DNA of 64,000 bases, taken from Thermoanaerobaculia bacterium. Lineage in GTDB: Bacteria; Acidobacteriota; Thermoanaerobaculia; Multivoradales; JAGPDF01. The position numbers were made by a program, and so were the translations under genes. The stretch covers positions 216,695-280,694 of the forward strand of contig OY969426.1 in the NCBI GenBank assembly GCA_963699245.1, read 5' to 3'. This document shows positions 1 to 64,000 of the stretch, piece after piece; the stretch's first letter is position 1, and every line of letters starts with the position of its first letter. The notes under the pieces are model-generated. The model was given only the letters and a program-made list of their open reading frames with translations. It had not been told where the DNA came from and made no database searches.

Positions 1-1
1 C

Positions 2-1583
2 AACACGGGCCAAGCGTTTGAGCACTATGACGACGGGCTCGAACACAGCACGTGGCTTTCAATGATGCGGGAGCGGCTCGAGATTCTGCATCGCTTACTG
101 CATCGCGAAGGTTGCCTATTCGTTCATCTTGACCAGGAAGAGCTGCATTACGCCAAGGTAGTGCTGGACGAAATCTTCCTCAGGCAGAATTTTCTCGGGC
201 AGATCGCCTACGAGAGATCGGGTGTATCCGGTCTCGGGCAGGGCGGCAGCTTTCTTGTGAACACACATGAGTGCATCCTGGCCTATGCCAAGGAGAAAAC
301 GAGCTTCCAGCTGAAGGACGACAGAGGTGCTGCGCCCTTAGAGCTGAAAGACATGAAGCGGTACTCCTCTGTCTTCAACTCCCCGGGTGAGCGGGAGGAG
401 GTTGCTAGGTTCTTCGCTCCGGCAACTGGCGAGCCGGTCGTGATCTTCCGGCATAGGAACTTCGACATTGGATCCATTTCTCTCCGCAAGTATGCAGAAC
501 GAGAACCCGAGATCAGGGCCTCCTACAGCAGGCTTCTTCCTAAGATCTTCCGGACGACGAGCGTCCAAGCCGAGAATGAGTTTCAGACGCGCATCCTCGC
601 TGAGTGTGGGGAAGGGCTTTACTCTGCGGACTATCTCGTTTCCAGAGGGAAGAGGGCTGGCCAGCGCATCACCTCCTATTACCTGAATCGAGGAGTGTTC
701 GCTTGGCTAGCCGATACTGCGGAAGAGCGGGACGGCGAGATTGTAAAAGTGAATCGTCTGTCTGATTTTTGGACTCATGCGGAGCTTCCCAAGGCCGACC
801 TGGCAAACGAGGGTGGAGTCGAGTTCAGGCGAGGCAAGAAGCCCGAAACGCTGCTCAGGCGAATACTCTCGCTCTCAACGACGCGCGGGGATCTTGTCTT
901 GGATTCGTTTGCCGGATCGGGCACGACGGGTGCGGTGGCGCACAAGATGGGCCGTCGCTGGATCATGGTGGAACTGGGCGAGCACTGCCACACGCACATC
1001 ATCCCGCGGCTGAAGAAGGTCATCGACGGGGAGGACCCGGGCGGCGTGACGGAGGCGGTCGGCTGGAAGGGCGGCGGCGGTTTCCGTTACTACCGACTGG
1101 CCCCGTCGCTGCTGGAGAAGGACAGCTTGGGCAACTGGGTCATCAGCAAGGAGTTCAACGCCGCGATGCTGGCCGAGGCGATCTGCAAGCTGGAGGGGTT
1201 CACCTACGCCCCGAGCGAAACCGTCTACTGGCAGCACGGCCAGTCCACCGAGCGCGACTTCATCTACGTCACCACGCAGACGCTCACCCGCGAGCAACTC
1301 GCGCACGCTCAGCGAGGAAGTCGGCGACGAGCGGTCGCTGCTGGTCTGTGCAGCGCGTTCCGCGTCCGAGACGTCGACGCTTTCCCGAACCTGACGGTCA
1401 AGAAGATTCCGAAGGCGGTGCTCTCGCCGTTGCGAATGGGGCAAGGACGACTACAGCCTCGAGATCAAGAACCTGCCGCGCCGCCGAGCCTGAGCCGGAG
1501 CTGCACGCCATTGCCACGCCAGCGCCGCCGCAAGCCGAAATGGCACAACAGCCGCGCCGCTATTCGACGGAGGACGATCATGA
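2..1583 (+). pseudogene. mod: Type III R-M DNA methyltransferase (Mod); 5' end outside window; frame hops needed in last third
   Basis: The frame of ORF 62-1615 stays open back to nt 2 (NTGQAFEHYDDGLEHSTWLSMM). SAM-binding block LDSFAGSGTTGAVAHKMGRRWIMVE. After ~1300 the conserved text (LSEEVGDERSLLVC / AFRVRDVDAFPNLTVKKIPKAVLS / CEWGKDDYSLEIKNLP) is split over three frames. Stop TGA 1581-1583 overlaps the res ATG at 1580 (ATGA). Confidence 0.8.
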
Positions 1584-4315
1584 ACCGCCACGTCAACGCC
1601 ATCGCAATCGCCTGAGCCTCGCCAGCCGCAGCGCGATTCGCTGGAGATCCTCGCCCGGGTGTGCGAAATCGTTTCGCTCGAAGAAGGACGCCGACGTCGG
1701 CGCAGGCGCTGGCGACGATCAAGTCGCGAGTTCCCGACCGTCGACGGACTTCGAGCGCGACTTCCCGTCGCTCTGCTTCGCCCTGGCGACCGGCGTCGGC
1801 AAGACGCGGCTGATGGGCGCGTTCATCGCCTACCTCTACCGCGCCGAGGGCATCCGGCACTTCTTCGTCCTGGCCCCGAACCTGACGATCTACAACAAGC
1901 TGATCGCCGACTTCACGCCGAACACGCCGAAGTACGTCTTCCAGGGCATCGCCGAATTCGCCACCAACCCGCCGGAGATCATCACCGGCGACAACTACGA
2001 GACCGGCCGCGGCGTGCGCGCCGAGCAGCGAGCAGCTGTTCGTTCGGCCGACGAAGCCGATCCACATCAACATCTTCAACATCTCCAAGATCAACCGCGA
2101 GGTCCGCGGCGACAAGGCGCCCCGCATCAAGCGGCTGTCGCGAGTACATCGGCGAAAGCTACTTCGAGTACCTGGCCGAAGCTGGACGACCTGGTGCTGC
2201 TGATGGACGAATCGCACCGCTACCGGGCGATCGGCGGGCGTGCGGGCGATCAACGAACTGCGGCCGATTCTCGGCCTGGAACTGACCGCCACGCCGCAGG
2301 TCGAGAGCGGCAGCCAAGGCCGATCCCGTTCAAGAACGTCATCTACAGCTATCCGCTGGCTCGAGGCGCATGAAGGACGGTTTCGTGAAGGAGCCGGCCG
2401 TCGCCACCCGCGAGAACTTCGACGCCGAAGAACTACACGAAGGAGGGACTGGAGCGGCTGAAGCTGGAGGACGGCATCCATGTCCACGAGAGAGACCAAG
2501 GTCGAGCTGGAAGTGTACGCCCGCGAGAACGACAAGCCGTCGGTGAAGCCATTCATGCTGGTCGTGGCCGAGGACACGACCCATGCCAACGCGCTGCATC
2601 AAGCTGATCGAAGACGAAGCGTTCTTCGAGGGCCGGTACAAGGGCAGGGTGATCGAGGTCCACTCCGAGCAGAGGGGCGAGGAGAAGGACGAGAACGTCC
2701 AGCTGCTTGCTCGACGGTGGAGGACCCGGACAACCCGGTCGAGATCGTCATCCACGTCAACATGCTCAAGGAAGGCTGGGACGTGACCAACCTCTACACG
2801 ATCGTCCCGCTGCGCGCGGCCAACTCGCGGACGCTGGTCGAGCAGTCGATCGGCCGCGGCCTCCGCCTTCCCTACGGCCAACGCACGGGAATTCCCGTCG
2901 ATCGCCTGACCATCGTCTCCCACGACCGCTTCCAGGAGATCATCGACGAGGCGAGGACCGAACTCGATCATCCGTGCGGGTGTCGTCATCGGCCGGGACG
3001 TGCCCGCGAGCCGGACCTTCGTCACTGAGGTGAAGCCGATTCTGCTAGAAGAGCTGAGTGGCGGCGGCCAGGTGAGTCTGCCGTCGTCGGCCACGGGATC
3101 TCCCCAGCCTCCACTGTTCGCGACGCCTGCAGAGTGTGCGGTCGCCAAAAAGACGTATCAGGTGATTCAGGAGCAATTCAGCCACTTGCCCTCTCTTTCG
3201 AAGCTCGCGTGGCCCGGCGTCAAGGCGAAATTGATTCAAGCGGTCGAGGCGGAGTCTTTGCCGAGACAGGCGGTCCTGGACGGGGCGCCAACGCCGCCGA
3301 CTATCGCGGCAACGATTGAGAAGGTCCTCGATCGGCTTCAGGCCTTGTTCATCGGCATCCCGCGGATCGTCGTTGTACCAAAGGGTCAGCAGACGGGCCG
3401 CTTCCGTCCGTTCGCCCTCAATCTCGACAACCTTCGCTTTCAGCCCGTCGAGAATCAGATTCTGCTTCAACACCTCCGAACGGAACGAGTAGAACGGGTC
3501 GAGCGAGGTCGAGTCCATTGCCGATGAGGTCCGGCCGGAGGACTTCATCGTTCGCGGGTTGATCGACTACAACGATGTGAACTACGACGATCACGCGGAG
3601 GTTCTCTACGAGCTCGCTGGCCAGGTCGTCCAACATGTCGCGAGTTACATTTCAGACGAGGACAGCCAGAGAAACGTGCTTCGATATCACCAGAAAGCGC
3701 TTGCGAGCGAAGTTCACGAGCAGATGCTCCAACATTTCGATGAATCGACGACAGAGTACGAAGTCAAGGTCACGAGGGGCTTCATCGACCTGCCGACGTC
3801 AACGGTTTCGTCGACCGAGAGTTCACCGCGAGACTTTCGACTCGTCCTTGAGGACAAGTCGAAGATCAGGCAGCTGACGTTCTCTGGCTTCGAGCGTTCC
3901 TACTATCCGGATCGAGAAGTTCGAGTCGGATCCGGAGAGGCGATTCGCCGTTGTTATCGACAAGGATGCGCAGGTCAGACGGTGGCTCCGCCCTAAGAAG
4001 GGAGTAGTCCGCATCTTCCACCAGCAGGAAGAGGAGTACGTTCCGGATTTCGTGGTCGAGACAGTGGGGCGGAAGTATCTCTGCGAGATCAAGGATGAGG
4101 ATTCGCTTGAGGATGCGGAAGTCGAAGCCAAGGCTCAGGCTGCGATTCTGTGGTGTCAGCGCGCCTCTGACTTCGCCGCAGAGAACGGCGACAAGCCATG
4201 GACCTATCTCCTGATTCCTGGGCAGGCGGTTGCGAGAATCGCAGCGTGGAGTGGCTTGCGCAGCTGTATGCACGATCGAGTTAGGCAGAGGACTTCGATC
4301 GGGAAGGTGAGGTAG
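1580..4315 (+). pseudogene. res: Type III restriction enzyme Res subunit (SF2 helicase + nuclease); more than 10 frame changes in this assembly
   Basis: ATG 1580 (MNRHVNAIAI / RLSL / RQPQRDSLEILARVCEIVSLE). Helicase motif I FALATGVGKTRLMG, motif II LLMDESHRY, LELTATPQ, VIHVNMLKEGWDVTNLYTIVPLRAANSRTLVEQSIGRGLRLPYG, and C-terminal VETVGRKYLCEIK...KPWTYLLIP. The pieces are spread over ORFs 769-2373, 1659-2285, 2240-2461, 2480-3028, 2583-2786, 3000-3527, 3559-3996 and 4052-4315. Confidence 0.8.
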
Positions 4316-4317
4316 AG

Positions 4318-5351
4318 ATGGCCAAATCCGATGCTCCCATCTGGGGAATTCATGCCGGCAAGACCGGTGACGCCGATAAATTGTTCTTGAAGCTCGGGCG
4401 AGTAGCTCTCGGATGGGAGAAGGTGGGCGACTTAGGGTCTGCGAGCGGATCGCGAGGCGTTCAAGAAAGCCATTGTGCGGCCTATCCAAACTCCAAGCCG
4501 GGTGCCATCCCTGGAAACGCAGGCCAGCTCTTCAGGTTCGTTCACGAGATGAAGGAAGGCGATCTGATCGCTTATCCTCGAAGGTGGTCGAATCGATTCA
4601 CCTCGGCCGTATTGATGGCCCTTATTTGTATGACCCAGGGACGGAGCCCGGATATCCGAACCAGCGGTCGGCGAAGTGGTTGAAGGCACTCCCTCGGAAA
4701 TTTCTTTAGTCAGGGTGCCTTGTATGAGATCGGCGCGGCGATGAGCCTTTTCCAGATCAAGAACTACTCGGAGGAGTTCCGCTCTCGAGTTGAGGAGACG
4801 AAGACTGAGAGCCCACAAGCTGGCGTTGATGTCCGACGGTGGCCATCGTCGCGGAGGAGATCGAACAGACCACGCGCGATTTCGTACTGAAGAGGCTGGC
4901 CCAGGAGCTCAAGGGGTACCCGCTTGCAGAATTCGTCGCGCACCTTCTGGGGGCGCGATGGGAGATCGAACTCGAGTGTCACGCGAGGGGCCAGACGGTG
5001 GGGATCGACATCGTTGCGCACAAGGACGAGCTCGGTTTCGACTCGCCCATCATCAGAAGTTCGGAGGTAAAGAGTGGAGAGGGGAGCGTCGGAGGCCGGT
5101 TGTTTCGGCGCTCTACGGACAAGTCGGCACCAGCGAGTTCGGCCTTCTGGTCACTCTTGGGACGATCACCAGCCAAAGCCCGCACATCCGCGAAGAGCAA
5201 GAGTAACCGGCGGCTAGTCGACGGCCACGAGCTCGTTCAACTCGCGCTTGATCACTACGAGCACTTCGACTCTCGTACAAGGGGCTCCTCCCGATGTAAG
5301 GGTCTATGTCCCGAGCCGATTGAGGAAGAAGAGCTGAATAGGGTGGCCTGA
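4318..5351 (+). pseudogene. Mrr-family restriction endonuclease with N-terminal accessory domain; frameshifted
   Basis: ATG 4318 lies 2 nt after the res stop. N-terminal IWGIHAGKTGDADKLFLKLGRVALGWEKVGDL. The catalytic half is readable across ORFs 4839-5351 and 4790-5206 (EEIEQTTRDFVLKRLAQELKGYPLAEFVAHLLGA, GIDIVAHKDELGFDSPII, SALYGQVGTSEFGLLVTLGTITSQ, VDGHELVQLALDHYEHFD), which matches the Mrr_cat layout. Confidence 0.65.
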
Positions 5352-5370
5352 ATCTTCGGCCAGCCTCGCC

Positions 5371-6079
5371 TTGGGCGCGTTCGGCGAGAAGAACGGCGCG
5401 GCGACGTTCGAGGAGATGCGGCGGCGCATCGCGCACTACCGGCGCGCCGAGGTCACGCCGCGCGAGGATCCGCGCTTCAAAATGAGAAATTCGGCCGCAT
5501 CGTGCTCGCGCAGCCGTTCTTCTTCGACGAGCTTGATTGGATTCCGATACCGAAGGACTTCAAGCTCCACACCGTCGTCGGCAAGACCTACGACACGCGG
5601 GAAGGAGAGGGGAGAGGACTCTGGGAGCGCGTCGCGGCGCTGCTCAGGACGCTCCAGCCGCTCGCGGTCGCCGAGCCGCAGAGCGAGATGTTCGGCGAGC
5701 CGGTGCTGGTGCGGCCGCGGCTCGGGCAGGGGTCGTTCCGCGTCCTGGTGACCGATACCTACCGGCGCCGCTGCGCGGTGACCGGCGAGAAGGCGCTGCC
5801 GGTGCTCAGCGGCCCACATCCAGCTCGTCGCCGAAGGCGGCCAGCACCAGATCGCCAACGGCCTGCTGCTGCGCTCCGACATCCACACCCTCTTCGACCG
5901 CGGCTACACTCCGTCACGCCCTCGGCACAAGATCCTCGTCAGCCGGAAGCTCAAGGAGGACTACGACAACGGCGAGCCCACTACCCGCTCGCCGGCCGCG
6001 AGATTCGGCCGCCGCCGTCGCCCGACGAACGGCCGCGGAGGTCCTCGAGCGGCACGCGGAGAGCGTGTACCGCGGCTGA
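5371..6079 (+). pseudogene. HNH endonuclease (HNH_2-like), apparently 5'-truncated and frameshifted
   Basis: Pieces in ORFs 5371-5751, 5502-6128 and 5537-6079: FGEKNGAATFEEMRRRIAHYRR, VLAQPFFFDELDWIPIPKDFKLHTVVGKTYDTREGEGRGLWERV, RLGQGSFRVLVTDTYRRRCAVTGEKALPVL, LLLRSDIHTLFDRGY, YYPLAGREIR. From memory, homologues carry about 100 more N-terminal residues. There is no room for them here because the Mrr gene ends at ~5351. Confidence 0.6.
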
Positions 6080-6193
6080 CGGCCCGCGCTGCGAGCGCAG
6101 CTGGTCGATCGAACCCTCTGCAAGTTGAAGCCGTCCGATTCCGTCCAGATAAGGGGGAGGCAGGAGCTCTCCGGGCCTGGAAGGGGATCGGAA

Positions 6194-6216
6194 TGATATA
6201 TCGAATACGGTAATAC
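6194..6216 (+). promoter_or_regulatory. Conserved promoter/operator box, copy A (TGATATATCGAATACGGTAATAC; contains palindrome GATATATC)
   Basis: Near-identical box at 13465-13486 directly upstream of the Gp49-like toxin gene. The surrounding ~95 bp (6121-6216 vs 13394-13486) align at roughly 85% by eye. Confidence 0.5.
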
Positions 6217-6221
6217 GTGCG

Positions 6222-6250
6222 CGCTGCGGCGCCGGCTGCGCGCCGCAGCG
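6222..6250. repeat. Perfect 11-bp-stem hairpin (CGCTGCGGCGC-N7-GCGCCGCAGCG) occupying the position of the missing toxin gene
   Basis: Read directly: 6222-6232 is the reverse complement of 6240-6250. It sits between the conserved promoter box and the antitoxin ATG at 6272. In copy B the 381-bp toxin gene is in this position. Confidence 0.7.
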
Positions 6251-6271
6251 GCCGACATGACGAGGAGCGAC

Positions 6272-6599
6272 ATGGCAAAAAAGACTGAGCGGATCGAAGT
6301 CGGCACGGGCAACGTCTTCCGGGACCTCGGTCTCAGCGAACCGGACGAGCGACAGCTGAGAACGTGCCTTGCCCTGCAAATCAACGACATCATCGCCGAG
6401 CGAAGCTCGCGCAACGCGAGTCGCCGGGCTGCTCGGCATTCCCAGCCGCACGCTCCGAGCTCGAGCACGACAAGCTCTCGAGATTTTCCTCGGAGCGCCT
6501 GCTGCGCTTTCTGACCTGCCTCGACCGCGACGTCGAGATCGTCATCCGGCCGAAGGCCGGGCGGAGAGCCGGGGGATGCTGTCGGTATCGGTGGCGTAG
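6272..6599 (+). pseudogene. XRE-family HTH antitoxin, copy A (frameshifted; cognate Gp49-like toxin absent)
   Basis: MAKKTERIEVGTGNVFRDLGLSEPDERQLRTCLALQINDIIAER, then a frame change, then LSRFSSERLLRFLTCLDRDVEIVIRPKAGR. Collinear with the intact copy at 13857-14195. Confidence 0.7.
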
Positions 6600-6634
6600 C
6601 TTTCGAATCGGGAGCAGGAGAAAAGATACTGAAA

Positions 6635-6902
6635 ATGTGGAGGACTGAAGGTCGCAGACCCTGCACGGGATTGATTCGGGGTCTGGACCGTCGAATTCCC
6701 GAGGATGGCGTGCGGGGGGGATCGTGGATCTGAGCCGCGACCTCTGGGGACCGATGTTCAGCCGCTGAAGGATCCCGAGTACTTCGCCAAGGCATTTCTC
6801 GACGAGGAGCGGCGTCGTCTGCGTGGCCACACGGTGCTCGACTGGGCGCCGGACGCTCATGTACGAGGGACCTCGTGCGCGGGCGGTTCGGTCGTTCGGT
6901 AG
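6635..6902 (+). pseudogene. DUF2442-family protein, copy A (indel-riddled)
   Basis: The DNA aligns with 12889-13140. Copy A shows extra bases in runs (gaattcccgagg, gcggggggga). DLSRDLWGPMF..LKDPEYFAKAFLDE is still readable. Confidence 0.6.
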
Positions 6903-6932
6903 CCGGCGGAAGTCGGCGGCGGACGGCCATTT

Positions 6933-7270
6933 TCAGCGCAACTGCTCGACCCTCACCCCGAGCGCCTTGGCGAGGCGGAGGAGGGTGGCGCGGCGGGGGC
7001 GGGCGCGGGGGGATTCGAGCTGGGAGAGGGCGGGCTGGCTGATGCCCAGGCGCGCGGCGACCTCCGCCTGCGTCAGCTCGAGGATCCGCCAGGCGCGGCG
7101 GAGCGAGAGGCCGTCGATCAGGTGGAGGCGCATGACCTCGTCGGCACCGCGTCGCCGGCCGGAATTCGCGGGCGGGTGGCGAGCAGGCGGAGGTAGGTCG
7201 CGTAGGGCACCACCGCGAAGGCGGGCTTGCCGTCCTGGAAAATCGTCTGGACTTCAGTCGGTGTGCTCAT
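6933..7270 (-). pseudogene. Antitoxin with C-terminal XRE HTH (one frame change)
   Basis: ATG at 7270: MSTPTEVQTIFQDGKPAFAVVPYATYLRLLA. After a frame change: MRLHLIDGLSLRRAWRILELTQAEVAARLGISQPALSQLES...LAKALGVRVEQLR. Overlaps the upstream relE stop by 17 nt. Confidence 0.65.
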
Positions 7271-7510
7271 CGCGTTTCCGGATCTCCTGCACGAGAACGA
7301 TGCTGCCGATCGCGTCGACATCGAGCAATACCCGATAGCGGCCGACACGCAAGCGATCGCCGTACCGGTGCTTGCGAAGCGCTTCCAGGCCGGGTACCTC
7401 GGGAAACCAGACAGCTTGCCGATGGCCTCGAAGAGCCGGTGCTGGTCTCGCGATCGCCGAGCTTGGCGAGCTGTCGGCGTGCCCGGAAGCTCCAGTCGAT
7501 CGCGTACATA
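7254..7510 (-). pseudogene. relE: RelE/ParE-family toxin (two frame changes)
   Basis: MYAIDWSFRARRQLAKLGDRE / QHRLFEAIGKLSGFP / EVPGLEALRKHRYGDRLRVGRYRVLLDVDAIGSIVLVQEIRKRDEHTD. The YRLRVGDYRV-type core is typical of RelE/ParE. Confidence 0.7.
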
Positions 7511-7600
7511 AGGCGAGATAAAACCTGGGCCGAAGAGCAAGCCCGGTGGCATGGCGCCGCTGACCATGGAGAGACGGGCATCGCGGCGACTCTTCCTGGC

Positions 7601-7680
7601 GGCCTAACCGCCCAGGCGGCTCCTTTGAGCCGCCTGGTCCAGCGTCTACCCCGACTCGGCGGCAGCGGCTCGCGGCGATC
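7601..7680 (+). pseudogene. 3' remnant of a COG2944/NadS-like antitoxin gene
   Basis: ggcctaaccgcccaggcggctcctttgagccgcctggtccagcgtctaccccgactcggcggcagcggctcgcggcgatc aligns with the 3' end of the intact gene at 12444-12520, including an identical 19-mer gcagcggctcgcggcgatc. Confidence 0.6.
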
Positions 7681-7709
7681 GACAATCCGTTCTTGAAGGA
7701 GTGCGGGCC

Positions 7710-8048
7710 ATGCTTCCCGAGAATCGCATCCCGACTCATCCCGGCGAGATCCTGGGCGAGCAATTCCTCAAGCCCCTGGGCATCTCGCAGGTCGCCCTGG
7801 CGGCGCATCTCGGCATTCCGGTGCAGCGCGTCAACGAGATCGTGCGCGGCAAGCGGGGAGTCACTCCGGACACCGCGTGGAAGCTGGCGCAAGCCTTCGA
7901 GACCTCTCCCGAGTTCTGGATCAACCTGCAGGCGAACCACGACCTGGCGAAGAATCGGCCCGGTGGCAAGGTGAAGAGCCTTCTCGCGACGAGCGAGCTG
8001 AGTCGCAAGGAGCTCACGCTTTCCTGGACAGGAACGCGTGCCGGGTGA
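7710..8048 (+). CDS. higA: HigA-family HTH antitoxin, orphan copy (no higB; 3' indel extends the ORF)
   Basis: MLPENRIPTHPGEILGEQFLKPLGISQVALAAHLGIPVQRVNEIVRGKRGVTPDTAWKLAQAFETSPEFWINLQANHDL. 7696-8001 aligns with 9670-9974. Only ttcttgaaggag (the last codons of higB plus the RBS) remains upstream. A 1-nt difference near 7990 removes the ancestral stop. Confidence 0.8.
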   Translation: MLPENRIPTHPGEILGEQFLKPLGISQVALAAHLGIPVQRVNEIVRGKRGVTPDTAWKLAQAFETSPEFWINLQANHDLAKNRPGGKVKSLLATSELSRKELTLSWTGTRAG

Positions 8049-8077
8049 GCACGAAGCCCTGACCGCATGCTCGCCCG

Positions 8078-8609
8078 TCAGCCCGCCGAGGCGTCGGGCG
8101 GCCGGCCGAACTCGAGGGCGTAGAGCCTCTCCCCAAGCTGGCTCGCGACTTCGAAGAACCGCTCGTACGCCTTCAGCGCCTTCCAGCCCGCCTCCTGGGT
8201 CAGCACCTTGAGCGCCGGGTCGTCCGGCTTCTCGTCGGGGATGTCGCGGGCGGATCATCATCTGGCGATAGTTCTCCATGTGCTCGTCGACGTGGCTGCA
8301 CTGGAGGACGAGCTTCACGCGCGAGCGGTGAAACTCGCCGGCGGCGAGGAGGTCGGCGAGCTCGAGGAGCTCCTTGTGGACGTCCAAGAAGAGCTCCTCG
8401 GCGAAAGGCCGGACGACCCCTTCGACCTCGGCCTTGCGGCCGGGGTCGGCGTCGAGCTTGGGGAGCTCGCCGAGGATGAAGCGCAGCTCGCGCTGCATCG
8501 CGCGCTCGGCATGGAGCAGCCGGGTCACGAGATCCTCGTTCGAGGGGTCATGGTGCGGGGCGGGACGGGGGAACTTCGGGGACGGGTTCGCGGAGCGATC
8601 GTCGGTCAT
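8078..8609 (-). pseudogene. Hypothetical protein Y (one frame change near 8250), distal gene of a two-gene cassette
   Basis: ATG at 8609: MTDDRSANPSPKFPRPAPHHDPSNEDLVTRLLHAERAMQRELRFILGELPKLDADPGRKAEVEG...SHVDEHMENYRQMM, then ARDIPDEKPDDPALKVLTQEAGWKALKAYERFFEVASQLGERLYALEFG in another frame. No family recognised. Confidence 0.45.
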
Positions 8610-8623
8610 GGCGTCGCCTCCGC

Positions 8624-8965
8624 TCAGTTCCACGGCTTCGTGCGCGCGGCGCTCGCGGCGAGCTCGCGCTCGAGCCCGGCGACGGCCGGGCTCGCGGGAT
8701 CGAGGGGAGTCCAGCAAGGGTCGTTGGCGGCGCTCGGGGAGGAGCGAGAGGACCGCGGCGCGGAAACGATCCGCGGCCTCCGGGCCGTAGAGCACGATGC
8801 GGTGGCCGCTCCTGTGGCCGAGGAAGCCGCGCCCGGAGACCGCGCGCTCGAACTCGCGGAGCGGGTCGGTGCCGGCGCGGGGGCGCGGGCGTGGGCCTCG
8901 GCCCAGAGGCCGAGCGGGTCACGGCGGTGGTTGTAGAGGAGGTCGAACGGGTGCGGGGTCGTCAT
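8624..8965 (-). pseudogene. Hypothetical protein X (frame changes), proximal gene of the X/Y cassette
   Basis: AGGGAG RBS, then ATG at 8965: MTTPHPFDLLYNHRRDPLGLWAEAHA / GTDPLREFERAVSGRGFLGHRSGHRIVLYGPEAADRFRAAVLSLLP / AANDPCWTPLDPASPAVAGLERELAASAARTKPWN. The stop at 8624 lies inside the first codons of Y (16-nt overlap). Confidence 0.4.
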
Positions 8966-9376
8966 GGGCATCTCCCTGCACCGGGGAAATCGGCCCCTCC
9001 GAGACGACGCGAGCCCGCCCTCCGCGCACCGGAGGAGCGGGCTCATCCGCTCCGGACTCTTGCCTGCTTGTCGCAACCGGCCGCGCCGCCGCGACCGCAT
9101 CCCCGCTTTCGCGGGAAGGCACCTTGGGTGTCCGTTCCCAGGTTGCCGGGCCCTCGTGGGGCCGCTCCCGATGCAGGTTCAGTGTCTCGCAAGTCGGAGC
9201 GGAGAGCAACTGCCGACCGCAGCGGGCGCTTGCGATCCCGCAAGCCGACGGCGCCCGGTTCCGTCCTGAGAGGGCATGAGCATGTCGAGTGCGGTCTTGG
9301 ACCGGAGCGCAGCCAGGTCGCCTTCAGCAGAAGCTCATTGCTGGATTCACGGTAACCGTGCAATCATGCTGGTTCG

Positions 9377-9670
9377 ATGATCGCTTCGTTCGGCGATGCG
9401 GCGACCGAAGATCTCTTCCACGGAAGATCGACCGCGAGAGTCCGGCGGTTTCCGGTGGAGGTCGTGCGGGCAGCGGTCCGGAGACTGGATGCGCTCCATG
9501 CCGCGACGGGACCTGGCGATCTGCGCTCGCCGCCCGGCAATCGCCTCGAAGTCTTGCGGGGCCGCCTGCGCGGTTTCCACAGCATTCGGGTCAACGACCA
9601 GTGGCGGATCGTCTTTCGCTGGCGCGAGAAGGACGCCAGCGAAGTTCGGCTGACCGACTACCCTTCGTGA
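9377..9670 (+). CDS. higB: HigB toxin (RelE/ParE superfamily, plasmid-maintenance killer type)
   Basis: Intact 97-aa ORF: FGDAATEDLFHGRSTARVRRFP...GNRLEVLRGRLRGFHSIRVNDQWRIVFRW. Followed by AAGGAG and higA 13 nt downstream. Confidence 0.85.
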   Translation: MIASFGDAATEDLFHGRSTARVRRFPVEVVRAAVRRLDALHAATGPGDLRSPPGNRLEVLRGRLRGFHSIRVNDQWRIVFRWREKDASEVRLTDYPS

Positions 9671-9683
9671 AGGAGAGTGGACC

Positions 9684-9974
9684 ATGCTTCCCGAGAACCG
9701 CATCCCGACTCATCCCGGCGAGATCCTGAGCGAGGAGTTCCTCAAGCCGCTCGGACTCTCGCAGGTCGCGCTGGCGGCGCACCTCGGCGTGCCGGTGCAG
9801 CGCATCAACGAGATCGTGCGCGGCAAGCGGGGAGTGACGCCCGACACCGCGTGGAAGCTGGCGCAGGCTTTCGAGACCTCTCCTGAGTTCTGGCTGAACC
9901 TGCAGGCGAATCACGACCTGGCGAAGAACCGGCCCGGTGGAAGAGTGAAGAGCCTGCTCGCGAGAGCGAGCTGA
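9684..9974 (+). CDS. higA: HigA antitoxin (XRE HTH)
   Basis: MLPENRIPTHPGEILSEEFLKPLGLSQVALAAHLGVPVQRINEIVRGKRGVTPDTAWKLAQAFETSPEFWLNLQANHDL. Intact, 96 aa. Confidence 0.9.
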   Translation: MLPENRIPTHPGEILSEEFLKPLGLSQVALAAHLGVPVQRINEIVRGKRGVTPDTAWKLAQAFETSPEFWLNLQANHDLAKNRPGGRVKSLLARAS

Positions 9975-10026
9975 AGCCGAGGAGCGCGCCCCACTCGGTC
10001 TCTCACTCCACGAAGTCGAAGGTCGT

Positions 10027-10139
10027 CGCGATTCCTCTCGCCGAATATCGAAGCCTGCCTCGACCACGACGGCGAGATCGTCATCCGGCCGAAAGCGGGG
10101 CGGCGGGCGGTAGGAGCGCTGGTCGTATCGATCGCCTGA
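10027..10139 (+). pseudogene. 3' remnant of a third XRE antitoxin copy
   Basis: Encodes SRFLSPNIEACLDHDGEIVIRPKAGRRAVGALVVSIA*. Compare SRFSSERLLRFLTCLDRDVEIVIRPKAVRRRVGTLSVSVA* at 14082-14195. Confidence 0.6.
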
Positions 10140-10261
10140 AGTCCTGCCCGACGCGCGCCGGCGATCCCGCCGCTACCATGCGGGAATACTCCGCGTGGTC
10201 GCCCGAATCGTTGAGCGGGGCGGAAAGTCCTCCGGAACCGTCGGCCTTATACTCCGCGATC

Positions 10262-10483
10262 ATGGCTACGGCAGAGACCCGCGAGCTGATTTTCGAAGTG
10301 CGCGAAGCGCCGGAGGGCGGTTACACCGCTCGGGCGCTCGGCGAGTCGATCTTCACCGAGGCGGACGACTGGAACACTCTCGAGAGCGAGATCCGGGATG
10401 CCGTCGACTGCCACTACGAGGCTTCGGAGCGGCCGGCGATCGTTCGGCTGCACTTCGTGCGGGACCAGATTCTCGCCCTGTGA
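10262..10483 (+). CDS. hicB: HicB-family antitoxin
   Basis: MATAETRELIFEVREAPEGGYTARALGESIFTEADDWNTLESEIRDAVDCHY. Small RNase-H-like HicB N-domain pattern. Stop TGA 10481-10483 overlaps the GTG of hicA. Confidence 0.7.
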   Translation: MATAETRELIFEVREAPEGGYTARALGESIFTEADDWNTLESEIRDAVDCHYEASERPAIVRLHFVRDQILAL

Positions 10484-10722
10484 GACTGCCGAGAGACCTC
10501 TCCGGCGACGATCTGGCGAAGGCCCTCGGGGCCCTGGGCTACGTCGTGACCCGCCAGACCGGATCCCATCTGCGCCTGACCAGTTCGACGAACGGCCAGC
10601 ACCACGTCACCATTCCACGGCATCGGGCGTTGCGGACGGGAACCGTCGCCGGCATTCTCGGGGACGTCGCCGAGCACCACCGAGTCGGGCGTGCCGAGTT
10701 GATCCGGCAGCTGTTCGGCTGA
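10480..10722 (+). CDS. hicA: HicA-family mRNA interferase toxin
   Basis: GTG at 10480: VRLPRDLSGDDLAKALGALGYVVTRQTGSHLRLTSSTNGQHHVTIPRHRALRTGTVAGILGDV. YcfA/HicA signature (G-S-H, H-x-T-I-P-x-H). Confidence 0.75.
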   Translation: MRLPRDLSGDDLAKALGALGYVVTRQTGSHLRLTSSTNGQHHVTIPRHRALRTGTVAGILGDVAEHHRVGRAELIRQLFG

Positions 10723-10918
10723 AGGCCCTTCCACAGCTAACGCAGGGCATGGCTCCGCTGACCTGGGGGAGACAGGCATCGCGGAGCCCTTCTTCCGCTA
10801 CCGGCGCCGCCGGGACCGCATCCGCCAGAGGACCTGCCGGTCTTCCGTCTTCTGCCTGCCAGGAGGCGGATCGGAATGGCCGATCGCGGAAACTCAATGG
10901 CTACGCAAGTGGGCCCAC

Positions 10919-10946
10919 TTGACTCTGTTCCCAAATTGGGTAGGAT
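10919..10946 (+). promoter_or_regulatory. Sigma70-like promoter (TTGACT-16 nt-TAGGAT) for the MNT/HEPN pair; predicts a near-leaderless mRNA
   Basis: TTGACT at 10919-10924 and TAGGAT at 10941-10946. ATG at 10957 with no Shine-Dalgarno in between. Confidence 0.45.
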
Positions 10947-10956
10947 CGTTCCCGAA

Positions 10957-11568
10957 ATGGGAAAGAAAAAGCCAAAGAAGGCGGCGAGCGGGCTGGCGGC
11001 GGCGCTGTTCTCGCCGGTGCAGCAGCGAGTTCTCGGGCTCCTCTTCGGGCAACCTGGGCGGCGCTTCAGGAGCGGGGAGATCATCGCGCTCGCGGGCAGC
11101 GGCACCGGCGCGACACACCGGCAGCTCCAGCGGTTGGCCGAGGCGGGGCTCGTCACCGTGACGCGCATCGGCAACCAGAAGCACTACCAGGCCGATCCGA
11201 AGTCGCCGATCTATTCCGAGTTGCACGGCCTCGCCGTCAAGACCGTCGGCCTCGTCGAGCCCCTTCGCGTCGCTCTCGCGCCGCTCGCCTCCAGGATCGA
11301 GAGCGCTTTCGTCTTCGGCTCCGTCGCCAAGGCGACCGACCGGGCGGCCAGCGACATCGACCTGATGGTGGTGAGCGACGAAGTCAGCTACGGCGAGGTC
11401 TACGAGGCGCTCGAGCGCGCCGCCCGCATCCTCGCCCGTCCGATCAATCCGACGGTTCGCACCCGGAGCGAGTGGCGAAAGGAGCTGGCCTCAGGTGACT
11501 CCTTCGCGAAGCGAATCGCGAGCCAGCCGCGGATCTTCGTGCTCGGGAGCGAAGATGCCGCGGCCTGA
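10957..11568 (+). CDS. wHTH + minimal nucleotidyltransferase (MNT-type antitoxin)
   Basis: LFSPVQQRVLGLLFGQPGRRFRSGEIIALAGSGTGATHRQLQRLAEAGLVTVTRIGNQKHY (winged helix), then FVFGSVAKATDRAASDIDLMVV (GS-x-DxD NTase motif). The ORF-track start at 10876 is probably too long given the promoter. Confidence 0.7.
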   Translation: MGKKKPKKAASGLAAALFSPVQQRVLGLLFGQPGRRFRSGEIIALAGSGTGATHRQLQRLAEAGLVTVTRIGNQKHYQADPKSPIYSELHGLAVKTVGLVEPLRVALAPLASRIESAFVFGSVAKATDRAASDIDLMVVSDEVSYGEVYEALERAARILARPINPTVRTRSEWRKELASGDSFAKRIASQPRIFVLGSEDAAA

Positions 11569-11989
11569 GCTCGACAACCTCGTGCGCGCCGGCGTGCTGC
11601 AGGAAGAGGCTGCGAGCCGCGCGGAATTCCTCGGGCTGCTCCGCTCGGCAGAGACTCGATTGCAGGACGCGACGCGGTCCGACATCGCGAGCGACTCCCG
11701 ATTCGACCTCGCGTACAACGCTGCCCACGCGCTCGCGCTGGCGGCGCTGCGCGCGCACGGATATCGCGCTGGGAAGCGCTACGTCGTCTTTCCGGCGCTC
11801 GAGCACACGCTGGGCCTCGACAAGCCGACGTGGCTCCTGTTGGCGAAGTGCCATGAGCGCCGGAATCGGATCGAGTACGGAGGATTCGCGCCAGTGGACG
11901 AGGCGCTGCTTGCCGAGCTCGTCGAGGCCGCGCAGAAACTTCTCACGCTGGTGCGCGCGATGCCTCTTCCCGCGGAGGGCACCGTCTGA
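11555..11989 (+). CDS. HEPN-like helical protein (putative toxin partner of MNT)
   Basis: ATG at 11555 overlaps the MNT stop by 14 nt. All-helical: FDLAYNAAHALALAALRAHGYRAGKRYVVFPALEHTL...KCHERRNRIEYGG. I could not find a canonical Rx4-6H motif, so the family call is tentative. Confidence 0.5.
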   Translation: MPRPELDNLVRAGVLQEEAASRAEFLGLLRSAETRLQDATRSDIASDSRFDLAYNAAHALALAALRAHGYRAGKRYVVFPALEHTLGLDKPTWLLLAKCHERRNRIEYGGFAPVDEALLAELVEAAQKLLTLVRAMPLPAEGTV

Positions 11990-12077
11990 GGTTTGGTGTC
12001 GTCAGGGGGAGCACAACTCTTCGTCTCTTGTCGGCCAGGATGCGGATCGCAATGCCCGAGCCTCGCAAATCATTGAG

Positions 12078-12096
12078 TACGCAAGTTGCGTATAAT
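12078..12096 (+). promoter_or_regulatory. Palindromic operator TACGCAA-g-TTGCGTA overlapping a TATAAT -10 box
   Basis: TACGCAAGTTGCGTA at 12078-12092 is a perfect 7-bp inverted repeat. TATAAT at 12091-12096. No good -35 box. The TTG of the toxin remnant lies 5 nt downstream. Confidence 0.45.
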
Positions 12097-12101
12097 ACGC
12101 C

Positions 12102-12179
12102 TTGAAGGCTGTTTTCCTGGAGCCGGCAGCCTTCGCGCGGCATCGGAACAGCTACCTCGATGACGGAAGGGCGGAATGA
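12102..12179 (+). pseudogene. 25-codon remnant of a RelE/HigB-superfamily toxin (internal deletion)
   Basis: TTG at 12102: LKAVFLEPAAFARHRNSYLDDGRAE*. This resembles, from memory, the N-terminus (KAVF-E-x-x-F-x-R-x-x-x-YL-D) of ~100-aa toxins encoded upstream of COG2944-type antitoxins. TGA 12177-12179 overlaps the antitoxin ATG (ATGA). Confidence 0.45.
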
Positions 12180-12523
12180 AGCGCACCGCGAGCAAGGACT
12201 CGAGAAGGATTCCGAAGCGGGACCTGTTCGCCGAGCTCGACGAGGGGCTGCGGGCTCTCGCCGAAGAGCGGCAGGGGAAGCGCACCCTGCGCCACCACGC
12301 CGTCGAGCTCCCGCCGCCTCCCGAGATCACGCCGCGGGAGCTCGTCCGGCTGCGCGAGACGCTCAACCTCTCGCGCGCCCTGTTCGCCGTCTATCTGCGC
12401 ACCAATCTCCGGACGCTCGAGAACTGGGAGCAGGGACGAGCGCGGCCGAACGCCCAGGCGGCTCTTTTGATCCGGCTGGTCGAGCGCTACCCCGACACGG
12501 TGCAGCGGCTCGCGGCGATCTAG
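12176..12523 (+). CDS. COG2944/NadS-like HTH antitoxin
   Basis: Intact 115 aa: ...ITPRELVRLRETLNLSRALFAVYLRTNLRTLENWEQGRARPNAQAALLIRLVERYPDTVQRL. Confidence 0.75.
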   Translation: MKRTASKDSRRIPKRDLFAELDEGLRALAEERQGKRTLRHHAVELPPPPEITPRELVRLRETLNLSRALFAVYLRTNLRTLENWEQGRARPNAQAALLIRLVERYPDTVQRLAAI

Positions 12524-12617
12524 ATTCAGTGCGGGTCAACGAGCAAGGAGCCGCCTCTTCGATACGTCTCTCCCTTCCGAGAGGGCGCTTTCAGCGTCGC
12601 TCGGAAGGGGTGGAGAG

Positions 12618-12887
12618 GTGCCCACGATCAGCCGGTTCTTCGGGATCAGGATCAAGATGTACGTGAGAGATCATCCTCCGCCGCACTTCCATGCGACCTA
12701 TGGCGGACTCGAGGCGACATTCACGATCGGCAGCCTGCGGGTTCTGGCCGGCCAACTGCCGCCCCGAGTCGTCGGCCTGGTGCTGGAATGGGCGCTGATG
12801 CACCGGCCCGAGTTGCGCGAGAATTGGCGACGCGCCGAGAATAGGGAGCCGTTGGTGCCTATTGCCGGCCTCGGCGAGGAGAACTGA
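12618..12887 (+). CDS. DUF4160-family protein
   Basis: GTG at 12618 after GGAGAGG: PTISRFFGIRIKMYVRDHPPPHFHATYGGLEATFTI. Characteristic DUF4160 start. Confidence 0.8.
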   Translation: MPTISRFFGIRIKMYVRDHPPPHFHATYGGLEATFTIGSLRVLAGQLPPRVVGLVLEWALMHRPELRENWRRAENREPLVPIAGLGEEN

Positions 12888-12888
12888 G

Positions 12889-13140
12889 ATGTGGAGGATC
12901 GTGAAGGTCCAGACCCTGCCGCATTATCGACTGGACGTCGAATTCGAGGATGGAGTGCGCGGGATCGTGGATCTGAGTCGCGACCTCTGGGGACCGATGT
13001 TCGAGCCGCTCAAGGATCCCGAGTACTTCGCCAAGGCCTTCCTCGACGAGGACGGTGTCGTCTGCTGGCCGCACGGTCTCGATCTGGCGCCTGACGCGAT
13101 GTACGAGGACCTCGTGCGCGGCGGATCGGTCGTTCGCTAG
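12889..13140 (+). CDS. DUF2442-family protein (intact copy B)
   Basis: ATG 12889, 1 nt after the DUF4160 stop: MWRIVKVQTLPHYRLDVEFEDGVRGIVDLSRDLWGPMFEPLKDPEYFAKAF. Confidence 0.8.
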   Translation: MWRIVKVQTLPHYRLDVEFEDGVRGIVDLSRDLWGPMFEPLKDPEYFAKAFLDEDGVVCWPHGLDLAPDAMYEDLVRGGSVVR

Positions 13141-13358
13141 AAGCAGCGATCTCCGAAGATCCGCTCGTACGCCGTCAGCGCCTTCCAGCCGGGGTCGGCG
13201 TCGAGCTTCGGGAGCTCGCCGAGGATGAAGCGCAGCTCGCGCTGCATCGCGCGATCGGCATGGAGCATCCGGGCCACGAGGTCCTCGTTCGAAGGGTCAT
13301 GGGCAGGGGCGGGACGCGGGAACTTCGGGGGCGGGTTCGCGGAGCGATCGTCGGTCAT
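13137..13358 (-). pseudogene. Deletion derivative of hypothetical gene Y
   Basis: 13150-13190 aligns with 8151-8188 and 13191-~13395 aligns with 8442-~8645. About 253 bp (8189-8441) are missing, with the junction at ...ttccagcc|ggggtcggcg.... The product MTDDRSANPPPKF...KLDADPG|WKALTAYERIF joins the two ends of Y. Confidence 0.65.
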
Positions 13359-13464
13359 GGCGTCGCCTCCGGTCAGCTCCACGGCTTCGTCAGCAAGTCG
13401 AAGACGGCCGATTCCGTCCAGAGAAGGGAGGCGGGACCTCTCTGAGTCTGGAAGGGAACCGGAG

Positions 13465-13487
13465 TGATATATCCAATACGGTATACT
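13465..13487 (+). promoter_or_regulatory. Conserved promoter/operator box, copy B (TGATATATCCAATACGGTATAC; TATACT -10 at 13482-13487)
   Basis: Same box as 6194-6216. TATACT ends 5 nt before ATG 13493, which predicts a leaderless transcript. Confidence 0.5.
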
Positions 13488-13492
13488 CTTTC

Positions 13493-13873
13493 ATGAGGCG
13501 CTGGCTGGCGCGTCTCGAGCGACCCGTTCACTGGGTCGGGTCGTCGAAGCGCGACCTCCTGAGCTTTCCCGAACCGGTCATCGACAACTTCGGGCACGCT
13601 CTGGGGGTCCTCCAGGCAGGGCGCTTACCGCCGGCTGCGAAGCCCTGGAAGGGGGAGGGCGCGGGAGTGCTCGAGCTGGTCGAAAGCAGTCACGGCAACA
13701 CCTGGCGGGTCGTCGTAACGGTGAGATTCGAAAGAGCGGTCTACGTGCTGCACTGCTTCCAGAAGAAATCGCCGCGAGGCCGGGCCACGGCGAGAGAAGA
13801 CATCGATCTGGTGCGACTCCGGCTGCGTGCAGCGGCAGAAGACTACGAGGTGCGACATGGCAAAGAAGACTGA
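13493..13873 (+). CDS. Gp49-like / HigB-type toxin (RelE superfamily, DUF891-like)
   Basis: VHWVGSSKRDLLSFPEPVIDNFGHALGVLQAGRLPPAAKPWKGEGAGVLELVESSHGNTWRVVVTVRFERAVYVLHCFQKKS. Intact, 126 aa. Confidence 0.75.
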   Translation: MRRWLARLERPVHWVGSSKRDLLSFPEPVIDNFGHALGVLQAGRLPPAAKPWKGEGAGVLELVESSHGNTWRVVVTVRFERAVYVLHCFQKKSPRGRATAREDIDLVRLRLRAAAEDYEVRHGKED

Positions 13874-14195
13874 GCGGATCCGGATCGAGGTCGGCACCGG
13901 GGACGTGTTCCGGGACCTCGGCCGCAGCGAGCCGGACGAGCGCCAGCTACGGACGCGGCTGGCCCTGCAGATCAACGACATCCTCGCCGAGCGCCGGTTC
14001 CCGCAGGCGCAGATCGCCAGGCTGCTCGGTATTCCGCAGCCCCACGTCTCCGAGCTCAAGCACTACAAGCTCTCTCGCTTCTCGTCCGAGCGCCTGCTGC
14101 GCTTCCTGACCTGCCTCGACCGCGACGTGGAAATCGTGATCCGGCCGAAGGCGGTGCGGCGGCGCGTTGGGACGCTGTCGGTGTCGGTGGCTTGA
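13857..14195 (+). CDS. XRE-family HTH antitoxin (intact copy B)
   Basis: MAKKTERIRIEVGTGDVFRDLGRSEPDERQLRTRLALQINDILAERRFPQAQIARLLGIPQPHVSELKHYKLSRFSSERLLRFL. Overlaps the toxin stop by 17 nt. Confidence 0.8.
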   Translation: MAKKTERIRIEVGTGDVFRDLGRSEPDERQLRTRLALQINDILAERRFPQAQIARLLGIPQPHVSELKHYKLSRFSSERLLRFLTCLDRDVEIVIRPKAVRRRVGTLSVSVA

Positions 14196-14372
14196 GGGAG
14201 AACCTGGCAGGAGGATAGCTCAGGCTCAGCGCAGCTGCTCGGCCCGGAGGCACCGATGCGGCGCAAGAAGAGGAGGTGGGCTCTCGTCTCCTGAGGACGT
14301 GGGCACGAGAGGTTCTGCACGGAGTCGCTTTTCGCCGCTTGACCGAGCGTATCTCAAAGGATACAGTCGGCC

Positions 14373-14663
14373 GTGATCGAGGTCGAGCAGACTCCGGTCT
14401 ACGCGCGATGGTTTGCCGGACTGCAGGATCGTCAGGCGCGGGTTCGAATCGACGCCAGGCTTCGCCGCCTGTCGCTGGGAAATTTCGGGTTGACCGGCGC
14501 CGTCGGCGAGGGAGTGCGCGAGATAAAGATCGACTGGGGGCCGGGCTACCGGATCTACTTCGTGCAGCGAGGTTCATCCCTCGTCATCTTGCTCGCCGGC
14601 GGCGACAAGCGGACCCAGCAGCGCGACATCGCGCGGGCTATCGAGCTGGCACGCGAGCTCTAG
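14373..14663 (+). CDS. Addiction-module killer protein (RelE/StbE family)
   Basis: GTG at 14373: IEVEQTPVYARWFAGLQDRQARVRIDARLRRLSLGNFGLTGAVGEGVREIKIDWGPGYRIYFVQRGSSLVILLAGGDKRTQQRDI. Confidence 0.85.
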   Translation: MIEVEQTPVYARWFAGLQDRQARVRIDARLRRLSLGNFGLTGAVGEGVREIKIDWGPGYRIYFVQRGSSLVILLAGGDKRTQQRDIARAIELAREL

Positions 14664-14674
14664 GAGGCGTCGGA

Positions 14675-15058
14675 ATGGGAAAGCTCAGGACTCGCCGTTG
14701 GGATCCCGTCAGGCACCTGCGCGACGAAGAGGACATGGTGGCTTATCTCCAGGCGGCGCTCGAGGACGGGACGCCCGGGTTGGTGACGGCGGTGCTCGGC
14801 GATATCGCCCGGGCGAAGGGGATGACGGCCGTCGCGCGGAAGGCGGGGCTCGGGCGCGAGAGCCTCTACAAGGCGCTGTCGCCCGAAGGGAATCCGGAGT
14901 TCGCCACCGTCCTGCGCGTCGTCGAAGCGCTCGGACTGCGGTTCGAGGTGGCGGAGGCGAGCCGCGAGAACGCGGTCACCGCCCCCCGAACGGCCGCGGC
15001 GGCACGCTCCGCAGGTACTCCCAGAGCGCCCGCTTCTCGGTCTCGTTCATCGCGTTGA
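14675..15058 (+). CDS. Addiction-module antidote protein (HigA family)
   Basis: MGKLRTRRWDPVRHLRDEEDMVAYLQAALEDGTPGLVTAVLGDIARAKGMTAVARKAGLGRESLYKALSPEGNPEFATVLRVVEALGLRF. The last ~28 codons run 83 nt into the convergent cytochrome c gene and may be a high-GC read-through tail. The right edge of the island is about here. Confidence 0.8.
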   Translation: MGKLRTRRWDPVRHLRDEEDMVAYLQAALEDGTPGLVTAVLGDIARAKGMTAVARKAGLGRESLYKALSPEGNPEFATVLRVVEALGLRFEVAEASRENAVTAPRTAAAARSAGTPRAPASRSRSSR

Positions 15059-15881
15059 TCACCTGGATCGGCATCATCGGGTTCAACTTGCGGCCGTCCG
15101 GGCGCAGGCCGGTCGCCAGCAGGTGCTCGAAATCGGCGAAGGTCCAGTCGCGGATGCCGGTCGCGTCCGGCGTGATGTTGAGCGGGATCGCCATCTCGGG
15201 AGGTGCGCCGGGGATCTTGCCGCCCGACAGGTGCTCGCCGTGGCAGCCCGTGCAGCTGCGCGCCAGGAAGGCGCCGTAGAGCGCCGTCGGCGCCGGCGCG
15301 GGGGCGGTCTCGCGGCGCGTGTGGTCGATGCGCCGCGCGATGTCGAGCACGAAGAGGTCCTGGCGATCGAGGAACTTGCCGAGCAGGCCGATCTCGACGG
15401 GCCCGTTCGGCTTGCTGACCGCCGGCACCGAGCGGACGTAGCTGATCAGCGCCACGATGTCCTCGTCCGGCAGCCAGTGGATCTCGTGCGCTGGCATGAA
15501 GCGGACCGACCGGCCGTCGCGCCTGACCCCGTGCAGGATCAGGCGGGCGATCTCGCCGTCGCTGTAGGAGGCCGCGACGCCCCCCGGCGTGATGTTCGGC
15601 GCCGTGACGCGGCCGAGCGGGCCGGCCTCGATGGTCGAGCCGCCGGCGAGGTCGCTGGCGTGGCAGTCGCTGTTGGCGCAGCCGCCGACCGACTCGGCGA
15701 GGTGCTTGCCGCGCTCGACCACGGCCGGATCCTGCGACGCCGCGAGCGGCGGCAGCGGGATGTCGTAGACCCGCTTCATGCTGGCGTCGAAGCGGTAGAT
15801 CGTCCCGCCGACGTACGCCGCGCCGGCGACGACGACGACACCGAGGACGAGGGCCGTGATCCTGAGGGCTCGCTTCCACAT
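14976..15881 (-). CDS. Membrane-anchored c-type cytochrome (two heme motifs, one non-canonical)
   Basis: N-terminal anchor ITALVLGVVVVAGAAY. Motifs GGCANSDCH (CX4CH) and SCTGCHG (CXXCH). Intact 301-aa ORF. Confidence 0.7.
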   Translation of the reverse strand: MWKRALRITALVLGVVVVAGAAYVGGTIYRFDASMKRVYDIPLPPLAASQDPAVVERGKHLAESVGGCANSDCHASDLAGGSTIEAGPLGRVTAPNITPGGVAASYSDGEIARLILHGVRRDGRSVRFMPAHEIHWLPDEDIVALISYVRSVPAVSKPNGPVEIGLLGKFLDRQDLFVLDIARRIDHTRRETAPAPAPTALYGAFLARSCTGCHGEHLSGGKIPGAPPEMAIPLNITPDATGIRDWTFADFEHLLATGLRPDGRKLNPMMPIQVINAMNETEKRALWEYLRSVPPRPFGGR

Positions 15882-15965
15882 GGCTCTGTTTTCTCCGAAA
15901 TTCGGGGGACGATATCAACGCCGGCGCGCCTCGTGCGACAATCGCGCCTTTCCAAGGAGGGGGAC

Positions 15966-16868
15966 ATGAGAGTGCGCGTTTTCGCCTGCTGCTTCACCCT
16001 GGCGTTCGCCGTCGCCAGCCTCGCCGGGGCCGCCGGCAAGACGGCCCGTCTCCTCGGCACGCCGGCGAGCCTCGGCGACGGCTCGGTGACGAGCTATGCC
16101 GAGGTCGATGCCAAGGGGGCGCCGAAGGCGATCGGCGTCGCCTTCTCGGCGGCGTCGCTGGCCAGCCTGCCGATGACGCCGCCCACCGACGGGCATCGCT
16201 GCTTCGACGCCAACAACGACGGCACGATCGATGCCGCGACGGAGTGCTCGGCCTGGTACGAGCGCGTCCTGCCGCTCCCCTCGGAGAGCGCGCGACAGGC
16301 CGACATGCCCTTCAAGTGGGCGCTGCTCAACTGGAACCCGATCGGGCACATGCCGCCGGGGGTGTTCGACAAGCCGCACTTCGACGTCCATTTCTATCTC
16401 GAGCCGATCGAGAACATCTTCGCCATCCAGCGCGGCCCCTGCGGCCCCGAGCTGGTGCGCTGCGACCAGTTCGCGCTGGCGCGCAAGCCGCTCCCGAGCA
16501 ACTACCTGCCGGCGAACTACCTCGACCTCGGCATCGTCGCCCCGGCGATGGGCAACCACCTGATCGACCCGCAGAACCACAACTTCTCGGGCGAGCCCTT
16601 CACGCGGCACTGGGTCTACGGCGCCTACGACGGCCGGGTCATCTTCTACGAGGAGATGCTGACGCTGGCCTTCCTGCAGTCGAAGCCGTCGGTCTGCTAC
16701 CCGATTCCGGTCGCCGAGGGCTTCGCGGTCGCCGGTTGGTACCCGACCCAGTCCTGCATCCGCTACCACCGCGACAAGGACGAGTACACGGTCTCGCTCG
16801 AGCAGTTCGTCGCGCGCCCGGCGAGCCCCCCGGGCCCGCTGCGCCAGGTGCCGAAACTGAATCCGTGA
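15966..16868 (+). CDS. Secreted conserved hypothetical protein (possibly DUF5602/TTHB210-like; unverified)
   Basis: ATG at 15966 with signal peptide MRVRVFACCFTLAFAVASLAGAAG. Conserved-looking block NWNPIGHMPPGVFDKPHFDVHFY. Confidence 0.6.
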   Translation: MRVRVFACCFTLAFAVASLAGAAGKTARLLGTPASLGDGSVTSYAEVDAKGAPKAIGVAFSAASLASLPMTPPTDGHRCFDANNDGTIDAATECSAWYERVLPLPSESARQADMPFKWALLNWNPIGHMPPGVFDKPHFDVHFYLEPIENIFAIQRGPCGPELVRCDQFALARKPLPSNYLPANYLDLGIVAPAMGNHLIDPQNHNFSGEPFTRHWVYGAYDGRVIFYEEMLTLAFLQSKPSVCYPIPVAEGFAVAGWYPTQSCIRYHRDKDEYTVSLEQFVARPASPPGPLRQVPKLNP

Positions 16869-16881
16869 GCGGCGCCGCCGC

Positions 16882-17967
16882 TCAGGCGAGCATGCCGGCG
16901 GCGGTCCGTTGCCAGCGGAAAGTCCGCCGGGCCCACGCCGGATAGCGGCGCAGCGCGAAGGCGAGCGTGCCCAGCGCGTCGTCGAGGCGGAGGAGCCGTC
17001 GCTGGCGGCGCTCGCCGCCGGACCAGGCGGCGGCGCGCGCGCCGATCGCCTGCAGGGTGGCGGGCTCGAGGAACGCGGCGATCGCGCGCTGTCGCCGGGC
17101 CGGCGGGGGAGCGTCGAGCGGGTAGCCGAGATGGGCGAGGAGGGGGCCGGCCTGGCGCTCGAGGCTGGCGATTTCGCGCGGCGCGAGCCGCGACCGCCAG
17201 CGCCCGATGAGCGCCTCGTTCGGCGGCTCGTCTTCGTGCCCCTTCCAGGGCTTCCCCGCGTGGTGGGTGCGCGCCGCGCTCGTCTCGTGGTAGCGCAGGA
17301 CGGCCGGATCGAACGGCAGCTCCAGCCAGTCGAGCAGCGGGCGCAGGGTGGCCTCGGGAGCGCGCACCAGGTCCTCGTAGAGCAGGGTCCGGTAGCGGCC
17401 GGGGCCGAGCAGCGCGCCCGCGGCCAGCCCGGACAGCACGCGCCAGCACCAGTAGTGCCCGGAGTAGGCGATCCGGCGCGGCCCCCAGGAGCGGATCTGC
17501 CGGAACGACAGCGCCACGTCCCGCCCGTCGCGGACGATGTGGACGAAGCGCGCCTGCGGGAAGAGCCGCTCGAGCAGCAGCAGGTAGCCGACGTGCGGCG
17601 GCGTCTTGTCCCCCCAGCGGCTCTTTCCCTGCTGGTCGCGCCAGGCTTCGAAGATCGCCGTGAAGACTCGCGCCGGGCGGCGCTCCGGAAGACGATCGAG
17701 CGCCGCTTCGAGGACCGGCCACGGCAGCCCCCAGAGGCTCAGGTAGGGATGGACGCGCAGGAAGTCCTTGCAGCGCTCCCAGGCCGGCGCCTCGTCGAGC
17801 CGTGCCGGCCAGCGCCCGCGCGCCCGCAGGCGCGCGATCTCGTGGATGAAGTGCGACTCGCCCGGCATCGCGAGCTCGGGATGGGCGTTGAGCATCAGCC
17901 GCAGCAGCGTGGTGCCGCTGCGCCCGCAGCCGACCACGAAGACCGGCGGGCCCGGCGCGCGGGTCAT
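16882..17967 (-). CDS. Sulfotransferase-family protein (Sulfotransfer_3-like) with ~90-aa C-terminal extension
   Basis: GGAGG RBS. PAPS-binding 5'-PSB motif VFVVGCGRSGTTLLRLML and 3'-PB-like RFVHIVRDGRDVALS. Intact, 361 aa. Confidence 0.75.
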   Translation of the reverse strand: MTRAPGPPVFVVGCGRSGTTLLRLMLNAHPELAMPGESHFIHEIARLRARGRWPARLDEAPAWERCKDFLRVHPYLSLWGLPWPVLEAALDRLPERRPARVFTAIFEAWRDQQGKSRWGDKTPPHVGYLLLLERLFPQARFVHIVRDGRDVALSFRQIRSWGPRRIAYSGHYWCWRVLSGLAAGALLGPGRYRTLLYEDLVRAPEATLRPLLDWLELPFDPAVLRYHETSAARTHHAGKPWKGHEDEPPNEALIGRWRSRLAPREIASLERQAGPLLAHLGYPLDAPPPARRQRAIAAFLEPATLQAIGARAAAWSGGERRQRRLLRLDDALGTLAFALRRYPAWARRTFRWQRTAAGMLA

Positions 17968-18167
17968 CGCTGCCTCCGCAAGATGCCGGGCATCCTACGA
18001 CCTTCGCCCGCCATCCTCCTCGCGTCTCCCCCCGCCCCGCGGCGCGAGCCGCCCGCGCGGGTGGGGGGCGAGATCGCGCCGCGACAGGCGTAGCTTTTCG
18101 CCGAACCGGAAGATCGCTCGCGGCGCACGCGCCGGACAGCGGCGCCGCGACCCCGGGGAGGGTGGGA

Positions 18168-18730
18168 ATGGCCATCGAGATCCGACTCCACGGCCGCGGC
18201 GGCCAGGGCGGCGTCACCTGCGCGAAGATCCTCGCCGCGATCTACGCCGCGGCTCGGCAAGAGCGTCCAGACCTTCGGCGACTACGCCGGCGAGCGCTCG
18301 GGCGCGCCGGTGCGCGCCTACACGCGCGTCGCCGACCAGCCGATCACCAACCGCAACAAGGTCTACCAGCCCGACCACCTGCTCGTCCTCGACCCGACGC
18401 TGCTCGGCGGCGACGTCGGTCGCCGGCCTCGCGCCCGGCGGCACGCTGCTCGTCAACAGCCCCGAGCCGGTCGAGCGGCTCGGCGGAGCGCTTCCCGCGC
18501 TTCCGCGTCGCCGCCGTCGACGCCACCGCGATCGCGCGGCGCCACGGCATCGGCACGCGCATCGGTGGTGATCGTCAACACCACCATCGCCGGCGCCTTC
18601 GCGCGCGCGCTCGGCCTGCCGTTCGAGGCGCTCGAGGAGGCCTACCGCGACCTCGGCCTGCTCTCGAACCTCGCCGCGGCGCGCGAGGCGTACGAGGCGG
18701 TCGAGGTGCGCGCGGCCTCCGCGCGCCGCG
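18168..18730 (+). pseudogene. porG: 2-oxoacid:ferredoxin oxidoreductase gamma subunit (frameshifted; 3' boundary approximate, may be fused to next module)
   Basis: MAIEIRLHGRGGQGGVTCAKILAAIYA / GKSVQTFGDYAGERSGAPVRAYTRVADQPITNRNKVYQPDHLLVLDPTLL / GLAPGGTLLVNSPEPVERL / FRVAAVDATAIARRHGIGT / VVIVNTTIAGAFARALGLPFEALEEAY, spread over three frames. Confidence 0.7.
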
Positions 18731-18789
18731 ACGGACGAGGTCGCCGGCGGTCGCGCCCGGCGCCCGCGCCGCTCGCCGTTCCCGCTCGT

Positions 18790-20424
18790 CGACCGACGTC
18801 GAGGAGAGCCGCCGACCGGCCTCGAGACCGGCTCCTGGCGCACGCAGACGCCCGCGCTACGTCGAAGCACTCGCGCCGTGCAGCGCCTGGTGCCCGGCCG
18901 GCAACGACGTCTCGGCTTCGTGCAGGCGCTGGCGAAGGGGGGCGAGATCGCCGGCGCGCAAGGTGCTGCGCGCCACGACCAGCCGCTCGCCGCGGTCTGC
19001 GGCCGCGTCTGCCCGGCCCCCTGCATGGAGGGGTGCAACCGCGCCGAGCTCGACGGCGCGGTCAACATCCGCGCGCCTCGAGCGCTGGATCGCGCGACCG
19101 CGCGCCGCGTCGCGAGCGCCGGCGATCCCGAAGCTCGACGAACCCGCGCCGCGTCGCGATCGTCGGCGGCGGCCCGGCCGGCCTCGCCGCCGCCTACGAG
19201 CTGGCGCGCGCCGGCCACGGCGTGACGATCTTCGACGCCGAGCTCGCAGCTCGGCGGCGTGCTGCGCACGGGCATCCCGACCTACCGCCTGCCGCGCGAG
19301 GCGCTCGACCGCGAGATCGTCGGCGATCCTCGCGCTCGGCGTCGAGACGCGCTCGGCGAGCGGCTCGACGCGCGAGCGCTCGCGCGCGCTCGACGAGCGA
19401 GTACGACGGCGTCGATCCTCGCCACCGGCCTGCAGCGGCTGACCCGGCTCGACGCGCCGGGCGGCGAGCTGCCGGCGTCGAGCAGGGGATCGACTTCCTG
19501 CACCGGGTCAACCTGCGTGGGCGGCGCGCTGGTCGACCGGGCACGTCGTCGTGCTCGGCGGCGGCAACACCGCCGATGGACTGCGCGCGCAGCGCGCTGC
19601 GCGCCGGCGCCGCGAAGGTGACGCGTCGCCTACCGGCGCAGCGCGCGCCGAGATGCCGGCGATCCGCGAGGAGATCGAGGAGGCGATGCGACGAGGGCGT
19701 CGAGATGCGTCGTGCTGCGCGCGCCGGTCGGCTTCGACGGGAACGGCCGGGTCGAGGCGGTGCGTGCTCGCCGAGGTCGAGCTGGGGCGAGCCCGACGCC
19801 AGCGGCCGCCGCCGGCCGGTGGTCACCGATCGCGTCGAACGCCTCGCCTGCGACCACGTGCTGCTGGCGCTCGGCCAGTCGGCCGACCTCTCGCTGCTGC
19901 CCGACGGGCTGGAAGCTCGAGGGCGGCCGGCTCTCGCGACGGCGACCGGCCGCTCGACGGTCTTCGCCGCCGGCGACGTCGCGACCGGCGACGGCACGGT
20001 GACCCACGCCATCGGCGACGGCCGCCGCGCCGCCGGCCGGCTGCTGCGTGGCGCTGGGCGACGACGTCGAGGTCTTCGAGCGCCCCGACCGCGAGCGGCG
20101 GTGCCGGCGACCGACATCCGCTTCGACCACTTCGAGCCGGCGGCCGCCGGCGCGTCGAGCCGCAGCTGCCGGTGGCGCGAGCGCGTCGACGCCTTCGCCG
20201 AGGTCAGCCTCGGCCTGCCCGACTACCGCGAGGCGCACCGCTGCTTCTCGTGCGGCTACGTGCACGCGCTGCGACACCTGCCTCGTCTACTGCCCCGAAG
20301 GGCATCATCCGCCGCGACCGAGGTCAGCCGCGCGCTACGAGGTCGACTACACGTCGACTACTGCAAGGGCTGCGGCATCTGCGTCGTCGAGTGCCCGCGC
20401 AGCGCCATGGAGATGGTCGAGGCA
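18790..20424 (+). pseudogene. GltD-like NAD(P)H-dependent flavoprotein module fused or adjacent to a 2x[4Fe-4S] ferredoxin (PorD-like) module; heavily frameshifted; boundaries approximate
   Basis: TGLETGSWRTQTP / RYVEALAPCSAWCPAGNDV / GFVQALAKGGEIAGA / AAVCGRVCPAPCMEGCNRAELDGAVNIRA / RVAIVGGGPAGLAAAYELARAGHGVTIFDAE / GGVLRTGIPTYRLPREALDREI / VVLGGGNTA.DCARSALRAGAAKV / EMPAIREEIEEA / RRPVVTDRVERLACDHVLLALGQSADLSLLPDG / VFAAGDVATGDGTVTHAIGDGRRAAGRLL, then EAHRCFSCG, CDTCLVYCPEG, YCKGCGICVVECPRSAMEMVE. Confidence 0.65.
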
Positions 20425-21596
20425 ATGGCAACCCGAACTGATCAGCGCCAACCACGCCGCCGCCGCGGCCGCGACGCTCGCCGCCCGCGCCAACCGCATC
20501 GGGCGCGGCTTCGGCGGCGGCGTCTACCCGATCACGCCGCAGACCGAGTGCATCGAGCGGCTGTGCGAGCGAGGAGATCGAGAAGGGGCACGTCGTCCGC
20601 GTCGAGAGCGAGCACAGCGCGATGGCGGTCTGCATCGGCTGCGTCGCTCGCCGGCGCGCGCACCTTCACCGCGTCGTCGTCGAACGGCCTCGCCTACATG
20701 GCCGAGAACGTCTTCGCCGCCGGCTTCTACCGGCTGCCGATCGTGATGATGGCGGTCAACCGCACGCTCGGGCCGCCGTGGAACATCTGGGTCGACCACG
20801 GCGACACGCTCGATGCTGCGCGACGCCGGCTGGATCCAGCTCTACTGCGAGGACAACCAGGAGGTGCCGACATCGATCCTCGCCGCCTACCGGCTGGCCG
20901 AGGATCCGCGCGTCCTGCTGCCGGTGATGGTCTGCCAGGACGCCTTCGTCCTCTCGCACACGATGATGCCGACCGAGATTCCCGACCAGGCGGCGGTCGA
21001 CCGCTTCCTGCCGCCGCTCGAGCTGCCGCACCGGCTGACGGAGCAAGCCGCGCGTCGTCGGCGGCCTCGACTTCCCGCACGAGACCGAGGTCCACCGCCA
21101 CCAGCAGCAGGAGGCGATGGGGCGCGTGCCGGCGGTCTACCGCGAGGTGCAGGCGGCTTTCGAGGCCGAGTTCGGCCGCCCGCTCGCCGACGCGGTGGTG
21201 CCCTACCGCATGGAGGACGCCGAGATCGCGGTGTCGTCTCGATGGGAACGACCGGCAGCACGGTGCGCGCCGCGGTCGACGCGGCGCGCGAGCGGGGGAT
21301 CAAGGTCGGCGCGCTGCGCGTGCGGCTCTTCCGGCCGCTTCCCGGAGGAGGGCCTGCGCCGCGCCCTCGCCGGCAAGACGCCACGTCGCGGTGCTCGACC
21401 GCGACCTCGCCCGGGGCTCGGCGGCATTCTGTGGGGCGAGATCCGCGCCTGCGCGGCGCCCGGCGCCGTGGTGCAGAACTACATGGTCGGCCTCGGCGGC
21501 GGCGACATCCGCCCGGAGCACGATCGAGCAGATCCTGGACGACACGGCGCGCCGCGAGCGCGCCGCCGAGCCGCGTCTTCGTGGAGGTGGGCGTGA
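20425..21596 (+). pseudogene. porA: 2-oxoacid:ferredoxin oxidoreductase alpha subunit (frameshifted)
   Basis: ATGGCAAC-c-CGAACTG: one extra c in the ccc run at 20432-20434 breaks MAT|ELISANHAAAAAATLAARANRIGRGFGGGVYPITPQTECIERLCE. Later: VRVESEHSAMAV, SLAGARTFTASSSNGLAYMAENVFAAGFYRLPIVMMAVNRTLGPPWNIWVDHGD, MLRDAGWIQLYCEDNQEV...LLPVMVCQDAFVLSHTMMP, SMGTTGSTVRAAVDAARERGIKVGALRVRLFRP, YMVGLGGGDIRPE. Confidence 0.75.
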
Positions 21597-22520
21597 TGCA
21601 CGAACCTCTGCTCGGAGGGCTCGCCCAGACGCGCGCCGACCGCGCCGAGCCGCTGCTGCGCCCCGGCAACACCAACTGCGGCGGCTGCGGCATGTCGATC
21701 GGCCTCAACTTCCTGTCGCGCGCCATCGGCGAGCGGCAGGTGCAGCTGGTGATCCCGGCCTGCTGCGGCATCGTCACCGCCGGACCCTTCCCCTACGGCG
21801 CCTACGGCGCGCCGGTGGTGGCGGCGACCTTCGCCTCGGCGGCGGCGGTGGCGACGGGGCTGGCGCACGTCGCGCGCTTGAACGGCGAGGCGACGCGGGT
21901 GATCTGCTGGGCGGGCGACGGCGGCACCTACGACATCGGCATGGCGACGCTGTCGGCCGCCGCCGAGCGCGACGAGGACATCCTCTACCTCTGCTACGAC
22001 AACGAGATCTACGGCAACACCGGCGGCCAGCGCTCGTCGGCGACGCCGTTCGGCGCCGCGACGTCGACGACGCCGCAGCGGCAAGCAGGTGGAGAAGAAG
22101 GACATCCTCGCCATCATGGCCGCGCACCGCATTCCCTACGCGGCGAGCCTCTCGCTGGCGCACCCCGAGGACGCCCTGCGCAAGCTGCGCCGCGCGCTCG
22201 ACACCCGCGGCTTCCGCTTCCTGCACATCCTCTCGCCCTGCCCGACCGGCTGGAAGTCGGAGCCGGCGGAGGGGATCGAGCTGGTGCGCCTCGCGGTGCG
22301 CTCGGGGCTCTACCCGATCCTCGAGATCTTCCACGGCGACCGCATCGAGGTGAACGTCGAGCCCGATTTCTCGCGCGCCGCGCTCGCCGCCTACTTCGAG
22401 GGGCAGGGGCGCTTCGGCAAGGTCAAGCTCGACCTCGACCAGGTCGCGGCCGGCATCGAGCGCAACTGGCGCCGCCTGCGCGCGCTCGAAGCGGCCGCCG
22501 CCGCTCCGGCCGGATCCTGA
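21596..22520 (+). CDS. porB: 2-oxoacid:ferredoxin oxidoreductase beta subunit (TPP-binding); one frame change near 22085
   Basis: MHEPLLGG...RPGNTNCGGCGMSIGLNFLSRAIG...VICWAGDGGTYDIGMATLSAAAERDEDILYLCYDNEIYGNTGGQRSSATPFGA, then (ORF 22089-22520) KKDILAIMAAHRIPYAASLSLAHPEDALRKLRRALDTRGFRFLHILSPCPTGW. Confidence 0.8.
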
Positions 22521-22617
22521 CTCGCGGCCCGGTTCTCCGAAACGCCACTCTCCGCGGTCACGCGGTCACGCTGCGGGACTTGCCCTTCTGCACGTATCCT
22601 CTGGGCCGGAGGCGGTG

Positions 22618-23941
22618 ATGGCGAGTGAGCCCGAGTCGGCACGCGAGGAGATGGCCCGGCAACTGACCGCGGCGGAGCAGCGCGACCTGCTGCTCGAGAT
22701 CGCCCGCCGCAGCCGCGGCACGCTCGACCTCGGCCAGATCCTCGATCGGCTGCTCGACGCGGTCGGCGGTGTCGTCGCCTACGACGCCGCCGGCATCTTC
22801 GCGCTGACCGAAGTGGTCGTCGCAGCCGGGCGCGCCGGCGGCGGCGAAGATCGCGGGGGTGGCGCGGCGCGGCTACCTCGAGCGGCCGGTCGCCGACGAC
22901 CGCATGCTGAGCGGCGGAGAGGGCCTGGTCGGCCACGCCATTCGCTCCGGTGCGAGCGTGCTGGTCGCCGACGTGCGGAGCGATCCGCGCTACATCGTCG
23001 GACGGCGCGAGACGTTGTCGGAGGTCGTCGTGCCGATCCGCGTCGACGGAAGGACGATCGCCGCGCTCGACGTCGAGAGCGACCGGCTGGCGGCGTTCGA
23101 TGCTCGCGACCTCGAGCGGCTCGAGTTCTTCGCCGCCGCGGCGGCGATGGCGATCGAGCGGGCGATGCTGCACCGCCACCTGGTCGAGCTCGAGCAGATG
23201 GGATCCCAGCTTCGCCTGGCGCGCGAAGTACAGGTGAGCCTGCTGCCGGGAGTGGCGCCCGCCCTGCCGGGCTGGGACATCGCCGGGCTCTGCCGGCCGA
23301 GTCTCGAGCTCGGCGGCGACCTCTACGACGATTTTCCGCTCGCCGGCGGGCGGCGCGGCCTGGTGATCGGCGACGTGGCCGGCAAGGGGGTGCCCGCGGC
23401 CCTGATCATGGCGACCTTCCGGGCCCTGCTGCGCGCGCGGCGGGAGATCGACGGGGGACCGGCCGGGACGGTGGCGGCCGTCAGCCGACTGTTGCGCGAG
23501 TCAGCGGCGGCGCGGGCCTTCGTGACCTGCTGCTACGCCGCGCTCGATCCGGCGAGCGGCGAGCTGGTGTACGCGAGCTGCGGTCACCCTCCCGGCCTGG
23601 TGGCCCGGCGGGACGGGCGAATCGAGGAGCTCGAGAACTGCGGGCCGGCCCTGGGCGCCTTCGAAGCGGCACATTTCAGCGCGCGGCGGATCACGCTGGC
23701 TCCGGGGGATCGACTGCTGCTCTACACCGACGGCCTGACCGAGGCGGCTCGGCCGGGCGGCGAGCCGTTCGGCCTCGATCGCGTTCTCGGCGCGCTCGCC
23801 GAGCAGCGGCTCGCCGCGGCGTCCGAGCTCGCCGACGAGCTCGTCCGTCGCGTCATCGCGTTCGCGGCGTCGCCGCACCTGGGCGACGACCTGACGCTCG
23901 TCGTCGTGCGGCGCCTGCAGGGCTCCGGGACGGCGCCGTGA
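22618..23941 (+). CDS. GAF-domain PP2C (SpoIIE-type) protein phosphatase; one frame change near 22830
   Basis: ATG at 22618 after GGAGG: ...QRDLLLEIARRSRGTLDLGQILDRLLDAVGGVVAYDAAGIF, then ORF 22859-23941: GLVGHAIRSGASVLVADVRSDPRY (GAF), REVQVSLLP...GGDLYDDF...GDVAGKGVPAALIMA...LLLYTDGLTEA...DDLTLVVV (PP2C/SpoIIE). Confidence 0.8.
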
Positions 23942-23983
23942 GAGCCTGCCTTCGTCTCGCCGGCGCGCTCTCTCTCGCCGCGC

Positions 23984-25957
23984 TTGTGCGCGGCGCCCGC
24001 CGCGTTGCCGGCCGGAGAACCTCCGTGGCTGCCCTTCGATCCGGGATCGGCGCGCTGCATCGCCGGCGGAGCGGGGGGCGATCTCTCGAACGCCGCGCTT
24101 CACCTCGCGGTCGCGGTCGTCGAGGGGCAGCTGCGCGGCGTGGCGCTCGACAACCACTTCACCGGACGCTCGCTGGCGCTCGAGGGGGAGCTCTTCGCGC
24201 TCACGGCGCGCGATGGGCGGCGGATCGCCGCCAGCGCTTTCCGTCTCGACACGCCACTCGCCTGCGTGCCGGTCACCGGGGAGCCGTCGGCGGCGCGCGC
24301 GGCCGAGCGCCGCGCCGGCGTCGCCCTCACGGCGACGCTCGTCGACCCGGTGAGCGGACTCGTGGCGCGCTGGAGCGCGCTGCTGCGCGACGGCACCAAC
24401 TACGTGCGCGAAGAGCTCGTGCTGCGCGCCGGCGGCGAGGTGGACCTCCAGGAGATCCGCCTGCTCGATCTCGACCTCGACGGCGCGCGGGCGGCGGGGC
24501 TGACCAGCGGCTCGCCGGTGGTGGCGGGGGAGAGCTTCCTGGGCTTCGAGCATCCGATGGCCGAGACGCGCGTCGTCGAGGGGCACACGGGCTTCCGGTT
24601 GCGGCGTGCGCTGCCCCTGCGGGCGGGGATCCCGGTCGAGCTCTCGGCGGTGCTGGGCGTGGCGCCGGAGGGACAGCTGCGGCGCGGCTTCCAGGCCTAT
24701 CTCGAGAACGAGCGTGCCGCCCCTTTCCGCACCTTCCTGCACTACAACTCCTGGTACGACATCGGCTACTTCACGCCGTACACCGAGGCGGAGGCGTTGC
24801 ACGTCGTCGAGCTGTGGGGGAGGAAGCTGGTCGGCGAGCGCGGCGTGACGATGGATTCGTTTCTCTTCGACGACGGCTGGGACGATACTTCCAGGCTCTG
24901 GCAGTTCAGCAAGGACTTCCCGAACGGCTTCGCCGCGCTGCGCGAAGCGACGACGAAGATCGGCGCCGGGCCCGGCGTGTGGCTCTCCCCCTGGGGCGGG
25001 TACGGGCCGCCGCGCCAGGCGCGCCTGGCCGCGGCGCGCGCCGCCGGCTACGAGGTGGACGACGAAGGGCTGGCCCTCTCGGGACCCCGCTACTACGCGC
25101 TCTTCCGCCAGATCGCGCTCGACCTGCTCCGGATCTACGGCATCAACCAGTTCAAGCTCGACGGCACCGGCAGTCCGGACAAGGTGACGGCGGGGAGCGA
25201 GTTCGACAGCGACTTCGCGGCGGCGATCGCCCTGGTCGGCGACCTGCGCGCGATGAAGCCCGGCCTCTTCGTCAACCTGACGACGGGGACCTGGCCCTCC
25301 CCGTTCTGGCTGCGGACCGCCGACTCGATCTGGCGCGGAGGCGACGACCACGCCTTCGCCGGCGTGGGCAGCGACCGGCAGCGCTGGATCACCTATCGCG
25401 ACGCCGACACCTACGGCGGCATCGTGCGACAGGGGCCGCTCTTCCCGCTCAATTCGGTGATGCTGCACGGCATCATCTACGCGCGGCAGGCGCAGGGTCT
25501 GAGCAGCGATCCCGGCGGGGACTTCGCGGCCGAGGTGCGCTCCTACTTCGCGACCGGAACGGGGTTGCAGGAGATGTACGTGTCGCCCGACCTGCTCACG
25601 GACAGGAACTGGGACGACCTTGCCGCCGCCGCGAAGTGGGCCCGCTCGCGCGCGGACGTCCTGCGCGACAGTCACTGGATCGGCGGCGACCCGGTGCGGC
25701 TGGAGGTCTACGGCCAGGCGTCGTGGGCGCCGGGGCGCGGAATCATCGCCCTGCGCAATCCGAGCGACCGGGCGCAGGGCTTCGCGCTCGATCCGGGCGC
25801 GGCGCTCGAGCTGCCGCCGGGCGAACCGTCGACGTGGACGGCGCGCTCGCCCTACGACAACGCCCCGCCGCGAACGCTGCGCGCCGGCGAACGGACGGAG
25901 ATCCTGCTTCGCCCCTTCGAAGTGATCGTCTGGGACCTGACGCCGGTCGAGCCGTAG
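23984..25957 (+). CDS. Glycoside-hydrolase-like protein (alpha-galactosidase/melibiase-like, clan GH-D; tentative)
   Basis: FLHYNSWYDIGYF...MDSFLFDDGWDD...VWLSPWGGYG...INQFKLDG. TTG start at 23984. A signal-peptide-like VRACLRLAGALSLAAL is encoded from GTG 23938 (GTGA overlap with the upstream stop) in the adjacent frame. The true start may therefore be 23938, with an indel near 23985. Confidence 0.6.
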   Translation: MCAAPAALPAGEPPWLPFDPGSARCIAGGAGGDLSNAALHLAVAVVEGQLRGVALDNHFTGRSLALEGELFALTARDGRRIAASAFRLDTPLACVPVTGEPSAARAAERRAGVALTATLVDPVSGLVARWSALLRDGTNYVREELVLRAGGEVDLQEIRLLDLDLDGARAAGLTSGSPVVAGESFLGFEHPMAETRVVEGHTGFRLRRALPLRAGIPVELSAVLGVAPEGQLRRGFQAYLENERAAPFRTFLHYNSWYDIGYFTPYTEAEALHVVELWGRKLVGERGVTMDSFLFDDGWDDTSRLWQFSKDFPNGFAALREATTKIGAGPGVWLSPWGGYGPPRQARLAAARAAGYEVDDEGLALSGPRYYALFRQIALDLLRIYGINQFKLDGTGSPDKVTAGSEFDSDFAAAIALVGDLRAMKPGLFVNLTTGTWPSPFWLRTADSIWRGGDDHAFAGVGSDRQRWITYRDADTYGGIVRQGPLFPLNSVMLHGIIYARQAQGLSSDPGGDFAAEVRSYFATGTGLQEMYVSPDLLTDRNWDDLAAAAKWARSRADVLRDSHWIGGDPVRLEVYGQASWAPGRGIIALRNPSDRAQGFALDPGAALELPPGEPSTWTARSPYDNAPPRTLRAGERTEILLRPFEVIVWDLTPVEP

Positions 25958-25977
25958 CAGCCCGCCGGCGCGATCAC

Positions 25978-26520
25978 CTAGCCGTTACTTCCCGAGCCCG
26001 GCTTCGGCCGCCGGGCGGCGGCGACCGCCGCGGCGACCGCGGAGACGCCGCTGGCGACGATGGCCGCCTTCTGCTCCGGCTCGAGCTTCTGCCAGTCTTT
26101 CTTCGCTGCGGCGATCTTCTTCCGCGCCGTCTTCTTCGCCGCCGTCGCCGCGCGGCCCGCCGCGCGCTCGACGTTCAGGACCGTTCGCACGGCGCTCTTC
26201 TTGAGCGCCGCGGCCTGGCGGCTGGCGGCCTTCTGGACCGCGGCGACCTTGCGGCTGGCGGCCTTCTTCACGGCGGCGACCTTGCGGCCGGACTCGCGCC
26301 GGGCGGCCGCCATCTCGCGCATCGTCCGCTTCTCGGCGGCGGTCATCGTGCGGCTCGCCTCCTTCTTCGCCTTCTCGAGCTTGCGCTTCGCCTGCCGGGC
26401 GCCGCGCGCCGCCATCGTCTCGAGCTGCTCCTTCGCCTGGTCGACGCGCTTGCCGGCCTTGTCGATGGCGCGATCGAGCGCCTTCACGGCGCGCTCCGTG
26501 GTCGTCTTCCGTCGGAACAT
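25978..26520 (-). CDS. Lys/Ala/Arg-rich low-complexity basic protein (histone H1/AlgP-like)
   Basis: GGAGG, then ATG at 26520. Repeats such as RKVAAVKKAASRKVAAVQKAASRQAAALKK. Hydrophobic C-terminal segment AAIVASGVSAVAAAVAAA. Confidence 0.55.
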   Translation of the reverse strand: MFRRKTTTERAVKALDRAIDKAGKRVDQAKEQLETMAARGARQAKRKLEKAKKEASRTMTAAEKRTMREMAAARRESGRKVAAVKKAASRKVAAVQKAASRQAAALKKSAVRTVLNVERAAGRAATAAKKTARKKIAAAKKDWQKLEPEQKAAIVASGVSAVAAAVAAARRPKPGSGSNG

Positions 26521-26628
26521 CGTCACCTCCCCGGCGTTCGCGACGCCGTTGCAAGGTCCATGGTAGCCGAACCGGAAGGGACGGTCGCCACGCTCGGAGG
26601 TAGGAGACGCGCAGGCGGCGGGCGAGGT

Positions 26629-27309
26629 TCAACCGTCGTCGCGGGCGACTTCGATCAGCACTTCGTTCCGCCTCATGAACCAGGGGGTCCAGGGGGGATC
26701 GTAGCGAGCCGACTCGGCGGCAGCCACTGCGTGCCAGCCGCTGCCGGCCAGAGCCGAGCGCAGCGCGCGCTCGCGCGCCGCGAAGCGATCGGCGCTCCAG
26801 AAGCCGGAGAAGCGGAGGGCAGCGACAGAACGTCCCGGCACCTCGCGCAAGGTGACCCGAGGGTCCGTCGGTTCGGGCAGCGTCGCCATCGTCCAGGTGC
26901 CGGGCATGGTGAAGGAGACGATCCAGCTCCCCTGGGGCGAGCCCTCTGCCGCCGGCTTCATGCCAACCGGCGCCGTCATGGCGATCTTCGACCCTTTCTC
27001 GGCAGGGCGCATGCCGACGGGCGCGGTCATGGCGATCTTGGTGGCGGCGCTGCCGCTGCGCGGTCGGTTGCCGCCGAAGATGTAGCCGGCGAGCCGGCGG
27101 AATGCGGCGTTGCCGGCGCTGTCGAAGCTGCCGTCGACGACGGTCTCGGCGAGGATCACCGGGGCGTAGGCGCGGATCTCGGCCTCCCCCAGGCGGGCGA
27201 CGACGTGGAAGGAGGGCTCTTCGGTTGCCATGGCGGGCAGGGGGACGAATACCGCCGAGAAGAGAGCGATCCGGAGAGCTCGGAGGGGAGATCGAAGGCG
27301 GTACGTCAC
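26629..27309 (-). CDS. SOUL heme-binding-family protein, secreted
   Basis: GTG start with signal peptide LRIALFSAVFVPLPAMA. YEIR-like EAEIRAYAP, GNAAFRRLAGYIFGGN, two KIAMTAPV motifs, WIVSFTMP. Confidence 0.75.
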   Translation of the reverse strand: MTYRLRSPLRALRIALFSAVFVPLPAMATEEPSFHVVARLGEAEIRAYAPVILAETVVDGSFDSAGNAAFRRLAGYIFGGNRPRSGSAATKIAMTAPVGMRPAEKGSKIAMTAPVGMKPAAEGSPQGSWIVSFTMPGTWTMATLPEPTDPRVTLREVPGRSVAALRFSGFWSADRFAARERALRSALAGSGWHAVAAAESARYDPPWTPWFMRRNEVLIEVARDDG

Positions 27310-27439
27310 GAATCACTCTACGCTCTCCGAGCCGGGCCGGACGGTTGAAAGGGATCGGAAGGTGGACAGCGTCCCATTCCCCGAAGAGAGTCCCCGCGGC
27401 CACTCCGGCGTCTTTTCAATCCTCGACGACAGGTCTACC

Positions 27440-27628
27440 ATGGACGGCATGAAAGCCCGCTGCCCGAAGTGCGGCACGGAGACCGAGGTTCCGGACGAGG
27501 CCCACTACAAGGTGATGCTCTGTCCGAAGTGCGGTGGCGACTTCCACGTGGTGACGGAGACGACGCAGCAGATTAGCCGGGCCTTTATCAGCGAGTACCT
27601 GAAGAGCCTCGAGAAGAAGTCGCAGTAG
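27440..27628 (+). CDS. Small zinc-ribbon protein
   Basis: MDGMKARCPKCGTETEVPDEAHYKVMLCPKCGGDFHV: two CxxC pairs. 62 aa. Confidence 0.55.
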   Translation: MDGMKARCPKCGTETEVPDEAHYKVMLCPKCGGDFHVVTETTQQISRAFISEYLKSLEKKSQ

Positions 27629-27773
27629 CGCCGCTCGGCCGGACGACTCTCGGATCCGAAGGGCCCTCGCGGACCTCGTCCGCCGGGAGCGGCGGGAAGA
27701 TCCTGCCCCCGCCGGACGTTGTGAAATCCTCACAGGCCTCGCCACAGGACAGAACTGGAAAGGGAAAGCGAAC

Positions 27774-28724
27774 ATGGCTCAGAAGAAGGTCATTGCCGTC
27801 GTCGGAGCGACCGGAGCACAGGGGGGCGGACTGGTGCGCGCCATCCTGGCGGACAAGAGCGGGGAATACACCGCGCGGGCGATCACCCGCAAGACCGATT
27901 CGGACAAGGCGCGGGCGCTGGCCGCCCTCGGCGCCGAGGTGGTGGCGGGGGACGCCGACCTGCCGGAGAGCCTGGAGAGGGCCTTCGCCGGCGCCCACGG
28001 CGCCTTCTGCGTGACCAACTTCTGGGAGCACCTGTCGCCCGAGCGCGAGCTGGCGCAGGCCTCGGCCCTGGCGCGCGCGACGCGCAAGGCGGGCGTGCAG
28101 CACGTGGTCTGGTCGACGCTCGAAGACACCCGCCGCGCGGTTCCGCTCGACGATCCGCGCATGCCGGTGCTGCGCGGCAACTACAACGTCCCGCACTTCG
28201 ACGCCAAGGGGGAGGCCGACGAGGTCTTCGCGCGCGAAGGGGCGCCGACCAGCTACCTGCTCGCGGCGTTCTACTGGGACAACTTCATCTACTTCGGCGC
28301 CGGTCCGCATCCCGGACCGGACGGCAACCTGGTGCTGGCGTTGCCGCTCGGCGGCCAGAAGCTGCCGGGCATCGCCGCCGAGGACATCGGCAGGTGCGCC
28401 TTCGGCATTTTCCGCCGCGGCGCGGGGGCGGTCGGCGAGCGCTTCGGCGTCGCTGGCGAGATCCTCTCGGGTGAGGAGATGGCGGCGGCGATGGCGAAGG
28501 CGCTCGGCCGCCCGGTCCACTTCTACGACGTCCCCTTCGAGGTCTACCGCGCCTTCGACTTCCCGGGCGCCGATGACATGGGAAACATGTTCCAGTTCCA
28601 GCAGATTCGCGGCCAGGCCTTCCTCGACAGCCGCGATGTCGCGGCGACGCGCGCGCTCAACCCGCAGTTGCAGGGCTTCGCGGCCTGGCTTGCGGCCAAC
28701 GCCGAGCGCATCCCGATCGGCTGA
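27774..28724 (+). CDS. NmrA-family NAD(P)-binding protein
   Basis: KVIAVVGATGAQGGGLVRAIL Rossmann motif and an NmrA-like length and layout (316 aa). Confidence 0.8.
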   Translation: MAQKKVIAVVGATGAQGGGLVRAILADKSGEYTARAITRKTDSDKARALAALGAEVVAGDADLPESLERAFAGAHGAFCVTNFWEHLSPERELAQASALARATRKAGVQHVVWSTLEDTRRAVPLDDPRMPVLRGNYNVPHFDAKGEADEVFAREGAPTSYLLAAFYWDNFIYFGAGPHPGPDGNLVLALPLGGQKLPGIAAEDIGRCAFGIFRRGAGAVGERFGVAGEILSGEEMAAAMAKALGRPVHFYDVPFEVYRAFDFPGADDMGNMFQFQQIRGQAFLDSRDVAATRALNPQLQGFAAWLAANAERIPIG

Positions 28725-28738
28725 GCCAGCAGTCGGAC

Positions 28739-28787
28739 GGCGAAACCGCGTCGCATCCAAGGGGGTGCGGCGCGGTTTCGCCGTTTC
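28739..28787 (+). terminator. Hairpin terminator candidate (12-bp stem GGCGAAACCGCG / CGCGGTTTCGCC, 20-nt loop, GTTTC tail)
   Basis: Read directly. Lies 15 nt after the NmrA-family stop. The loop is long and the T-tract weak. Confidence 0.45.
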
Positions 28788-28803
28788 AGGGGAGGCGAGC
28801 TCG

Positions 28804-29469
28804 ATGTTCCTGGCGGAGATCTGGCGCTATCCGGTGAAGTCGATGGCGGGGGAGCGGCTCGAGAGCGTGACGCTGGGCCGCGAGGGAGTGCCGGGGGACC
28901 GGATCGCGCAGGTCCGCCTGCCGCTCGCCGACGCTTTCTCCGAGGCCGATGGCGGACGGATCCTGACCGCGCGCCGCCATCCCCGGTTGCTCGCGCATCG
29001 GGCCACGCTGGACGCGGACGGCGAGCCCCGGGTCGACGGCCGGCTGTGGAGCGACGCGAGCGTCGCCGCCGACGTCGAGCGCGCCGCCGGCCCGGGGGCG
29101 CGGCTGGTGCGCGCCGCCACGGCGCTCGACCGCTTCGACATTCTGCCCCTCCTCGTGGCGACCGACGGGGCGATCGACTCGCTCGGCCTCGATCGCCGCC
29201 GTTTCCGCCCCAACCTGCTGATCGGCGGCGTCGCCGGGCTCGCGGAGCGCGCCTGGGAGGGGCGGCGGCTGCGCATCGGCGAGGCGATCGTCGCCCTCGA
29301 CGACCTGCGCGGGCGTTGCGTGATGACGACCTACGATCCCGACACGCAGGAGCAGGAGCCGCGCGTGCTGCGGACGATCGTCGAGCAGCTCGGCGGGGTG
29401 CTCGGCCTCAACGCCGAGGTCGAGCAGCCGGGCGCCGTTCGGGTCGGAGACGCCGTCGAGCTGCTCTGA
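28804..29469 (+). CDS. MOSC-domain protein
   Basis: MFLAEIWRYPVKSMAGERLE...FRPNLLIGG...RLRIGEAIVALDDLRGRCVMTTYDP. Confidence 0.8.
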   Translation: MFLAEIWRYPVKSMAGERLESVTLGREGVPGDRIAQVRLPLADAFSEADGGRILTARRHPRLLAHRATLDADGEPRVDGRLWSDASVAADVERAAGPGARLVRAATALDRFDILPLLVATDGAIDSLGLDRRRFRPNLLIGGVAGLAERAWEGRRLRIGEAIVALDDLRGRCVMTTYDPDTQEQEPRVLRTIVEQLGGVLGLNAEVEQPGAVRVGDAVELL

Positions 29470-29537
29470 TCCGGGACCGATTGCGCCGGCCGGCGCGTTT
29501 CGGGACAATTCGCCGGCACCCCGAAAGGAGACGCCCC

Positions 29538-30023
29538 ATGGCCGGATCGCTCGCTGCCCGTTCGCGCCTCGCGCTGATCGCCGCCGCCCTTCTCGCGCTG
29601 CCGGCGCCGGCGGCGCTGCTCGCCGATGCTGGCGCCGACCGTGCGGCCGTCGCAGGGCTCGACACCGAGTATCAGGCGGCGGTGAAGGCGAACGACGCCG
29701 CCACGATGGACCGCATCCTGATGGACGACTTCACGCTGGTGATCGGCGTCGGCAAGGTCTTCGACAAGAAGGCGCTGCTCGATTCCGCCCGCAACCAGGA
29801 CGCGATCTACACCCACCAGGAGGAGATCGCCGGCACCCAGACGGTGCGCGTGCACGGCGACACCGCGGTGGTCACCGCGCTGCTCTGGATCGCCTACACG
29901 CCCAAGGGGGGCGGCGCGGCGCAGGACTACAAGCTCTGGTTCAGCGACACCTACGTCCGCACGCCGCAGGGGTGGCGCTACTTCTTCGGCCAGGCCGCGC
30001 AGCGGCTTGCGCCGGGGAGCTGA
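29538..30023 (+). CDS. Secreted SnoaL/NTF2-like (DUF4440-like) protein
   Basis: Signal peptide LALIAAALLALPAPAALLA. LDTEYQAAVKANDAATMDRILMDDFTLV...WRYFFGQA. Confidence 0.65.
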   Translation: MAGSLAARSRLALIAAALLALPAPAALLADAGADRAAVAGLDTEYQAAVKANDAATMDRILMDDFTLVIGVGKVFDKKALLDSARNQDAIYTHQEEIAGTQTVRVHGDTAVVTALLWIAYTPKGGGAAQDYKLWFSDTYVRTPQGWRYFFGQAAQRLAPGS

Positions 30024-30175
30024 GGCCGCTCGACCCGCAACTCTTCGCAGGCCGAATTCCGCCCTCCGGGCGCGAGATCGGTCACAGTTCTTCGCCCCCG
30101 ATGGCTCGCTGGTTGCACCGTCCAGCTGGGACGTCGCCGGACTATCCGGCGGCCGACGAGCAGAGGGAGGACTCG

Positions 30176-30788
30176 ATGAGACGAGCCATCGCGATCGGAG
30201 TCGCACTCGCCGCAGCCGCCGCAGCTCGGCGTCGCCGCGCCGGCGGCGGCGGAACAGGACCAGCCCTACCGGACCAAGATCTTCCTCGCGGCGTCCTACG
30301 TGGCGCCGCTCAGCGAATCGGACCAGAACTTCCAGGGCGTCGTCGATTCGGTGAAGGCGTCGGAGGAGCTCGGCTGGGAGGCCGGCATCGCCGGGCGCTG
30401 GAACCCGCTCCTCGGTTGGGAGCTGAGCTACCTGCACGCCACGCAGGACGTCGATTTCGGCGGCAACACGATCGGCAAAGTCGACTTCGAGCCGATCGCC
30501 TTCACGCTCGAGTTCCATCTCGTCCCGACCTCGGTGGTCGATCTCTGGATCGGGCCGACGGTCGCCTGGGTGCGCTGGGGGGACCTGAAGGTCGAGAACG
30601 GCGACATCTACAAGGGGGGCACCGACTCCGCCTATGGCGCCACGGTCGGCCTCGACCTCGGCCTCGGCGAGCACCTGGCGATCACCGGTGCGGTGCGCTA
30701 CATCAAGGCCAAGGCGGACCTCGAGGGATTCAAGTCGGCCAACGTCGACCCGCTGTTCGCGCGGCTCGGCCTGGCGGTCCGGTTCTGA
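30176..30788 (+). CDS. OmpW-like outer-membrane beta-barrel protein; one frame change near 30235
   Basis: ATG at 30176: MRRAIAIGVALAAAAAA. After a frame change: AAEQDQPYRTKIFLAASYVAPLSESD...DFEPIAFTLEFHL...LFARLGLAVRF (terminal F). Confidence 0.65.
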
Positions 30789-30795
30789 GATCCCG

Positions 30796-30825
30796 CCCGG
30801 CGCGATCTCAGTTGATCGCGCCGGG
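30796..30825. terminator. Bidirectional hairpin between convergent genes (CCCGGCGCGATC-tcagtt-GATCGCGCCGGG)
   Basis: Perfect 12-bp stem read directly. Overlaps the apaG stop codon. No T-tract. Confidence 0.45.
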
Positions 30826-31194
30826 CGCGGCGAGGGGGAAGGGGGCGATGCGGGCCTCGAAGCGCTCGCCGGTCGAGGCGATCTCCATCACGTAGTGCCC
30901 TTCCATCGTGCCGCTCGGCGTCGGCAGCGGGCAGAAGCTCTGGTACTCGAACGACTCGCCCGGCTCGAGAGTCGGGGTCTCGCCGATGACGCCGGGGCCT
31001 TCGACGCGATTCACGTGGCCGTGGTCGTCGGTGATGATCCAGAGCCGCGACAGGAGTCGCGCGGTCCGGTCGCCGATGTTCTCGATCCGGATCCGGTAGG
31101 AGAAAAACCACCGCCCCTGCGCCGGCGAGCTCTGCGCGGGCTCGTAGGTGCTGCGGGCGACGACGCGGATGCCGCGGGTGGTGGTGTCGCTCAC
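30808..31194 (-). CDS. apaG: ApaG (DUF525) protein
   Basis: GTG at 31194: VSDTTTRGIRVVARSTYEPAQSSPAQGRWFFSYRIRIENIGDRTARLLSRLWIITDDHGHVNRVEGPGVIGETPTLEPGESFEYQS. Confidence 0.85.
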   Translation of the reverse strand: MSDTTTRGIRVVARSTYEPAQSSPAQGRWFFSYRIRIENIGDRTARLLSRLWIITDDHGHVNRVEGPGVIGETPTLEPGESFEYQSFCPLPTPSGTMEGHYVMEIASTGERFEARIAPFPLAAPGAIN

Positions 31195-33863
31195 GGGCGT
31201 TCGGTTCCGTTGCCCGCCGATTCCCAACCGCGCGCCACGACGATCGGCGGCGGCACCGCGTCCTTGCGCGAATCGACGATCACGACCACGTTTCCATCCG
31301 GCAGCACGTCCAGGTCGCGGACCGGGCCGTCGAATCTCTTCCAACGCCGTTCGAGCTCCACCTAAGGACTGGAGCCGAGGTCGACGCGCGCGCTGGCGAT
31401 CTCTTCGCCGTTCGCGCCGGCGACGAAGACGATCTCGCGGCCCGCCGCGCGCCAGCGCGGCAGATCTGCCGCCTGCGGTCGAAACGCGCAGCTTGCGGCC
31501 CGGCCCGGGCAGCGGCTGGAGATAGACCTCGTAACGTGCCCGACTCGTTCGAGGCGAACGCCAGCCAACGGCCGTCCGGAGAGTAGCTGCCGAAAAATTC
31601 GTCGTAAGGCGAGGAGATCAGCGGACCGAGCGGGGCTGGCGCCATCGAGCGGCAGCTCCCAGAGGTCGGCGGTGTTCGTGGCGCCGGCTTTTCTGAAGAG
31701 CAGGCGCGCGCCGTCGGGAGAGACGTCGATCGGGACCGCCGGAAAGTCCGAATCGAGACGCGAGACCGGCTCGCCGCCGTCCAGAGCGCTGCTCGTAGAT
31801 GTGATTGCGGACGCCGCGCACGGAGAGATAGAAGAGCGACTGCCCGTCGCGTCTCCAGACCGGGAAGTTGTTGGACCAGGCGCGGGTGACGCGGACCCGT
31901 GTTCCCGCGATCGCGCTCGAGCAGCCAGAGCTGGGCCGCGGCGGCATCGATGTCGAGCGCCAGCGTCTTGCCGTCGGGCGAGACGCGCAGCCGTTGGTAG
32001 GGATCGAGTCTCGGCAGCGATCGGCCGGGTGGTGCCGTCGGGCGCGATCTCCAGCAGCTGCCGCTGGAAAGTCGTGAGACCGCCCGGTACGTAGGCGAGG
32101 GTGCCGTCGGCCGCCAGGGCGACTTCGGCGAGCCCCGAGAGCGCGTCGTCGGCGACACCGTCCTGGATCAGCCGCGGCTCGCCGACCAGGGTCAGGCGCG
32201 AGAGGTCGAGCTTGCCCTCGAAGAGGCCCCCGGCGCGCATGAACAGGAGGCGATCGGGAGGCAGGAAGCGCGAGTAGCTCGCCTGACTGACCACGACCGT
32301 TCGCCGCTTCGTGCGTGTCGAGTAGGCCTCGATGCGCGCTTCGGCGAAGCTCTGGAGATCGATCGTGGCGACGGTGAAGAGGACGACTTCGCCGCCGGGG
32401 AGCAGCGTCGGCCAGCGAAAGCTGCGCTCGCCGGCGGCGGGGTCGGGAAGAACGATCGGCGTCGGTTCGCCGCCATCTCGTGCCGCGCGGAGGATCCCCG
32501 CTTCGGTGGCTGGCGAGAACCAGAGCGCGCCGTCGAGAGCGAGCGCGGCGCCGCGGAAGCGCCTCATCGCCGCCTGGCGCAACGGCGCGCCGCCGCGCAG
32601 TGCGAGCCACTCGATCGCCCGACCGCGGGTGATCGCCACGCTGGCGCCGTCGGCGGCGACGGCGGCGATGCCGGAGAGGTCTTCGCTGCCGGGGATCTCC
32701 TGGCTCTCGAGCGTCGCCAGGGAGCGATTCACCAGGACGGTTCGCCCGGCGCGCGCGGTGATCCAGAAGAGCCGGCTGCCGTCGGGGGAGATCGCGATTC
32801 GGCCGTCATGGAGGATGTCGGCGAGGGGCGGATCCGAGATGGTGAAGCGGATCGGACTCGAGCTGGCGACCGGGGCGACGATGGCGCGATGGGTCAGCGC
32901 CCAGACCAGCGCCGCCAGGGCGATCAGCGCCGAAAGGCCGGCGATCGCCCAGGGTCGGCGATCGATGGCGCTGGCGGCGGGAAGCAGCGTCGTCCGTGGA
33001 GCGGCGCGGGCCGGCGGCTCGTCGAGATCGAGGCGGGCGTCGCCGAGGTCGCGCAGCCGCTTCGCCGGATCGCGCTCGAGGCAGCGACGCAGCAGGCGCC
33101 GCACCGCGGCGGGCGTCTCGTCCGGCAGCCGGTTCCAGTCGGGCTCGGCGCGCAGCACCGCCGCGATCGTGTCGGAGACCGTCTCGCCGCCGAAGAGCCG
33201 GCGGCCGGTCAGCATCTCCCAAAGCACGCAGCCGAACGCCCAGACGTCGGCGCGCCGATCGACCGGCCGGCCGCGTGCCTGCTCGGGGCTCATGTAGGCG
33301 GCGGTGCCGAGGATCACGCCCTCGACTGTCGCCCCGAAAGTGAGCGTCGGAGAGTGCGCCAAGTCGCCGGCGCCGACGTCGAGCCCCTTCGCCAGCCCGA
33401 AGTCGAGTACCTTGACGCGTCCGTCGGCGGTGACCTGGACGTTTGCCGGCTTGAGGTCACGGTGGACGACCCCCTGCTCGTGCGCGGCGGCCAGCGCGTC
33501 GGCGATCTGCCGTGCGATGGCAAGCGCTTCGTCGACCGGCAGCGCGCCGTTCTCGAGGCGGTGGGCGAGATCTTCGCCGGGCACCAGCTCCATGGCGAGG
33601 AAGCGATTGCCGGCGAGCTCATGCAGGCCGTAGACCGCGGCGATGTTGGGGTGATTGAGCGAGGCGAGCAGCCGCGCCTCGCGCTCGAAGCGCGCCAAGC
33701 GCTCGCCATCGCTGGCGAAGGCGGTCGGCAGCACTTTGATCGCCACCTCCCGCCCGAGCGTGCTGTCGACGGCGCGATAGACCTCACCCATGCCGCCGGC
33801 GCCCAACGGCGCGACGATCCTGTAATGCAGCAGGGTGCTGCCGGGCTGGAGCGCGAGCGTCAT
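31191..33863 (-). pseudogene. Ser/Thr protein kinase with TM segment and TolB-like beta-propeller; kinase half intact, at least 7 frame changes in the last ~850 nt
   Basis: MTLALQPGSTLLHYRIVAPLGAGGMGEVYRAVD...HRDLKPANV...DFGLAK (Hanks kinase). The propeller text hops frames from ~32050 downward (RLDPYQRLRVSPDGKTLALDID / NNFPVWRRDGQSLFY / DVSPDGARLLF / FGSYSPDGRWLAFASNESG / DVLPDGNVVVIVD...PPIVVARGWE). Stop TGA 31191-31193 overlaps the apaG GTG (GTGA). Confidence 0.75.
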
Positions 33864-33913
33864 GGGGGGCGGGGACCGAAAGGCAGTCTAGCCCGTCCCG
33901 ATTCGCACCGGGG

Positions 33914-34597
33914 TTACTTCTTCTCGCGCTCCGCGAGCCAGGCGTCGAGCTCGGCGACGGCCTGGGCCATCTCGGGACCGAGCCGCGCGCGCTGCGCTTC
34001 GAGCCAGGCTCGGAACTCGGCGAGGAAGCCCTTCGCCGCCTTGGCGCTGTCGAGAGCCAGCTCCTCGTAGACCGCCTTCGCCTCGGCGACCTTGAAGGTG
34101 GCGAGGTAAGCGCGCCCCTTGCCGACCAGCGCCGCGGTCGATTTCTTGTCGAGCGCCAGGGCGCGGTCGAAGGTGGCGATCGCCTGGTCGAAGTGGCCGG
34201 ACTTGATCATCAGGTTGGCGAGACCGACCCAGGCGTCGACGAGCTTCGGGTCCTGCTTGAGCGCCGACTGGTACTCCTGGATCGCTTCTTCGAAGGAGGC
34301 CTTCGCCTTGTCGCGATACTCCTTCTTGTCCGCCTCGCTGGTCGCGGCGGCGGCCTTCTTGTCGAATTTCTCGGCCTGCGACACGGCGCGATTGCCGCCG
34401 GTGAGGTGCATCCGCGCCTGCTGCGCGGTGTTGAGCCCCTCGGGGCCGGTATTGATCGCGTTGTCCTCGGCCTCGTTCACTGCCGCGTCGGCCGGGCTCT
34501 CCTGCGCGGCGAGGGGAGCCGCCGTCGTGGCGAGCGCCAGGGCGGCGAGCAGTGCGAGAGCGAGAGAGAGAAGGGGACGAAGTGAGCGAGAGGGCAT
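33914..34597 (-). CDS. Secreted TPR-repeat protein
   Basis: ATG at 34597 with signal peptide LLSLALALLAALALATTAAPLAAQ. TPR-like AIQEYQSALKQDPKLVDAWVGLANLMIKSGHFDQAIATFDRALALDKK. Confidence 0.7.
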   Translation of the reverse strand: MPSRSLRPLLSLALALLAALALATTAAPLAAQESPADAAVNEAEDNAINTGPEGLNTAQQARMHLTGGNRAVSQAEKFDKKAAAATSEADKKEYRDKAKASFEEAIQEYQSALKQDPKLVDAWVGLANLMIKSGHFDQAIATFDRALALDKKSTAALVGKGRAYLATFKVAEAKAVYEELALDSAKAAKGFLAEFRAWLEAQRARLGPEMAQAVAELDAWLAEREKK

Positions 34598-34829
34598 GGG
34601 CGGGCTCCGGAGTGGGGGCGACTCGGCGGGGGATTCTCTCAGAGCCGCGGGCACGATCGAAGCGCTTCGGCTTCGGGTCTCCCGCCCGCCCGGGTGGCGG
34701 TTGCCGGCCGGGGCCGTGGTACCTCTTGCACAGGGCGCCTCGGGTGCGACGGTCAAGCAGCGCCGCCTGGAGTCAGGCGGCGCTCCTTTCCCCCCTCCCC
34801 GTTCTCCCGAGGCGCCTGTCGGGGAGCGC

Positions 34830-36788
34830 ATGGCCCAACGGGGAGTCTTTCGTCGTCCGCGCCTGGTGGTGGCGGGTTCCTCTCTGCAGATCGGCCGGCA
34901 CGTCGCCGACGCGTTGCGGCAGGAGCATCGCGTCTTCGTGGTCACGCCGCGCTCGATCGAGGAGTGTGGCGCTCCGGGGGTCGAGCCCGGGGCCTGGTTG
35001 CAGGTCGATCTCGCCGATCGCGAACGGGTCCGGAACGCCTTCGAGGCGATCGGCGAGAGCGGCAACGTCGATCTGGTGATCTATGTCGGCGCCGATCCGT
35101 CGCCGGACGGAACCATCGCGGCGGCCGGCGGGGAGCTCGCGAACGTCATCGGCGCCTGCGCGGCGGTGACGCCGCAGCGCTTCCTGCTCGTCCGTCCCGA
35201 GGCGCCGGAAGGGGCCGCGGACCCGGCGCGCGCCGCTCTCGAGCGCGCCGAGGACGAAGCGCTGAAGGCCGGCCGCGGTACGCTCCCCGTGGCGAGCATC
35301 CGCTTCGCGCCGCGGCCGCGCCTGATCCTGACCGGGGCGTCGGGCTTCATCGGACGTCACCTGATCGATGCGCTGCGCGAGGACTTCGAGATCGTCGCGC
35401 TGGCGCGCAGCTCGCAGAGCTACTGCGGCGTGCCGCCGCACCCGAACGTCTCCTGGCTGCAGGTCGACCTCTGCGACCGGGCGGCGCTGGCGGGCGCCTT
35501 CCGCCGCATCCGCGAGGGGGGCGGCGCCGATTTCGTGGTCCATCTCGCCGCCTATTACGATTTCACCGGCGAGCCGCATCCCGACTACCAGCGCACCAAC
35601 GTCGACGCCCTGCGCGACGTGCTCGAGGAGTGCCGCGCGTTGCGACTGCGCCGCTTCGTCTTCGCGAGCTCGCTCGCCGCCTCCGATTTCCCTCCGGCGG
35701 GCGTGCGGCTCGACGAAGCGAGCGCGCCGGACGGCCCGCATCCCTACGCGATCACCAAGCGGCGCGGCGAAGCGCTGCTGCGCGAGTTCGCCGACGTGCC
35801 GTCGGCCATCGTGAGGCTGGCCGCGATCTACTCGGACTGGCTCGAGTATCCGCCGCTCTTCGTCTCGTTCGAGCGCTGGCGGTCGGCCTCCTGGGATCGC
35901 GGCATCCTCGGCGGGCGCGGCGAGTTCGCCATTCCCTACCTGCACGTCCAGGACGTCCGGGAGTTCCTGATCCGCCTGCTCGGCGCGAGCGACGAGCTCG
36001 AGCCCGCCGAGGTCCTGATCGCGAGTCCCGACGAGCCGACGTCGCTGCGGTTCCTCTTCGAACGGGTGGCGCGCTCGGACGAAGGCAAGCTGCCGCCGTC
36101 GCCGGCGCTGCCGGTGCCGGTCTGCCGCGTCGGCATGGTGGCGCGCGACCTGCTCGGCCGCGCGCTCGGCAGCCGCCCCTTCGAGCGCCCCTGGATGGCC
36201 GGCTACATCGATCGCACCATGCCGGTCGACGCCCGGCGGACGCGTTCGCGGCTGGGCTGGCAGCCGCGCGAACGGCTGCTGCTCGAGCGCCGCCTGCCGC
36301 TGCTGCTGCAGAACCGCCGGGCGACTCCGGCCGAATGGCAGCGGCGCAACCAGGTGGTGCTGCAGCGCAACCGCACCGCGCTTCACCTCGAGCTCCATGC
36401 CGCGCTGGAACGGATCGAGCCGGAGGCACTGCGGCGGGTCGCCCTGGCGCCACGGGCGGCCCAGCCACCCCCCGACGACTGGGGGAGCCGGGTCGCCTTC
36501 GAGCAACTGCGCGCCGCGGTCCGGAATCGCGACGCGTTCGAATTCGGAACCTTCTGCGGGCTGCTCGCCGAGCGCCGGTTCGACCAGGGGTGGCTGGCCG
36601 CGGAGGTCGACGCCGAGCTGCGGGCGCTCGAGGCGAGCTCGGTCGCCGCGGTGCGGGAGGAGGCGGAAACGGCGCCGTTGCGCGCGCAGCTGGAAGAGCT
36701 CCTCGGCCTGCAGTTCCAGATGGGGCGGGACCAGGTCGAAGAGCGCTACGAGCAGATCCGGCTCCATCCGCACCGGCGCGCCGGCTGA
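34830..36788 (+). CDS. NAD-dependent epimerase/dehydratase-family protein with degenerate N-terminal half-domain and ~200-aa helical C-terminal extension
   Basis: ATG at 34830. Canonical LILTGASGFIGRHLIDAL at residue ~180 with the YxxxK context PYAITKRRGE. The first ~170 aa have only a weak Rossmann-like pattern (LVVAGSSLQIGRHV). Intact, 652 aa. Confidence 0.65.
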   Translation: MAQRGVFRRPRLVVAGSSLQIGRHVADALRQEHRVFVVTPRSIEECGAPGVEPGAWLQVDLADRERVRNAFEAIGESGNVDLVIYVGADPSPDGTIAAAGGELANVIGACAAVTPQRFLLVRPEAPEGAADPARAALERAEDEALKAGRGTLPVASIRFAPRPRLILTGASGFIGRHLIDALREDFEIVALARSSQSYCGVPPHPNVSWLQVDLCDRAALAGAFRRIREGGGADFVVHLAAYYDFTGEPHPDYQRTNVDALRDVLEECRALRLRRFVFASSLAASDFPPAGVRLDEASAPDGPHPYAITKRRGEALLREFADVPSAIVRLAAIYSDWLEYPPLFVSFERWRSASWDRGILGGRGEFAIPYLHVQDVREFLIRLLGASDELEPAEVLIASPDEPTSLRFLFERVARSDEGKLPPSPALPVPVCRVGMVARDLLGRALGSRPFERPWMAGYIDRTMPVDARRTRSRLGWQPRERLLLERRLPLLLQNRRATPAEWQRRNQVVLQRNRTALHLELHAALERIEPEALRRVALAPRAAQPPPDDWGSRVAFEQLRAAVRNRDAFEFGTFCGLLAERRFDQGWLAAEVDAELRALEASSVAAVREEAETAPLRAQLEELLGLQFQMGRDQVEERYEQIRLHPHRRAG

Positions 36789-36797
36789 CGCCGGCCT

Positions 36798-38114
36798 TCA
36801 GCGCGCCACGATGGTGCGCAGCTTGCCACCCGGCGTGAGGGCGATGGAGTCGACGCGCTCGACCCGCGTCGGGCGAGGGGGAGCCACCAGGCGGTCGAAG
36901 ATCGTCGCGACCGTCTCGCGGTCGGCCGCCGCACGCGGCAGGTCGCGTTGGACGAGCAGGATCTGCAGGCTCCGGTCGGCCTCCTGGATTGCCTGAAAGT
37001 CGACCACGCTCGCCATCACCGGACGCATCGCCTCGACCGCCTGGCGCGGGCCGACGCTCGCACCGGCCGCCGTGCGGAGGACGTCGCGCGCGCGGCCCGC
37101 GACGGTGCCGAAGACCGGCAGCCCCCGCCCGCAGGAGCAGACCGTCGACTCTGGAGCGATCGCCCGGTCGCCGACCCGGTAGCGAAGGAAGGGCGTCGCC
37201 GGATTGTGCAGCGCGGTGAGCAGGACGTCGCCGGTCTCGCCGGGCGCGGCGGGGGAGCCGTCGGCGCGCACGATCTCGGCGAGGATCCCTTCGGCCGGGA
37301 CGTGCAGCGAGCCGCCCTCGACGCATTCGTGGGCGACCAGACCGGTCTCCATGGTCGCGTAGCGCTCGTAGACCGGGCAAGCAAAGGCCTCGCCGAGAGC
37401 TTTCCGGTAGTGCTCGTGCAAGTGGTTGCCGCCGCTCCAGCAGGCGCGCGCCGGCACGCGGCGCCCCTCTTCGATCAACGCGAGCGCCACCACATAGAGC
37501 GCGTTCGAGACTCCCCAGACGAGCGCCGGTGGATGGCGCTCGGCCGAACGAATGAGGCGCGCGACGACCCGGCGGTCCACGATCGTCGGCGCGTGCAGGG
37601 CGTCGGCATTGAGCAGGAGCGCCGAGAGCCGCTGGGCCGGCCCGACGGGACGGCAGCGCACTTCCAGCCGGCGCTCGCCGATGGCGGCACCGAGCCAGGC
37701 ATGGGCGCGCGCCTCGCAGGCGTCGCGCCAGCGCATCTCGGAGAGGGGCCAGAGAAAGTGCACCGGCCTGCCGAGCGAGCCGGAGCTGCGCGCCTTCATG
37801 CCCCAGCTCCCCGGAGCGCGAAGGCCGGCGAGGCCGAGACGTTCGACCTCCTCGCGCTCGAGGATCGGCAGCCGCCGCACGTCCTCGAGCGAGCGGAGAT
37901 CTTCCGGCGCGACCCCCGCCGTCGCGAAGCGCTCGCGGTAGAAGGGAATCCGCCGCGCGGCGGCGACGAGCTCCCGCAGGCGGCGCAACTGGAGCTCCTC
38001 GACCTTCTCGCGCGGCCACCATTGGCTCGCCTCGAGCAGCGCGAGCTCGGGGCCCGGGCGTGCGGGATGGGCGTACCAGAGGGGCCTGGCGATTCGTTCA
38101 CGCCAACCCGGCAT
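36798..38114 (-). CDS. PaaK/F390-synthetase-like adenylate-forming enzyme (CapK-like)
   Basis: ATG at 38114: ...QLRRLRELVAAARRIPFYRERFATAGVAPEDLRSLEDVRRLPILEREEV...ARSSGSLGRPVHF...YATMETG...LRYRVGDR. Intact, 438 aa. Confidence 0.7.
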   Translation of the reverse strand: MPGWRERIARPLWYAHPARPGPELALLEASQWWPREKVEELQLRRLRELVAAARRIPFYRERFATAGVAPEDLRSLEDVRRLPILEREEVERLGLAGLRAPGSWGMKARSSGSLGRPVHFLWPLSEMRWRDACEARAHAWLGAAIGERRLEVRCRPVGPAQRLSALLLNADALHAPTIVDRRVVARLIRSAERHPPALVWGVSNALYVVALALIEEGRRVPARACWSGGNHLHEHYRKALGEAFACPVYERYATMETGLVAHECVEGGSLHVPAEGILAEIVRADGSPAAPGETGDVLLTALHNPATPFLRYRVGDRAIAPESTVCSCGRGLPVFGTVAGRARDVLRTAAGASVGPRQAVEAMRPVMASVVDFQAIQEADRSLQILLVQRDLPRAAADRETVATIFDRLVAPPRPTRVERVDSIALTPGGKLRTIVAR

Positions 38115-39631
38115 CAGATCTCCCTCTCTCCGCGTTCGAGCAGCGCCGTCCCCGAGAGTCCTTCGAGGTCGGCGCCGAGCAGCGCGCAGGCGGTGGCGCC
38201 GAGATCGGTGAGCCGCGGCGGGCGGCCGGGATCGAGCGGCCGCGCGCGGGCGGGCAGCAGGAGCGCCCAGGCGTCGTCGACGTGGTTTCCCGAGCGCCCG
38301 CTGCCGACACCGTCGCGCGCGATGTTGCCGAAACGCGGCGAGCGGACGCGGTCGGCGCCCGCCGCCGGCCGGTCGTTCCAGAAGACGACGAGGTCGGGAA
38401 GCCCCGCCGAGTAGCTCTCGCCGCCCGCGATCTCCGACATCGGCAGGACGCGCTCGACGGTGCGCGTGCCGTCCGGTTCGAGAAAGGTGTTCAGTCCCTC
38501 GGCGATCTCCGCCGCCAGCGCCTGGACCGAGGCGGGATCGACGACGCCGTCGCGCTCGCGCCCACCGAGGTTGAACCGGATGTAACCCTTGTTCTCGCCC
38601 GGCACCGCGATCGCGCGTGGCGGCGGGCCGGCGCGCCGCAGGTAGAGGCGGGTCGTGAGGTCGGCGACGAGATCGTCGGGGAGGGCACGCGCCATCCGGG
38701 AGCGCCAGCGTGCGGGCACCGACGCCCGCAGCTTCCAGATCGGCGAGCGTGGCGCCGCGCTCGCCGGGCGCCGCCCGCCCGCCAGGACAGCGTCGAGCAT
38801 GGCGGGAAGGATGTCGGCGCGGCTGGTGTTCGCCGCCATGCCGGTGGGCGAGAAGACGACCAGGTCGGCGTCGGACGGCAAGGCGGCGACGATGCGGCCG
38901 ATCGCCGCGTCCACCGCGACGTAGACCTCCTCGATGGCGCGCCCCAGCGACTGCTCCGCCGCCGCGTCGAGCGGCTCGTCGATGACGCTGCTGGCGTCCC
39001 AGAACTGGTGCCCGGCCTTGTGCGCGGCGGGGAAGTTGACCCAGACGAAGTCGAAGCTCTCCCGCTCCAACAGGGCCAGGGTGGCGTCGGCGGCGCGCCC
39101 GGGGGCGGCCGCCAGGTGGCGTCGCCACTCGAGCAGCGTGGCGACGCTGCGCGTGCCGTAGACGTCGTCGAGGGGAGGCGGCGGACCGAACCGGCGCGCC
39201 AAGTCGCGGCGGACGGAGCGAGGAAGGGCGCGGTTCTGCAGCACCATCCGATCCTCGAAACCCCAGCCGCAGAGATAGACACCGGCCATTTCGCGCGGGG
39301 GCCAGGCGAGAAGCGGATCGACGATCAGCGAGCGCCGCCCGGCGCGGCCGAGGCGTTCCCAGATCGTCTCCGGCTTGTCGAAGGTCTGGGCGAAGCGGGC
39401 GCGCTGCTCGGCCGCCGACCAGAGGAAGGCCGAGTAGATACCGTGCCGGCGGACGTCGATGCCGGTGCAGAGCGTGGGGTAGGTCGCCGATTGCAGGATG
39501 GTGGCGCGCGCGTCGAGGCTCTGCCAGTCGCCGCGCTGGCGGAGGCCGGCGAGCGCCGGCAGACGGCCTGCGGCCAGCAATCGTTCGACGAGCGGAAGCG
39601 CGGGTGAGTCGAACTGCAGGAAGACCAGCAT
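38114..39631 (-). CDS. Alkaline-phosphatase-superfamily protein (type I phosphodiesterase / nucleotide pyrophosphatase-like)
   Basis: MLVFLQFDSPALPLVERLLAAGRLPALAGL...SATYPTLCTGIDVRRHGI (NPP-type metal-Asp and nucleophile-Thr region), VWVNFPAAHKAGHQFW, VVFSPTGM, SGNHVDD. The stop overlaps the next ATG by 1 nt (TGATG). Confidence 0.65.
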   Translation of the reverse strand: MLVFLQFDSPALPLVERLLAAGRLPALAGLRQRGDWQSLDARATILQSATYPTLCTGIDVRRHGIYSAFLWSAAEQRARFAQTFDKPETIWERLGRAGRRSLIVDPLLAWPPREMAGVYLCGWGFEDRMVLQNRALPRSVRRDLARRFGPPPPLDDVYGTRSVATLLEWRRHLAAAPGRAADATLALLERESFDFVWVNFPAAHKAGHQFWDASSVIDEPLDAAAEQSLGRAIEEVYVAVDAAIGRIVAALPSDADLVVFSPTGMAANTSRADILPAMLDAVLAGGRRPASAAPRSPIWKLRASVPARWRSRMARALPDDLVADLTTRLYLRRAGPPPRAIAVPGENKGYIRFNLGGRERDGVVDPASVQALAAEIAEGLNTFLEPDGTRTVERVLPMSEIAGGESYSAGLPDLVVFWNDRPAAGADRVRSPRFGNIARDGVGSGRSGNHVDDAWALLLPARARPLDPGRPPRLTDLGATACALLGADLEGLSGTALLERGEREI

Positions 39632-39636
39632 CGTCG

Positions 39637-41226
39637 TCACTCCGCCAGCGTCCGGAGGGCCGGGATCTTGCCGCCGGCGGTGGCGTGGGGAGCGTCGCGC
39701 AGGACGCGCAGCGTCTGTCCCTCTTTCCAGACGTCCGCCATCAACCGCTGTCCGGCGCCGCGGGCGCGCAGGAAGGCGAGGACGCTTTCGACGACACGTC
39801 GCTCGTCGAGCTCGCCGACCTCGGGGCGCACCAGGAGGCTGACGACCGGCAGGCCGTCCCGCTCCCGTTCGAGGAGCTGATAGTCGGTCGGGCGGCCGCC
39901 GAAAGTGGCCGGCAGATGATCCTCGACGAGGCCGAGCAGGTCGACGCCCAGCAGGTGCATCCCTTCGCTGGTCAGTTTCTCGTAGCTGCGGATGGTGTGC
40001 AGGCGGGTTCGGAAGCCCGCCGGCAGCGCACCGCAGCCGCAGTCGCTCGGTTCCCGCACGCCGGTGTCGCCGCTCTCGACGTTGATCATCAGCTTCGGCG
40101 AGGCCGGGTGCAGCGTCGTGTGGACGAGGGCCGGCAGCTCGACGCCGAGGGATCCGAAACGGCGCGGTCGCTCGATCGTCGCGACCTTGTCGTCGAGCAG
40201 GTGGACGGCGTCGGGCTGTCCCGCGGCGCAGCAGGCGAGGCCGATCAGGCCCGCTTCGGTCATGGCGTAGTGGCAGAAAGCCCGGCTGCTGGTGCGCGCG
40301 ACGACTTCCGCGCGCGCGGCGGTGTAGGGCTCGCCGACCAGGACGAAGAGCGTGTCGCGGATGTCGAGCCCCTCGTCGAGCGCGGCGGCGCAGACGCGCA
40401 CTCCACCGCTGACGGTCGTCGAGAGAAGCGCCGGCGTTTCCTGGTCGCGCTGCTGCGCGAGCCAGCGGGCGATGCGCGCGGCGGCGCGGGCAGGCGCGAA
40501 CTCGGGCGTTGGCAGGGGAGCCCCGGCGAGCCGGCTGGCGAGCAGCGCGGCGCGGGTGAAGAGCGCGTGACGCAGCTCGCTGTCCTGCAGCCGGTTCTGC
40601 GCGAACCAGCGCTCGGCCGGCTGTCCGAGGCGAGCCTGAATGAGGGCGCACTTGAGGCCGACCGCGCCGGGCGGCGCCAGGTGCCAGATGCCGACCGGGC
40701 GGCCAGTCGCTCCGGCGGCGGCGAGGAAGAGCGCGTGGTAGGCGCTCTCGTGCTCGAGCAGGTCGAGATCGACGAGCACCGCGCGCGCCGCGCCGGTCGA
40801 GCCGCCGGTCTGCGCGGCATAGTGCCGGCGGGTGAGCGGGTTGTCGAAGTCCCCGGCGTGCGTGTCGAGGTCGAGGCCAGGGCGCGCGATCGGGCTTCGT
40901 CCCTTGAACTCTTCGAGCGAGAGACGAACGCCGGCATCGTGGAGCTTCTCGAGCGTGGTCTCGAGGCCCTCCGTCGCGAGCAGGGACTCGATGTCTCCCG
41001 GCGTCACGCCGGCCCAGGCGAGCAACCGGCGATAGGGACTGCCGGGCCGCTCGTGGACGGCGAGGCGAAGGAGGTCCGCGAAGGCGGACTCGCGCTCGGC
41101 AAGGCGGCGCTCGAGCCGCGCGCGCGGATCGCCGGAAGCGGCGGGTCGGGCGAGAAAGGGGCCGAGTCCGCGCAGGAATTCCCCCGCTGAGCGTAGCTCG
41201 CGGGCGCGCGCGCGGACTCGCATCAT
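39637..41226 (-). CDS. PaaK-like / acyl-protein-synthetase-like adenylate-forming enzyme (second copy, divergent)
   Basis: ATG at 41226. AAQTGGSTGAARAVLVD (A3-like core), YAMTEAG, IRSYEKLTSEGMH. Intact, 529 aa. Only 5 nt separate it from the downstream ATG. Confidence 0.6.
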   Translation of the reverse strand: MMRVRARARELRSAGEFLRGLGPFLARPAASGDPRARLERRLAERESAFADLLRLAVHERPGSPYRRLLAWAGVTPGDIESLLATEGLETTLEKLHDAGVRLSLEEFKGRSPIARPGLDLDTHAGDFDNPLTRRHYAAQTGGSTGAARAVLVDLDLLEHESAYHALFLAAAGATGRPVGIWHLAPPGAVGLKCALIQARLGQPAERWFAQNRLQDSELRHALFTRAALLASRLAGAPLPTPEFAPARAAARIARWLAQQRDQETPALLSTTVSGGVRVCAAALDEGLDIRDTLFVLVGEPYTAARAEVVARTSSRAFCHYAMTEAGLIGLACCAAGQPDAVHLLDDKVATIERPRRFGSLGVELPALVHTTLHPASPKLMINVESGDTGVREPSDCGCGALPAGFRTRLHTIRSYEKLTSEGMHLLGVDLLGLVEDHLPATFGGRPTDYQLLERERDGLPVVSLLVRPEVGELDERRVVESVLAFLRARGAGQRLMADVWKEGQTLRVLRDAPHATAGGKIPALRTLAE

Positions 41227-41363
41227 GAGCGGAGCACTCCGTTCGACTCGGGATCTGGAGGAATCGCTCGCGATGATACTCTGCGCCGATCCGATTCCGT
41301 GCTGGTGAGAGCGGAAGTCCCGCGACTGGGCCGCCGGGCCTCGTCCCGGCGGGAGGAGAAGGG

Positions 41364-42167
41364 ATGACCTCCGCGCTGTCCGCAAGTTCCCGCTACTGGG
41401 ACGAGACGATCCATCGAGTCCGGGACGCCGCTCCGAGCGGCGCCTGGTACCCGTATATGCGGCGGGTGTACGGAGCGCTCGTCGGCGACTGGCTGGCGCC
41501 GGACAGGGGTCCGATGCTCAAGACCGACCTGTTCGAGGAGGCCGTGAGCGCGCATCATCCGCTGCTCGACCTCGGCGAGCAGGCCATGGGCATCGACCTT
41601 TCGCTGCGCACCGCTCGCTTCGCGCGGCGGCGAGCGCCGTCCGCGGCGAGATCGCGTCTCCTGGTCGCCGATCTGCGCGCGCTCCCGCTCGCCTCGAACT
41701 CGCTGCCCGGAATCCTCTCCGGCTCGTCGCTCGATCACTTCAGCGAGCGCCCGCACCTGGTCGAGGGCCTGCGCGAGCTGGCCCGCGTGCTCGCTCCCGG
41801 CGGCACTCTCCTGCTGACGCTCGACAATCCCCACAATCCGGTCGTCTGGCTTCGCAATCGGCTCCCATTCGGCCTGCTCGAGAGGCTCGGCTTCGTGCCC
41901 TATTTCGTCGGCGTCACGCTCACGAGGGCGGAGGCGGAACGCGAGCTGGCCGCCGCGGGCCTGCGCGTCGTCGAGCGCCGCGCGGTGGCCCACGCGCCGC
42001 GTGTACCGGCGATCTGGGCGGCGAAGGCCGTGGCCTGGCTGGGATTGGGGGAGGAGCCGCTGGTCGCGTTCCTCGTCGCCTTCGAGCGGCTCGCCGGCTG
42101 GCCGACCCGCTTCCTGACCGGCTACTACCTCGCCTTTCGCGCGATCAAGGACGAGGCTCCGGAGTGA
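41364..42167 (+). CDS. Class I SAM-dependent methyltransferase
   Basis: GGAGGAG RBS. LLDLGEQAMGIDLS (motif I-like), ADLRALPLASNSLPGIL, LAPGGTLLLTLDN. Divergent from the ligase operon (137-bp spacer). Confidence 0.65.
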   Translation: MTSALSASSRYWDETIHRVRDAAPSGAWYPYMRRVYGALVGDWLAPDRGPMLKTDLFEEAVSAHHPLLDLGEQAMGIDLSLRTARFARRRAPSAARSRLLVADLRALPLASNSLPGILSGSSLDHFSERPHLVEGLRELARVLAPGGTLLLTLDNPHNPVVWLRNRLPFGLLERLGFVPYFVGVTLTRAEAERELAAAGLRVVERRAVAHAPRVPAIWAAKAVAWLGLGEEPLVAFLVAFERLAGWPTRFLTGYYLAFRAIKDEAPE

Positions 42168-42780
42168 CCGCCGGCGCTTCGGCCTTCGGCGGGTCGATCA
42201 TGATGTGCGCGCCGGCGGTGCCGGGGAACATCAGCCAGGGGGCGCCGGGCGCCGAAGGGGAGAGCGGCAGGCCGGTCGACTCCTGGGTGGCGTAGGGGAT
42301 GTAGACGACGAAGCGGAGGTAGGCGTCGTCGACCGTGCCGGTCGCCGCATCGTAGCCCTTGCCGGTCAGGACGTAGAGAGTCGCCGGAGTCTTCGGCATC
42401 GGCAGCGTGCCGGCGTCGGTCTCCTGCCAGCGGCGCATCATGCGGTCCTCGCCCTTGATTCCCTGGGCGACCAGCTCGCGGCCGCGCTTCATGAAGGGCT
42501 CGAGCGAGACGTGGTAGCAGGCGACGCTGAAATGGTCGTCGCCGGGCGTGTCGGCGAGGCAGATCAGGTCGTTGGTGCCGGCGCGTAGGGTAACCAGCGC
42601 GCCCGCCGGGTCGTAGCCGAGCACGGTGGCGCCGGCGCGGCGGTCCTCGGGCGCGGCGAGAACGGCGGCGGCGATCTGCTGGCCGGCGGGCGGGGGCGCG
42701 GGCGCCGCCGCCCCGGATCGATTCGCGGCGCCCAGCCCGATCAACGCGAGCAGCGTCACCACCGTCGTTCTCGTCCTCAT
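42145..42780 (-). CDS. Secreted hypothetical protein (paralogue 1)
   Basis: GAGGA RBS and signal peptide VVTLLALIGLGAA. QQIAAAVLAAPEDRRAGATVLGYDPAGALVTLRAGTNDLICLADTPGDD. Confidence 0.6.
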   Translation of the reverse strand: MRTRTTVVTLLALIGLGAANRSGAAAPAPPPAGQQIAAAVLAAPEDRRAGATVLGYDPAGALVTLRAGTNDLICLADTPGDDHFSVACYHVSLEPFMKRGRELVAQGIKGEDRMMRRWQETDAGTLPMPKTPATLYVLTGKGYDAATGTVDDAYLRFVVYIPYATQESTGLPLSPSAPGAPWLMFPGTAGAHIMIDPPKAEAPAVTPEPRP

Positions 42781-42802
42781 GTCGTTTCCTCTCGGCCGGC
42801 GC

Positions 42803-43381
42803 TCAGTGCACCGGCACCATCAGGTGCTCGTAAGGGGTGTCGGCCCACATCACGTAGGGCGCGGAGGTGTCCGGCTCTGCAGCGCGCGGATAACCCGCCA
42901 TCATCGTGGCGGCGCCGACGATCATCAGATGGGGCCCGGTCTTGACCCAGTGATTGTTGGGAGCCGGCGCGGCGGCGTAGGGGTCGGTGTTGCTGGCGTC
43001 GGTGCCCCCTTCGAGCATGTAGATCATGCCGACCTTGCCCTGCGCCGGCTGCAGGTGATTCAGCCAGGCGCCGATCCACGCCATCGCGTTGGCGTCGGCG
43101 CACATCGGGTCGGGTCCCGGCGTCGCCGGGCTGTCCGGAAGGCAGGTCCAGCCGTTCGTCCCTTTGCGGACGGTGCGCTGCGTGCCGTCCTCGTTGAAGG
43201 CGATGATCGTCGCGGCCTTCGTGATGGTCGCCGGGGCCGCTTTCATGGCACTGGCGATGATCTGGTCGTCGCTCGGCTTCGCGGCGCCCTGCGCCGCGAG
43301 CGGCGCCGCGGCGGTGAACGCCGCGACGGCGACGAGGGTCGTGAGGACATCGGAAACCGACAACACACGAGCGTCGCGCAT
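42803..43381 (-). CDS. Secreted hypothetical protein (paralogue 2)
   Basis: AGGAGG RBS, then ATG at 43381. Signal peptide LTTLVAVAAFTAAAPLAAQ. DQIIASAMKAAPATITKAATIIAFNEDGTQRTVRKGTNGWTCLPDSP shares the pattern QII-A--AAP...GTN--CL-D-P with its neighbour. Confidence 0.6.
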   Translation of the reverse strand: MRDARVLSVSDVLTTLVAVAAFTAAAPLAAQGAAKPSDDQIIASAMKAAPATITKAATIIAFNEDGTQRTVRKGTNGWTCLPDSPATPGPDPMCADANAMAWIGAWLNHLQPAQGKVGMIYMLEGGTDASNTDPYAAAPAPNNHWVKTGPHLMIVGAATMMAGYPRAAEPDTSAPYVMWADTPYEHLMVPVH

Positions 43382-43475
43382 CCTGACCTCCTGATTCGGT
43401 TGTGGGGCTCGAAAGCAAGCTAGCACAGCTGGCCGGCGGAAGGAGCGCCGGTCCGAGGAGTCCGGGTGCCGGGAG

Positions 43476-45635
43476 CTAGTGCCAGGTGAATTCGAGCCGG
43501 TCGACGTCGACGGCGGCGCGGCCGCCGGGCGGGTCGGCGTCGACCCGGAGCTCGAGCTCGTCCCCCGGCCGCCAGTCGACCGGCGCCAGCTTTTCGACCC
43601 GCCAGGAGTCGCCCGGCGCCACTCTCCAGGCGCCGAGCCGGCGATCGCCGCTCGCGAGCTCGAGCGTCGTCCCGCCCGTGCTTCCCGGCGCGGCGCGGAA
43701 GCGCGCCGCGACCACGACCCGATCGCCGCCGGGGATCGGCCGGAGGGAGGCGGCCTGGGCGCCGAAGAGCCGCCAGCCGCCGGTGAAGCGGGTGCGGTCC
43801 GGCATCCAGCGATCGGGCTCGAGCGTGCCGCCGCCCTTGTAGACCCAGGGATCCTCGAGCTCGGCGACGCGGGTCGGCAGCTCGTGCGCCGCGACGATCG
43901 CGGCGGCGCTCGCCAGCAGCAGCGCCGCCGCCGCCGGGTTCCAGGCGTGCCGGGTCGCGCCCGGTGCGGCGCGGCGTGCCAGGAGCACGAGGGCGAGCGC
44001 GACCGCCGGGAAGAGCCAGGTCGCGAGGCGGGGACGAATCATGCTCGGCAGCAGGCGCGCGAAGTCCGCCCGGAACGGCGCCGTGGCGAGGTCGAGCAGC
44101 TGCGTCCGCCCGTCGGCGAAGCTCAGCGACCAGCGAGGCTCGATCAGCGCGGCGAGCGCGAAGGCGGCGCCGGCGCCGAAAAGCGCCGCGTGGAAGAAGC
44201 GCTCGATGGGGCGCGGCGGGCGGGCGAGCTCGGCGGCGAGCGCCGCGGTGAGCAGCGGCAGCAGGACGATGCCGAAGCGGAAGGGGGGACACCAGCCGCC
44301 GTACCACTCCCGGATCGAAGTCACGAGCAGAAGATAGGGAACGAAAGCGGCGAAGGCCCAAAGGGCCTCGCGCCGCCGCCGGAGGAGCAGCGCCGCGCCG
44401 GGAATGGCGAGGAACCAGAAAGGGGCGCCGCCCGCGAGGCCGAAAGCGCTGTCGAAGAAGAGGCCGGCGATGCGCGGCAGGTTCGCCAGCGTCGGGAGGT
44501 CGTCGGCGATCCAGCGCGAGAGGTCGTAGACGCGGAGCAGCCGTCCGACGCGGCTCCAGTTCCAGAGCATCGCGAATCCCGCCGCCGCGCCGACGCCGAG
44601 CAGGGCGAGAGCGCGCAGGCGCGGCGCGACGGCGCGCCGGAAGAGCGCCTGCAGCGCCAGCGGGCCGGCGAGGAGCAGGAAGCGCAGCTTGAGGAGGGGG
44701 AGCAGCAGGAGCGCCAGAGCGGTCGTCAGCGCTGAGCGGGCGCTCTGGCGCGGCGCCACCTCCGGCCGCCTCGCCAGCGCTTCGAGGGCGATCGCCACGG
44801 CGAGCGCGGCGAGGACCTCGAGCCAGACGGTGTGGGCGAAGAGCAGCAGCGGCAGCAGGAAGCTGGCGGCGAGCCAGGCGCGGAAGGCACCGCGGCCGGG
44901 CACGCTCCAGGCGATCGCGGCGCGATAGAGACGCTCCGAGAGGAGCGCCCAGACGAACATGAGGGCGAGGCGAACGCCGAGCGTTCCGCCCGCCGCCCAG
45001 AAAGGGGCGAGGAAGACCGGAAAGAGCGACTCGTGGCGCGAGTAGATCTGGCCGGCGGGACCGAGCGGGTCGCCCGGCTGCGGCGCGAGGGGCCGCGGGG
45101 CGATACGGCGCCAGACGTCGCCCCGATATTCGTCGCGCAGGTCGAAGTCGTGGTCGCTCGCCACGCTCTCGGCGAGGAGGAGATAGTAGGGCTCGTCCCC
45201 CGCCGGCACGGCGACGGCGTCGACCCAGGGCAGCACCGCGAAACCGGCGGCGAAGGCGGCGAGAGCGAGCGGACGCGTCGATCCTCTCGCCACCTGCCGC
45301 CGCAGCGCCGGCAGGTGGCTGCGGAGCCGCCAGGCGACCAGGAGCACGAAGCCGCCGAAGAGATAGCGCGGTGCGGCGGCCCGCAGACCGAGCTGGGGCT
45401 CGAGCAGCGCCGCGAGGATCCATGCCGGCCAGAGCACGCGCTCGGCAGGGCTCCAGCGCCCTGTCCTCTTGCCTCCCACCGTCTGGCGCAACGTGGCGAA
45501 GAGCGCGGCGGCGAGCGGCAGCCCCCAGAGCGTCGCGCGCAAGCCGGGATGGAGATCCCGCGGCAGCAGCCAGGCGGCGGCGATCGTCGCGGCGAGGCCG
45601 CCAAGGAAGGGCGCGGCGCGCCGCAGGAGGAGCAC
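43476..45635 (-). CDS. Polytopic membrane protein, GT-C-fold glycosyltransferase-like (PMT_2/GT39-like) with C-terminal soluble beta-rich domain
   Basis: GTG start. More than 10 hydrophobic segments. First-loop acidic motif GDEPYYLLLAESVASDHDFDLRDEY. The C-terminal ~170 aa are non-hydrophobic (WVYKGGGTLEPDRWM...VDVDRLEFTWH). Intact, 719 aa. Confidence 0.55.
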   Translation of the reverse strand: MLLLRRAAPFLGGLAATIAAAWLLPRDLHPGLRATLWGLPLAAALFATLRQTVGGKRTGRWSPAERVLWPAWILAALLEPQLGLRAAAPRYLFGGFVLLVAWRLRSHLPALRRQVARGSTRPLALAAFAAGFAVLPWVDAVAVPAGDEPYYLLLAESVASDHDFDLRDEYRGDVWRRIAPRPLAPQPGDPLGPAGQIYSRHESLFPVFLAPFWAAGGTLGVRLALMFVWALLSERLYRAAIAWSVPGRGAFRAWLAASFLLPLLLFAHTVWLEVLAALAVAIALEALARRPEVAPRQSARSALTTALALLLLPLLKLRFLLLAGPLALQALFRRAVAPRLRALALLGVGAAAGFAMLWNWSRVGRLLRVYDLSRWIADDLPTLANLPRIAGLFFDSAFGLAGGAPFWFLAIPGAALLLRRRREALWAFAAFVPYLLLVTSIREWYGGWCPPFRFGIVLLPLLTAALAAELARPPRPIERFFHAALFGAGAAFALAALIEPRWSLSFADGRTQLLDLATAPFRADFARLLPSMIRPRLATWLFPAVALALVLLARRAAPGATRHAWNPAAAALLLASAAAIVAAHELPTRVAELEDPWVYKGGGTLEPDRWMPDRTRFTGGWRLFGAQAASLRPIPGGDRVVVAARFRAAPGSTGGTTLELASGDRRLGAWRVAPGDSWRVEKLAPVDWRPGDELELRVDADPPGGRAAVDVDRLEFTWH

Positions 45636-45728
45636 GGCGCAAGTCTATGCGCGGGTGAGGTGCGCACCGCTTACAAGCGGGGCACGCGGGAGAGAGCCGG
45701 GCGCACGGTAGACTCCGCGTCCCGGCTC

Positions 45729-46997
45729 ATGACGAAGAACTTCGCTGCGGCGCGCGCGCGCCCCGATCTGGTTTCGCAGCCGGTCGGCGACGAATGCGTG
45801 GTCTACGACCCGCGCGCCGACACGGTTCACGTCCTCGATCCCCTCGCGGCGCGGGTCTGGTTCGCCCTGCTGAGCGCCGGGAAGGGGGACGCTTCCGCCA
45901 GCGAGGGGCCGGAGATCGGCGACGCGGAGCGTCGCGAGGTGCTGCGCGGCCTCGACGAGGCCGGACTCCTCGAGCCCGGCGCGAGCGATCCGGCCGACGG
46001 CTCCTACGGCGCGGCGCTGGCGCGGATCCGGCGCGGCGACGTCGAGGGCGCGGTCGCGATCGTCGCGGCGCGCGTCGCGGCGGCGCCCGGCGACGTTCCG
46101 GCGTTGACGATGCTCGGCGCCACTCTCTTTCTGGCCGGCCGGGTGGAGGCGTCGGCGGCCACGCTGGAGCACGCGGTCGCGCTCGATCCCGGCGCCGCTT
46201 CGGCCTGGAGCCATCTCGGCAACGTGCGGCGTCGGCAGCAGCGCGAGAGCGAGGCGGCAGCCTGCTACGAGCGGGCGCGCGCCGTCGACCCGGCGCACTT
46301 CGACGCCACCTGCAATCTCGCCGCGCTGCGCGCCGGGCAGGGGCGCGCCGAAGAGGCGATCGCCCTCTGGCAGGAGGCGAGGGAGCGCCACCCCGCAGCG
46401 CCTCATCCCAGCGTCAGCCTGGCGCGGTTTCACGCCGAGCGAGGCGACCTCGCCGCCGCCGAGAGCGTGCTGCGCGAGACGATCGCGCGGGCGCGGACCG
46501 GCGCCGAGCTGCACAACGCGCTCGGCGTGGTGCTGGCGCAGGCGAACCGCGCGGACGACGCGCGGCAGGCGTTTCGCACTGCCATCGATGCCGGCGGCAG
46601 GCTCGTCGCGGCGCGGCTCAACCTGGCGCAGCTCGAGGCCGCGGCCGGCGACTGGAGCGCCGCGGTGGAGCTGGCGCGCGAAGCGCTCGCCCTCGATCCC
46701 CGTCACTCGGCGGCGCGCGTGCTGGCGGCGCGCGGACTCTGGCGGCTCCGGCGCCGCGCGGAGGCGCAGGCTCTGCTGCGCGAAGGTCTCGACCGTGACG
46801 AGAGCGCCCTCGCCTGCGCCGACGCGCTGGCCGACCTGCTCGAGCGGGCCGGCGAGCGCGGCGAGGCGATGCTCGTCGTCGCGCGCGTCGCGCCCCGGCT
46901 CGCCGGCCGCGACCTGACGCCGTGGCCGCGGCTGGCCGCGGCGCGCGAAAGGGCGGCGGAGCTGGCGCGAAGCTCGGCGAATGCATCCGGCGGCTGA
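45729..46997 (+). CDS. PqqD-like (RiPP-recognition-element) domain fused to TPR repeats
   Basis: ATG at 45729: RPDLVSQPVGDECVVYDPRADTVHVLDPLAARVWFALL...REVLRGLDEAGLLEP (PqqD pattern), then ~8 TPR-like repeats (AWSHLGNVRRRQQRESEAAACYERARAVDPAHFDATCNLAAL...). Intact, 422 aa. Confidence 0.7.
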   Translation: MTKNFAAARARPDLVSQPVGDECVVYDPRADTVHVLDPLAARVWFALLSAGKGDASASEGPEIGDAERREVLRGLDEAGLLEPGASDPADGSYGAALARIRRGDVEGAVAIVAARVAAAPGDVPALTMLGATLFLAGRVEASAATLEHAVALDPGAASAWSHLGNVRRRQQRESEAAACYERARAVDPAHFDATCNLAALRAGQGRAEEAIALWQEARERHPAAPHPSVSLARFHAERGDLAAAESVLRETIARARTGAELHNALGVVLAQANRADDARQAFRTAIDAGGRLVAARLNLAQLEAAAGDWSAAVELAREALALDPRHSAARVLAARGLWRLRRRAEAQALLREGLDRDESALACADALADLLERAGERGEAMLVVARVAPRLAGRDLTPWPRLAAARERAAELARSSANASGG

Positions 46998-48108
46998 CCC
47001 TCCGGAGCGTTATCGGATGCTCGGCGTCGCGGTCGAAGTGACGGGCCGCGCGGCCGGATCGCGCGGAACCTTCGCGAGCATCTACGGCGCCTTTCGCGAC
47101 AATTCGAGCGACGAGATCGCGGACCCGCTGCGCTTCGAGCTCGAGCCGCTCGCGGGCGGCGCGGGCTGTGCGGTCGCGATCAGCGGGCGGGGATCCGGCC
47201 AGCGCCTCGCGTGGCAGGCCGAGCCCGAGCAGCTCTGCCTTCATCTCGCGAGCTACGTCTATGCCGTCTCGCCCTGGCGGCTGGTTCACGCCGCGGTGCT
47301 GGCGCGCGACGGCCGGGCGCTCCTGCTCTGCGCGACTTCGGGCACCGGCAAGTCGACGCTCGCGCTCGAGCTGGCCCGCCGGGGCTTCGAGCTGCTCTCC
47401 GACGAGCTGGCGCCGATCCCCCCCGGCGCGGGCGTCGTCGAGCCCTTCCCGCGCGCCGTCGGCCTGCGCGCAGGCACACTGGCCCTGCTGCCCTGGCTCG
47501 CCGGCGCGGCAGGAATCCGCCTGCCGAACGCGAAGGGAGAATTCAAGCTCTTCGTCGACCCGGCCGCGGTGCCCGGCCTCCGCGTCGGCGGCGCCGCGAC
47601 GCCACGCGACATCGTCTTCCTGGCGCTGCCGCGGGATCCGGCCGTCGCCGCGGAGGAAGCCGGGCGAACGCTCGAAGTGACTCTCGGCGAAGGAGCCGAA
47701 GCCGCCGGCGAAGAGCTCGCGCGTCTGCCCGGCGTCGAGGCGGCGCGGCGTCTCGCGGATCGGGACCTGCCGACGTGGCGACTGCGGGTGGCGCGCGAGG
47801 CGGCGATCGGCGAGGCGCTCGAAAGCTGGTCGCGCCGCGCGGGCGCTCCGTTCGTCGCTTCGCGGTGGGGAGCGCACTTGCCGCCGCGGTTCGCCGGCGA
47901 GCCGGTGGTGGAACGGCTCGCCGCGTCGGCGGGGCTCCTCGAGCTGCAACGCCATCTTCTCGGCCGGGCGCGCGCCGCCGGCGCGGGAGAGCCCTCCTCG
48001 CCGGCGCGGATTCTGCTCGACCTCGCCGCCGCCTGTCGCGACGCGCGCTTCTGGCGCGTCGAGAGCGGCAGCCTCGCCGCGACCGCCGAGCGCCTGGCCG
48101 CGCTCTGA
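46981..48108 (+). CDS. HprK-related kinase (HPr kinase C-terminal-domain-like P-loop protein)
   Basis: Overlaps the upstream gene by 17 nt. LVHAAVLARDGRALLLCATSGTGKSTLALELARRGFELLSDELAPI matches the HprK-type P-loop context. Intact, 375 aa. An alternative start at 47017 is possible. Confidence 0.65.
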   Translation: MHPAADPPERYRMLGVAVEVTGRAAGSRGTFASIYGAFRDNSSDEIADPLRFELEPLAGGAGCAVAISGRGSGQRLAWQAEPEQLCLHLASYVYAVSPWRLVHAAVLARDGRALLLCATSGTGKSTLALELARRGFELLSDELAPIPPGAGVVEPFPRAVGLRAGTLALLPWLAGAAGIRLPNAKGEFKLFVDPAAVPGLRVGGAATPRDIVFLALPRDPAVAAEEAGRTLEVTLGEGAEAAGEELARLPGVEAARRLADRDLPTWRLRVAREAAIGEALESWSRRAGAPFVASRWGAHLPPRFAGEPVVERLAASAGLLELQRHLLGRARAAGAGEPSSPARILLDLAAACRDARFWRVESGSLAATAERLAAL

Positions 48109-48130
48109 GTCCCTGACCCCGGCGACGAGA

Positions 48131-49822
48131 ATGCGTCCCGAAGCCCTGCGCGCGGCGGTGCTCGCGATCTGGAAGCAGGAAGGCCGGGTCGACCTCGTGC
48201 CGGTGCGCGGTGGCAGCATGCGCCCGCTGCTGCGCGAAGGCGACCGGGTCGTCGTCCGCTTCGGCGCGCCGCACCGGCTGCGCTTCGGCGAAGTCGTCGT
48301 TTTCGAGCGCGACGGCGGCATCGTGGTGCACCGCGTGCTGGCGCGGCGCACCGTGGCGGGAGTGCCGCGGATTCTCGAGCGCGGCGATGCCGGCGCGGCG
48401 GCGACCTGGATCGCCAGCGCGTCGATCGCGGGCGTGGTGATCGGCCTGGAGCGGGAGGGGAACGACCGGCGGGCGCTCGAGGGCACCGCGGGGCGCTGGC
48501 GGCGCGCGCTGCGCAGCTTCGCCGTTGCGGCGCTTCTGCGCACCGGCTGGCGGCGGCGCCGAGCAAGGCCCGCCCGCGCGGCGAGTGCGGCAGGAGATGC
48601 CGCCTTGCCCGTCGCCTTGCGCGACAGCGCGCTCGAATTCCTGGTGCGCGGCGCGCTCGGGCTCGGCTGGGAGGAGCCCGATCCCGCGCCGACGCCGGAG
48701 CAGTGGCGTCAACTGCTCGCGCTCGCCGAGCGCCACCGCGTCGGCGCGCTGCTCTGGAACGGGCTCTCGCAGCGGACCTCGGCGGCGCCTCTGCCGCCGG
48801 AGGTCGCGGAGGCGCTCCGGAAGCAGGCACTCGGCGCCGCGGCGCGCAGCGCTCGCTGGCTCGCCGAGGAGCTGCAAGTCGGCGAGGAGCTCGATCGGCT
48901 CGGGATCGAATGGATGGTGCTCAAAGGGGCGCCGATGGCGGAGCGGCTTTATGGCAGCGCCGCGCTCCGGCCGAGCGACGATCTCGACCTGTTGATTCAC
49001 GAAGAGGACGTCGAGCGCGCGGTCGCGGCGCTCGAGGCGCGCGGTTATGTGCCGCGCGAGCAGGCCACCGCGTCGCGCCGTCGCGCCTGGCATCACCAAG
49101 TCATTCTCGACCGCGCCGCGGCGGGGGGCTCGCTCTGCCTCGAGCTGCACTGGACCCTGACCGATCGCTTCGGACTCGTCTGGCCGGACGAGGCGGCGGT
49201 CTGGCGGCGTTCGTCCTCGCACCGGATGGACGCGGTCGACGAAGCGCTCTTCCTCGCCGTCCACCTCGACAAGCACGGCCTGCTCAATCGTGTCCTGCTG
49301 CCGGGCGACGATCCCGCGTGGGCACGCCGCTTTCTGCTGCACCCGCGCAGCGAGAACCGGCTGCTCTGGTTCGCGGACCTCTGGCGAGCGCTCGATGGCG
49401 TGGCGAAAGCCGGGGCCCTGGAAGAGCTCGCCGACCGGGCACGGCAGTGGAATGCGACGGCGGCGCTCGCGAGCTGCCGGGTCGCGCTCGATCGTCTCTC
49501 CTCGGGCGCCATGCCCGCAGCGTGGCGCGATCTCGGCCCGCTCGACGGAGCTCGTCGCCGCGGCGCGCGAGTGCGCTACCGCCTGGTCATGGGAGGGGCG
49601 CTACCGTATTTGCCGCCCGCACAGGGGCGGAAGCCCTGGCTGCTGGAACGGGGAGGCGTGAGCGGCTTCCGGCCGCTGAGGCTGGCTGACGCGCTGCGCT
49701 ACGCGGTCCCGCCGGCGTCCTACCTGCGCGCGCGTTACTCGCGCGACGGCGGAAGGGCGCCGATGCGTTGGCTACGACACCTCGGCTCCGTCGTCGCCGA
49801 AATGGTTCATCTCTTGAGCTGA
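48131..49822 (+). CDS. Fusion: S26/S24-type serine peptidase domain + PF14907-like uncharacterised nucleotidyltransferase
   Basis: N-terminus VPVRGGSMRPLLREGDRVVV...GEVVVFERDGGIVVHRVL...ILERGDA (archaeal/ER-type signal-peptidase-like GSM...HRV...GDA). C-terminus WMVLKGAPMAERLYGSAALRPSDDLDLLIHEEDVERAVAALEARGY...LELHW (NTP_transf_5-like). Intact, 563 aa. Confidence 0.65.
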   Translation: MRPEALRAAVLAIWKQEGRVDLVPVRGGSMRPLLREGDRVVVRFGAPHRLRFGEVVVFERDGGIVVHRVLARRTVAGVPRILERGDAGAAATWIASASIAGVVIGLEREGNDRRALEGTAGRWRRALRSFAVAALLRTGWRRRRARPARAASAAGDAALPVALRDSALEFLVRGALGLGWEEPDPAPTPEQWRQLLALAERHRVGALLWNGLSQRTSAAPLPPEVAEALRKQALGAAARSARWLAEELQVGEELDRLGIEWMVLKGAPMAERLYGSAALRPSDDLDLLIHEEDVERAVAALEARGYVPREQATASRRRAWHHQVILDRAAAGGSLCLELHWTLTDRFGLVWPDEAAVWRRSSSHRMDAVDEALFLAVHLDKHGLLNRVLLPGDDPAWARRFLLHPRSENRLLWFADLWRALDGVAKAGALEELADRARQWNATAALASCRVALDRLSSGAMPAAWRDLGPLDGARRRGARVRYRLVMGGALPYLPPAQGRKPWLLERGGVSGFRPLRLADALRYAVPPASYLRARYSRDGGRAPMRWLRHLGSVVAEMVHLLS

Positions 49823-49930
49823 TACCGGCAGGCTGCCGAGATCCGACGGGACGGCGTCAAGGGAGATTCGCCGGCATCGTGAGCGTGACCGCGCACCCGT
49901 TGCTCGTTTCCGCGGGGCCGACGGGCCGCC

Positions 49931-50419
49931 TCAGACGTCCGGGATCTGGTAGGTGACGGTGCAGGTGTTGCTGACCACGTCGCCCGCGATCGGCGTCGCG
50001 CCGTGGCCCGGCGCATGGCCGACGTGGGCGAAGACCCGCGCGGTATTCGAGATCTCGCCGGACCCGAAGCCCTGGTCGAGCTCCTTCGACGTCGTTCCGG
50101 CAGCGAGCTCGTAGGAGAGGTCTTCGGTCACGAAGCTCGAGCTGCCGATGTCCATCTGCACCCGATAGCCGGTCTCGGCGGCGAGGTCGTTCCAGACGAA
50201 GTGCGCCTGCACGACGCCAGCGGCCGCGTTCTGGTCGTCGGCGCTCTGGTCGACGACGGTCGAGCCGCAGGGCAGCGTGCCCTGGGCACCCTCGAGGCCG
50301 AGCGTGAGAACTTCGTACTGCGCCTCGGCGGGACCGAGAAGGTTTCGCAGGCCGGTCGGAGTGTAGCTGCAGATGGCACGCTCAGCGTGCGTGCGCGGGT
50401 TCACGGCGTCGTCTCTCAT
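49931..50419 (-). CDS. Hypothetical protein, no recognisable family
   Basis: AAGGAG-N5-ATG at 50419. 162 aa, beta-rich-looking, no signal peptide (MRDDAVNPRTHAERAICSYTPTGLRNLLGPAEAQYEVLTLGLEG...TCTVTYQIPDV). The ORF-track version (49931-50950) has an implausible Arg/Pro-rich N-terminus. Confidence 0.55.
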   Translation of the reverse strand: MRDDAVNPRTHAERAICSYTPTGLRNLLGPAEAQYEVLTLGLEGAQGTLPCGSTVVDQSADDQNAAAGVVQAHFVWNDLAAETGYRVQMDIGSSSFVTEDLSYELAAGTTSKELDQGFGSGEISNTARVFAHVGHAPGHGATPIAGDVVSNTCTVTYQIPDV

Positions 50420-50511
50420 CGAGGCTCCTTCGTCCAGCAGGACGAGCTCGCGCAAGGTATCGAGCCGACGGGAGGTCGTCAAGGAAGCGCGCCGCTGTCC
50501 ATCCGGCGTTC

Positions 50512-52338
50512 TCATTCCCATTCGATCGTTCCCGGCGGTTTCGTCGTCAGGTCGAGCGCCAGGCCGCCGACGCCGGGCAACGCGAGGAGCGAGGCGCGCA
50601 GCTCGGCGAGCAGCGAGGCGGGGAAGGGGGCCGGCGTCGCGGTCATGCCGCGCTCGGAGCGGATCGGCCGCACGATCGCCAGCTCTTCGCCGCGGCCGTC
50701 GATCGTCATCGGCACCAGCACGGTCGGGCACTGCCAGATCGAGTCGTAGAGGCCGTGACGCCGCAGGCCGTCCATCACGATCGCGTCGGCCTCGCGCAGC
50801 AGGTCGAGCCGTTCGCGGGTGGTCGCGGCGGCGCGCGGCCGGAAGCTCGCCGGCTCGCCGCTCTCCGGGTCGCCCTGCCACCAGAGGGCGCGATTGACGT
50901 GCGGCACTTCGCGGTAGATGGCGCCGGCGGCGAGGAGGAGCTCCTCCCACGGCTTCTCCGAGAAGAGCATCACCGGATGCTCGTAGGAGCGCAGGTCGGC
51001 CTTGACGCCGACCGAGCGGATCGGCAGCGCGCGCGCCGCGACGCCGAGGCGCGCCGCGACGGCTGCCAGGGCCGGCTCGATCTCGTCGAAGTGGTCGCGG
51101 TCCTCGGCGCCGGTCGAGCCGAGCAGGCGGACGCCGAGTCCGGGGCCGGGAAAGGGATGGCGCTGTACGACTTCGGCCGGCACGCCGAGGCGGTCGCCGA
51201 GCTCGCGCACTTCGACCTTGTAGAGATCGGCCAGCGGCTCCACCACGCGGCCGGCGGCGATCATCTCCTGGATGATCGGCACGCGATTGTGGTGCGTCTT
51301 GATGGTGTCGGCGCGTTTGGTGCCGCCGGTCTCGATGGTGTCGGGATAGATCGTCCCCTGCGCGAGCAGGTGCGACTCGATGCCGAGCCGGCGCGCCTCG
51401 CGCTCGAAGACCTCGACGAAGGTGTCGCCGATGATCCGCCGCTTGCGCTCCGGCTCGACGACGCCGGCGAGCGGGCGGAGAAAGGCATCACTCGCGTCGA
51501 CGAAGGCGAGGTTGGCGCCCAGGCCGAGCTCCTCGAGCGTCGAGAGCACCTGCCGGCTCTCGTCGCGGCGCATCAGCCCGTTGTCGATGTGGAGCAGGTG
51601 GACCCGCTCCGGCCCGAGCGCCAGCGCCAGCAGCTTCGCCGCCACCGTCGAGTCGACCCCCCCCGAGGCGAGCAGGAAGACCGAGCGATCGCCGACGTGG
51701 GTCCGCAGGCGATCGATCTCCTCGTCGATCCAGCGCTCCATCGTCCAGGTCGGGCGGCAGCCGCAGATGCCGAAGACGAAGTTGCCGATCATCTCGGCGC
51801 CGTGCAGCGTGTCGTCGACCTCGGGGTGGAACTGGAAGCCGTAGCGGCGCAGCTTGTCGGAGCCGATGGCGGCGTAGCGGTGCGGCGGAGCGCCGGAGGT
51901 GAGGCGCGTGAAGCCCAGCTCGCGAAACTCCGGGCCGACCGCGACGACCGAGTCGAAGTGGCTCATCCAGACCGGCTCGACCGGCCCGAGGCCGCTGAAG
52001 AGCGCGTGGTCGCCGGTGAGGTGGAGATCGGCGGGACCCCACTCGCGGCCGCCGTGGATCACCTCGCCGCCGTAGCGCTTGGCGATCTCCTGGTGGCCGA
52101 AGCAGAAGCCGAGGATCGGCGTCTCGAGGTCGTAGATCTCCTTCGTGTAGTCGGAGTCCTCGCCGAAGGCCGAGAGCGACGGGCTGCCCGAGAGGATGAT
52201 GCCGTCGAACTCGGCGAATCGCTCGATCGGGTCCTCGGGCTGGAGGATCTCGGCCAGCACCGCGAGCCGGCGGACCTTGGTGGCGATGAGGTGGGCGTAC
52301 TGCCCGCCGAAATCGACGACGGCGATCTTGTCGTGCAT
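50512..52338 (-). CDS. guaA: GMP synthase (glutamine-hydrolysing), long 608-aa form
   Basis: GFCFGHQ (GATase Cys), FLLASGGVDSTV (PP-loop), HPFPGPGLGVRLLG, C-terminal KPPGTIEWE. ~90-aa insertion before the dimerisation domain. Confidence 0.9.
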   Translation of the reverse strand: MHDKIAVVDFGGQYAHLIATKVRRLAVLAEILQPEDPIERFAEFDGIILSGSPSLSAFGEDSDYTKEIYDLETPILGFCFGHQEIAKRYGGEVIHGGREWGPADLHLTGDHALFSGLGPVEPVWMSHFDSVVAVGPEFRELGFTRLTSGAPPHRYAAIGSDKLRRYGFQFHPEVDDTLHGAEMIGNFVFGICGCRPTWTMERWIDEEIDRLRTHVGDRSVFLLASGGVDSTVAAKLLALALGPERVHLLHIDNGLMRRDESRQVLSTLEELGLGANLAFVDASDAFLRPLAGVVEPERKRRIIGDTFVEVFEREARRLGIESHLLAQGTIYPDTIETGGTKRADTIKTHHNRVPIIQEMIAAGRVVEPLADLYKVEVRELGDRLGVPAEVVQRHPFPGPGLGVRLLGSTGAEDRDHFDEIEPALAAVAARLGVAARALPIRSVGVKADLRSYEHPVMLFSEKPWEELLLAAGAIYREVPHVNRALWWQGDPESGEPASFRPRAAATTRERLDLLREADAIVMDGLRRHGLYDSIWQCPTVLVPMTIDGRGEELAIVRPIRSERGMTATPAPFPASLLAELRASLLALPGVGGLALDLTTKPPGTIEWE

Positions 52339-52353
52339 CGAGGCGAGATTCTC

Positions 52354-53112
52354 TCAGAAGAGCCGGTGGGGCCAGGCGAAATCGGGGGGCGGCGAGCTCG
52401 GCCGGGCGAGCAGATAGCCCTGGGCGAAGTCGACCCCGGCCGCCTCGACGGCGGCGAGCTCGTCCGGAGTCTCGATTCCCTCGGCAAGGACCTTCGATCC
52501 CATCTCGTGGCAGAGCTTGACCAGGGATTCGATCAGGCGGTACTGCCGGGTGCCGGGCGTCAGCCCGACCACCAGCTGGCGATCGATCTTGACGATCTCG
52601 GGCTCGAGATCGGCGATGTACTTGAGGTTGGAGAAGCCGGCGCCGAAGTCGTCGATGGCGAGCTGGATTCCCTTGGCGCGGATCTCGGCGAGCACCGAAT
52701 GGCACTGCGAGAAGTAGTGGATCGGGACGGTCTCGGTGATCTCGAGGGTCACCTGGCCGCGGTGGCGGAAGATCGGGTCGTCGGGGCGCACCAGCCAGCC
52801 CTGATCGAGCTCCGCCGGATCGATGTTGAGGAAGAGTGCCTGGCCGGCGCAGATGCGGCTGGCGTTCTCGCGGTGCAGGCGCCCGAGCTCGCCGACCCGG
52901 CCGGCGCGAACCGCGACGGCGAAGAGCTCGGATGGGCCCGGGAAATCGCTCGGGGCGCAGCGCGCCAGCGCCTCGTAGGCATGCAGGCGGCGCCGCCGAA
53001 TGTCCACGATCGGCTGGAACGCGATGCCGAGCGTCGAATTGGCGATCAGGGAGTAGACGGCCGCGATCTTTTCTGCGGAGACGGCGGCTTCGAGCGGCAT
53101 GGAGAGAATCAT
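52354..53112 (-). CDS. Stand-alone EAL-domain c-di-GMP phosphodiesterase
   Basis: FQPIVDIRRRRLHAYEALAR, LEITE, DDFGAGFSNLKYI, KIDRQLV, AEGIETPDE, AQGYLLARP: catalytic residues look complete. Confidence 0.8.
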   Translation of the reverse strand: MILSMPLEAAVSAEKIAAVYSLIANSTLGIAFQPIVDIRRRRLHAYEALARCAPSDFPGPSELFAVAVRAGRVGELGRLHRENASRICAGQALFLNIDPAELDQGWLVRPDDPIFRHRGQVTLEITETVPIHYFSQCHSVLAEIRAKGIQLAIDDFGAGFSNLKYIADLEPEIVKIDRQLVVGLTPGTRQYRLIESLVKLCHEMGSKVLAEGIETPDELAAVEAAGVDFAQGYLLARPSSPPPDFAWPHRLF

Positions 53113-53170
53113 TTCAGCACATCGCCCGCTGCAGGATCCAGCAGCTGGCGCGCGCGATGTCCCGTCGATG

Positions 53171-53734
53171 TCACGCTTCGTCCCCGCGCTCCGTCCAGGC
53201 GCGCGCGATCCGCACCAGCGCGCCGGCTGCCGCCTCGAGGCTCGCTTCGCGGCAAGTCACCTCGCCGGCGTTGTAGTCGCCCCCCTCGACGGGAATGCCG
53301 AGAAAAAGGGTCCAGGGGGATACCTCGGCGTAGACGTCGGACTCGTCGCAGTCGGAGACCGGGTCGGGGCAACCGTCGTAGAGGTCGAACTCGAAGCCGT
53401 CGAGCGCCGCGAGGAGGAGCTCCTGGAGCGCGGGCTGGCGGCATTTCTCGATCGTGAAGTCGCCGTCGGTCGCGGCGCCGGTGACGTCGACGACGATGAC
53501 CAGGTCGTCGGGGGAGAGCGACTCCGCGACCCGGCGCGCGCCCGCCATGTCGGTCTCTTCCCCTTCGGTGAGCTCGATGCGCACTCCGTCGGGCGGCAGC
53601 TCGCCCGAGAAGTAGGCCCGCATCACGACGTGAACGCCGGCGAAGTTGTCGAGGTGGCCGCGGTAGAGGTCGCCGATCCGCTCGAGCCGATGGCTCGGAA
53701 AGCCGGTGTCGGCGTGGCAGGAGACGACGATCAT
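53171..53734 (-). CDS. Short M42/M28-like metallohydrolase-fold protein (tentative)
   Basis: MIVVSCHADTGF..., GHLDNFAGVHVVMRAY, TEGEETDMAGAR, VVDVTGA. The order of these blocks resembles metal-ligand blocks of M42-type aminopeptidases, but the protein is only 187 aa. Confidence 0.35.
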   Translation of the reverse strand: MIVVSCHADTGFPSHRLERIGDLYRGHLDNFAGVHVVMRAYFSGELPPDGVRIELTEGEETDMAGARRVAESLSPDDLVIVVDVTGAATDGDFTIEKCRQPALQELLLAALDGFEFDLYDGCPDPVSDCDESDVYAEVSPWTLFLGIPVEGGDYNAGEVTCREASLEAAAGALVRIARAWTERGDEA

Positions 53735-53755
53735 GCCGCGGATGCTATCCGCGGC

Positions 53756-56395
53756 TCAGCGCTGGAGAAGGCGGCTCCAGTTGAGCATCAGCGTGACCGG
53801 GGGCTTCGCCTGGTCCCCTTCCGGCGTCAAGGCCAGGAAGTGCTGTCCGTCGGGCGCCAGCCGGTAGCGATTGCGCGTCGAGACGAGCGGGATCGAAGTC
53901 ACGAAGGCCGCTTCCGGCACACCGATGTCGAACGACGCGCCGGTGGTGACCGGGACCCGCATCATCTTGCTCTCGGGAGAGAGGTAATAGAGCAGTTTGC
54001 CGTCCGGGCTCCAGCTCGGCTCCTGTCCGCCGTGGGTCGAGACCTGCCAGCGTCCGCTCGCGCCGCCGATGCCGACCACGTAGATCTCGGACTGGCCGGA
54101 CTCGCCCGATTCGAAAGCCAGCCAGCGCCCGTCGGGCGAGACGGCGGCGCGCACGTTGTAGAACTTGGAGGTGACGATGGCTTCCGCCTTCTCCGGGTGG
54201 CCGAGCGGCACCTTCCAGAGGCTCCACGTCGCGCCGGCCGGCTGGCGCTGGACGATGAGGTTCTGGCCGTCGGGAGTCTGAGAGACGGGGACGATGCGAT
54301 CCGGGCTTTCGAAGAGCGTCCGGTCGGTTCCGGTGCGATCGAGCGCCCGCTCGAGGATGCGGTAGTTCTGCCCGCTGACCACGCGCATGTAGATCACGAA
54401 ACGGCTGTCGCGGGAGAAGAGGGGTTGCGACTCGCCCCCTTCGTCGAACGTGAAGCGCGAAGAGACGCCGCGCTTGAGGTCTCGCACCCAGAGGTCGGCG
54501 CCGTCCGCCGTGCCGAGCTGATAGGCGAGCCAGCGGCCGTCCGGCGAGAGATCGAAGTTGTTGAGGGAATCCCCCTGCACGGCGGAGTCGGTGCGGGCAC
54601 CCTTGGCGTCGAGCCAGACGAACTGGGAGAGCCCGGCGCGACCGACGCGGTAGGCGAGCGTGCCGCTGCGCGATACCGAGAAATCGGCGAGGCCGACGGC
54701 GTCGGTGCCGAGCCCCTCGGCGACCGGGATCGGGTCGCCGGTCAGCTTGCCGCTGCCGGCGTCGAAGCGCTGCGCGACGAGCGTCTGCTCGCGCACGAAG
54801 AGCAGGAAGCCGGGGGGCGCGTACTCGACGCGCGACAGCCCGTTGACGACCTCACGGACGTTCTTGCCGTCGGCATCGGCGAGGCGGATCCCTTGGTCCT
54901 TGCCGGTGCCGAAGGAGACGTAGAGGAACTGCTTGCCGCCGGGCAGGAACTGCGGCCAGCCGACCTGGAGGTCCTTGGCTTCGATGAAAGCCGTCGCGAC
55001 GCCGCCGCCGGCGGAGACGCGCCAGATGGGGTCGTTCGTCTGGCCGTCGAAGAGGATCGTGCCCTGCTCGCTCCAGCTGCCGTCGGAGCCGTTCGGCGCG
55101 TCGCAGATCACCTGCGGCGGGCCGCCGGTGACCTCGACTTTCTTGAGCTTGCCGCCGGCGACGAAACCGAGGAATTTGGAGTCGGGGGACCAGAAGGGGC
55201 GGCGGGTCCCCTCGGTCCCGGGGAGCGGCTGAGCCTCGAGCGCGTTCATCGCCCGCACCCAGATTCGCGTCGTCCCGGAGTCATCCGTGCCGTCGAAGGC
55301 CAGGTACCGGCCGTCGGGCGAGAGCTTGGGGGAGCCGGCGACCAGCAGCTGCGGCGGCTGTGGAATCTGGAAGCGGACGAGCTCGGGTGCGACCGGCGTA
55401 CGGCGCACGAAGCCGACGGCGAGAGCGGCGGCGGCCAGCGTGGCGGCGGCGGCGAGCCCCCAGGCGAGCTTCTCGCGGTTCTTGCGGTGGTGCGCCACCG
55501 GCGCCGGCACGCCGACCTGCGAGCCCCCCTCGGCGATCCATGCCAGCTGCAGCCGCACGTCGTGCGCCGTGTGCCAGCGCTCCTTCGGGTCCTTCGCCAG
55601 ACAGGTCGCGATCACCCGGTCGAGCGCCGGCGGAGCCATCGGCGCGGTCGACGAGACCGGCGCCGGCGTCGAGTGCATGATCGAACCGATCAGGCTCGCC
55701 TGGCTCGATCCCGCGAACGCCTTCCGCCCCGTCGCCATCTCGTAGAGCACGCAGCCCAGCGCGAAGAGGTCCGTCCGCTGGTCCGCCTCCTTGCCCTCGA
55801 GCTGCTCCGGCGCCATGTACTGGAACGTCCCGAGGATCATTCCCTCGCCGGTCAGCGACACCGACAGCTGCTCAGTCTGCAACCGGCCGAGCGCCGTCTG
55901 GCTCGTCGGCGCCGCCGCCGCGTGCAGCTTCGCCAAGCCGAAATCGAGCAGCTTCACCCCGCGCTCGGTGACGAAGATGTTGCCCGGCTTCAGGTCGCGG
56001 TGGACGATTCCCGAGTTGTGCGCCTTCTCGAGCGCGTCGGCGATCTGGATGCCGAGCCGCAGGACCTGGTCGATCGGCAGCGGCCCCTTGGCGAGCCGGT
56101 CGGCGAGCGATTCGCCGTCGAGCAGCTCCATGACCAGGAAGTCGACGTCCCCTTCGCGGCCGACGTCGTAGAGGGTGCAGATGTTGGGATGCGAGAGCGA
56201 CGAGATCGCCTTCGCCTCGCGCTCGAAGCGCGAGCGCAGCTCCTCCGAGGCCGACAGGTGCTCGGGCAGCACTTTCACCGCCACCTGGCGGTCGAGACGG
56301 GTGTCGTTGGCGCGATAGACCTCGCCCATCCCGCCCGCGCCGAGCGGCGAAACGATTTCGTACGGTCCCAGGCGGGCGCCGGCGGCAAGGGTCAT
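53756..56395 (-). CDS. Ser/Thr protein kinase with TM segment and TolB-like beta-propeller (intact paralogue)
   Basis: ATG at 56395: MTLAAGARLGPYEIVSPLGAGGMGEVYRAND...HRDLKPGNIF...DFGLAK. TM LAWGLAAAATLAAAALAVGF. Repeated SPDG motifs (SPDGRYLAF, SPDGRWLAY, SPDGRWLAF, SPDGKLLYY). The ORF-track start at 56644 adds an implausible 83-aa leader. Confidence 0.85.
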   Translation of the reverse strand: MTLAAGARLGPYEIVSPLGAGGMGEVYRANDTRLDRQVAVKVLPEHLSASEELRSRFEREAKAISSLSHPNICTLYDVGREGDVDFLVMELLDGESLADRLAKGPLPIDQVLRLGIQIADALEKAHNSGIVHRDLKPGNIFVTERGVKLLDFGLAKLHAAAAPTSQTALGRLQTEQLSVSLTGEGMILGTFQYMAPEQLEGKEADQRTDLFALGCVLYEMATGRKAFAGSSQASLIGSIMHSTPAPVSSTAPMAPPALDRVIATCLAKDPKERWHTAHDVRLQLAWIAEGGSQVGVPAPVAHHRKNREKLAWGLAAAATLAAAALAVGFVRRTPVAPELVRFQIPQPPQLLVAGSPKLSPDGRYLAFDGTDDSGTTRIWVRAMNALEAQPLPGTEGTRRPFWSPDSKFLGFVAGGKLKKVEVTGGPPQVICDAPNGSDGSWSEQGTILFDGQTNDPIWRVSAGGGVATAFIEAKDLQVGWPQFLPGGKQFLYVSFGTGKDQGIRLADADGKNVREVVNGLSRVEYAPPGFLLFVREQTLVAQRFDAGSGKLTGDPIPVAEGLGTDAVGLADFSVSRSGTLAYRVGRAGLSQFVWLDAKGARTDSAVQGDSLNNFDLSPDGRWLAYQLGTADGADLWVRDLKRGVSSRFTFDEGGESQPLFSRDSRFVIYMRVVSGQNYRILERALDRTGTDRTLFESPDRIVPVSQTPDGQNLIVQRQPAGATWSLWKVPLGHPEKAEAIVTSKFYNVRAAVSPDGRWLAFESGESGQSEIYVVGIGGASGRWQVSTHGGQEPSWSPDGKLLYYLSPESKMMRVPVTTGASFDIGVPEAAFVTSIPLVSTRNRYRLAPDGQHFLALTPEGDQAKPPVTLMLNWSRLLQR

Positions 56396-56477
56396 CGGTG
56401 GTGTGGGGCGCACCCTACACGATGCCAACCGTGATTGCGAGCGCCGGATGGCGCGGGAGGGCGCCGGCCGTTGCCGG

Positions 56478-57479
56478 CTAGAGAGCGAGATCGGCGAGCA
56501 GGCGGTCGGGCTCGTCGACCGCGAGGGCGATCGTCGTGACGCGCCGCTTGCGGCCATAGGCGCCGATGGCTTCCACCGGGTCGGCGAGGTGGAGCCAGAG
56601 ATTCGCGCCGCCGAGCAGCGCGGCGCGCAGCGGCTTTTCGTCACCGCGAGGGGCCCGCCGCTCGATGCGGGAGATCGAAGTGCGCGGCACGCGCACGGTC
56701 CATCGGATGCCGGTGCGGATCAGGAGCGTTTCGGCGTCGAGGAGGATCGGCCGTGCCCGCGTGGCGCGCCAGTCGGCGATCAGGTAGATCAGCGTGTAGA
56801 GGCCGAAGGCGGTCACCAACCAGGCGGCGCGCGGGCTCCAGCGCGCGATCAGGAAGTGGAAAGGCACCGTCTCGGCGAGCACGACCAGGCCGAGCGCCGC
56901 GACCACCGGGCCGTAAGGAGTGCGCTGGTCGTAGCCGAACGCGGCAGCGCCGGCGGGCGCGTACGGCGCGCGGCGCGGGCCGAAGGCATAGGCGAGAACC
57001 GCGAGCTCGAAGGCGAGCGCCTCGGCGACGGCGGGATTCCAGAGGATGCCGCGCGACGCGCGACGAATGCGCGCCAGAAGATCGAGATCGGGGTCGACGG
57101 GGGCGCGCGACCGCACGCTCCTCGCCGCGCGGAGAGCGATCCAGCCGAGCAGCCCGAGCTCGGCGGGAGCGCCCAGGGTGCGCAGAGTCGTCACCAGCGT
57201 CTGCTCGTCCGCCGGCAGAAGTCGCGCGGCGGCCGCGACCGACAGGAGGAAGACCGGGATCAGGCTGACCGCCGGCCAGCGGCCGGCGCGCACCGGGAAG
57301 AGCCAGGCCAGGAAGGTGACCGTGAAGGTGAGATCGAAGGCGAGCGCCGCGGCGATGCGGTGCGGGTGGTCGAAGCCGGGAAGCGCCCTGACGATGACCG
57401 CGCCGAGCGCGTAGATGGCGGCGGCGCCGGCGACGAACGGCAGCACGGGGTGCCGAAGGCGTCTCGCGGTCGTGGCCAC
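56478..57479 (-). CDS. Integral membrane protein with C-terminal soluble (bPH-like?) domain, unknown function
   Basis: GTG start. Six or more hydrophobic helices (VLPFVAGAAAIYALGAVIV, LAFDLTFTVTFLAWLF, ...), then ILLDAETLLIRTGIRWTVRVPRTSISRIE. Confidence 0.5.
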   Translation of the reverse strand: MATTARRLRHPVLPFVAGAAAIYALGAVIVRALPGFDHPHRIAAALAFDLTFTVTFLAWLFPVRAGRWPAVSLIPVFLLSVAAAARLLPADEQTLVTTLRTLGAPAELGLLGWIALRAARSVRSRAPVDPDLDLLARIRRASRGILWNPAVAEALAFELAVLAYAFGPRRAPYAPAGAAAFGYDQRTPYGPVVAALGLVVLAETVPFHFLIARWSPRAAWLVTAFGLYTLIYLIADWRATRARPILLDAETLLIRTGIRWTVRVPRTSISRIERRAPRGDEKPLRAALLGGANLWLHLADPVEAIGAYGRKRRVTTIALAVDEPDRLLADLAL

Positions 57480-57489
57480 GAGGTGGATT

Positions 57490-59376
57490 TTACCGCGAGT
57501 AGTCGGTGAGCTCGCGCGGCGGCCAGGCCGCGCGCAGGGCGTTCAGCACCGCGGCGACGTCGATGACTTCCTGGGCGACGGCGCCAGCGACCGGCGACAG
57601 CAGGCCGACCGCCGCCAGGCCCATGCCGCCGATCGAGAGCGCCATGCCGCCGACGGCGCTCTGCAGCGCGATGGCGCGCATGCGGCGGCTGATGTGGAGG
57701 AAGACGTCGGCGCGCTCGAGCGAGCTGTCGAGCACCACGGCGCCCGCCGCCTCGGAGACGATGTCGCTGTTCTGGCCGAAGGCGATGCCGACCGTGGCGG
57801 CCGCCAGCGCCGGCGCGTCGTTGATCCCGTCGCCGAGGAAGAGAGTGGGAGCCCGCGCCGTCTCCTTCCGGACCAGGGCGAGCTTCTGTTCGGGCGTTTG
57901 CGAGAAGTGGACCTCCTCGATGCCGACGTGGGCGGCGAGGTAGCGAACTTCCGACTCGCGGTCGCCGGAGACCAGCAGGAGCCGCTCGAAGTGGTGACGC
58001 GGTCGGAGGTGCTTGACGAAGCTGGCGCCTTCATGGCGCGGCGTGTCGCGGAAGCGGAAGAGCGCCGCGAGGTCGCCGTCGACGAGGACGGCGCATTCCA
58101 TCCCGCCTTCGGAGGGAGGCAGGAGGGCGGCGTGCTCGGGGTCGCGCTCCACGGCGCGGGAGCGGCTGGTGATCTCGACCGTGCGCCCACCGAGCACGCC
58201 GCGCAGTCCCTCTCCGGGCCGCTCGGAGATCGAGGCGGCCTCGCGCGCCACGGTGTTGCGGAGCCGGGCGGCCTCGACCACGGCGCGCGCCAGAGGATGG
58301 CGGGAGTAACGCTCGAGGGTGGCGGTGTCGGCGAGAACGTCGATCTCTTCGTGGCCGGGGAGGGCGACGATGTCGGTCACCTGCGGCTCGCCGTAGGTGA
58401 GCGTTCCGGTCTTGTCGAAGATCGCCACCCGGCAGGTGTCGATCCGCTCGAGCACGGCGGGATCCTTGACGATAATGCCGCGCTTGGCGGCGAGCGAGAT
58501 CGAGCCGATGATCGCCACCGGAATGCCGATGAGGAGCGGACAGGGGGTGGCGACGACGAGCACGGCGAGGAAGCGGTGCGCCTGCCCGGTGAGGAGCCAG
58601 GCGCCGACGGCGATGGCGACCGCGATCGGGGTGTAGATGGCGCCGAGCTGGTCGCCGAGCCGGCGCAGGCGCGGCCGCTTCTGCTCGGACTCGCGCATGA
58701 CCGCGAGGATCTTCGCGTAGCGCGAGTCGACCGCGAGGCGGGCGGAGCGGACGACCAGCAGGGTGTCGCCGTTGATCGCGCCCGAGAGCACCGCCGAGCC
58801 CGGCGTCTTCGAGATCTCGTAGGGCTCGCCGGTCAGGTAGGACTCGTCCATCACGCCGTGTCCTTCGATGACCTCGCCGTCCACCGGGCAGATCTCGTGC
58901 GGAAAGACCTCGACCACGTCGCCGATGCGCAGGGCGTCGACGCCGACGTCTTCGGTCCGCCCGTCGGTGCGGCGGTGTGCGGTCGAGGGCATGCGGCGGG
59001 CGAGCGCCGCGAGCACCGAGGAGGCGCTGCGCACGGCGTAGGCCTCGAGCGTCTGTCCCCCCGAGAGCATCAGTACGACGAGGGTGCCGGCGAGGTACTC
59101 GTCGAGCGCCAGGGCGGTGACGATCGAGATGCCGGCGAGCAGGTCGGAGCCGAACTCGCCGCGCGCCGCGAGGCGGAGGAGCTTCCAGACGAGCGGCGCG
59201 CCGCCGAGCACGAGCGCCGCGAGCAGCGGCAGGTCGCGCCGGGCGACGGCGCCGAAGGCCGGGACGAGAGCGGCCGGCGAGAACCGGAGCGCCAGGTGGA
59301 CCGCGATCGCCACCAGGGCGCCGAGGGCGATCGGCCCTTCGGCGCTGCGCATCCAGGTCGGGAGTTTCGAGCTCAT
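57490..59376 (-). CDS. P1B-type heavy-metal ATPase with TPC(P) transmembrane motif and no N-terminal metal-binding domain
   Basis: ATG at 59376. [28 protein letters not shown] (HP motif), [10 protein letters not shown]. Only ~25 aa precede the first TM. 628 aa. Confidence 0.8.
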
Positions 59377-59577
59377 CGTCGAAGGGAGGTGGGGGGCGGC
59401 GCGGGCGTTCGAGCGGCCGGCCGGGACGATTCTGGGGTGCCGGGGCACCGGGGGCGCCACCCTCGCGGGCGGCTCCGGCGGCATCCCGCCCCGCCGGAGG
59501 GTAGCAGCCGCCTCGCGGCGTATTGGCGGCGGCGGCGAAATCGCGTTACCTTCGGGCCGCTTCCGCTGGAGGTTCCC

Positions 59578-60441
59578 ATGCCCGCTCTCCGCACGGTCCT
59601 CTGTCCGGTCGACCTCTCCGAGCTCTCCGCACGCCAGACCGCGATCGCCGCCGAGATCTGTCGCGCCTTCGGCGCCCGCCTCGTGCTGCATCACAACATG
59701 AAGGGGGCGACGGCGGCCGGCGTCGGCTGGATGTGGGCGGCCGAGCATGGCGGCGTCGTCAGCGAGCAGCAGGCGGAGGATCGACTGCGCGCGCTGCAGG
59801 ACACGCTGCCGGCGAGCGTCGAGCACGAGGCGCGCCTGACTCACGGGCCCTCGACCCAGGCCGTGCTGGCGGTGGGCGAGGCGGTCGCCGCCGACCTGAT
59901 CGTGCTGAGCACCCACGGAGCGACCGACGACGGGCACACTTCGGTCAGCGAAGCGATCCTCGATCACTCGAACCGCGCGCTCCTCGTGCTGCACGAGCCC
60001 GCGATCGACCGCGAGGTGCCCCATTTCGGCGCCGTGACGGCGGAGCCGCAGCGCGTTCTCGTGCCGGTCGACCTTGGACCCGGCTCGCGCAGCGCGCTGG
60101 CCTTCGCGTTCGACCTGGCGCGCCTCATGGGGATGGAGCTGCACCTGCTGCACGTGGTCGAGAAGAGGGGGGGCGCGGCGGCCGGGGGCACGACGGAGCA
60201 ACTCGAAGCGCTGCGGCGCGAGGTCCCCGCAGCGCTGCAGTCGCGGGTCGAGCTGCACGTCGAGACCGGCGAGCCGGCGATCGCCATCTCCGACGCCGCG
60301 CGGCGCCTGGGAGTCGCCTGCATCGTGATGGGGGAGCACTCCCACCGCACGCTACGCAGCTGGTTCCGCCACGATCACGCGCGGGACGTCCTCCACCACG
60401 CGCCCTGCCCGGTCTGGTACGTGCCGAATCCGGCCGCCTGA
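59578..60441 (+). CDS. Tandem universal stress protein (2x UspA domains)
   Basis: GGAGG-N5-ATG at 59578. [13 protein letters not shown]...LIVLSTHG and [12 protein letters not shown]...IVMGEHS...[12 protein letters not shown]. Confidence 0.8.
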
Positions 60442-60473
60442 CGGCTCGTCGAAGATCCGTCCAGACGCGAAAA

Positions 60474-60513
60474 AGCCCGCCGGAGTCGCCTCCGGCGGGC
60501 TCTGATTTTCTCT
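60474..60513. terminator. Bidirectional rho-independent terminator (AGCCCGCCGGAG-tcgc-CTCCGGCGGGCT flanked by AAAA and TGATTTTCTCT)
   Basis: Perfect 12-bp stem with a 4-nt loop, an A-run upstream and a T-rich run downstream. Sits between the convergent USP and TonB-receptor genes. Confidence 0.75.
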
Positions 60514-60523
60514 GCCGGTTCTC

Positions 60524-62836
60524 TTAGTTGCCGAACCGGGTGACGAACTGGAGCCCGATGACGCGCGGGTCGTTGGTCATGCCGGTCAGGTTGTCGAAGT
60601 CGATGGCGCTCTGGACGATCTCCGCGTTGGTGAGGTTGCGCGCGAAGAGATTGAGCTCGTACTTCGCCTCGGCGAAGGTGTAGCCGAGCTTGAGGCCGAA
60701 CTCGAGCGAGTCGGCGTGAAACTCCTTCGACTGGTAGAGGAAGAAGCTCTTGTCGCTCTGGTAGGCCCAGTCGAAGCTGGCGAGCACGAGTCCGGAGCCC
60801 ATCGGCCGGCGATAGTCGACGATGCCGTTGAAGATCCACTCGGGCGCGTTCGGCAGCGGGTTGCCGTCGAGGAGCGCCCGGGTGCCCGTCGATCCGCCCG
60901 GGATGGTCGGATCGAGCACCGTGCAGGCTCGGCAGGCGTCGGTATAGAGGCTCGGATCCTTGATCTTGGTGTGGTTGTAGCTGCCGCCCAGGGTGATCAG
61001 CCACTCGTTCGAAGGCGCGATGTCGACGTTGGCCTCAAAGCCGTAACCGTCGGTCTTGTCGGCGTTGATCAGCACCGCGACATTCGAGCCGCCGCCGACC
61101 GCGACGAGCTGCTGGTCGTTGACCTGGTAGTCATAGACGGCGACGTTGAGACGCAGGCGGCGATCGAGCAGCTCACTCTTGACGCCGACTTCCGCCGAGG
61201 TGATCTTCTCTTCCTTCGCGACGGACACGTTGTTGGTAATCGGATCGCCGCTGAAGAGAATCCGGCCCTGAATCGATGGCGCGCGGAAGCCGGTACCGAT
61301 GCGGCCGTAGACGTTGACGTCCTGGTTGACCTTGTAGGTCGCCGAAAGGTCGCCGGTCACCAGGTCGGCGTCGGTGCTCTTTTTGATCGGTGCGGCAGTT
61401 GGCGGCAGGAAGCCGCCATAAATCCTCTCGGCCGAGAAGTCTTTCTCGTCCTTCGTGTAGCGCAGGCCGCCCTTCATCGCCCACTTGTCGTTCGGACGCC
61501 AGTCGAGCGAGCCGAAGAGCGCCCACGACTTAGCGTCCTGCTGCTGGGTGGCGAGGCCATCCTCCGGGTTGCCGGGCGCCAGGCTGTTGTAGCTGTGGGT
61601 CTCGGCCTCGAGGTTCTCGTCGAAGTAGAAGAAGCCCGCCAGCCAGTCCCACTCGCCGCCACTGTGGCTGGCAATGCGCAGCTCCTGCGTGAACTGGTCG
61701 AGGTTCGGAATGCCGTCGGCCGTCTCGGACTGGAACGGAATGAAGCCGGGGCCGTTGGGCAGGCCGCAGAAGCCGCAGCCGTAGCCGCCGTCGATGTCGC
61801 CGCGCGACAGCATGTGCAGCGTCTCGTAGCCGGTGACCGAGGTCAGCGTCGCGCCGCCGAGCTCCCAGTTCATCTTGAGGGCGCCGCCGCGCGAGGTGAT
61901 GTCCTGCTGGTTCCTGCCGTCCTGCGCGACCTTGCCCTGGTCGTAGCCGGAGACGAGGTCGTTGCTGCCCGGCTTCAGGATGTTGGCGCGGAAGATGCGC
62001 GCCGTGCCGTCGCTGATGTTCCAGCCGTGCAGGTTGAGCAGCGCGTTGAAGTCCTGGCTCGGCTCCCAGAGGAGCTGGCCGCGGAAAGCGACCGTCCCGT
62101 AGCCGCCGAGCGCGTTGTTCTTGCCGGTGAAGGTGTTGTCGACCCAGTCGTCCTGCGACTGGTAGAGCACCGAGCCGCGCGCCGAGAGCGTCGAGGTGAG
62201 CCCGCCGCCGACGGCAGCCTGGACGTCCGTGTTGCCGTAGGTGCCGTAGGACGCCTGCGCCCAGCCTTCGTACTTCTGCGACGGCTTCCGGGTGTCGAAC
62301 TTGACGACGCCGGCCGGCGTGTTGCGGCCGAACAGGGTCCCCTGCGGTCCGCGCAGCACTTCGACGTGGTCGAGGTCGAAGAGCGGCATGCCCTTGACGA
62401 CCGGGTTCTCGAGCACGATGTCGTCGACCACCATGGAGACCGGCTGCGAGGCGTTGAGGTCGAAGTCGGTGTTGCCGAGCCCGCGGATGTAGAAGCGGGG
62501 GAAGGCGCGCCCGAACGAGGACTCGAGCACGAGGCTCGGCACGCGGCCGGAGAGCACCCTGACGTCGCCGCCGCCGGCCGAGATGGTCTGCAGCTGGTCG
62601 GCGTCGAGGGTCGACATCGCGATCGGCACTTCCTGGATGTTCTCCTCGCGCTTCTGCGGCGTGACGAAAATCTCGTCGAGGACGACCGGCTGATTTTCCG
62701 GGTTGTCGGCCGCTTCGGCCTGGGTGTCGGCCGGTTGGTCGGCCGGCGGCTGGGCGAGAACGGGGCCGCTGCCGGCGGCCAGCGAGACGACGAGGACGGC
62801 GCCTGCGAACACACGCCGGACGAACGAATCGAACAT
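60524..62836 (-). CDS. TonB-dependent receptor
   Basis: GGAGGAG RBS, then ATG at 62836. Signal peptide VFAGAVLVVSLAAGSGPVLA. Plug DEIFVTPQKREENIQEVPIAMSTL, VEVLRGPQGTLFGRNTPAGVV. Long beta-barrel, 770 aa. Confidence 0.85.
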   Translation of the reverse strand: MFDSFVRRVFAGAVLVVSLAAGSGPVLAQPPADQPADTQAEAADNPENQPVVLDEIFVTPQKREENIQEVPIAMSTLDADQLQTISAGGGDVRVLSGRVPSLVLESSFGRAFPRFYIRGLGNTDFDLNASQPVSMVVDDIVLENPVVKGMPLFDLDHVEVLRGPQGTLFGRNTPAGVVKFDTRKPSQKYEGWAQASYGTYGNTDVQAAVGGGLTSTLSARGSVLYQSQDDWVDNTFTGKNNALGGYGTVAFRGQLLWEPSQDFNALLNLHGWNISDGTARIFRANILKPGSNDLVSGYDQGKVAQDGRNQQDITSRGGALKMNWELGGATLTSVTGYETLHMLSRGDIDGGYGCGFCGLPNGPGFIPFQSETADGIPNLDQFTQELRIASHSGGEWDWLAGFFYFDENLEAETHSYNSLAPGNPEDGLATQQQDAKSWALFGSLDWRPNDKWAMKGGLRYTKDEKDFSAERIYGGFLPPTAAPIKKSTDADLVTGDLSATYKVNQDVNVYGRIGTGFRAPSIQGRILFSGDPITNNVSVAKEEKITSAEVGVKSELLDRRLRLNVAVYDYQVNDQQLVAVGGGSNVAVLINADKTDGYGFEANVDIAPSNEWLITLGGSYNHTKIKDPSLYTDACRACTVLDPTIPGGSTGTRALLDGNPLPNAPEWIFNGIVDYRRPMGSGLVLASFDWAYQSDKSFFLYQSKEFHADSLEFGLKLGYTFAEAKYELNLFARNLTNAEIVQSAIDFDNLTGMTNDPRVIGLQFVTRFGN

Positions 62837-62963
62837 GGGGAAATCTCCTCCTGGAGGTCTGACGGCGAACTCTAGCACCGGCCCGGACCGCCCGCGGGGG
62901 TGGCGGCGGAAACGGCCCGGAGGGTGCAAGCTGGGGCTCACCGTTGTCGCGAGGAGGCTTCGG

Positions 62964-63719
62964 ATGAGAACTCCGCTCCGGCTCTCCCTGGCATTGTCGC
63001 TCCCGATCCTGGCCGCGCTCTCGGCGCCGCCGGGGCAGGCGGCCGAGGAAGGCGGCTGGTCGGCGACGATCTACGTCCAGGAAGCGTTCCCCAAGCAAAC
63101 CCGGACCAACGCCCAGATCGACCAGATCAACGCCATGTTCGGCACCGATTTCGACACCTGGGACGACATCCACAACCTGAGCCTCGGCGGCAAGCTCTAT
63201 CGGCGCGTCGCGCCACGCTGGTGGGTCGGCGTCGAGGCCGACTGGAGCGCCGGCGAGATCACGGGCGACGCGACGATCGACACGCTCGCCGGGCCGGCGA
63301 AGCTCTCCTTCGAGCAGCGCTACTCGGTCTACGCCGACCTGATGGCCGCGGCGCACTTCCTCTTCTGCGACCCCTGCGGCCGAGTCGAGCCCTTTCTGCT
63401 GATGGGCGCCGGCGTCGGCTACGAGAAGGACAAGACGACGCTGACGCTGCGCAACGACTATCTCGACGAAGGGCTCGAGGTGCGCAACGACGGCTGGTTC
63501 CCGGTCGGCACCGCCGGGCTGGGGCTCAACGTGGCGCTGTCGAAGAGCCACCCCTACTTTCTCGAGATGGGCGTCGCCTACTTCTGGGGGCGACTGGTGC
63601 ACCAGGCCACGGCGACCGGCTCTCTGGCGCCGGCACCCGAGGTGACCGCCGACACGGACTCGACCGGGCCGAACTACTGGCTCGGCTTCGCGTGGCGTTT
63701 CGGCGCCCCGCCGAAGTGA
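62964..63719 (+). CDS. Outer-membrane beta-barrel protein (unknown family)
   Basis: GAGGAGG RBS, then ATG at 62964. Signal peptide LSLALSLPILAALSAPPGQA. Alternating beta pattern, ...NYWLGFAWRF near the C-terminus. Confidence 0.6.
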   Translation: MRTPLRLSLALSLPILAALSAPPGQAAEEGGWSATIYVQEAFPKQTRTNAQIDQINAMFGTDFDTWDDIHNLSLGGKLYRRVAPRWWVGVEADWSAGEITGDATIDTLAGPAKLSFEQRYSVYADLMAAAHFLFCDPCGRVEPFLLMGAGVGYEKDKTTLTLRNDYLDEGLEVRNDGWFPVGTAGLGLNVALSKSHPYFLEMGVAYFWGRLVHQATATGSLAPAPEVTADTDSTGPNYWLGFAWRFGAPPK

Positions 63720-63766
63720 GCGCCAGGCGCCCGCGCGCGCCCCGCTGCCGTTAGAGTCGCCGCGAC

Positions 63767-64000
63767 GTGCCCGAAGCGAACGCGATCGAGCTGAGCACGG
63801 TGCGGACTCGCGCCGAGCGCAAGAGTTTCGTGCGCTTCCCCTGGCGCATCTACGGCGACGACCCCTGCTGGGTGCCGCCGCTCGAGATCGAGCGGATGGC
63901 TTTCCTCGACCGGCGCAAGAACCCCTTCTTCCGCCACTCGGAGGCCGAGCTCTTTCTCGCCTGGCGCGGCGGCGAGCCGGTCGGGAGGATCGCGGCGATC
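63767..64000 (+). CDS. GNAT-like N-acetyltransferase-family protein, 3'-partial (runs off window)
   Basis: Open frame from GTG 63767 to the window end, not in the ORF track because it has no stop: VPEANAIELSTVRTRAERKSFVRFPWRIYGDDPCWVPPLEIERMAFLDRRKNPFFRHSEAELFLAWRGGEPVGRIAAI. Confidence 0.55.
   Translation, partial: MPEANAIELSTVRTRAERKSFVRFPWRIYGDDPCWVPPLEIERMAFLDRRKNPFFRHSEAELFLAWRGGEPVGRIAAI

Follow-up and report, generated by a model that had tools for sequence, protein, structure and literature searches.

A rare gene trio shared between bacterial phyla encodes two predicted PaaK-type ligases and an alkaline-phosphatase-fold protein whose canonical active site is dismantled

VpsH, a PaaK/CapK-like protein of the Vibrio cholerae VPS system, is needed, on genetic evidence, for the amidation with glycine of L-GulNAcA, a uronic acid of the VPS repeat unit, at the stage of a lipid-linked disaccharide; its ligase chemistry is a proposal, and VpsH is dispensable for polymer assembly (PMC13463779). 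The HS:2 capsule of C. jejuni is tailored by an ATP-dependent amidoligase (Cj1438C) and then by a phosphatase (Cj1435) (PMC11800397). Literature searches on PaaK-like enzymes together with polysaccharide, and on COG3379, returned nothing relevant, and those on uronic-acid amides yielded no PaaK-type enzyme. Across profile, defence-model and literature searches, the locus described here was not matched to any characterised capsule or exopolysaccharide pathway.

The locus lies in a 64,000-nucleotide stretch of DNA (here termed the window) from a Thermoanaerobaculia-like genome and comprises three intact minus-strand genes. Gene A (39637..41226, 529 amino acids) is predicted to encode a divergent PaaK-fold adenylate-forming enzyme, gene B (38114..39631, 505 amino acids) an alkaline-phosphatase-superfamily protein of the NPP/PhnA fold with a dismantled canonical active site, and gene C (36798..38114, 438 amino acids) a PaaK/CapK-type adenylate-forming ligase. 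The ATG start of A at 41226 is preceded by GGAG. The A stop and B start are separated by a 5-nt gap on the minus strand (39632..39636; gcGGAGTGAcgacgATG), with a second GGAG in position within the 3' end of A, and the start of C overlaps the stop of B as TGATG (GGGAGatcTGATG), the two genes having one base, 38114, in common. Upstream, a class I SAM methyltransferase gene (41364..42167, plus strand, 267 amino acids; PF08241, E = 1.7e-11) diverges from A across a 137-bp intergenic region (41227..41363) that presumably contains the promoters. Downstream, a double-Rossmann SDR gene (662 amino acids) converges on C, its end at 36788 lying 9 nt from the C stop. Gene models, junctions and flanks were thus as described in an earlier note on this DNA. 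Scans of 36-43 kb for sigma-70-like consensus sequences, terminators and Rfam elements were negative. In all three trio frames GC3 was 0.88-0.91 and GC2 0.53-0.55, a contrast typical of coding sequence in a genome of 73% GC. Given that full-length orthologues with 53-68% identity to A, B and C occur elsewhere, the three are genuine genes rather than chance open reading frames.

The earlier note had assigned both outer genes to the PaaK-type adenylate-forming enzymes, and this assignment is upheld for C by sequence and for A by fold and motifs only. A phmmer search of PDB sequences with C returned 4r1l (2.7e-19), AjiA1 (6wuq), NatL2 (6siw) and PaaK1/2 (2y27, 2y4o). The NCBIfam models for DVU1553, PaaK, FlxY, BagE and F390 synthetase also matched C, all far under their cut-offs: 62.6 bits against 646.3 and 86.4 against 700 for the PaaK equivalogs TIGR02155 and NF041878, 46.1 against 458.7 for F390 synthetase (TIGR03335), 21.4 against 251.9 for the F390-synthetase-related TIGR02304 and 49.6 against 800 for BagE/FevW. 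Among 11 orthologues of C the motifs SSGSxG (SSGSLGRP in the window), YATMETG, RYRVGD, CxCGRG and TPGGKLRT are invariant, and the catalytic lysine is that of GGK432.

By contrast with C, gene A gave no Pfam domain, no PDB sequence match and no NCBIfam match in sequence and profile searches. Its predicted structure (AF2, pLDDT 86.2) had PaaK1/PaaK2 and BT_0428 as top Foldseek matches (E = 1e-16 to 1e-18, TM up to 0.69), with ClxA also among the fold matches, and carries an additional N-terminal helical region of ~100 residues. The motifs TGGSTG (within TGGSTGAAR), YAMTEAG, ESGD387 and GGK520 are invariant or nearly so in 30 homologues, the invariant residues comprising the P-loop T140-G-G-S143, Y320..E324, D387, C396/C398 and K520. 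The family to which A belongs is PaaK-fold, has neither a Pfam model nor functional annotation and amounts to at least 1,100 clusters at 50% identity (E ≤ 1e-30). The adenylation motifs of A and C are colinear by hhalign, and ~24% identity on profile alignment indicates that the two are not recent duplicates, in agreement with the earlier note. The predicted two-domain fold and the adenylation motifs together place A and C in the PaaK-type branch of the ANL superfamily. None of A, B and C matched a PADLOC defence-system model at E ≤ 0.1, and an anti-phage defence reading was dropped on this basis.

Membership of the NPP/alkaline-phosphatase superfamily, claimed for B from the blocks FLQFDS and SATYPTLCTG..HGI (both found), holds: B matches PF01663 (E = 7e-14, 52.6 bits against a gathering cut-off of 23), and its AF2 model (pLDDT 86.5) has an alkaline-phosphatase core fold, with Foldseek matches to PhnA 1ei6 (the best), ENPP1 and Xac NPP at TM 0.45-0.6 and probability 1.0. 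The accompanying view of B as a phosphodiester-handling enzyme is now doubtful. A PDB profile search with the B alignment gave only marginal matches (E = 1.3-1.9), which nevertheless helped in mapping residues. On alignment, the nucleophile site, defined as the helix N-terminus nine residues ahead of a conserved TG, is occupied by glutamine (Q47) in B and the whole trio clade where canonical relatives have Ser or Thr, and by alanine in an actinobacterial sister clade; the predicted helix of B begins at this residue. The SDHG motif that supplies the second-metal Asp-His pair is replaced in B by S261-P262-T263-G264, with an invariant proline followed by Thr, Ile, Val or Ser, and the phosphoryl-binding Asn position is not conserved. 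B keeps D8, H208 and H450, and an invariant H204 replaces the Asp of the NPP first-metal site; Ser48, which directly follows Q47, is conserved in the trio clade. Given that canonical relatives from the same order retain all of these catalytic residues, the loss is specific to the B family. Without a nucleophile and the Asp-His pair, B is not a canonical phosphodiesterase, and the proposal of a phospho-linked decoration is left unsupported. Many arginines of B are invariant, and a large Arg-rich insertion spans 289-335; this insertion was considered as an amphipathic membrane helix and rejected, its hydrophobic moment being no higher than the B average. No signal peptide or transmembrane segment was predicted for B.

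Conservation of the trio as a unit across genomes and phyla, a test suggested previously, was borne out. The order A-B-C was the same in 13 of 13 other loci, which were defined by proteins at least 53% identical and come from metagenome-assembled genomes of Gemmatimonadota and Burkholderiales; all carriers of the trio are uncultured. A 5-nt A-B gap or a 1-4-nt overlap recurs in loci L013, L014, L020, L023, L024, L027 and L116, and an antisense sulfotransferase gene splits the A-B junction in L018, L019 and L022. The three proteins show correlated pairwise identities between loci (r = 0.84-0.91). A-B-C is absent from 40 close relatives of the host genome; together with the synteny in other phyla, this absence indicates that the trio behaves as a horizontally moved unit. 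A-B-C is therefore a real, rare cassette that behaves as a horizontally transferred unit between bacterial phyla.

In every non-proteobacterial locus that could be assessed, the trio is joined by the methyltransferase. Orthologues of this methyltransferase adjoin the trio directly, upstream of A or downstream of C, in L013, L019, L020, L021, L022, L023, L024, L026 and L116, and their full-length alignment contains 57 invariant columns; tblastn detected none in the proteobacterial loci L014, L027 and L028. The methyltransferase is thus a fourth member of the module outside Proteobacteria. A Sulfotransfer_3 gene adjoins the trio in six loci. In L013, L020, L023 and L026 a gene upstream of the methyltransferase encodes a Wzx-like protein, whose match to PF01943 is weak (E = 0.005, under the Pfam cut-off). 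Neither is found in the window: the sulfotransferase is missing from the host genome, in which 2 Mb separate the trio from the closest Wzx-like homologue. Genes for glycosyltransferases, sugar-nucleotide enzymes or polymerases do not adjoin the trio in most loci, and the Burkholderiales trio is solitary, with a two-component system and a MacAB-type exporter next to it.

The wider families were found in further contexts. Members of the B family outside the trio clade sit in a cassette of the form GT2 / GFO-IDH-MocA / B / GT2 / Wzx-like, sometimes followed by Emb-like or PMT_2 GT-C enzymes; of the 46 such loci that span at least 15 kb, 44 have the oxidoreductase, 39-41 have GT2 genes and 31 have the Wzx-like protein. 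B belongs to an alkaline-phosphatase-fold family with no functional annotation, highly conserved and found in glycan loci across at least five phyla, whose members consistently lack the nucleophile along with half of the metal site. Members of the A family adjoin Polysacc_synt flippases, GT4s and PMT_2 in L098, L099 and a paralogous locus of the host genome; contexts not resembling glycan loci are those of L100, L114 (radical SAM and TPP enzymes) and L115.

The reading that we favour, to which we assign about an even chance, is that the trio and the methyltransferase constitute a module that tailors an envelope glycan, or its lipid-linked precursor, in the cytoplasm, with B as a non-canonical accessory. 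Here, A and C would each convert a carboxylate and ATP to an acyl-adenylate, and the acyl group would then be handed to an amine or hydroxyl to give an amide or ester, the chemistry proposed for VpsH. B may bind an anionic part of the substrate (phosphorylated, sulfated or nucleotide-like), and could act as a shared platform for both ligases or as the catalyst of a non-canonical metal-dependent step; it would be a useful case of re-use of the alkaline-phosphatase fold after the loss of covalent catalysis. The methyltransferase, joined in many genomes by the sulfotransferase, would add further decoration, and the Wzx-like membrane protein would export the decorated product. A, B, C and the methyltransferase are all predicted from sequence to be soluble and free of signal peptides, which fits action on the cytoplasmic side ahead of export. 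We counted in favour of the glycan reading the adenylation motifs, the conserved unit, the sulfotransferase and Wzx-like partners, the glycan contexts of the B and A families and the VpsH and C. jejuni precedents. Counted against it were the few glycosyltransferase neighbours, the solitary trio of Burkholderiales, the weak Wzx-like match, the partners missing from the host genome, the non-glycan contexts of the A family and the small-molecule esters and amides made by the PaaK-like enzymes NatL2, AjiA1, BagE and ClxA. The glycan-type target suggested in the earlier note is plausible from recurrent contexts; its specific link to the neighbouring GT-C protein or RRE cassette was not supported.

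A bolder form of the glycan-tailoring proposal, which we regard as a long shot, is that B is a re-purposed alkaline-phosphatase-fold enzyme whose three-His metal site and NPP-type pocket bind the acyl-adenylates of A and C and direct acyl transfer to the acceptor; in that case A-B-C would constitute a new type of double acylation or amidation machinery for envelope polymers that needs neither CoA nor a carrier. The strict gene order and coupling, the co-evolution of the trio, the invariant three His, one Asp and many Arg of B and the presence of no other acceptor-binding component are compatible with such a role. Acyl-adenylates resemble nucleotide phosphodiester substrates.

Among the alternatives, a small-molecule natural-product cassette survives best and is nevertheless unlikely. 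In such a cassette the ligases would join small carboxylic acids in ester or amide linkage, as NatL2, AjiA1, BagE and ClxA do, B would be a metal-dependent cyclase or hydrolase, and the methyltransferase would cap the product, to be exported by a transporter of the MOP or MacB type. NatL2 (6siw), AjiA1 (6wuq), BagE/FevW and FlxY are among the nearest solved or curated relatives of C, and ClxA is among the fold matches of A; the cassette is patchy, phylum-crossing and self-contained, the solitary Burkholderiales trio with its MacAB-type exporter and two-component system conforms to this picture, and one member of the A family has a radical SAM/SPASM enzyme on one side and a TPP enzyme on the other, with a MacB exporter adjacent. 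However, no trio locus contains precursor-supply genes (aminohydroxybenzoate, chorismate or polyketide), carrier proteins or thioesterases. The usual partners are instead a sulfotransferase and a Wzx-like protein, the B family elsewhere occupies glycan cassettes with GT2, GT-C and oxidoreductase genes, and all NCBIfam natural-product models score far under their cut-offs.

Distinctly improbable, in our estimation, is the arrangement closest to that originally put forward, in which A and C carry out adenylation around a working phosphodiesterase or phosphotransferase B, and the three together build or trim a phosphodiester-linked acyl or aminoacyl decoration. This arrangement would include F390-synthetase-like AMP transfer followed by cleavage, and Cj1438/Cj1435-like amidation with an amino-alcohol phosphate followed by dephosphorylation. 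The PF01663 match and NPP/PhnA fold of B, its retained Asp8, His208 and His450, with His204 where NPPs carry Asp, and the Ser48 kept in the trio clade speak for it, as do the ligase-then-phosphatase logic that exists in the C. jejuni capsule and the weak similarity of C to F390 synthetase models. Against it stand the Gln (trio clade) or Ala (sister clade) at the nucleophile position, the Pro-Thr/Val/Ile in place of the nucleophile-activating Asp-His pair of the second metal, the unconserved phosphoryl-binding Asn and the retention of every one of these residues in canonical relatives from the same order.

It is very unlikely that the trio acylates or decorates the substrate of a nearby peptide or small-protein modification locus (43.5-49.8 kb), which encodes a PqqD-TPR protein, an HprK-like kinase, an S24-PF14907 protein and a GT-C-like protein. 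This cassette is only 2.2-4.5 kb from the trio in the window; however, trio transcription points away from it and three genes intervene. Co-occurrence with the GT-C protein or RRE cassette, as the earlier note had supposed, was negative within 10 kb in the other loci: tblastn detected no PqqD-TPR, HprK-like, PF14907, GT-C-like, secreted-paralogue or SDR homologues in 12 other trio loci with flanks of up to 10 kb, and the gene table of the 13th, L116, contains no domains of the PqqD-TPR, HprK-like or PF14907 type. The neighbour link is thus largely refuted on synteny. A catabolic module of two aryl- or alkyl-acid CoA ligases and a phosphonoacetate-hydrolase-like enzyme degrading organic acids or phosphonates, favoured by the top fold match of B to phosphonoacetate hydrolase and by PaaK proper being a catabolic CoA ligase, was rejected as scarcely credible on gene context (no ring-oxidation, beta-oxidation, transporter or phosphonate genes nearby) and on the absence from B of the catalytic Thr and metal ligands common to PhnA and NPPs, the PaaK equivalog score of C being likewise far too low.

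Comparison with known systems brings out what is shared and what is particular to the trio. PaaK1/PaaK2 (2y27, 2y4o) and BT_0428 (4r1l) are the best sequence matches of C and the best fold matches of A, with adenylation motifs and two-domain architecture in common; by contrast with these proteins, C scores far under the equivalog cut-off, sequence searches do not detect A, which has extra N-terminal helices, and no paa genes are nearby. NatL2, AjiA1, BagE and ClxA, of benzoxazole and related natural products, are PaaK-like, transfer acyl groups to OH or NH2 without CoA and are likewise paired with a metal-dependent second enzyme; their partner, however, is an amidohydrolase-fold cyclase where the trio has an alkaline-phosphatase-fold protein, and no aminohydroxybenzoate supply genes occur here. 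B shares its core fold with Xac NPP (2gsn), ENPP1 and PhnA (1ei6), and keeps the first-strand Asp and two metal-site His. It differs from them in the exchange of the nucleophile Thr/Ser for Gln, of the second-site Asp-His for Pro-Thr and of the first-site Asp for His, in its Arg-rich insertion and in its predicted cytoplasmic location. Cj1438C and Cj1435 offer an analogy only, in that ATP-dependent amidation of polymer-bound glucuronate is encoded alongside a phospho-group-handling enzyme; the C-terminal domain of Cj1438 is an ATP-grasp-type amidoligase and Cj1435 a HAD-superfamily phosphatase, folds unrelated to those of the trio. The likeness to VpsH, drawn by fold class and not by sequence, is that of a PaaK/CapK-like fold serving as a cytoplasmic tailoring enzyme, rather than a CoA ligase, before Wzx-type export. 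VpsH, however, is single and encoded in a full glycosyltransferase locus, whereas here two distant ligases flank an alkaline-phosphatase-fold protein, usually without glycosyltransferases. Should the ligases act on envelope glycans by amidation or esterification, soil Gemmatimonadota, Acidobacteriota and Burkholderiales would have in this cassette a portable means of re-charging or masking surface polymers, and the very recent precedent of VpsH would be extended.

The window has a GC content of ∼73%, and spurious open reading frames overlapping the trio region were numerous. Coding-type codon bias was observed in this region only in three minus-strand frames (GC3 0.88–0.91, GC2 0.53–0.55), corresponding to A (39637–41226, 529 aa), B (38114–39631, 505 aa) and C (36798–38114, 438 aa). 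The A-to-B junction (...GGAGTGAcgacgATG) has a 5-nt gap and the B-to-C junction (...GGGAGatcTGATG) a 1-nt overlap, such that the frames and both junctions of the three-gene arrangement are as described in the earlier note. No frameshifts or internal stops are present in A, B or C. The integrity of these frames matters because the assembly of the window's own genome (G000), a single 3.8-Mb contig, has a completeness score of only 66%; assembly indels may affect gene models elsewhere in the window, and the trio shows none. A class I SAM methyltransferase gene (41364–42167) diverges from A across a 137-bp spacer, and a gene for a 662-aa double-Rossmann protein (SDR), ending at 36788, converges with C at a 9-nt gap. 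Elsewhere in the window, GuaA (50512–52338) is a 608-aa protein with an extra segment, a form not confined to G000; its nearest relatives (78%) are from Thermoanaerobaculia and other Acidobacteriota, in metagenome bins of which homologues of 605–609 aa at 73–81% identity are common.

Among 40 genomes sharing the window's genus, family or order, none had a close orthologue of B, and the best matches there (27–32%) were canonical NPP-like proteins. Metagenome homologues at 55–63% identity were many, B clusters at ≥55% identity numbered ∼80, and A, B and C occurred in the same order in every locus with a B or A at least 53% identical (L013/L025, L014/L015, L018–L024, L026–L028 and L116), which bears out conservation of the trio as a unit across genomes. 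A-B junctions spanned −4 to +5 nt and B-C junctions −4 to +40 nt, apart from three loci split by a sulfotransferase gene. Across ten loci, pairwise identities of the three proteins correlated with one another (r = 0.84–0.91). Such tight coupling and fixed order would fit a putative stoichiometric A-B-C complex. Carriers, all of them uncultured, were Gemmatimonadaceae/Gemmatimonadales MAGs and a Burkholderiales/Casimicrobiaceae group, and close homologues of B and A (P0024 and P0181) lie on one short contig labelled Thermoanaerobaculia. A tree of B places the copy from the window among Gemmatimonadota branches within the trio clade (B proteins encoded beside A and C), separate from the proteobacterial branch. 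Given the lack of a close B in 40 relatives, the A-B-C order shared elsewhere and this tree position, the trio behaves as a rare unit moving between phyla.

C belongs unambiguously to the PaaK family of adenylate-forming enzymes. Its matches among PDB sequences included BT_0428 (4r1l, 2.7e-19), AjiA1, NatL2 and PaaK1/2, and the motifs SSGSxG, YATMETG, RYRVGD and CxCGRG, together with the C-terminal TPGGK432, are kept in 11 C orthologues. Several NCBIfam PaaK-type models matched C, each far under cut-off (for the PaaK equivalog, 62.6 bits against 646). For A, sequence searches of Pfam, NCBIfam and the PDB returned no match. A structure model of A built from 30 homologues (pLDDT 86.2) matched PaaK1/PaaK2 and BT_0428 with E ∼1e-17 and TM up to 0.69. 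T140-G-G-S143, Y320..E324, D387, C396/C398 and K520 are kept in the family alignment, and comparison with C (hhalign) revealed colinear adenylation motifs at ∼24% identity. In combination, the fold match, kept motifs and colinearity identify A as another PaaK-fold ligase, one that is very divergent and carries ∼100 additional, helical residues at its N terminus. The assignment of both outer genes as PaaK-type enzymes in the earlier note holds, for C by PDB sequence matches and motifs and for A by fold and motifs, and both proteins show the features by which PaaK-type adenylating enzymes are defined.

The A family contains at least 1,100 clusters (50% identity) at E ≤ 1e-30, annotated in nearly all sources as "hypothetical protein" or unnamed, with one mislabel; it is present in 15 of 301 sampled genomes of the window's phylum, with a best identity of 43%. 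At two loci encoding members 45–50% identical to A, the adjoining genes encode PMT_2, three GT4s, an ACP, an AMP-binding enzyme and an LpxL-like acyltransferase (L098) or a Polysacc_synt flippase (L099). Outside the window, G000 encodes a 34% paralogue of A (G000:C1:2298497-2306000; L111 8498–17625) divergent from a Polysacc_synt (Wzx) flippase, and a third, 38% paralogue with one in-frame TGA (G000:C1:2496896-2498278). The 34% paralogue and flippase are followed by a Cys/Met PLP enzyme, a PMT_2 GT-C glycosyltransferase and a sulfatase. Contexts that are not glycan-like were found at L100, L114 and L115, the last with a long methyltransferase. At L114 (7090–11318), radical SAM/SPASM and TPP-dependent enzymes stand on either side of an A-family ligase (47% identity), with a MacB-type ABC exporter adjoining; the setting resembles small-molecule biosynthesis and speaks against confinement of the A family to glycans. 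Synthesis by the trio of a small natural product, as an ester or amide, would accord with L114, has the flippase and glycosyltransferase contexts against it, and is considered unlikely, if a serious contender.

The description of B as an NPP-type enzyme stood in part. B clears the PF01663 threshold (52.6 bits), and its model (pLDDT 86.5) matched phosphonoacetate hydrolase, ENPP1 and Xac NPP with TM 0.45–0.6 at 12–15% identity, but the nucleophile and two metal ligands were missing on alignment, a loss that the earlier note had named as grounds for refutation. Here, B and its homologues were aligned with canonical relatives encoded in genomes of the window's genus, family and order; these relatives carry the complete set of D, S/T nucleophile, D..H, SDHG and GxH. 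The nucleophile position is occupied by Gln47 in B and by Ala in the sister clade (B-family proteins of other cassettes), SDHG is replaced by S-P262-T263-G with an invariant Pro, and an invariant His204 stands in for Asp at the other metal site; ENPP7 and PhnA alignments (HMMER) agree on this register. The active site predicted from these substitutions is non-canonical. D8, H208 and H450 are retained, a residual three-His (+Asp) site is possible, and more than 15 arginines are invariant. Given that PF01663 and the fold are matched and the catalytic definition fails, B was not filed as a phosphodiesterase. Phosphodiester chemistry by an active B, as first proposed, keeps the fold and Pfam match on its side and loses the nucleophile and two ligands; we regard it as improbable. 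An AlkP-fold protein from the window's order (L002, genome G039), with a full-length identity to B of 27%, keeps a Thr nucleophile with ASHG for SDHG and H..GH for D..H, an intermediate form that may represent a step in decay of the canonical site. A 30% paralogue of B, a 598-aa open frame ∼16 kb before the window start (G000:C1:199095-200543; L113 7057–8853), adjoins an amidohydrolase and had no Pfam match at E ≤ 0.001.

Sister-clade proteins, 41–51% identical to B, were found in Actinomycetota, Nitrospirota and one "delta proteobacterium" and are never encoded beside A and C; at L080 there is a weak 33% C-like match ∼3.5 kb off on the opposite strand. A Nitrospira MAG (L077 4613–18063) encodes two tandem B-family paralogues of 517 and 505 aa, flanked by GT4s, three GFO-IDH-MocA oxidoreductases, a PMT_2 GT-C enzyme and a cytochrome P450. 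The sister-clade cassette, well conserved and observed at L016/L017 (8136–16859) and ∼40 other actinobacterial loci (L029–L097), reads GT2 / GFO-IDH-MocA oxidoreductase / B / GT2 / Wzx-like protein, the last the same as in trio loci. Among 46 sister-clade loci of at least 15 kb, 44 have the oxidoreductase, 39–41 the GT2 genes and 31 the Wzx-like protein, and in some an Emb-like (arabinosyltransferase) or PMT_2 GT-C enzyme follows. This cassette has the appearance of an actinobacterial pathway for a cell-envelope glycan, so far uncharacterised, with the same nucleophile-less AlkP-fold protein as core member. By weight, the A-family and B-family contexts point to envelope glycoconjugates, although not exclusively.

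In each of the nine non-proteobacterial loci that could be assessed, the methyltransferase, a single orthologous family with 57 invariant alignment columns, adjoins the trio, either ahead of A or past C; it is absent from the three proteobacterial trio loci. A Sulfotransfer_3 enzyme adjoins the trio in six loci and is absent from G000. In three Gemmatimonadota loci its gene lies antisense, on the minus strand, between A and B (L018 8924–9925, L019 8963–9913 and L022 8936–9928), and the cassette therefore tolerates broken A-B coupling; in L013 and L020 an orthologous gene lies past C on the same strand. In L013, L020, L023 and L026, a Wzx-like protein of the 12-TM type (∼445 aa), with weak Polysacc_synt similarity (E 0.005), is encoded ahead of the methyltransferase, a position taken in L116 by a 393-aa protein without a Pfam match. 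A link of the trio to the neighbouring GT-C protein or RRE cassette had been suggested. No tblastn homologue of the SDR, secreted paralogues, GT-C-like protein, PqqD-TPR, HprK-like kinase or S24-PF14907 was found in 12 other trio loci, nor were neighbour-cassette or SDR domains found in the L116 gene table. The trio is therefore independent of the 43.5–49.8 kb cassette, and membership of it, suggested by proximity in the window, is very improbable. A catabolic role for the trio, whose ligases match PaaK1 and PaaK2 in fold or sequence and, since they fail every curated equivalog, are neither phenylacetate-CoA ligases nor F390 synthetases, is hardly credible.

ANL/PaaK enzymes convert a carboxylate and ATP to an acyl-adenylate, from which the acyl group passes to a thiol, amine or hydroxyl. 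The best model, to which we give about an even chance, combines A and C as glycan ligases with methyltransferase and sulfotransferase modification, MOP-type export and B as a platform or non-canonical step. A and C would act in the cytoplasm, each activating a different carboxylate to build an amide or ester bond on a glycan or lipid-linked precursor; no signal peptide or TM segment was found in A, B, C or the methyltransferase. The carboxylates would most likely be on the glycan and, less likely, small acids for attachment to it. Further groups would come from the methyltransferase and, where present, the sulfotransferase, with the product exported by the MOP-type protein. The Arg-rich cleft and residual metal site of B may hold an anionic part of the substrate, providing a shared platform or a non-canonical step.

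The A-B-C trio matched no described system in searches of PADLOC, NCBIfam or publications, in keeping with the earlier statement that no characterised pathway has it. This is a genuine and conserved cassette, so far uncharacterised, that most likely has an ordinary function. We rate it as glycan or metabolite tailoring of the CapK/PaaK-like ligase type, to which the trio adds two unannotated families and a degenerate AlkP-fold partner. In the Campylobacter jejuni capsule, an ATP-dependent amidoligase can pair with a phospho-group-handling enzyme (PMC11800397). The nearest functional precedent is VpsH, a PaaK/CapK-like protein that works in a glycan pathway, outside CoA-ligase chemistry, and on which glycine amidation of the L-GulNAcA in the bactoprenyl-linked VPS disaccharide depends (PMC13463779).

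Follow-up and report, generated by a model that had tools for sequence, protein, structure and literature searches.

A rare and conserved gene cluster that most likely tags and trims small antibody-fold proteins by an inferred chemistry

Three packed genes and their domains

The window, i.e., the whole 64-kb stretch of DNA analysed here, contains three packed co-directional ORFs on the forward strand that encode a PqqD(RRE)-TPR protein (g1; 45729-46997; 422 aa), an HprK-like P-loop kinase (g2; 46981-48108; 375 aa), and an S26 peptidase-PF14907 fusion (g3; 48131-49822; 563 aa). As read off the sequence, g1 and g2 overlap by 17 nt and a 22-nt gap separates g2 from g3, in agreement with the three uninterrupted frames of the preliminary description. 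A protein identical to the g1 product is present in a public collection (P0006). The public gene call for g2 (P0011) places its start at Met13, yielding 363 aa. The residues ahead of Met13 (Y-R) are kept in the orthologues and the g1/g2 overlap amounts to 8 nt in loci L001 and L003, suggesting that the longer form, starting before Met13, is the likely one.

Residues 1-85 of g1 (45729-45983, forward strand) correspond to a PqqD/RRE domain and residues ~90-400 (45996-46928, forward strand) to a TPR array, many TPR families matching residues ~90-390 in the profile search with E-values down to 5e-20. The PqqD signal of the window copy is faint (TIGR04353, E = 0.009, 16.9 bits, below the cutoff of 35), and 12 central residues of the domain, found in its three orthologues, are missing from it. 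PF05402 was logged as weak in two g1 orthologues, and the hhalign comparison of four g1 orthologues with two bona fide PqqD proteins gave a probability of 95.8% (E = 8e-9, 88 columns). We consider the PqqD assignment solid at the profile level and faint in the window copy alone.

The g2 gene encodes a kinase with a Walker A motif (SGTGKST, residues 120-126) and family-specific N- and C-terminal extensions. By sequence, its closest PDB entry is HprK (1jb1, E = 0.026), it matches PF07475 (E = 1e-4), and residues H103, G121, G123, K124, T126, and D141 are invariant in eight homologues. The match to TIGR04352 has an E-value of 1.6e-17, yet its score of 63.5 bits stays below the cutoff of 200; the precomputed family of g2 is PF27840 ('ScmC'). 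The link to the named 'HPr-rel-A system' mentioned in the preliminary description is ruled out, since g1 and g2 fall far under the TIGR04353 and TIGR04352 cutoffs, respectively.

The N-terminal domain of g3 (residues 1-110; 48131-48460, forward strand) is an S26 peptidase domain of the Sec11/archaeal type, which resembles the signal peptidase I of archaea (TIGR02228, E = 9e-8, 32.2 bits, below the cutoff of 51.85) and human SEC11A (7p2p, E = 0.008). The triad Ser29/His67/Asp86, the same Ser-His-Asp as in SEC11A, is invariant in four orthologues. A hydrophobic N-terminal anchor was looked for in g3 and not found, and thus the domain, whose activity is inferred, should act in the cytoplasm. Residues 189-449 (48695-49477, forward strand) form a PF14907 nucleotidyltransferase-fold domain (146 bits, well above the cutoff of 31.2), with residues G266/D284/D286/E338 invariant in four orthologues. 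In a distant locus (L005) the S26-like domain is a separate gene adjoining PF14907. The profile matches and the hhalign result agree with the domain order proposed for the trio beforehand.

A conserved module larger than the trio

The comparison set comprises three further independent metagenomic loci (L001/L002, L003, and L004). The same gene order was observed in all of them, with 45-52% identity and with the catalytic residues invariant across all trio orthologues, indicating at the sequence level that the trio is more than a chance arrangement. Few loci are known, possibly all from one lineage, and thus this synteny could be partly inherited rather than selected. The unit of three genes that was initially delimited proved too narrow: a GT-C glycosyltransferase gene, a small protein, and, outside the window, a membrane partner of 431-433 aa are conserved with it. 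No conserved exporter was found in the module. The secreted paralogues at 42145-43426, once considered as candidate substrates, are not conserved with the system, and neither is the distant Sulfotransfer_3 gene, whose enzyme type had been named as a recurrent lasso-cluster accessory.

The GT-C gene (43476-45635, reverse strand) is divergent from g1 and encodes a 719-aa polytopic membrane protein whose sequence has no match in Pfam, NCBIfam, or PDB. Its AF2 model (pLDDT 92.7, pTM 0.93) is best matched in Foldseek by the GT-C arabinosyltransferases EmbC (7bvh, E = 4.7e-7) and EmbB, by EmbA, and by AglB (3wak), and its C-terminal β-sandwich (residues ~590-718) resembles CBM36 (1w0n, TMt 0.79, E = 3.8e-5; CBM36/CBM6-like). 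In the loop after helix 121-141, D147 (in GDE), D161, and D163 are invariant among 49 family members. On this confident model, the protein is predicted to be an Emb-like GT-C membrane glycosyltransferase. Orthologues with 46-51% identity adjoin the trio in L001, L003, and L004, that is, in four of the four long loci including the window. The family is far larger (1759 representatives at E ≤ 1e-3), and a 35%-identical member lies on a short contig where no trio gene was detected; thus, the GT-C enzyme and the 431-433-aa partner may have an independent role.

The 93-nt intergenic region between the GT-C gene and g1 (45636-45728) is presumed to be a bidirectional control region; a sigma-70 consensus sought there was not found. 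The divergent intergenic region beside g1 measures 46-52 nt in L003 and L004, where it parts g1 from the gene of the 431-433-aa partner. This partner was looked for in the window and is absent.

A family of leader-bearing Ig-like proteins

A 162-aa protein is encoded at 49931-50419 on the reverse strand. The preliminary description found no convincing precursor and listed this protein only for testing; in fact, it belongs to a multi-copy, leader-bearing orphan family of ~160 aa (17 clusters) without a match in Pfam or PDB, of which a locus holds between one and about eight copies. It consists of a leader (residues 1-33; 50321-50419, reverse strand) that ends in LGPAEA and an Ig-like core (residues 34-162; 49934-50320, reverse strand) that starts with QY.

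Across the family the leader measures 22-36 aa and follows the pattern [IV]-x-[ST]-aromatic/L-x4-[LIV]-x2-[LR]-L-G-P-A-E-A|Q-Y. A motif of the LGPAEA|QY type closes it in all 24 distinct copies, with some substitutions at -3 and -1: position -3 is Ala in 23 copies and Val in one, position -1 is Ala in 22 and Thr in two, whereas Gln at +1 and Tyr at +2 never vary. With Ala at -3 and -1 in nearly all copies, the junction fits the -3/-1 rule of S26/signal peptidases. The leader is neither Sec- nor Tat-like, as it lacks both a hydrophobic h-region and a twin-arginine motif.

The core is an Ig-like β-sandwich in which two Cys and one loop (H-x-G-H-x-P-x-H-G) are invariant, and no conserved C-terminal Ser was found. 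The AF2 model of the 162-aa protein (pLDDT 87) is confident for the sandwich (residues 40-162, with confidence values of 88-98) and of low confidence at residues 1-35. A 298-aa variant in L004 carries one leader and two tandem sandwiches, the second without LGPAEAQY. This variant, together with the low predicted confidence of the first 35 residues, indicates that the leader is separable from the core.

Every trio locus with enough flank contains members of the family. One copy is found beside the trio in the window, four in L001, one in L003, and at least two in L009. In L004, fragments accompany six called genes, of which one encodes two domains, and one copy sits between g2 and g3. A further small-protein locus (L012) spans 3.2 kb, in which no trio gene was seen. 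A close relative of the window (L014; 86% DNA identity in the guaA region) has three copies against one in the window. Over residues 14-162 the window protein shares 91% identity with its L014 orthologue, yet outside the motif most leader positions differ between the two. Divergence is faster in the N-terminal third of the leader than in the core, which is the reverse of classical RiPPs. Precursor and cargo genes typically occur in tandem copies and turn over rapidly. To our knowledge, all RRE-dependent substrates described so far are much smaller than these proteins.

Proposed pathway, alternatives and known systems

We infer that the small proteins are the missing substrates of the trio, although the phospho-acceptor has not been identified. 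The earlier suggestion that the substrate is a protein, and not a short peptide, is supported. The cluster most likely tags and trims these antibody-fold proteins and perhaps glycosylates them. We give about even chances to the more specific proposal that the trio forms the cytoplasmic part, and the core, of a six-gene-family module maturing dedicated ~160-aa proteins, a proposal in which chemistry and export route are inferred. The evidence for all module components is computational, without an experiment on any of them: gene content, domains, catalytic residues, synteny, copy-number dynamics, and leader/core architecture are observed and folds are predicted. Several observations weigh against the proposal: the large size of the small proteins, the fast-diverging N-terminal third of their leader, the missing conserved C-terminal Ser, the 3.2-kb locus L012 without a trio gene, and, in the window, the absent 431-433-aa partner and the 12-residue deletion in the PqqD domain.

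The PqqD/RRE domain of g1 would bind the leader and its TPR array would scaffold the enzymes. The g2 kinase would phosphorylate a conserved Ser or Thr of the small protein, and the PF14907 domain of g3 would add a sugar or nucleotide cap to the phosphate or to a hydroxyl, following the PsmK/PsmN precedent. The anchorless S26 domain would then cut the leader off after Ala-Glu-Ala. Its postulated role as a replacement for the leader protease gains support from the conserved triad and the fitting AxA junction, the cleavage and its site being inferred. Finally, the GT-C enzyme, with its periplasmic CBM domain, and the 431-433-aa partner would elaborate or attach a glycan at the outer face of the inner membrane. 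Without a conserved exporter and with a leader that is neither Sec- nor Tat-like, no known route connects the cytoplasmic product with this periplasm-facing enzyme, and the link between them is only inferred.

It is unlikely, but cannot be neglected, that the trio acts on another substrate, such as a short peptide that escaped detection or an intermediate, glycan or lipid-linked, in the making of an envelope polysaccharide, the small proteins being lectin-like binders, chaperones, or immunity proteins. Distant kinase/PF14907 relatives do occur in polysaccharide loci without the small Ig-like protein, near two Wzy_C genes and an epimerase in L005 and near Bac_transf, Wzz, and sugar-nucleotide enzymes in L006/L007, and the CBM-like domain of the GT-C enzyme suggests a glycan acceptor. 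However, PqqD/RRE domains are established peptide-binding modules (PMC11626156). Moreover, the leader architecture and the AxA junction suit the fused peptidase, the copy number of the small proteins tracks trio loci specifically, and no other conserved small ORF was found across the loci, where the spaces within the trio span 0-22 nt.

Dedicated secretion and assembly of the SipW/TasA type, which we judge quite improbable, would make the small proteins extracellular subunits (matrix fibre, adhesin, or coat) and the S26 domain their private signal peptidase, with the kinase and the nucleotidyltransferase regulating or energising export and the GT-C enzyme making a matching surface glycan. SipW of Bacillus, with TasA and TapA, is a Sec11-type S26 peptidase dedicated to β-sandwich cargo of the same operon, an established pattern. 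The Ig/FN3-like fold, the multi-copy, fast-evolving genes, the AxA-type junction, and the neighbouring CBM-bearing membrane enzyme would fit it as well. Nevertheless, the leader lacks the export signals sought above, the anchorless S26 domain is fused to a cytoplasmic NTP-using domain, and the conservation of an RRE alongside a kinase and a nucleotidyltransferase with intact catalytic residues is hard to explain without covalent modification.

An ordinary lasso tailoring set (RRE, kinase, and nucleotidyltransferase) with cyclase, B2 protease, and precursor elsewhere in the genome is hardly tenable: such kinases and NTP-transferases are recognised accessories of lasso clusters (PMC8498205, PMC6993621) and L005 encodes a genuine B2-type lasso protein (NF033537, 60.7 bits, above the cutoff of 33), but L005 itself has no cyclase, the conserved partners of the trio differ (GT-C enzyme and small proteins), and neither a lasso cyclase nor a B2 protease was found in 10-21 kb around the three orthologous loci. 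The 64-kb window has no Asn-synthase-like or transglutaminase-like gene and no B2-like tblastn match, its sole SGGxDS PP-loop lying in guaA. The reported absence of both lasso genes is thus upheld, and none of the findings that would have refuted the preliminary description (no HMM matches, no synteny, or an adjacent lasso cyclase or B2 gene) was met.

The precedents for the maturation of small proteins that we favour come from lasso clusters. Some lasso clusters of Firmicutes have the corresponding nucleotidyltransferase as a fusion with the B2 leader protease (PMC8498205), so the protease-nucleotidyltransferase fusion is an established architecture, although the protease of g3 is not homologous to B2. 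PsmN, the only lasso-cluster NTP-transferase studied so far, adds 162-Da hexose units onto the precursor phosphate (phosphoserine) after phosphorylation by the HprK-type kinase PsmK (PMC6993621); the nucleotidylylation initially assigned to PF14907 lacks such a precedent in the family. The D134A/D136A mutant of PsmN is inactive (PMC6993621), and the counterpart of these residues is kept in g3 as the DxD motif D284/D286. The substrates of paeninodin and pseudomycoidin clusters have a conserved C-terminal Ser, unlike the small proteins described here. The cluster is rare, conserved, undescribed, and uncharacterised, and the enzyme types of its trio had so far been described only as tailoring enzymes of short lasso peptides.

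Domain composition of the three-gene cassette

The g1 gene (45729-46997, forward strand) encodes a putative PqqD-like (RRE) domain fused to TPR repeats, g2 (46981-48108, forward) an HprK-like kinase, and g3 (48131-49822, forward) a fusion of an S26-like peptidase with a PF14907 nucleotidyltransferase (NTase). The three open reading frames lie where the preliminary description had placed them, and both the 17-nt overlap that it reported between g1 and g2 and the 22-nt gap between g2 and g3 were confirmed directly in the sequence. The public gene call for g2 (P0011) sets the start at Met13. Since the orthologues conserve residues upstream of Met13, and g1 and g2 overlap by 8 nt in two of the orthologous loci (L001 and L003), the longer, overlapping form of g2 is the likely one. 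A scan for promoters and terminators gave no informative expression signals. The GC content of the window is about 72%. It falls to about 61% in the first 6000 nt (1-6000), compared with 70-77% for most of the window's length; this part may have been acquired or be distinct for some other reason.

The TPR array of g1 covers residues ~90-390, with E-values down to 5e-20 in a domain profile search. The PqqD-like part is faint in the window protein alone: the sole PqqD model touching it is TIGR04353 (E=0.009, 16.9 bits against a cutoff of 35), and the match to PF05402 is weak in two g1 orthologues. When a profile of the four orthologous g1 N-termini was compared with two genuine PqqD proteins, the alignment spanned the entire length of the latter, over 88 columns (hhalign, E=8e-9, probability 95.8%), and by this full-length profile match the g1 N-terminus qualifies as a PqqD/RRE domain (PF05402), its binding of a peptide being inferred only. 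The window domain (45729-45983) is 12 aa short at residues ~47-48, in the helical part; all three orthologues have these residues.

The top-scoring curated model for g2 is TIGR04352 (E=1.6e-17), which aligns over ~68 residues around the P-loop and reaches 63.5 bits against a cutoff of 200; the precomputed family is PF27840 ('ScmC'). The best PDB sequence matches are HprK structures, and the alignment with 1jb1 spans H103, the P-loop (residues 120-126) and the S-D141-E segment. All 8 homologues compared share His103, the Walker A motif and Asp141 without change. The HMM scores remain below the HprK-family cutoffs, and the placement of g2 in the HprK-like P-loop kinase superfamily rests on the Walker A motif, the upstream His and the downstream acidic residue, all of which stand in the HprK register.

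The PF14907 domain of g3 scores 146.1 bits against a Pfam gathering score of 31.2, and its G266, D284, D286 and E338 (G...DxD...E) are invariant; judged by sequence, membership of the NTP_transf_5 family is unambiguous. Archaeal signal peptidase I (TIGR02228, E=9e-8, 32.2 against a cutoff of 51.85) and human SEC11A (7p2p) both align with the first ~110 residues of g3, where the catalytic Ser of GxSMxP, the His of VHRV and the Asp of GD stand in the SEC11A register; these three residues (S29, H67 and D86) do not vary among four orthologues. The score against PF00717 is 22.5, the cutoff being 23.3, the match to TIGR02754 (SodX) is faint (E=0.014), and no N-terminal hydrophobic segment or membrane anchor was found in g3. 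Because of these sub-cutoff scores and the missing anchor, we regard this domain as S26-like in mechanism only, with a predicted triad of the Sec11/archaeal (S26B) type, and not as a canonical signal peptidase. The window also holds an unrelated Pol-beta-type nucleotidyltransferase (10762-11565, forward; PF18765/PF01909), which gave a chance-level S26 HMM match (E=0.007).

Conservation of the module and its linked membrane proteins

Word-based searches of 5.8 billion proteins for g2 and g3 homologues returned only two full-length g3 and two g2 homologues, at 45-47% identity. The contigs of these homologues, and another that was found by way of the small protein, make up three more independent loci: L001/L002 (which recurs as L010/L011), L003 and L004. 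The order of the trio is kept in each of them, and the preliminary description, which had made its reading depend on synteny in related genomes, is borne out on this point. The module is rare: the small protein has no relative in a scan of 185,579 GTDB species representatives, where g3 found only a 29%-identical match to its NTase domain in a Thermoanaerobaculaceae MAG (L008), and a scan of metagenomes added a single locus, L009. We found no paper describing such a system in searches with TIGR04352, TIGR04353, PF27840, NTP_transf_5 and the combination of PqqD, HPr kinase and signal peptidase.

Three families travel with the trio: a 711-719-aa membrane protein (43476-45635, reverse strand, in the window; 46-51% identity), encoded divergently from g1; a 431-433-aa membrane protein, encoded directly upstream of the former in the other loci and absent from the window by tblastn and HMM; and the small protein of ~160 aa (49931-50419, reverse). 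The methyltransferase, two PaaK-like ligases, phosphodiesterase and epimerase encoded nearby in the window were rejected as members, since none is conserved in L001, L003 or L004. Two apparently secreted paralogues of ~210 aa (42145-42780 and 42803-43426, both reverse; 36% identity over 74 aa; no match in Pfam or NCBIfam), which had been listed among the candidate peptides for the RRE, are matched by nothing in the orthologous loci and hence do not belong to the system. The Sulfotransfer_3 gene (16885-17967, reverse; E=9e-39), cited in the same description as a lasso-cluster accessory, is separated from the trio by 28 kb, and no such gene is seen near the trio in the other loci.

The window may also contain a separate biosynthetic cluster (34119-42167), which is not conserved with the trio elsewhere. 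One of its products, of 889 aa, ends in an SDR/epimerase domain; the others are a pair of adenylating enzymes of the PaaK/F390-synthetase type (36801-38114 and 39640-41385), with a type I phosphodiesterase between them (38117-39640), and a SAM methyltransferase (41364-42167). The only Rfam match in the window is a SAM-I/IV riboswitch aptamer (9054-9179, reverse; 42.5 bits against a gathering score of 41.1). The window lies on a contig of 3.8 Mb and carries a TonB-dependent receptor, and thus its source is diderm.

The 719-aa protein had no match in Pfam, NCBIfam or two PDB profile searches, and an exhaustive search gathered 1759 representatives of its family. Its identity was resolved only by structure prediction from a 49-member alignment (AlphaFold, pLDDT 92.7, pTM 0.93). 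In Foldseek, the membrane part of the model matched EmbC (E=4.7e-7, probability 1.0) and also EmbB, EmbA and AglB, and the C-terminal 130 residues matched CBM36/CBM6 modules (TMt 0.79). D147, D161 and D163, in the first large outer loop, are invariant across 49 family members. On the predicted multi-pass architecture and these outer-loop acidic residues the protein meets the description of a GT-C fold, a placement that rests on the predicted structure alone, with its activity being inferred only. A 35%-identical relative on a further contig (L015) has a 433-like gene directly upstream, which argues that the GT-C/433 pair is, by its gene order, a unit of a wider family.

A leader-bearing small-protein family and a proposed modification pathway

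The small proteins are the only conserved family of leader-bearing open reading frames. They form 17 clusters and measure 150-186 aa, apart from one variant of 298 aa; the window copy has 162 aa. They have no Pfam domain and no PDB relative by sequence, and annotation searches gave in addition weak LPMO and PorA matches. An AlphaFold model built from 17 sequences (pLDDT 87) predicts an Ig/FN3-like sandwich, confident at residues 40-162, with a low-confidence N-terminus, and Foldseek searches of PDB and BFVD with this model returned generic Ig/FN3 similarity only. The core contains two invariant Cys, an invariant H-x-G-H-x-P-x-H-G loop, several invariant acidic residues and a set of invariant or near-invariant Ser/Thr residues (S93, S150, T83, T126, T142).

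In 24 distinct copies the N-terminus consists of 2-16 variable residues followed by the pattern [IV]-x-[ST]-aromatic/L-x4-[LIV]-x2-[LR]-L-G-P-A-E-A-Q-Y, whose Gly-Pro, Glu, Gln and Tyr are invariant. Position -3 is Ala in 23 of the 24 copies, and position -1 is Ala in 22 and Thr in the other two. In the 298-aa variant (L004, 9108-10004) a single leader precedes two Ig-like domains in tandem; the second domain begins just past the position of the QY motif and has no leader motif. Since this second sandwich does without it, the LGPAEAQY-type motif is part of a leader that can be separated from the fold. The window protein and its L014 orthologue are 91% identical over residues 14-162, and their leaders differ at most non-motif positions.

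The number of copies varies from one in the window and in L003 to four in L001, at least two in L009 and six called genes plus two fragments in L004, where one copy sits between g2 and g3. In the close relatives L014 and L009 (84% protein identity in g3, 86% DNA identity in the guaA region), the interval from g3 to guaA, which holds one small-protein gene in the window (49823-50511), is occupied by a tandem array of two to three or more; in L014 there are three, at the site of that single copy. A 3.2-kb groundwater contig (L012) bears two identical small-protein genes (114-569 and 2718-3173) flanking a PhdYeFM/PIN toxin-antitoxin pair, with no trio gene in view. The window combines the 12-aa deletion in the PqqD domain, the lack of the 431-433-aa partner and a single small-protein copy, and for these reasons it may represent a reduced version of the system.

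The analogy with PsmK/PsmN-type lasso tailoring, in which PsmN is, going by the literature, presumably a PF14907 protein, and the finding of leader-plus-core candidate substrates led us to propose a mechanism. The RRE-TPR protein g1 would recognise the leader of the small protein, g2 would phosphorylate the small protein, the PF14907 domain of g3 would cap the product of that step, and its fused cytoplasmic S26 domain would remove the leader after Ala-Glu-Ala. Outside the membrane, this product or else a matching glycan may next be worked on by the GT-C/433 pair. All of the chemistry is inferred, the weakest links being the phospho-acceptor, the export route and the connection with the GT-C enzyme. 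That the small proteins are the substrates of the trio we hold to be an evenly balanced question. The complete scheme would be a leader-guided protein phosphoglycosylation, the first RRE-dependent system with a folded Ig-like protein as substrate, in which a cytoplasmic Sec11-type protease removes the leader and a phosphate-linked sugar installed by the kinase and the PF14907 domain is extended outside by an Emb-like GT-C enzyme. It would yield a surface glycan anchored on a protein, with machinery taken over from the tailoring of lasso peptides; we consider this scheme unlikely as a whole and offer it as a speculation. Three RiPP-type elements, a leader-core precursor, an RRE and a leader peptidase, can be recognised in the cluster from sequences and predicted structures alone, with a folded protein in the place of the 'core'; any modification, binding or cleavage is inferred.

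HprK-like kinases and PF14907 proteins are widespread beside PqqD proteins; to our knowledge, studies have dealt only with their relatives in lasso tailoring, and the PF14907 reaction is not known to have been reconstituted in vitro. The module offers a clean test case: its candidate substrate is defined, abundant and foldable, the junction of the leader is marked by the fused protease, and lasso machinery that could compete is lacking. Should the substrate assignment prove right, RRE-guided chemistry would reach from peptides to whole protein domains, a non-homologous serine protease of the Sec11 type would join the RiPP toolbox, and cytoplasmic phospho-modification could be linked to GT-C glycosylation. 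In addition, two families without annotation, the Ig-like small proteins and the GT-C proteins with their ~1,800 representatives, gain a context and a testable role.

Comparison with lasso-peptide tailoring and other known systems

HprK-type kinases phosphorylate lasso precursors (PMC8498205, PMC6993621). Three defining features of a lasso peptide cluster were tested and found to be missing, and on this ground that reading of the trio was rejected. The preliminary description had noted that the window lacks a lasso cyclase and a B2 protease, and both statements hold: no Asn_synthase match occurs among the window open reading frames scanned, the sole SGGxDS PP-loop in the six frames being that of guaA, and a tblastn search of the window with a true B2 protein, taken from L005, gave nothing (best E=0.31). 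L001, L003 and L004 likewise contain no Asn-synthetase-like macrolactam synthetase, and no match to PF13471, which with NF033537 defines B2, was recorded in them. The third feature, a short precursor of ~40-60 aa with a core of the lasso type, is not matched by a leader-bearing family of 150-186 aa with a folded Ig-like core.

The curated HPr-rel-A system (HprK-related kinase A, TIGR04352, plus the PqqD family chaperone TIGR04353) and the related ScmC/ScmD cassette of 'SynChlorMet' likewise join a PqqD partner to an HprK-like kinase of unknown function, and we found no publication on them. The trio was not assigned to the HPr-rel-A system, since g2 (63.5 against 200 bits) and g1 (16.9 against 35) score far below the equivalog cutoffs; it also differs in the additional domains at both ends of g2 and in the fusion of g1 to TPR repeats. 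An anti-phage defence role was rejected, as PADLOC gave no match.

More distant homologues of the kinase occur in lasso-like cassettes, of which the one in L005, a polysaccharide locus, is an example. This cassette contains genes for a PqqD protein, a B2-like protease, an HprK-like kinase, a PF14907 protein, a standalone S26-like protein, a ScmC-like second kinase, a second PqqD protein and an rSAM-SPASM enzyme, the cyclase being absent here too. It holds the nearest relative found for the g2 kinase (38% identity over 180 aa) and an S26-like domain that is 43% identical to residues 3-86 of g3 and adjoins PF14907. In contrast to g3, this S26-like domain is a gene of its own (12190-12597) with a Cys nucleophile (GSCMAP, against GGSMRP in the window), His and Asp being kept; L005 also differs in its true B2-type protease, in an RRE that is a stand-alone ~92-aa protein, and in lacking the Ig-like small-protein family and the Emb-like GT-C pair. 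As it stands alone beside PF14907 in L005 and is fused to it in the window lineage, the S26-like peptidase is a recurrent PF14907 partner. PF14907 is also paired with a kinase beside sugar-polymer genes in L006 and L007.

SipW (for TasA/TapA) and SodX (for Ni-SOD) are private S26-family peptidases, encoded with their substrates, that trim a short N-terminal extension, SipW being of the Sec11/Ser-His type. A dedicated peptidase encoded with its substrate is what we propose for g3, which differs in being fused to an NTase and unanchored, with candidate substrates that have no Sec-type signal. The 719-aa protein resembles EmbA/B/C (GT-C, GT53), its best structural matches, in its predicted multi-helix GT-C membrane domain, its predicted periplasmic CBM-like beta-sandwich and its invariant acidic residues in the first large outer loop, but it has no detectable sequence similarity to them, is ~300 residues shorter and gives low global TM-scores (0.32/0.24).

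A close parallel is the tailoring of paeninodin and pseudomycoidin (PadeK/PsmK, PsmN), where an RRE-containing pathway likewise combines a P-loop kinase resembling HPr kinase with an uncharacterised enzyme that has the NTase fold and a DxD motif. There, phosphorylation is followed by capping of the phosphate, PsmN adding one or two hexoses and requiring its DxD motif (PMC6993621), and in some lasso clusters, as in g3, the NTase is fused to the leader protease, there of the B2 type (PMC8498205). Unlike these pathways, the trio has no lasso cyclase, B2 protease or ABC exporter, and its candidate substrate is a folded Ig-like domain of ~130 aa without a conserved C-terminal Ser, against a core of ~20 aa. 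By this analogy, the module would work like the K/N tailoring branch of the lasso pathways, its activities being inferred, and it departs from that branch in a non-homologous leader protease, a Sec11-type serine peptidase in place of the transglutaminase-like cysteine protease, in the fusion of its RRE to TPR repeats, in protein-sized candidate substrates and in a linked GT-C glycosyltransferase.
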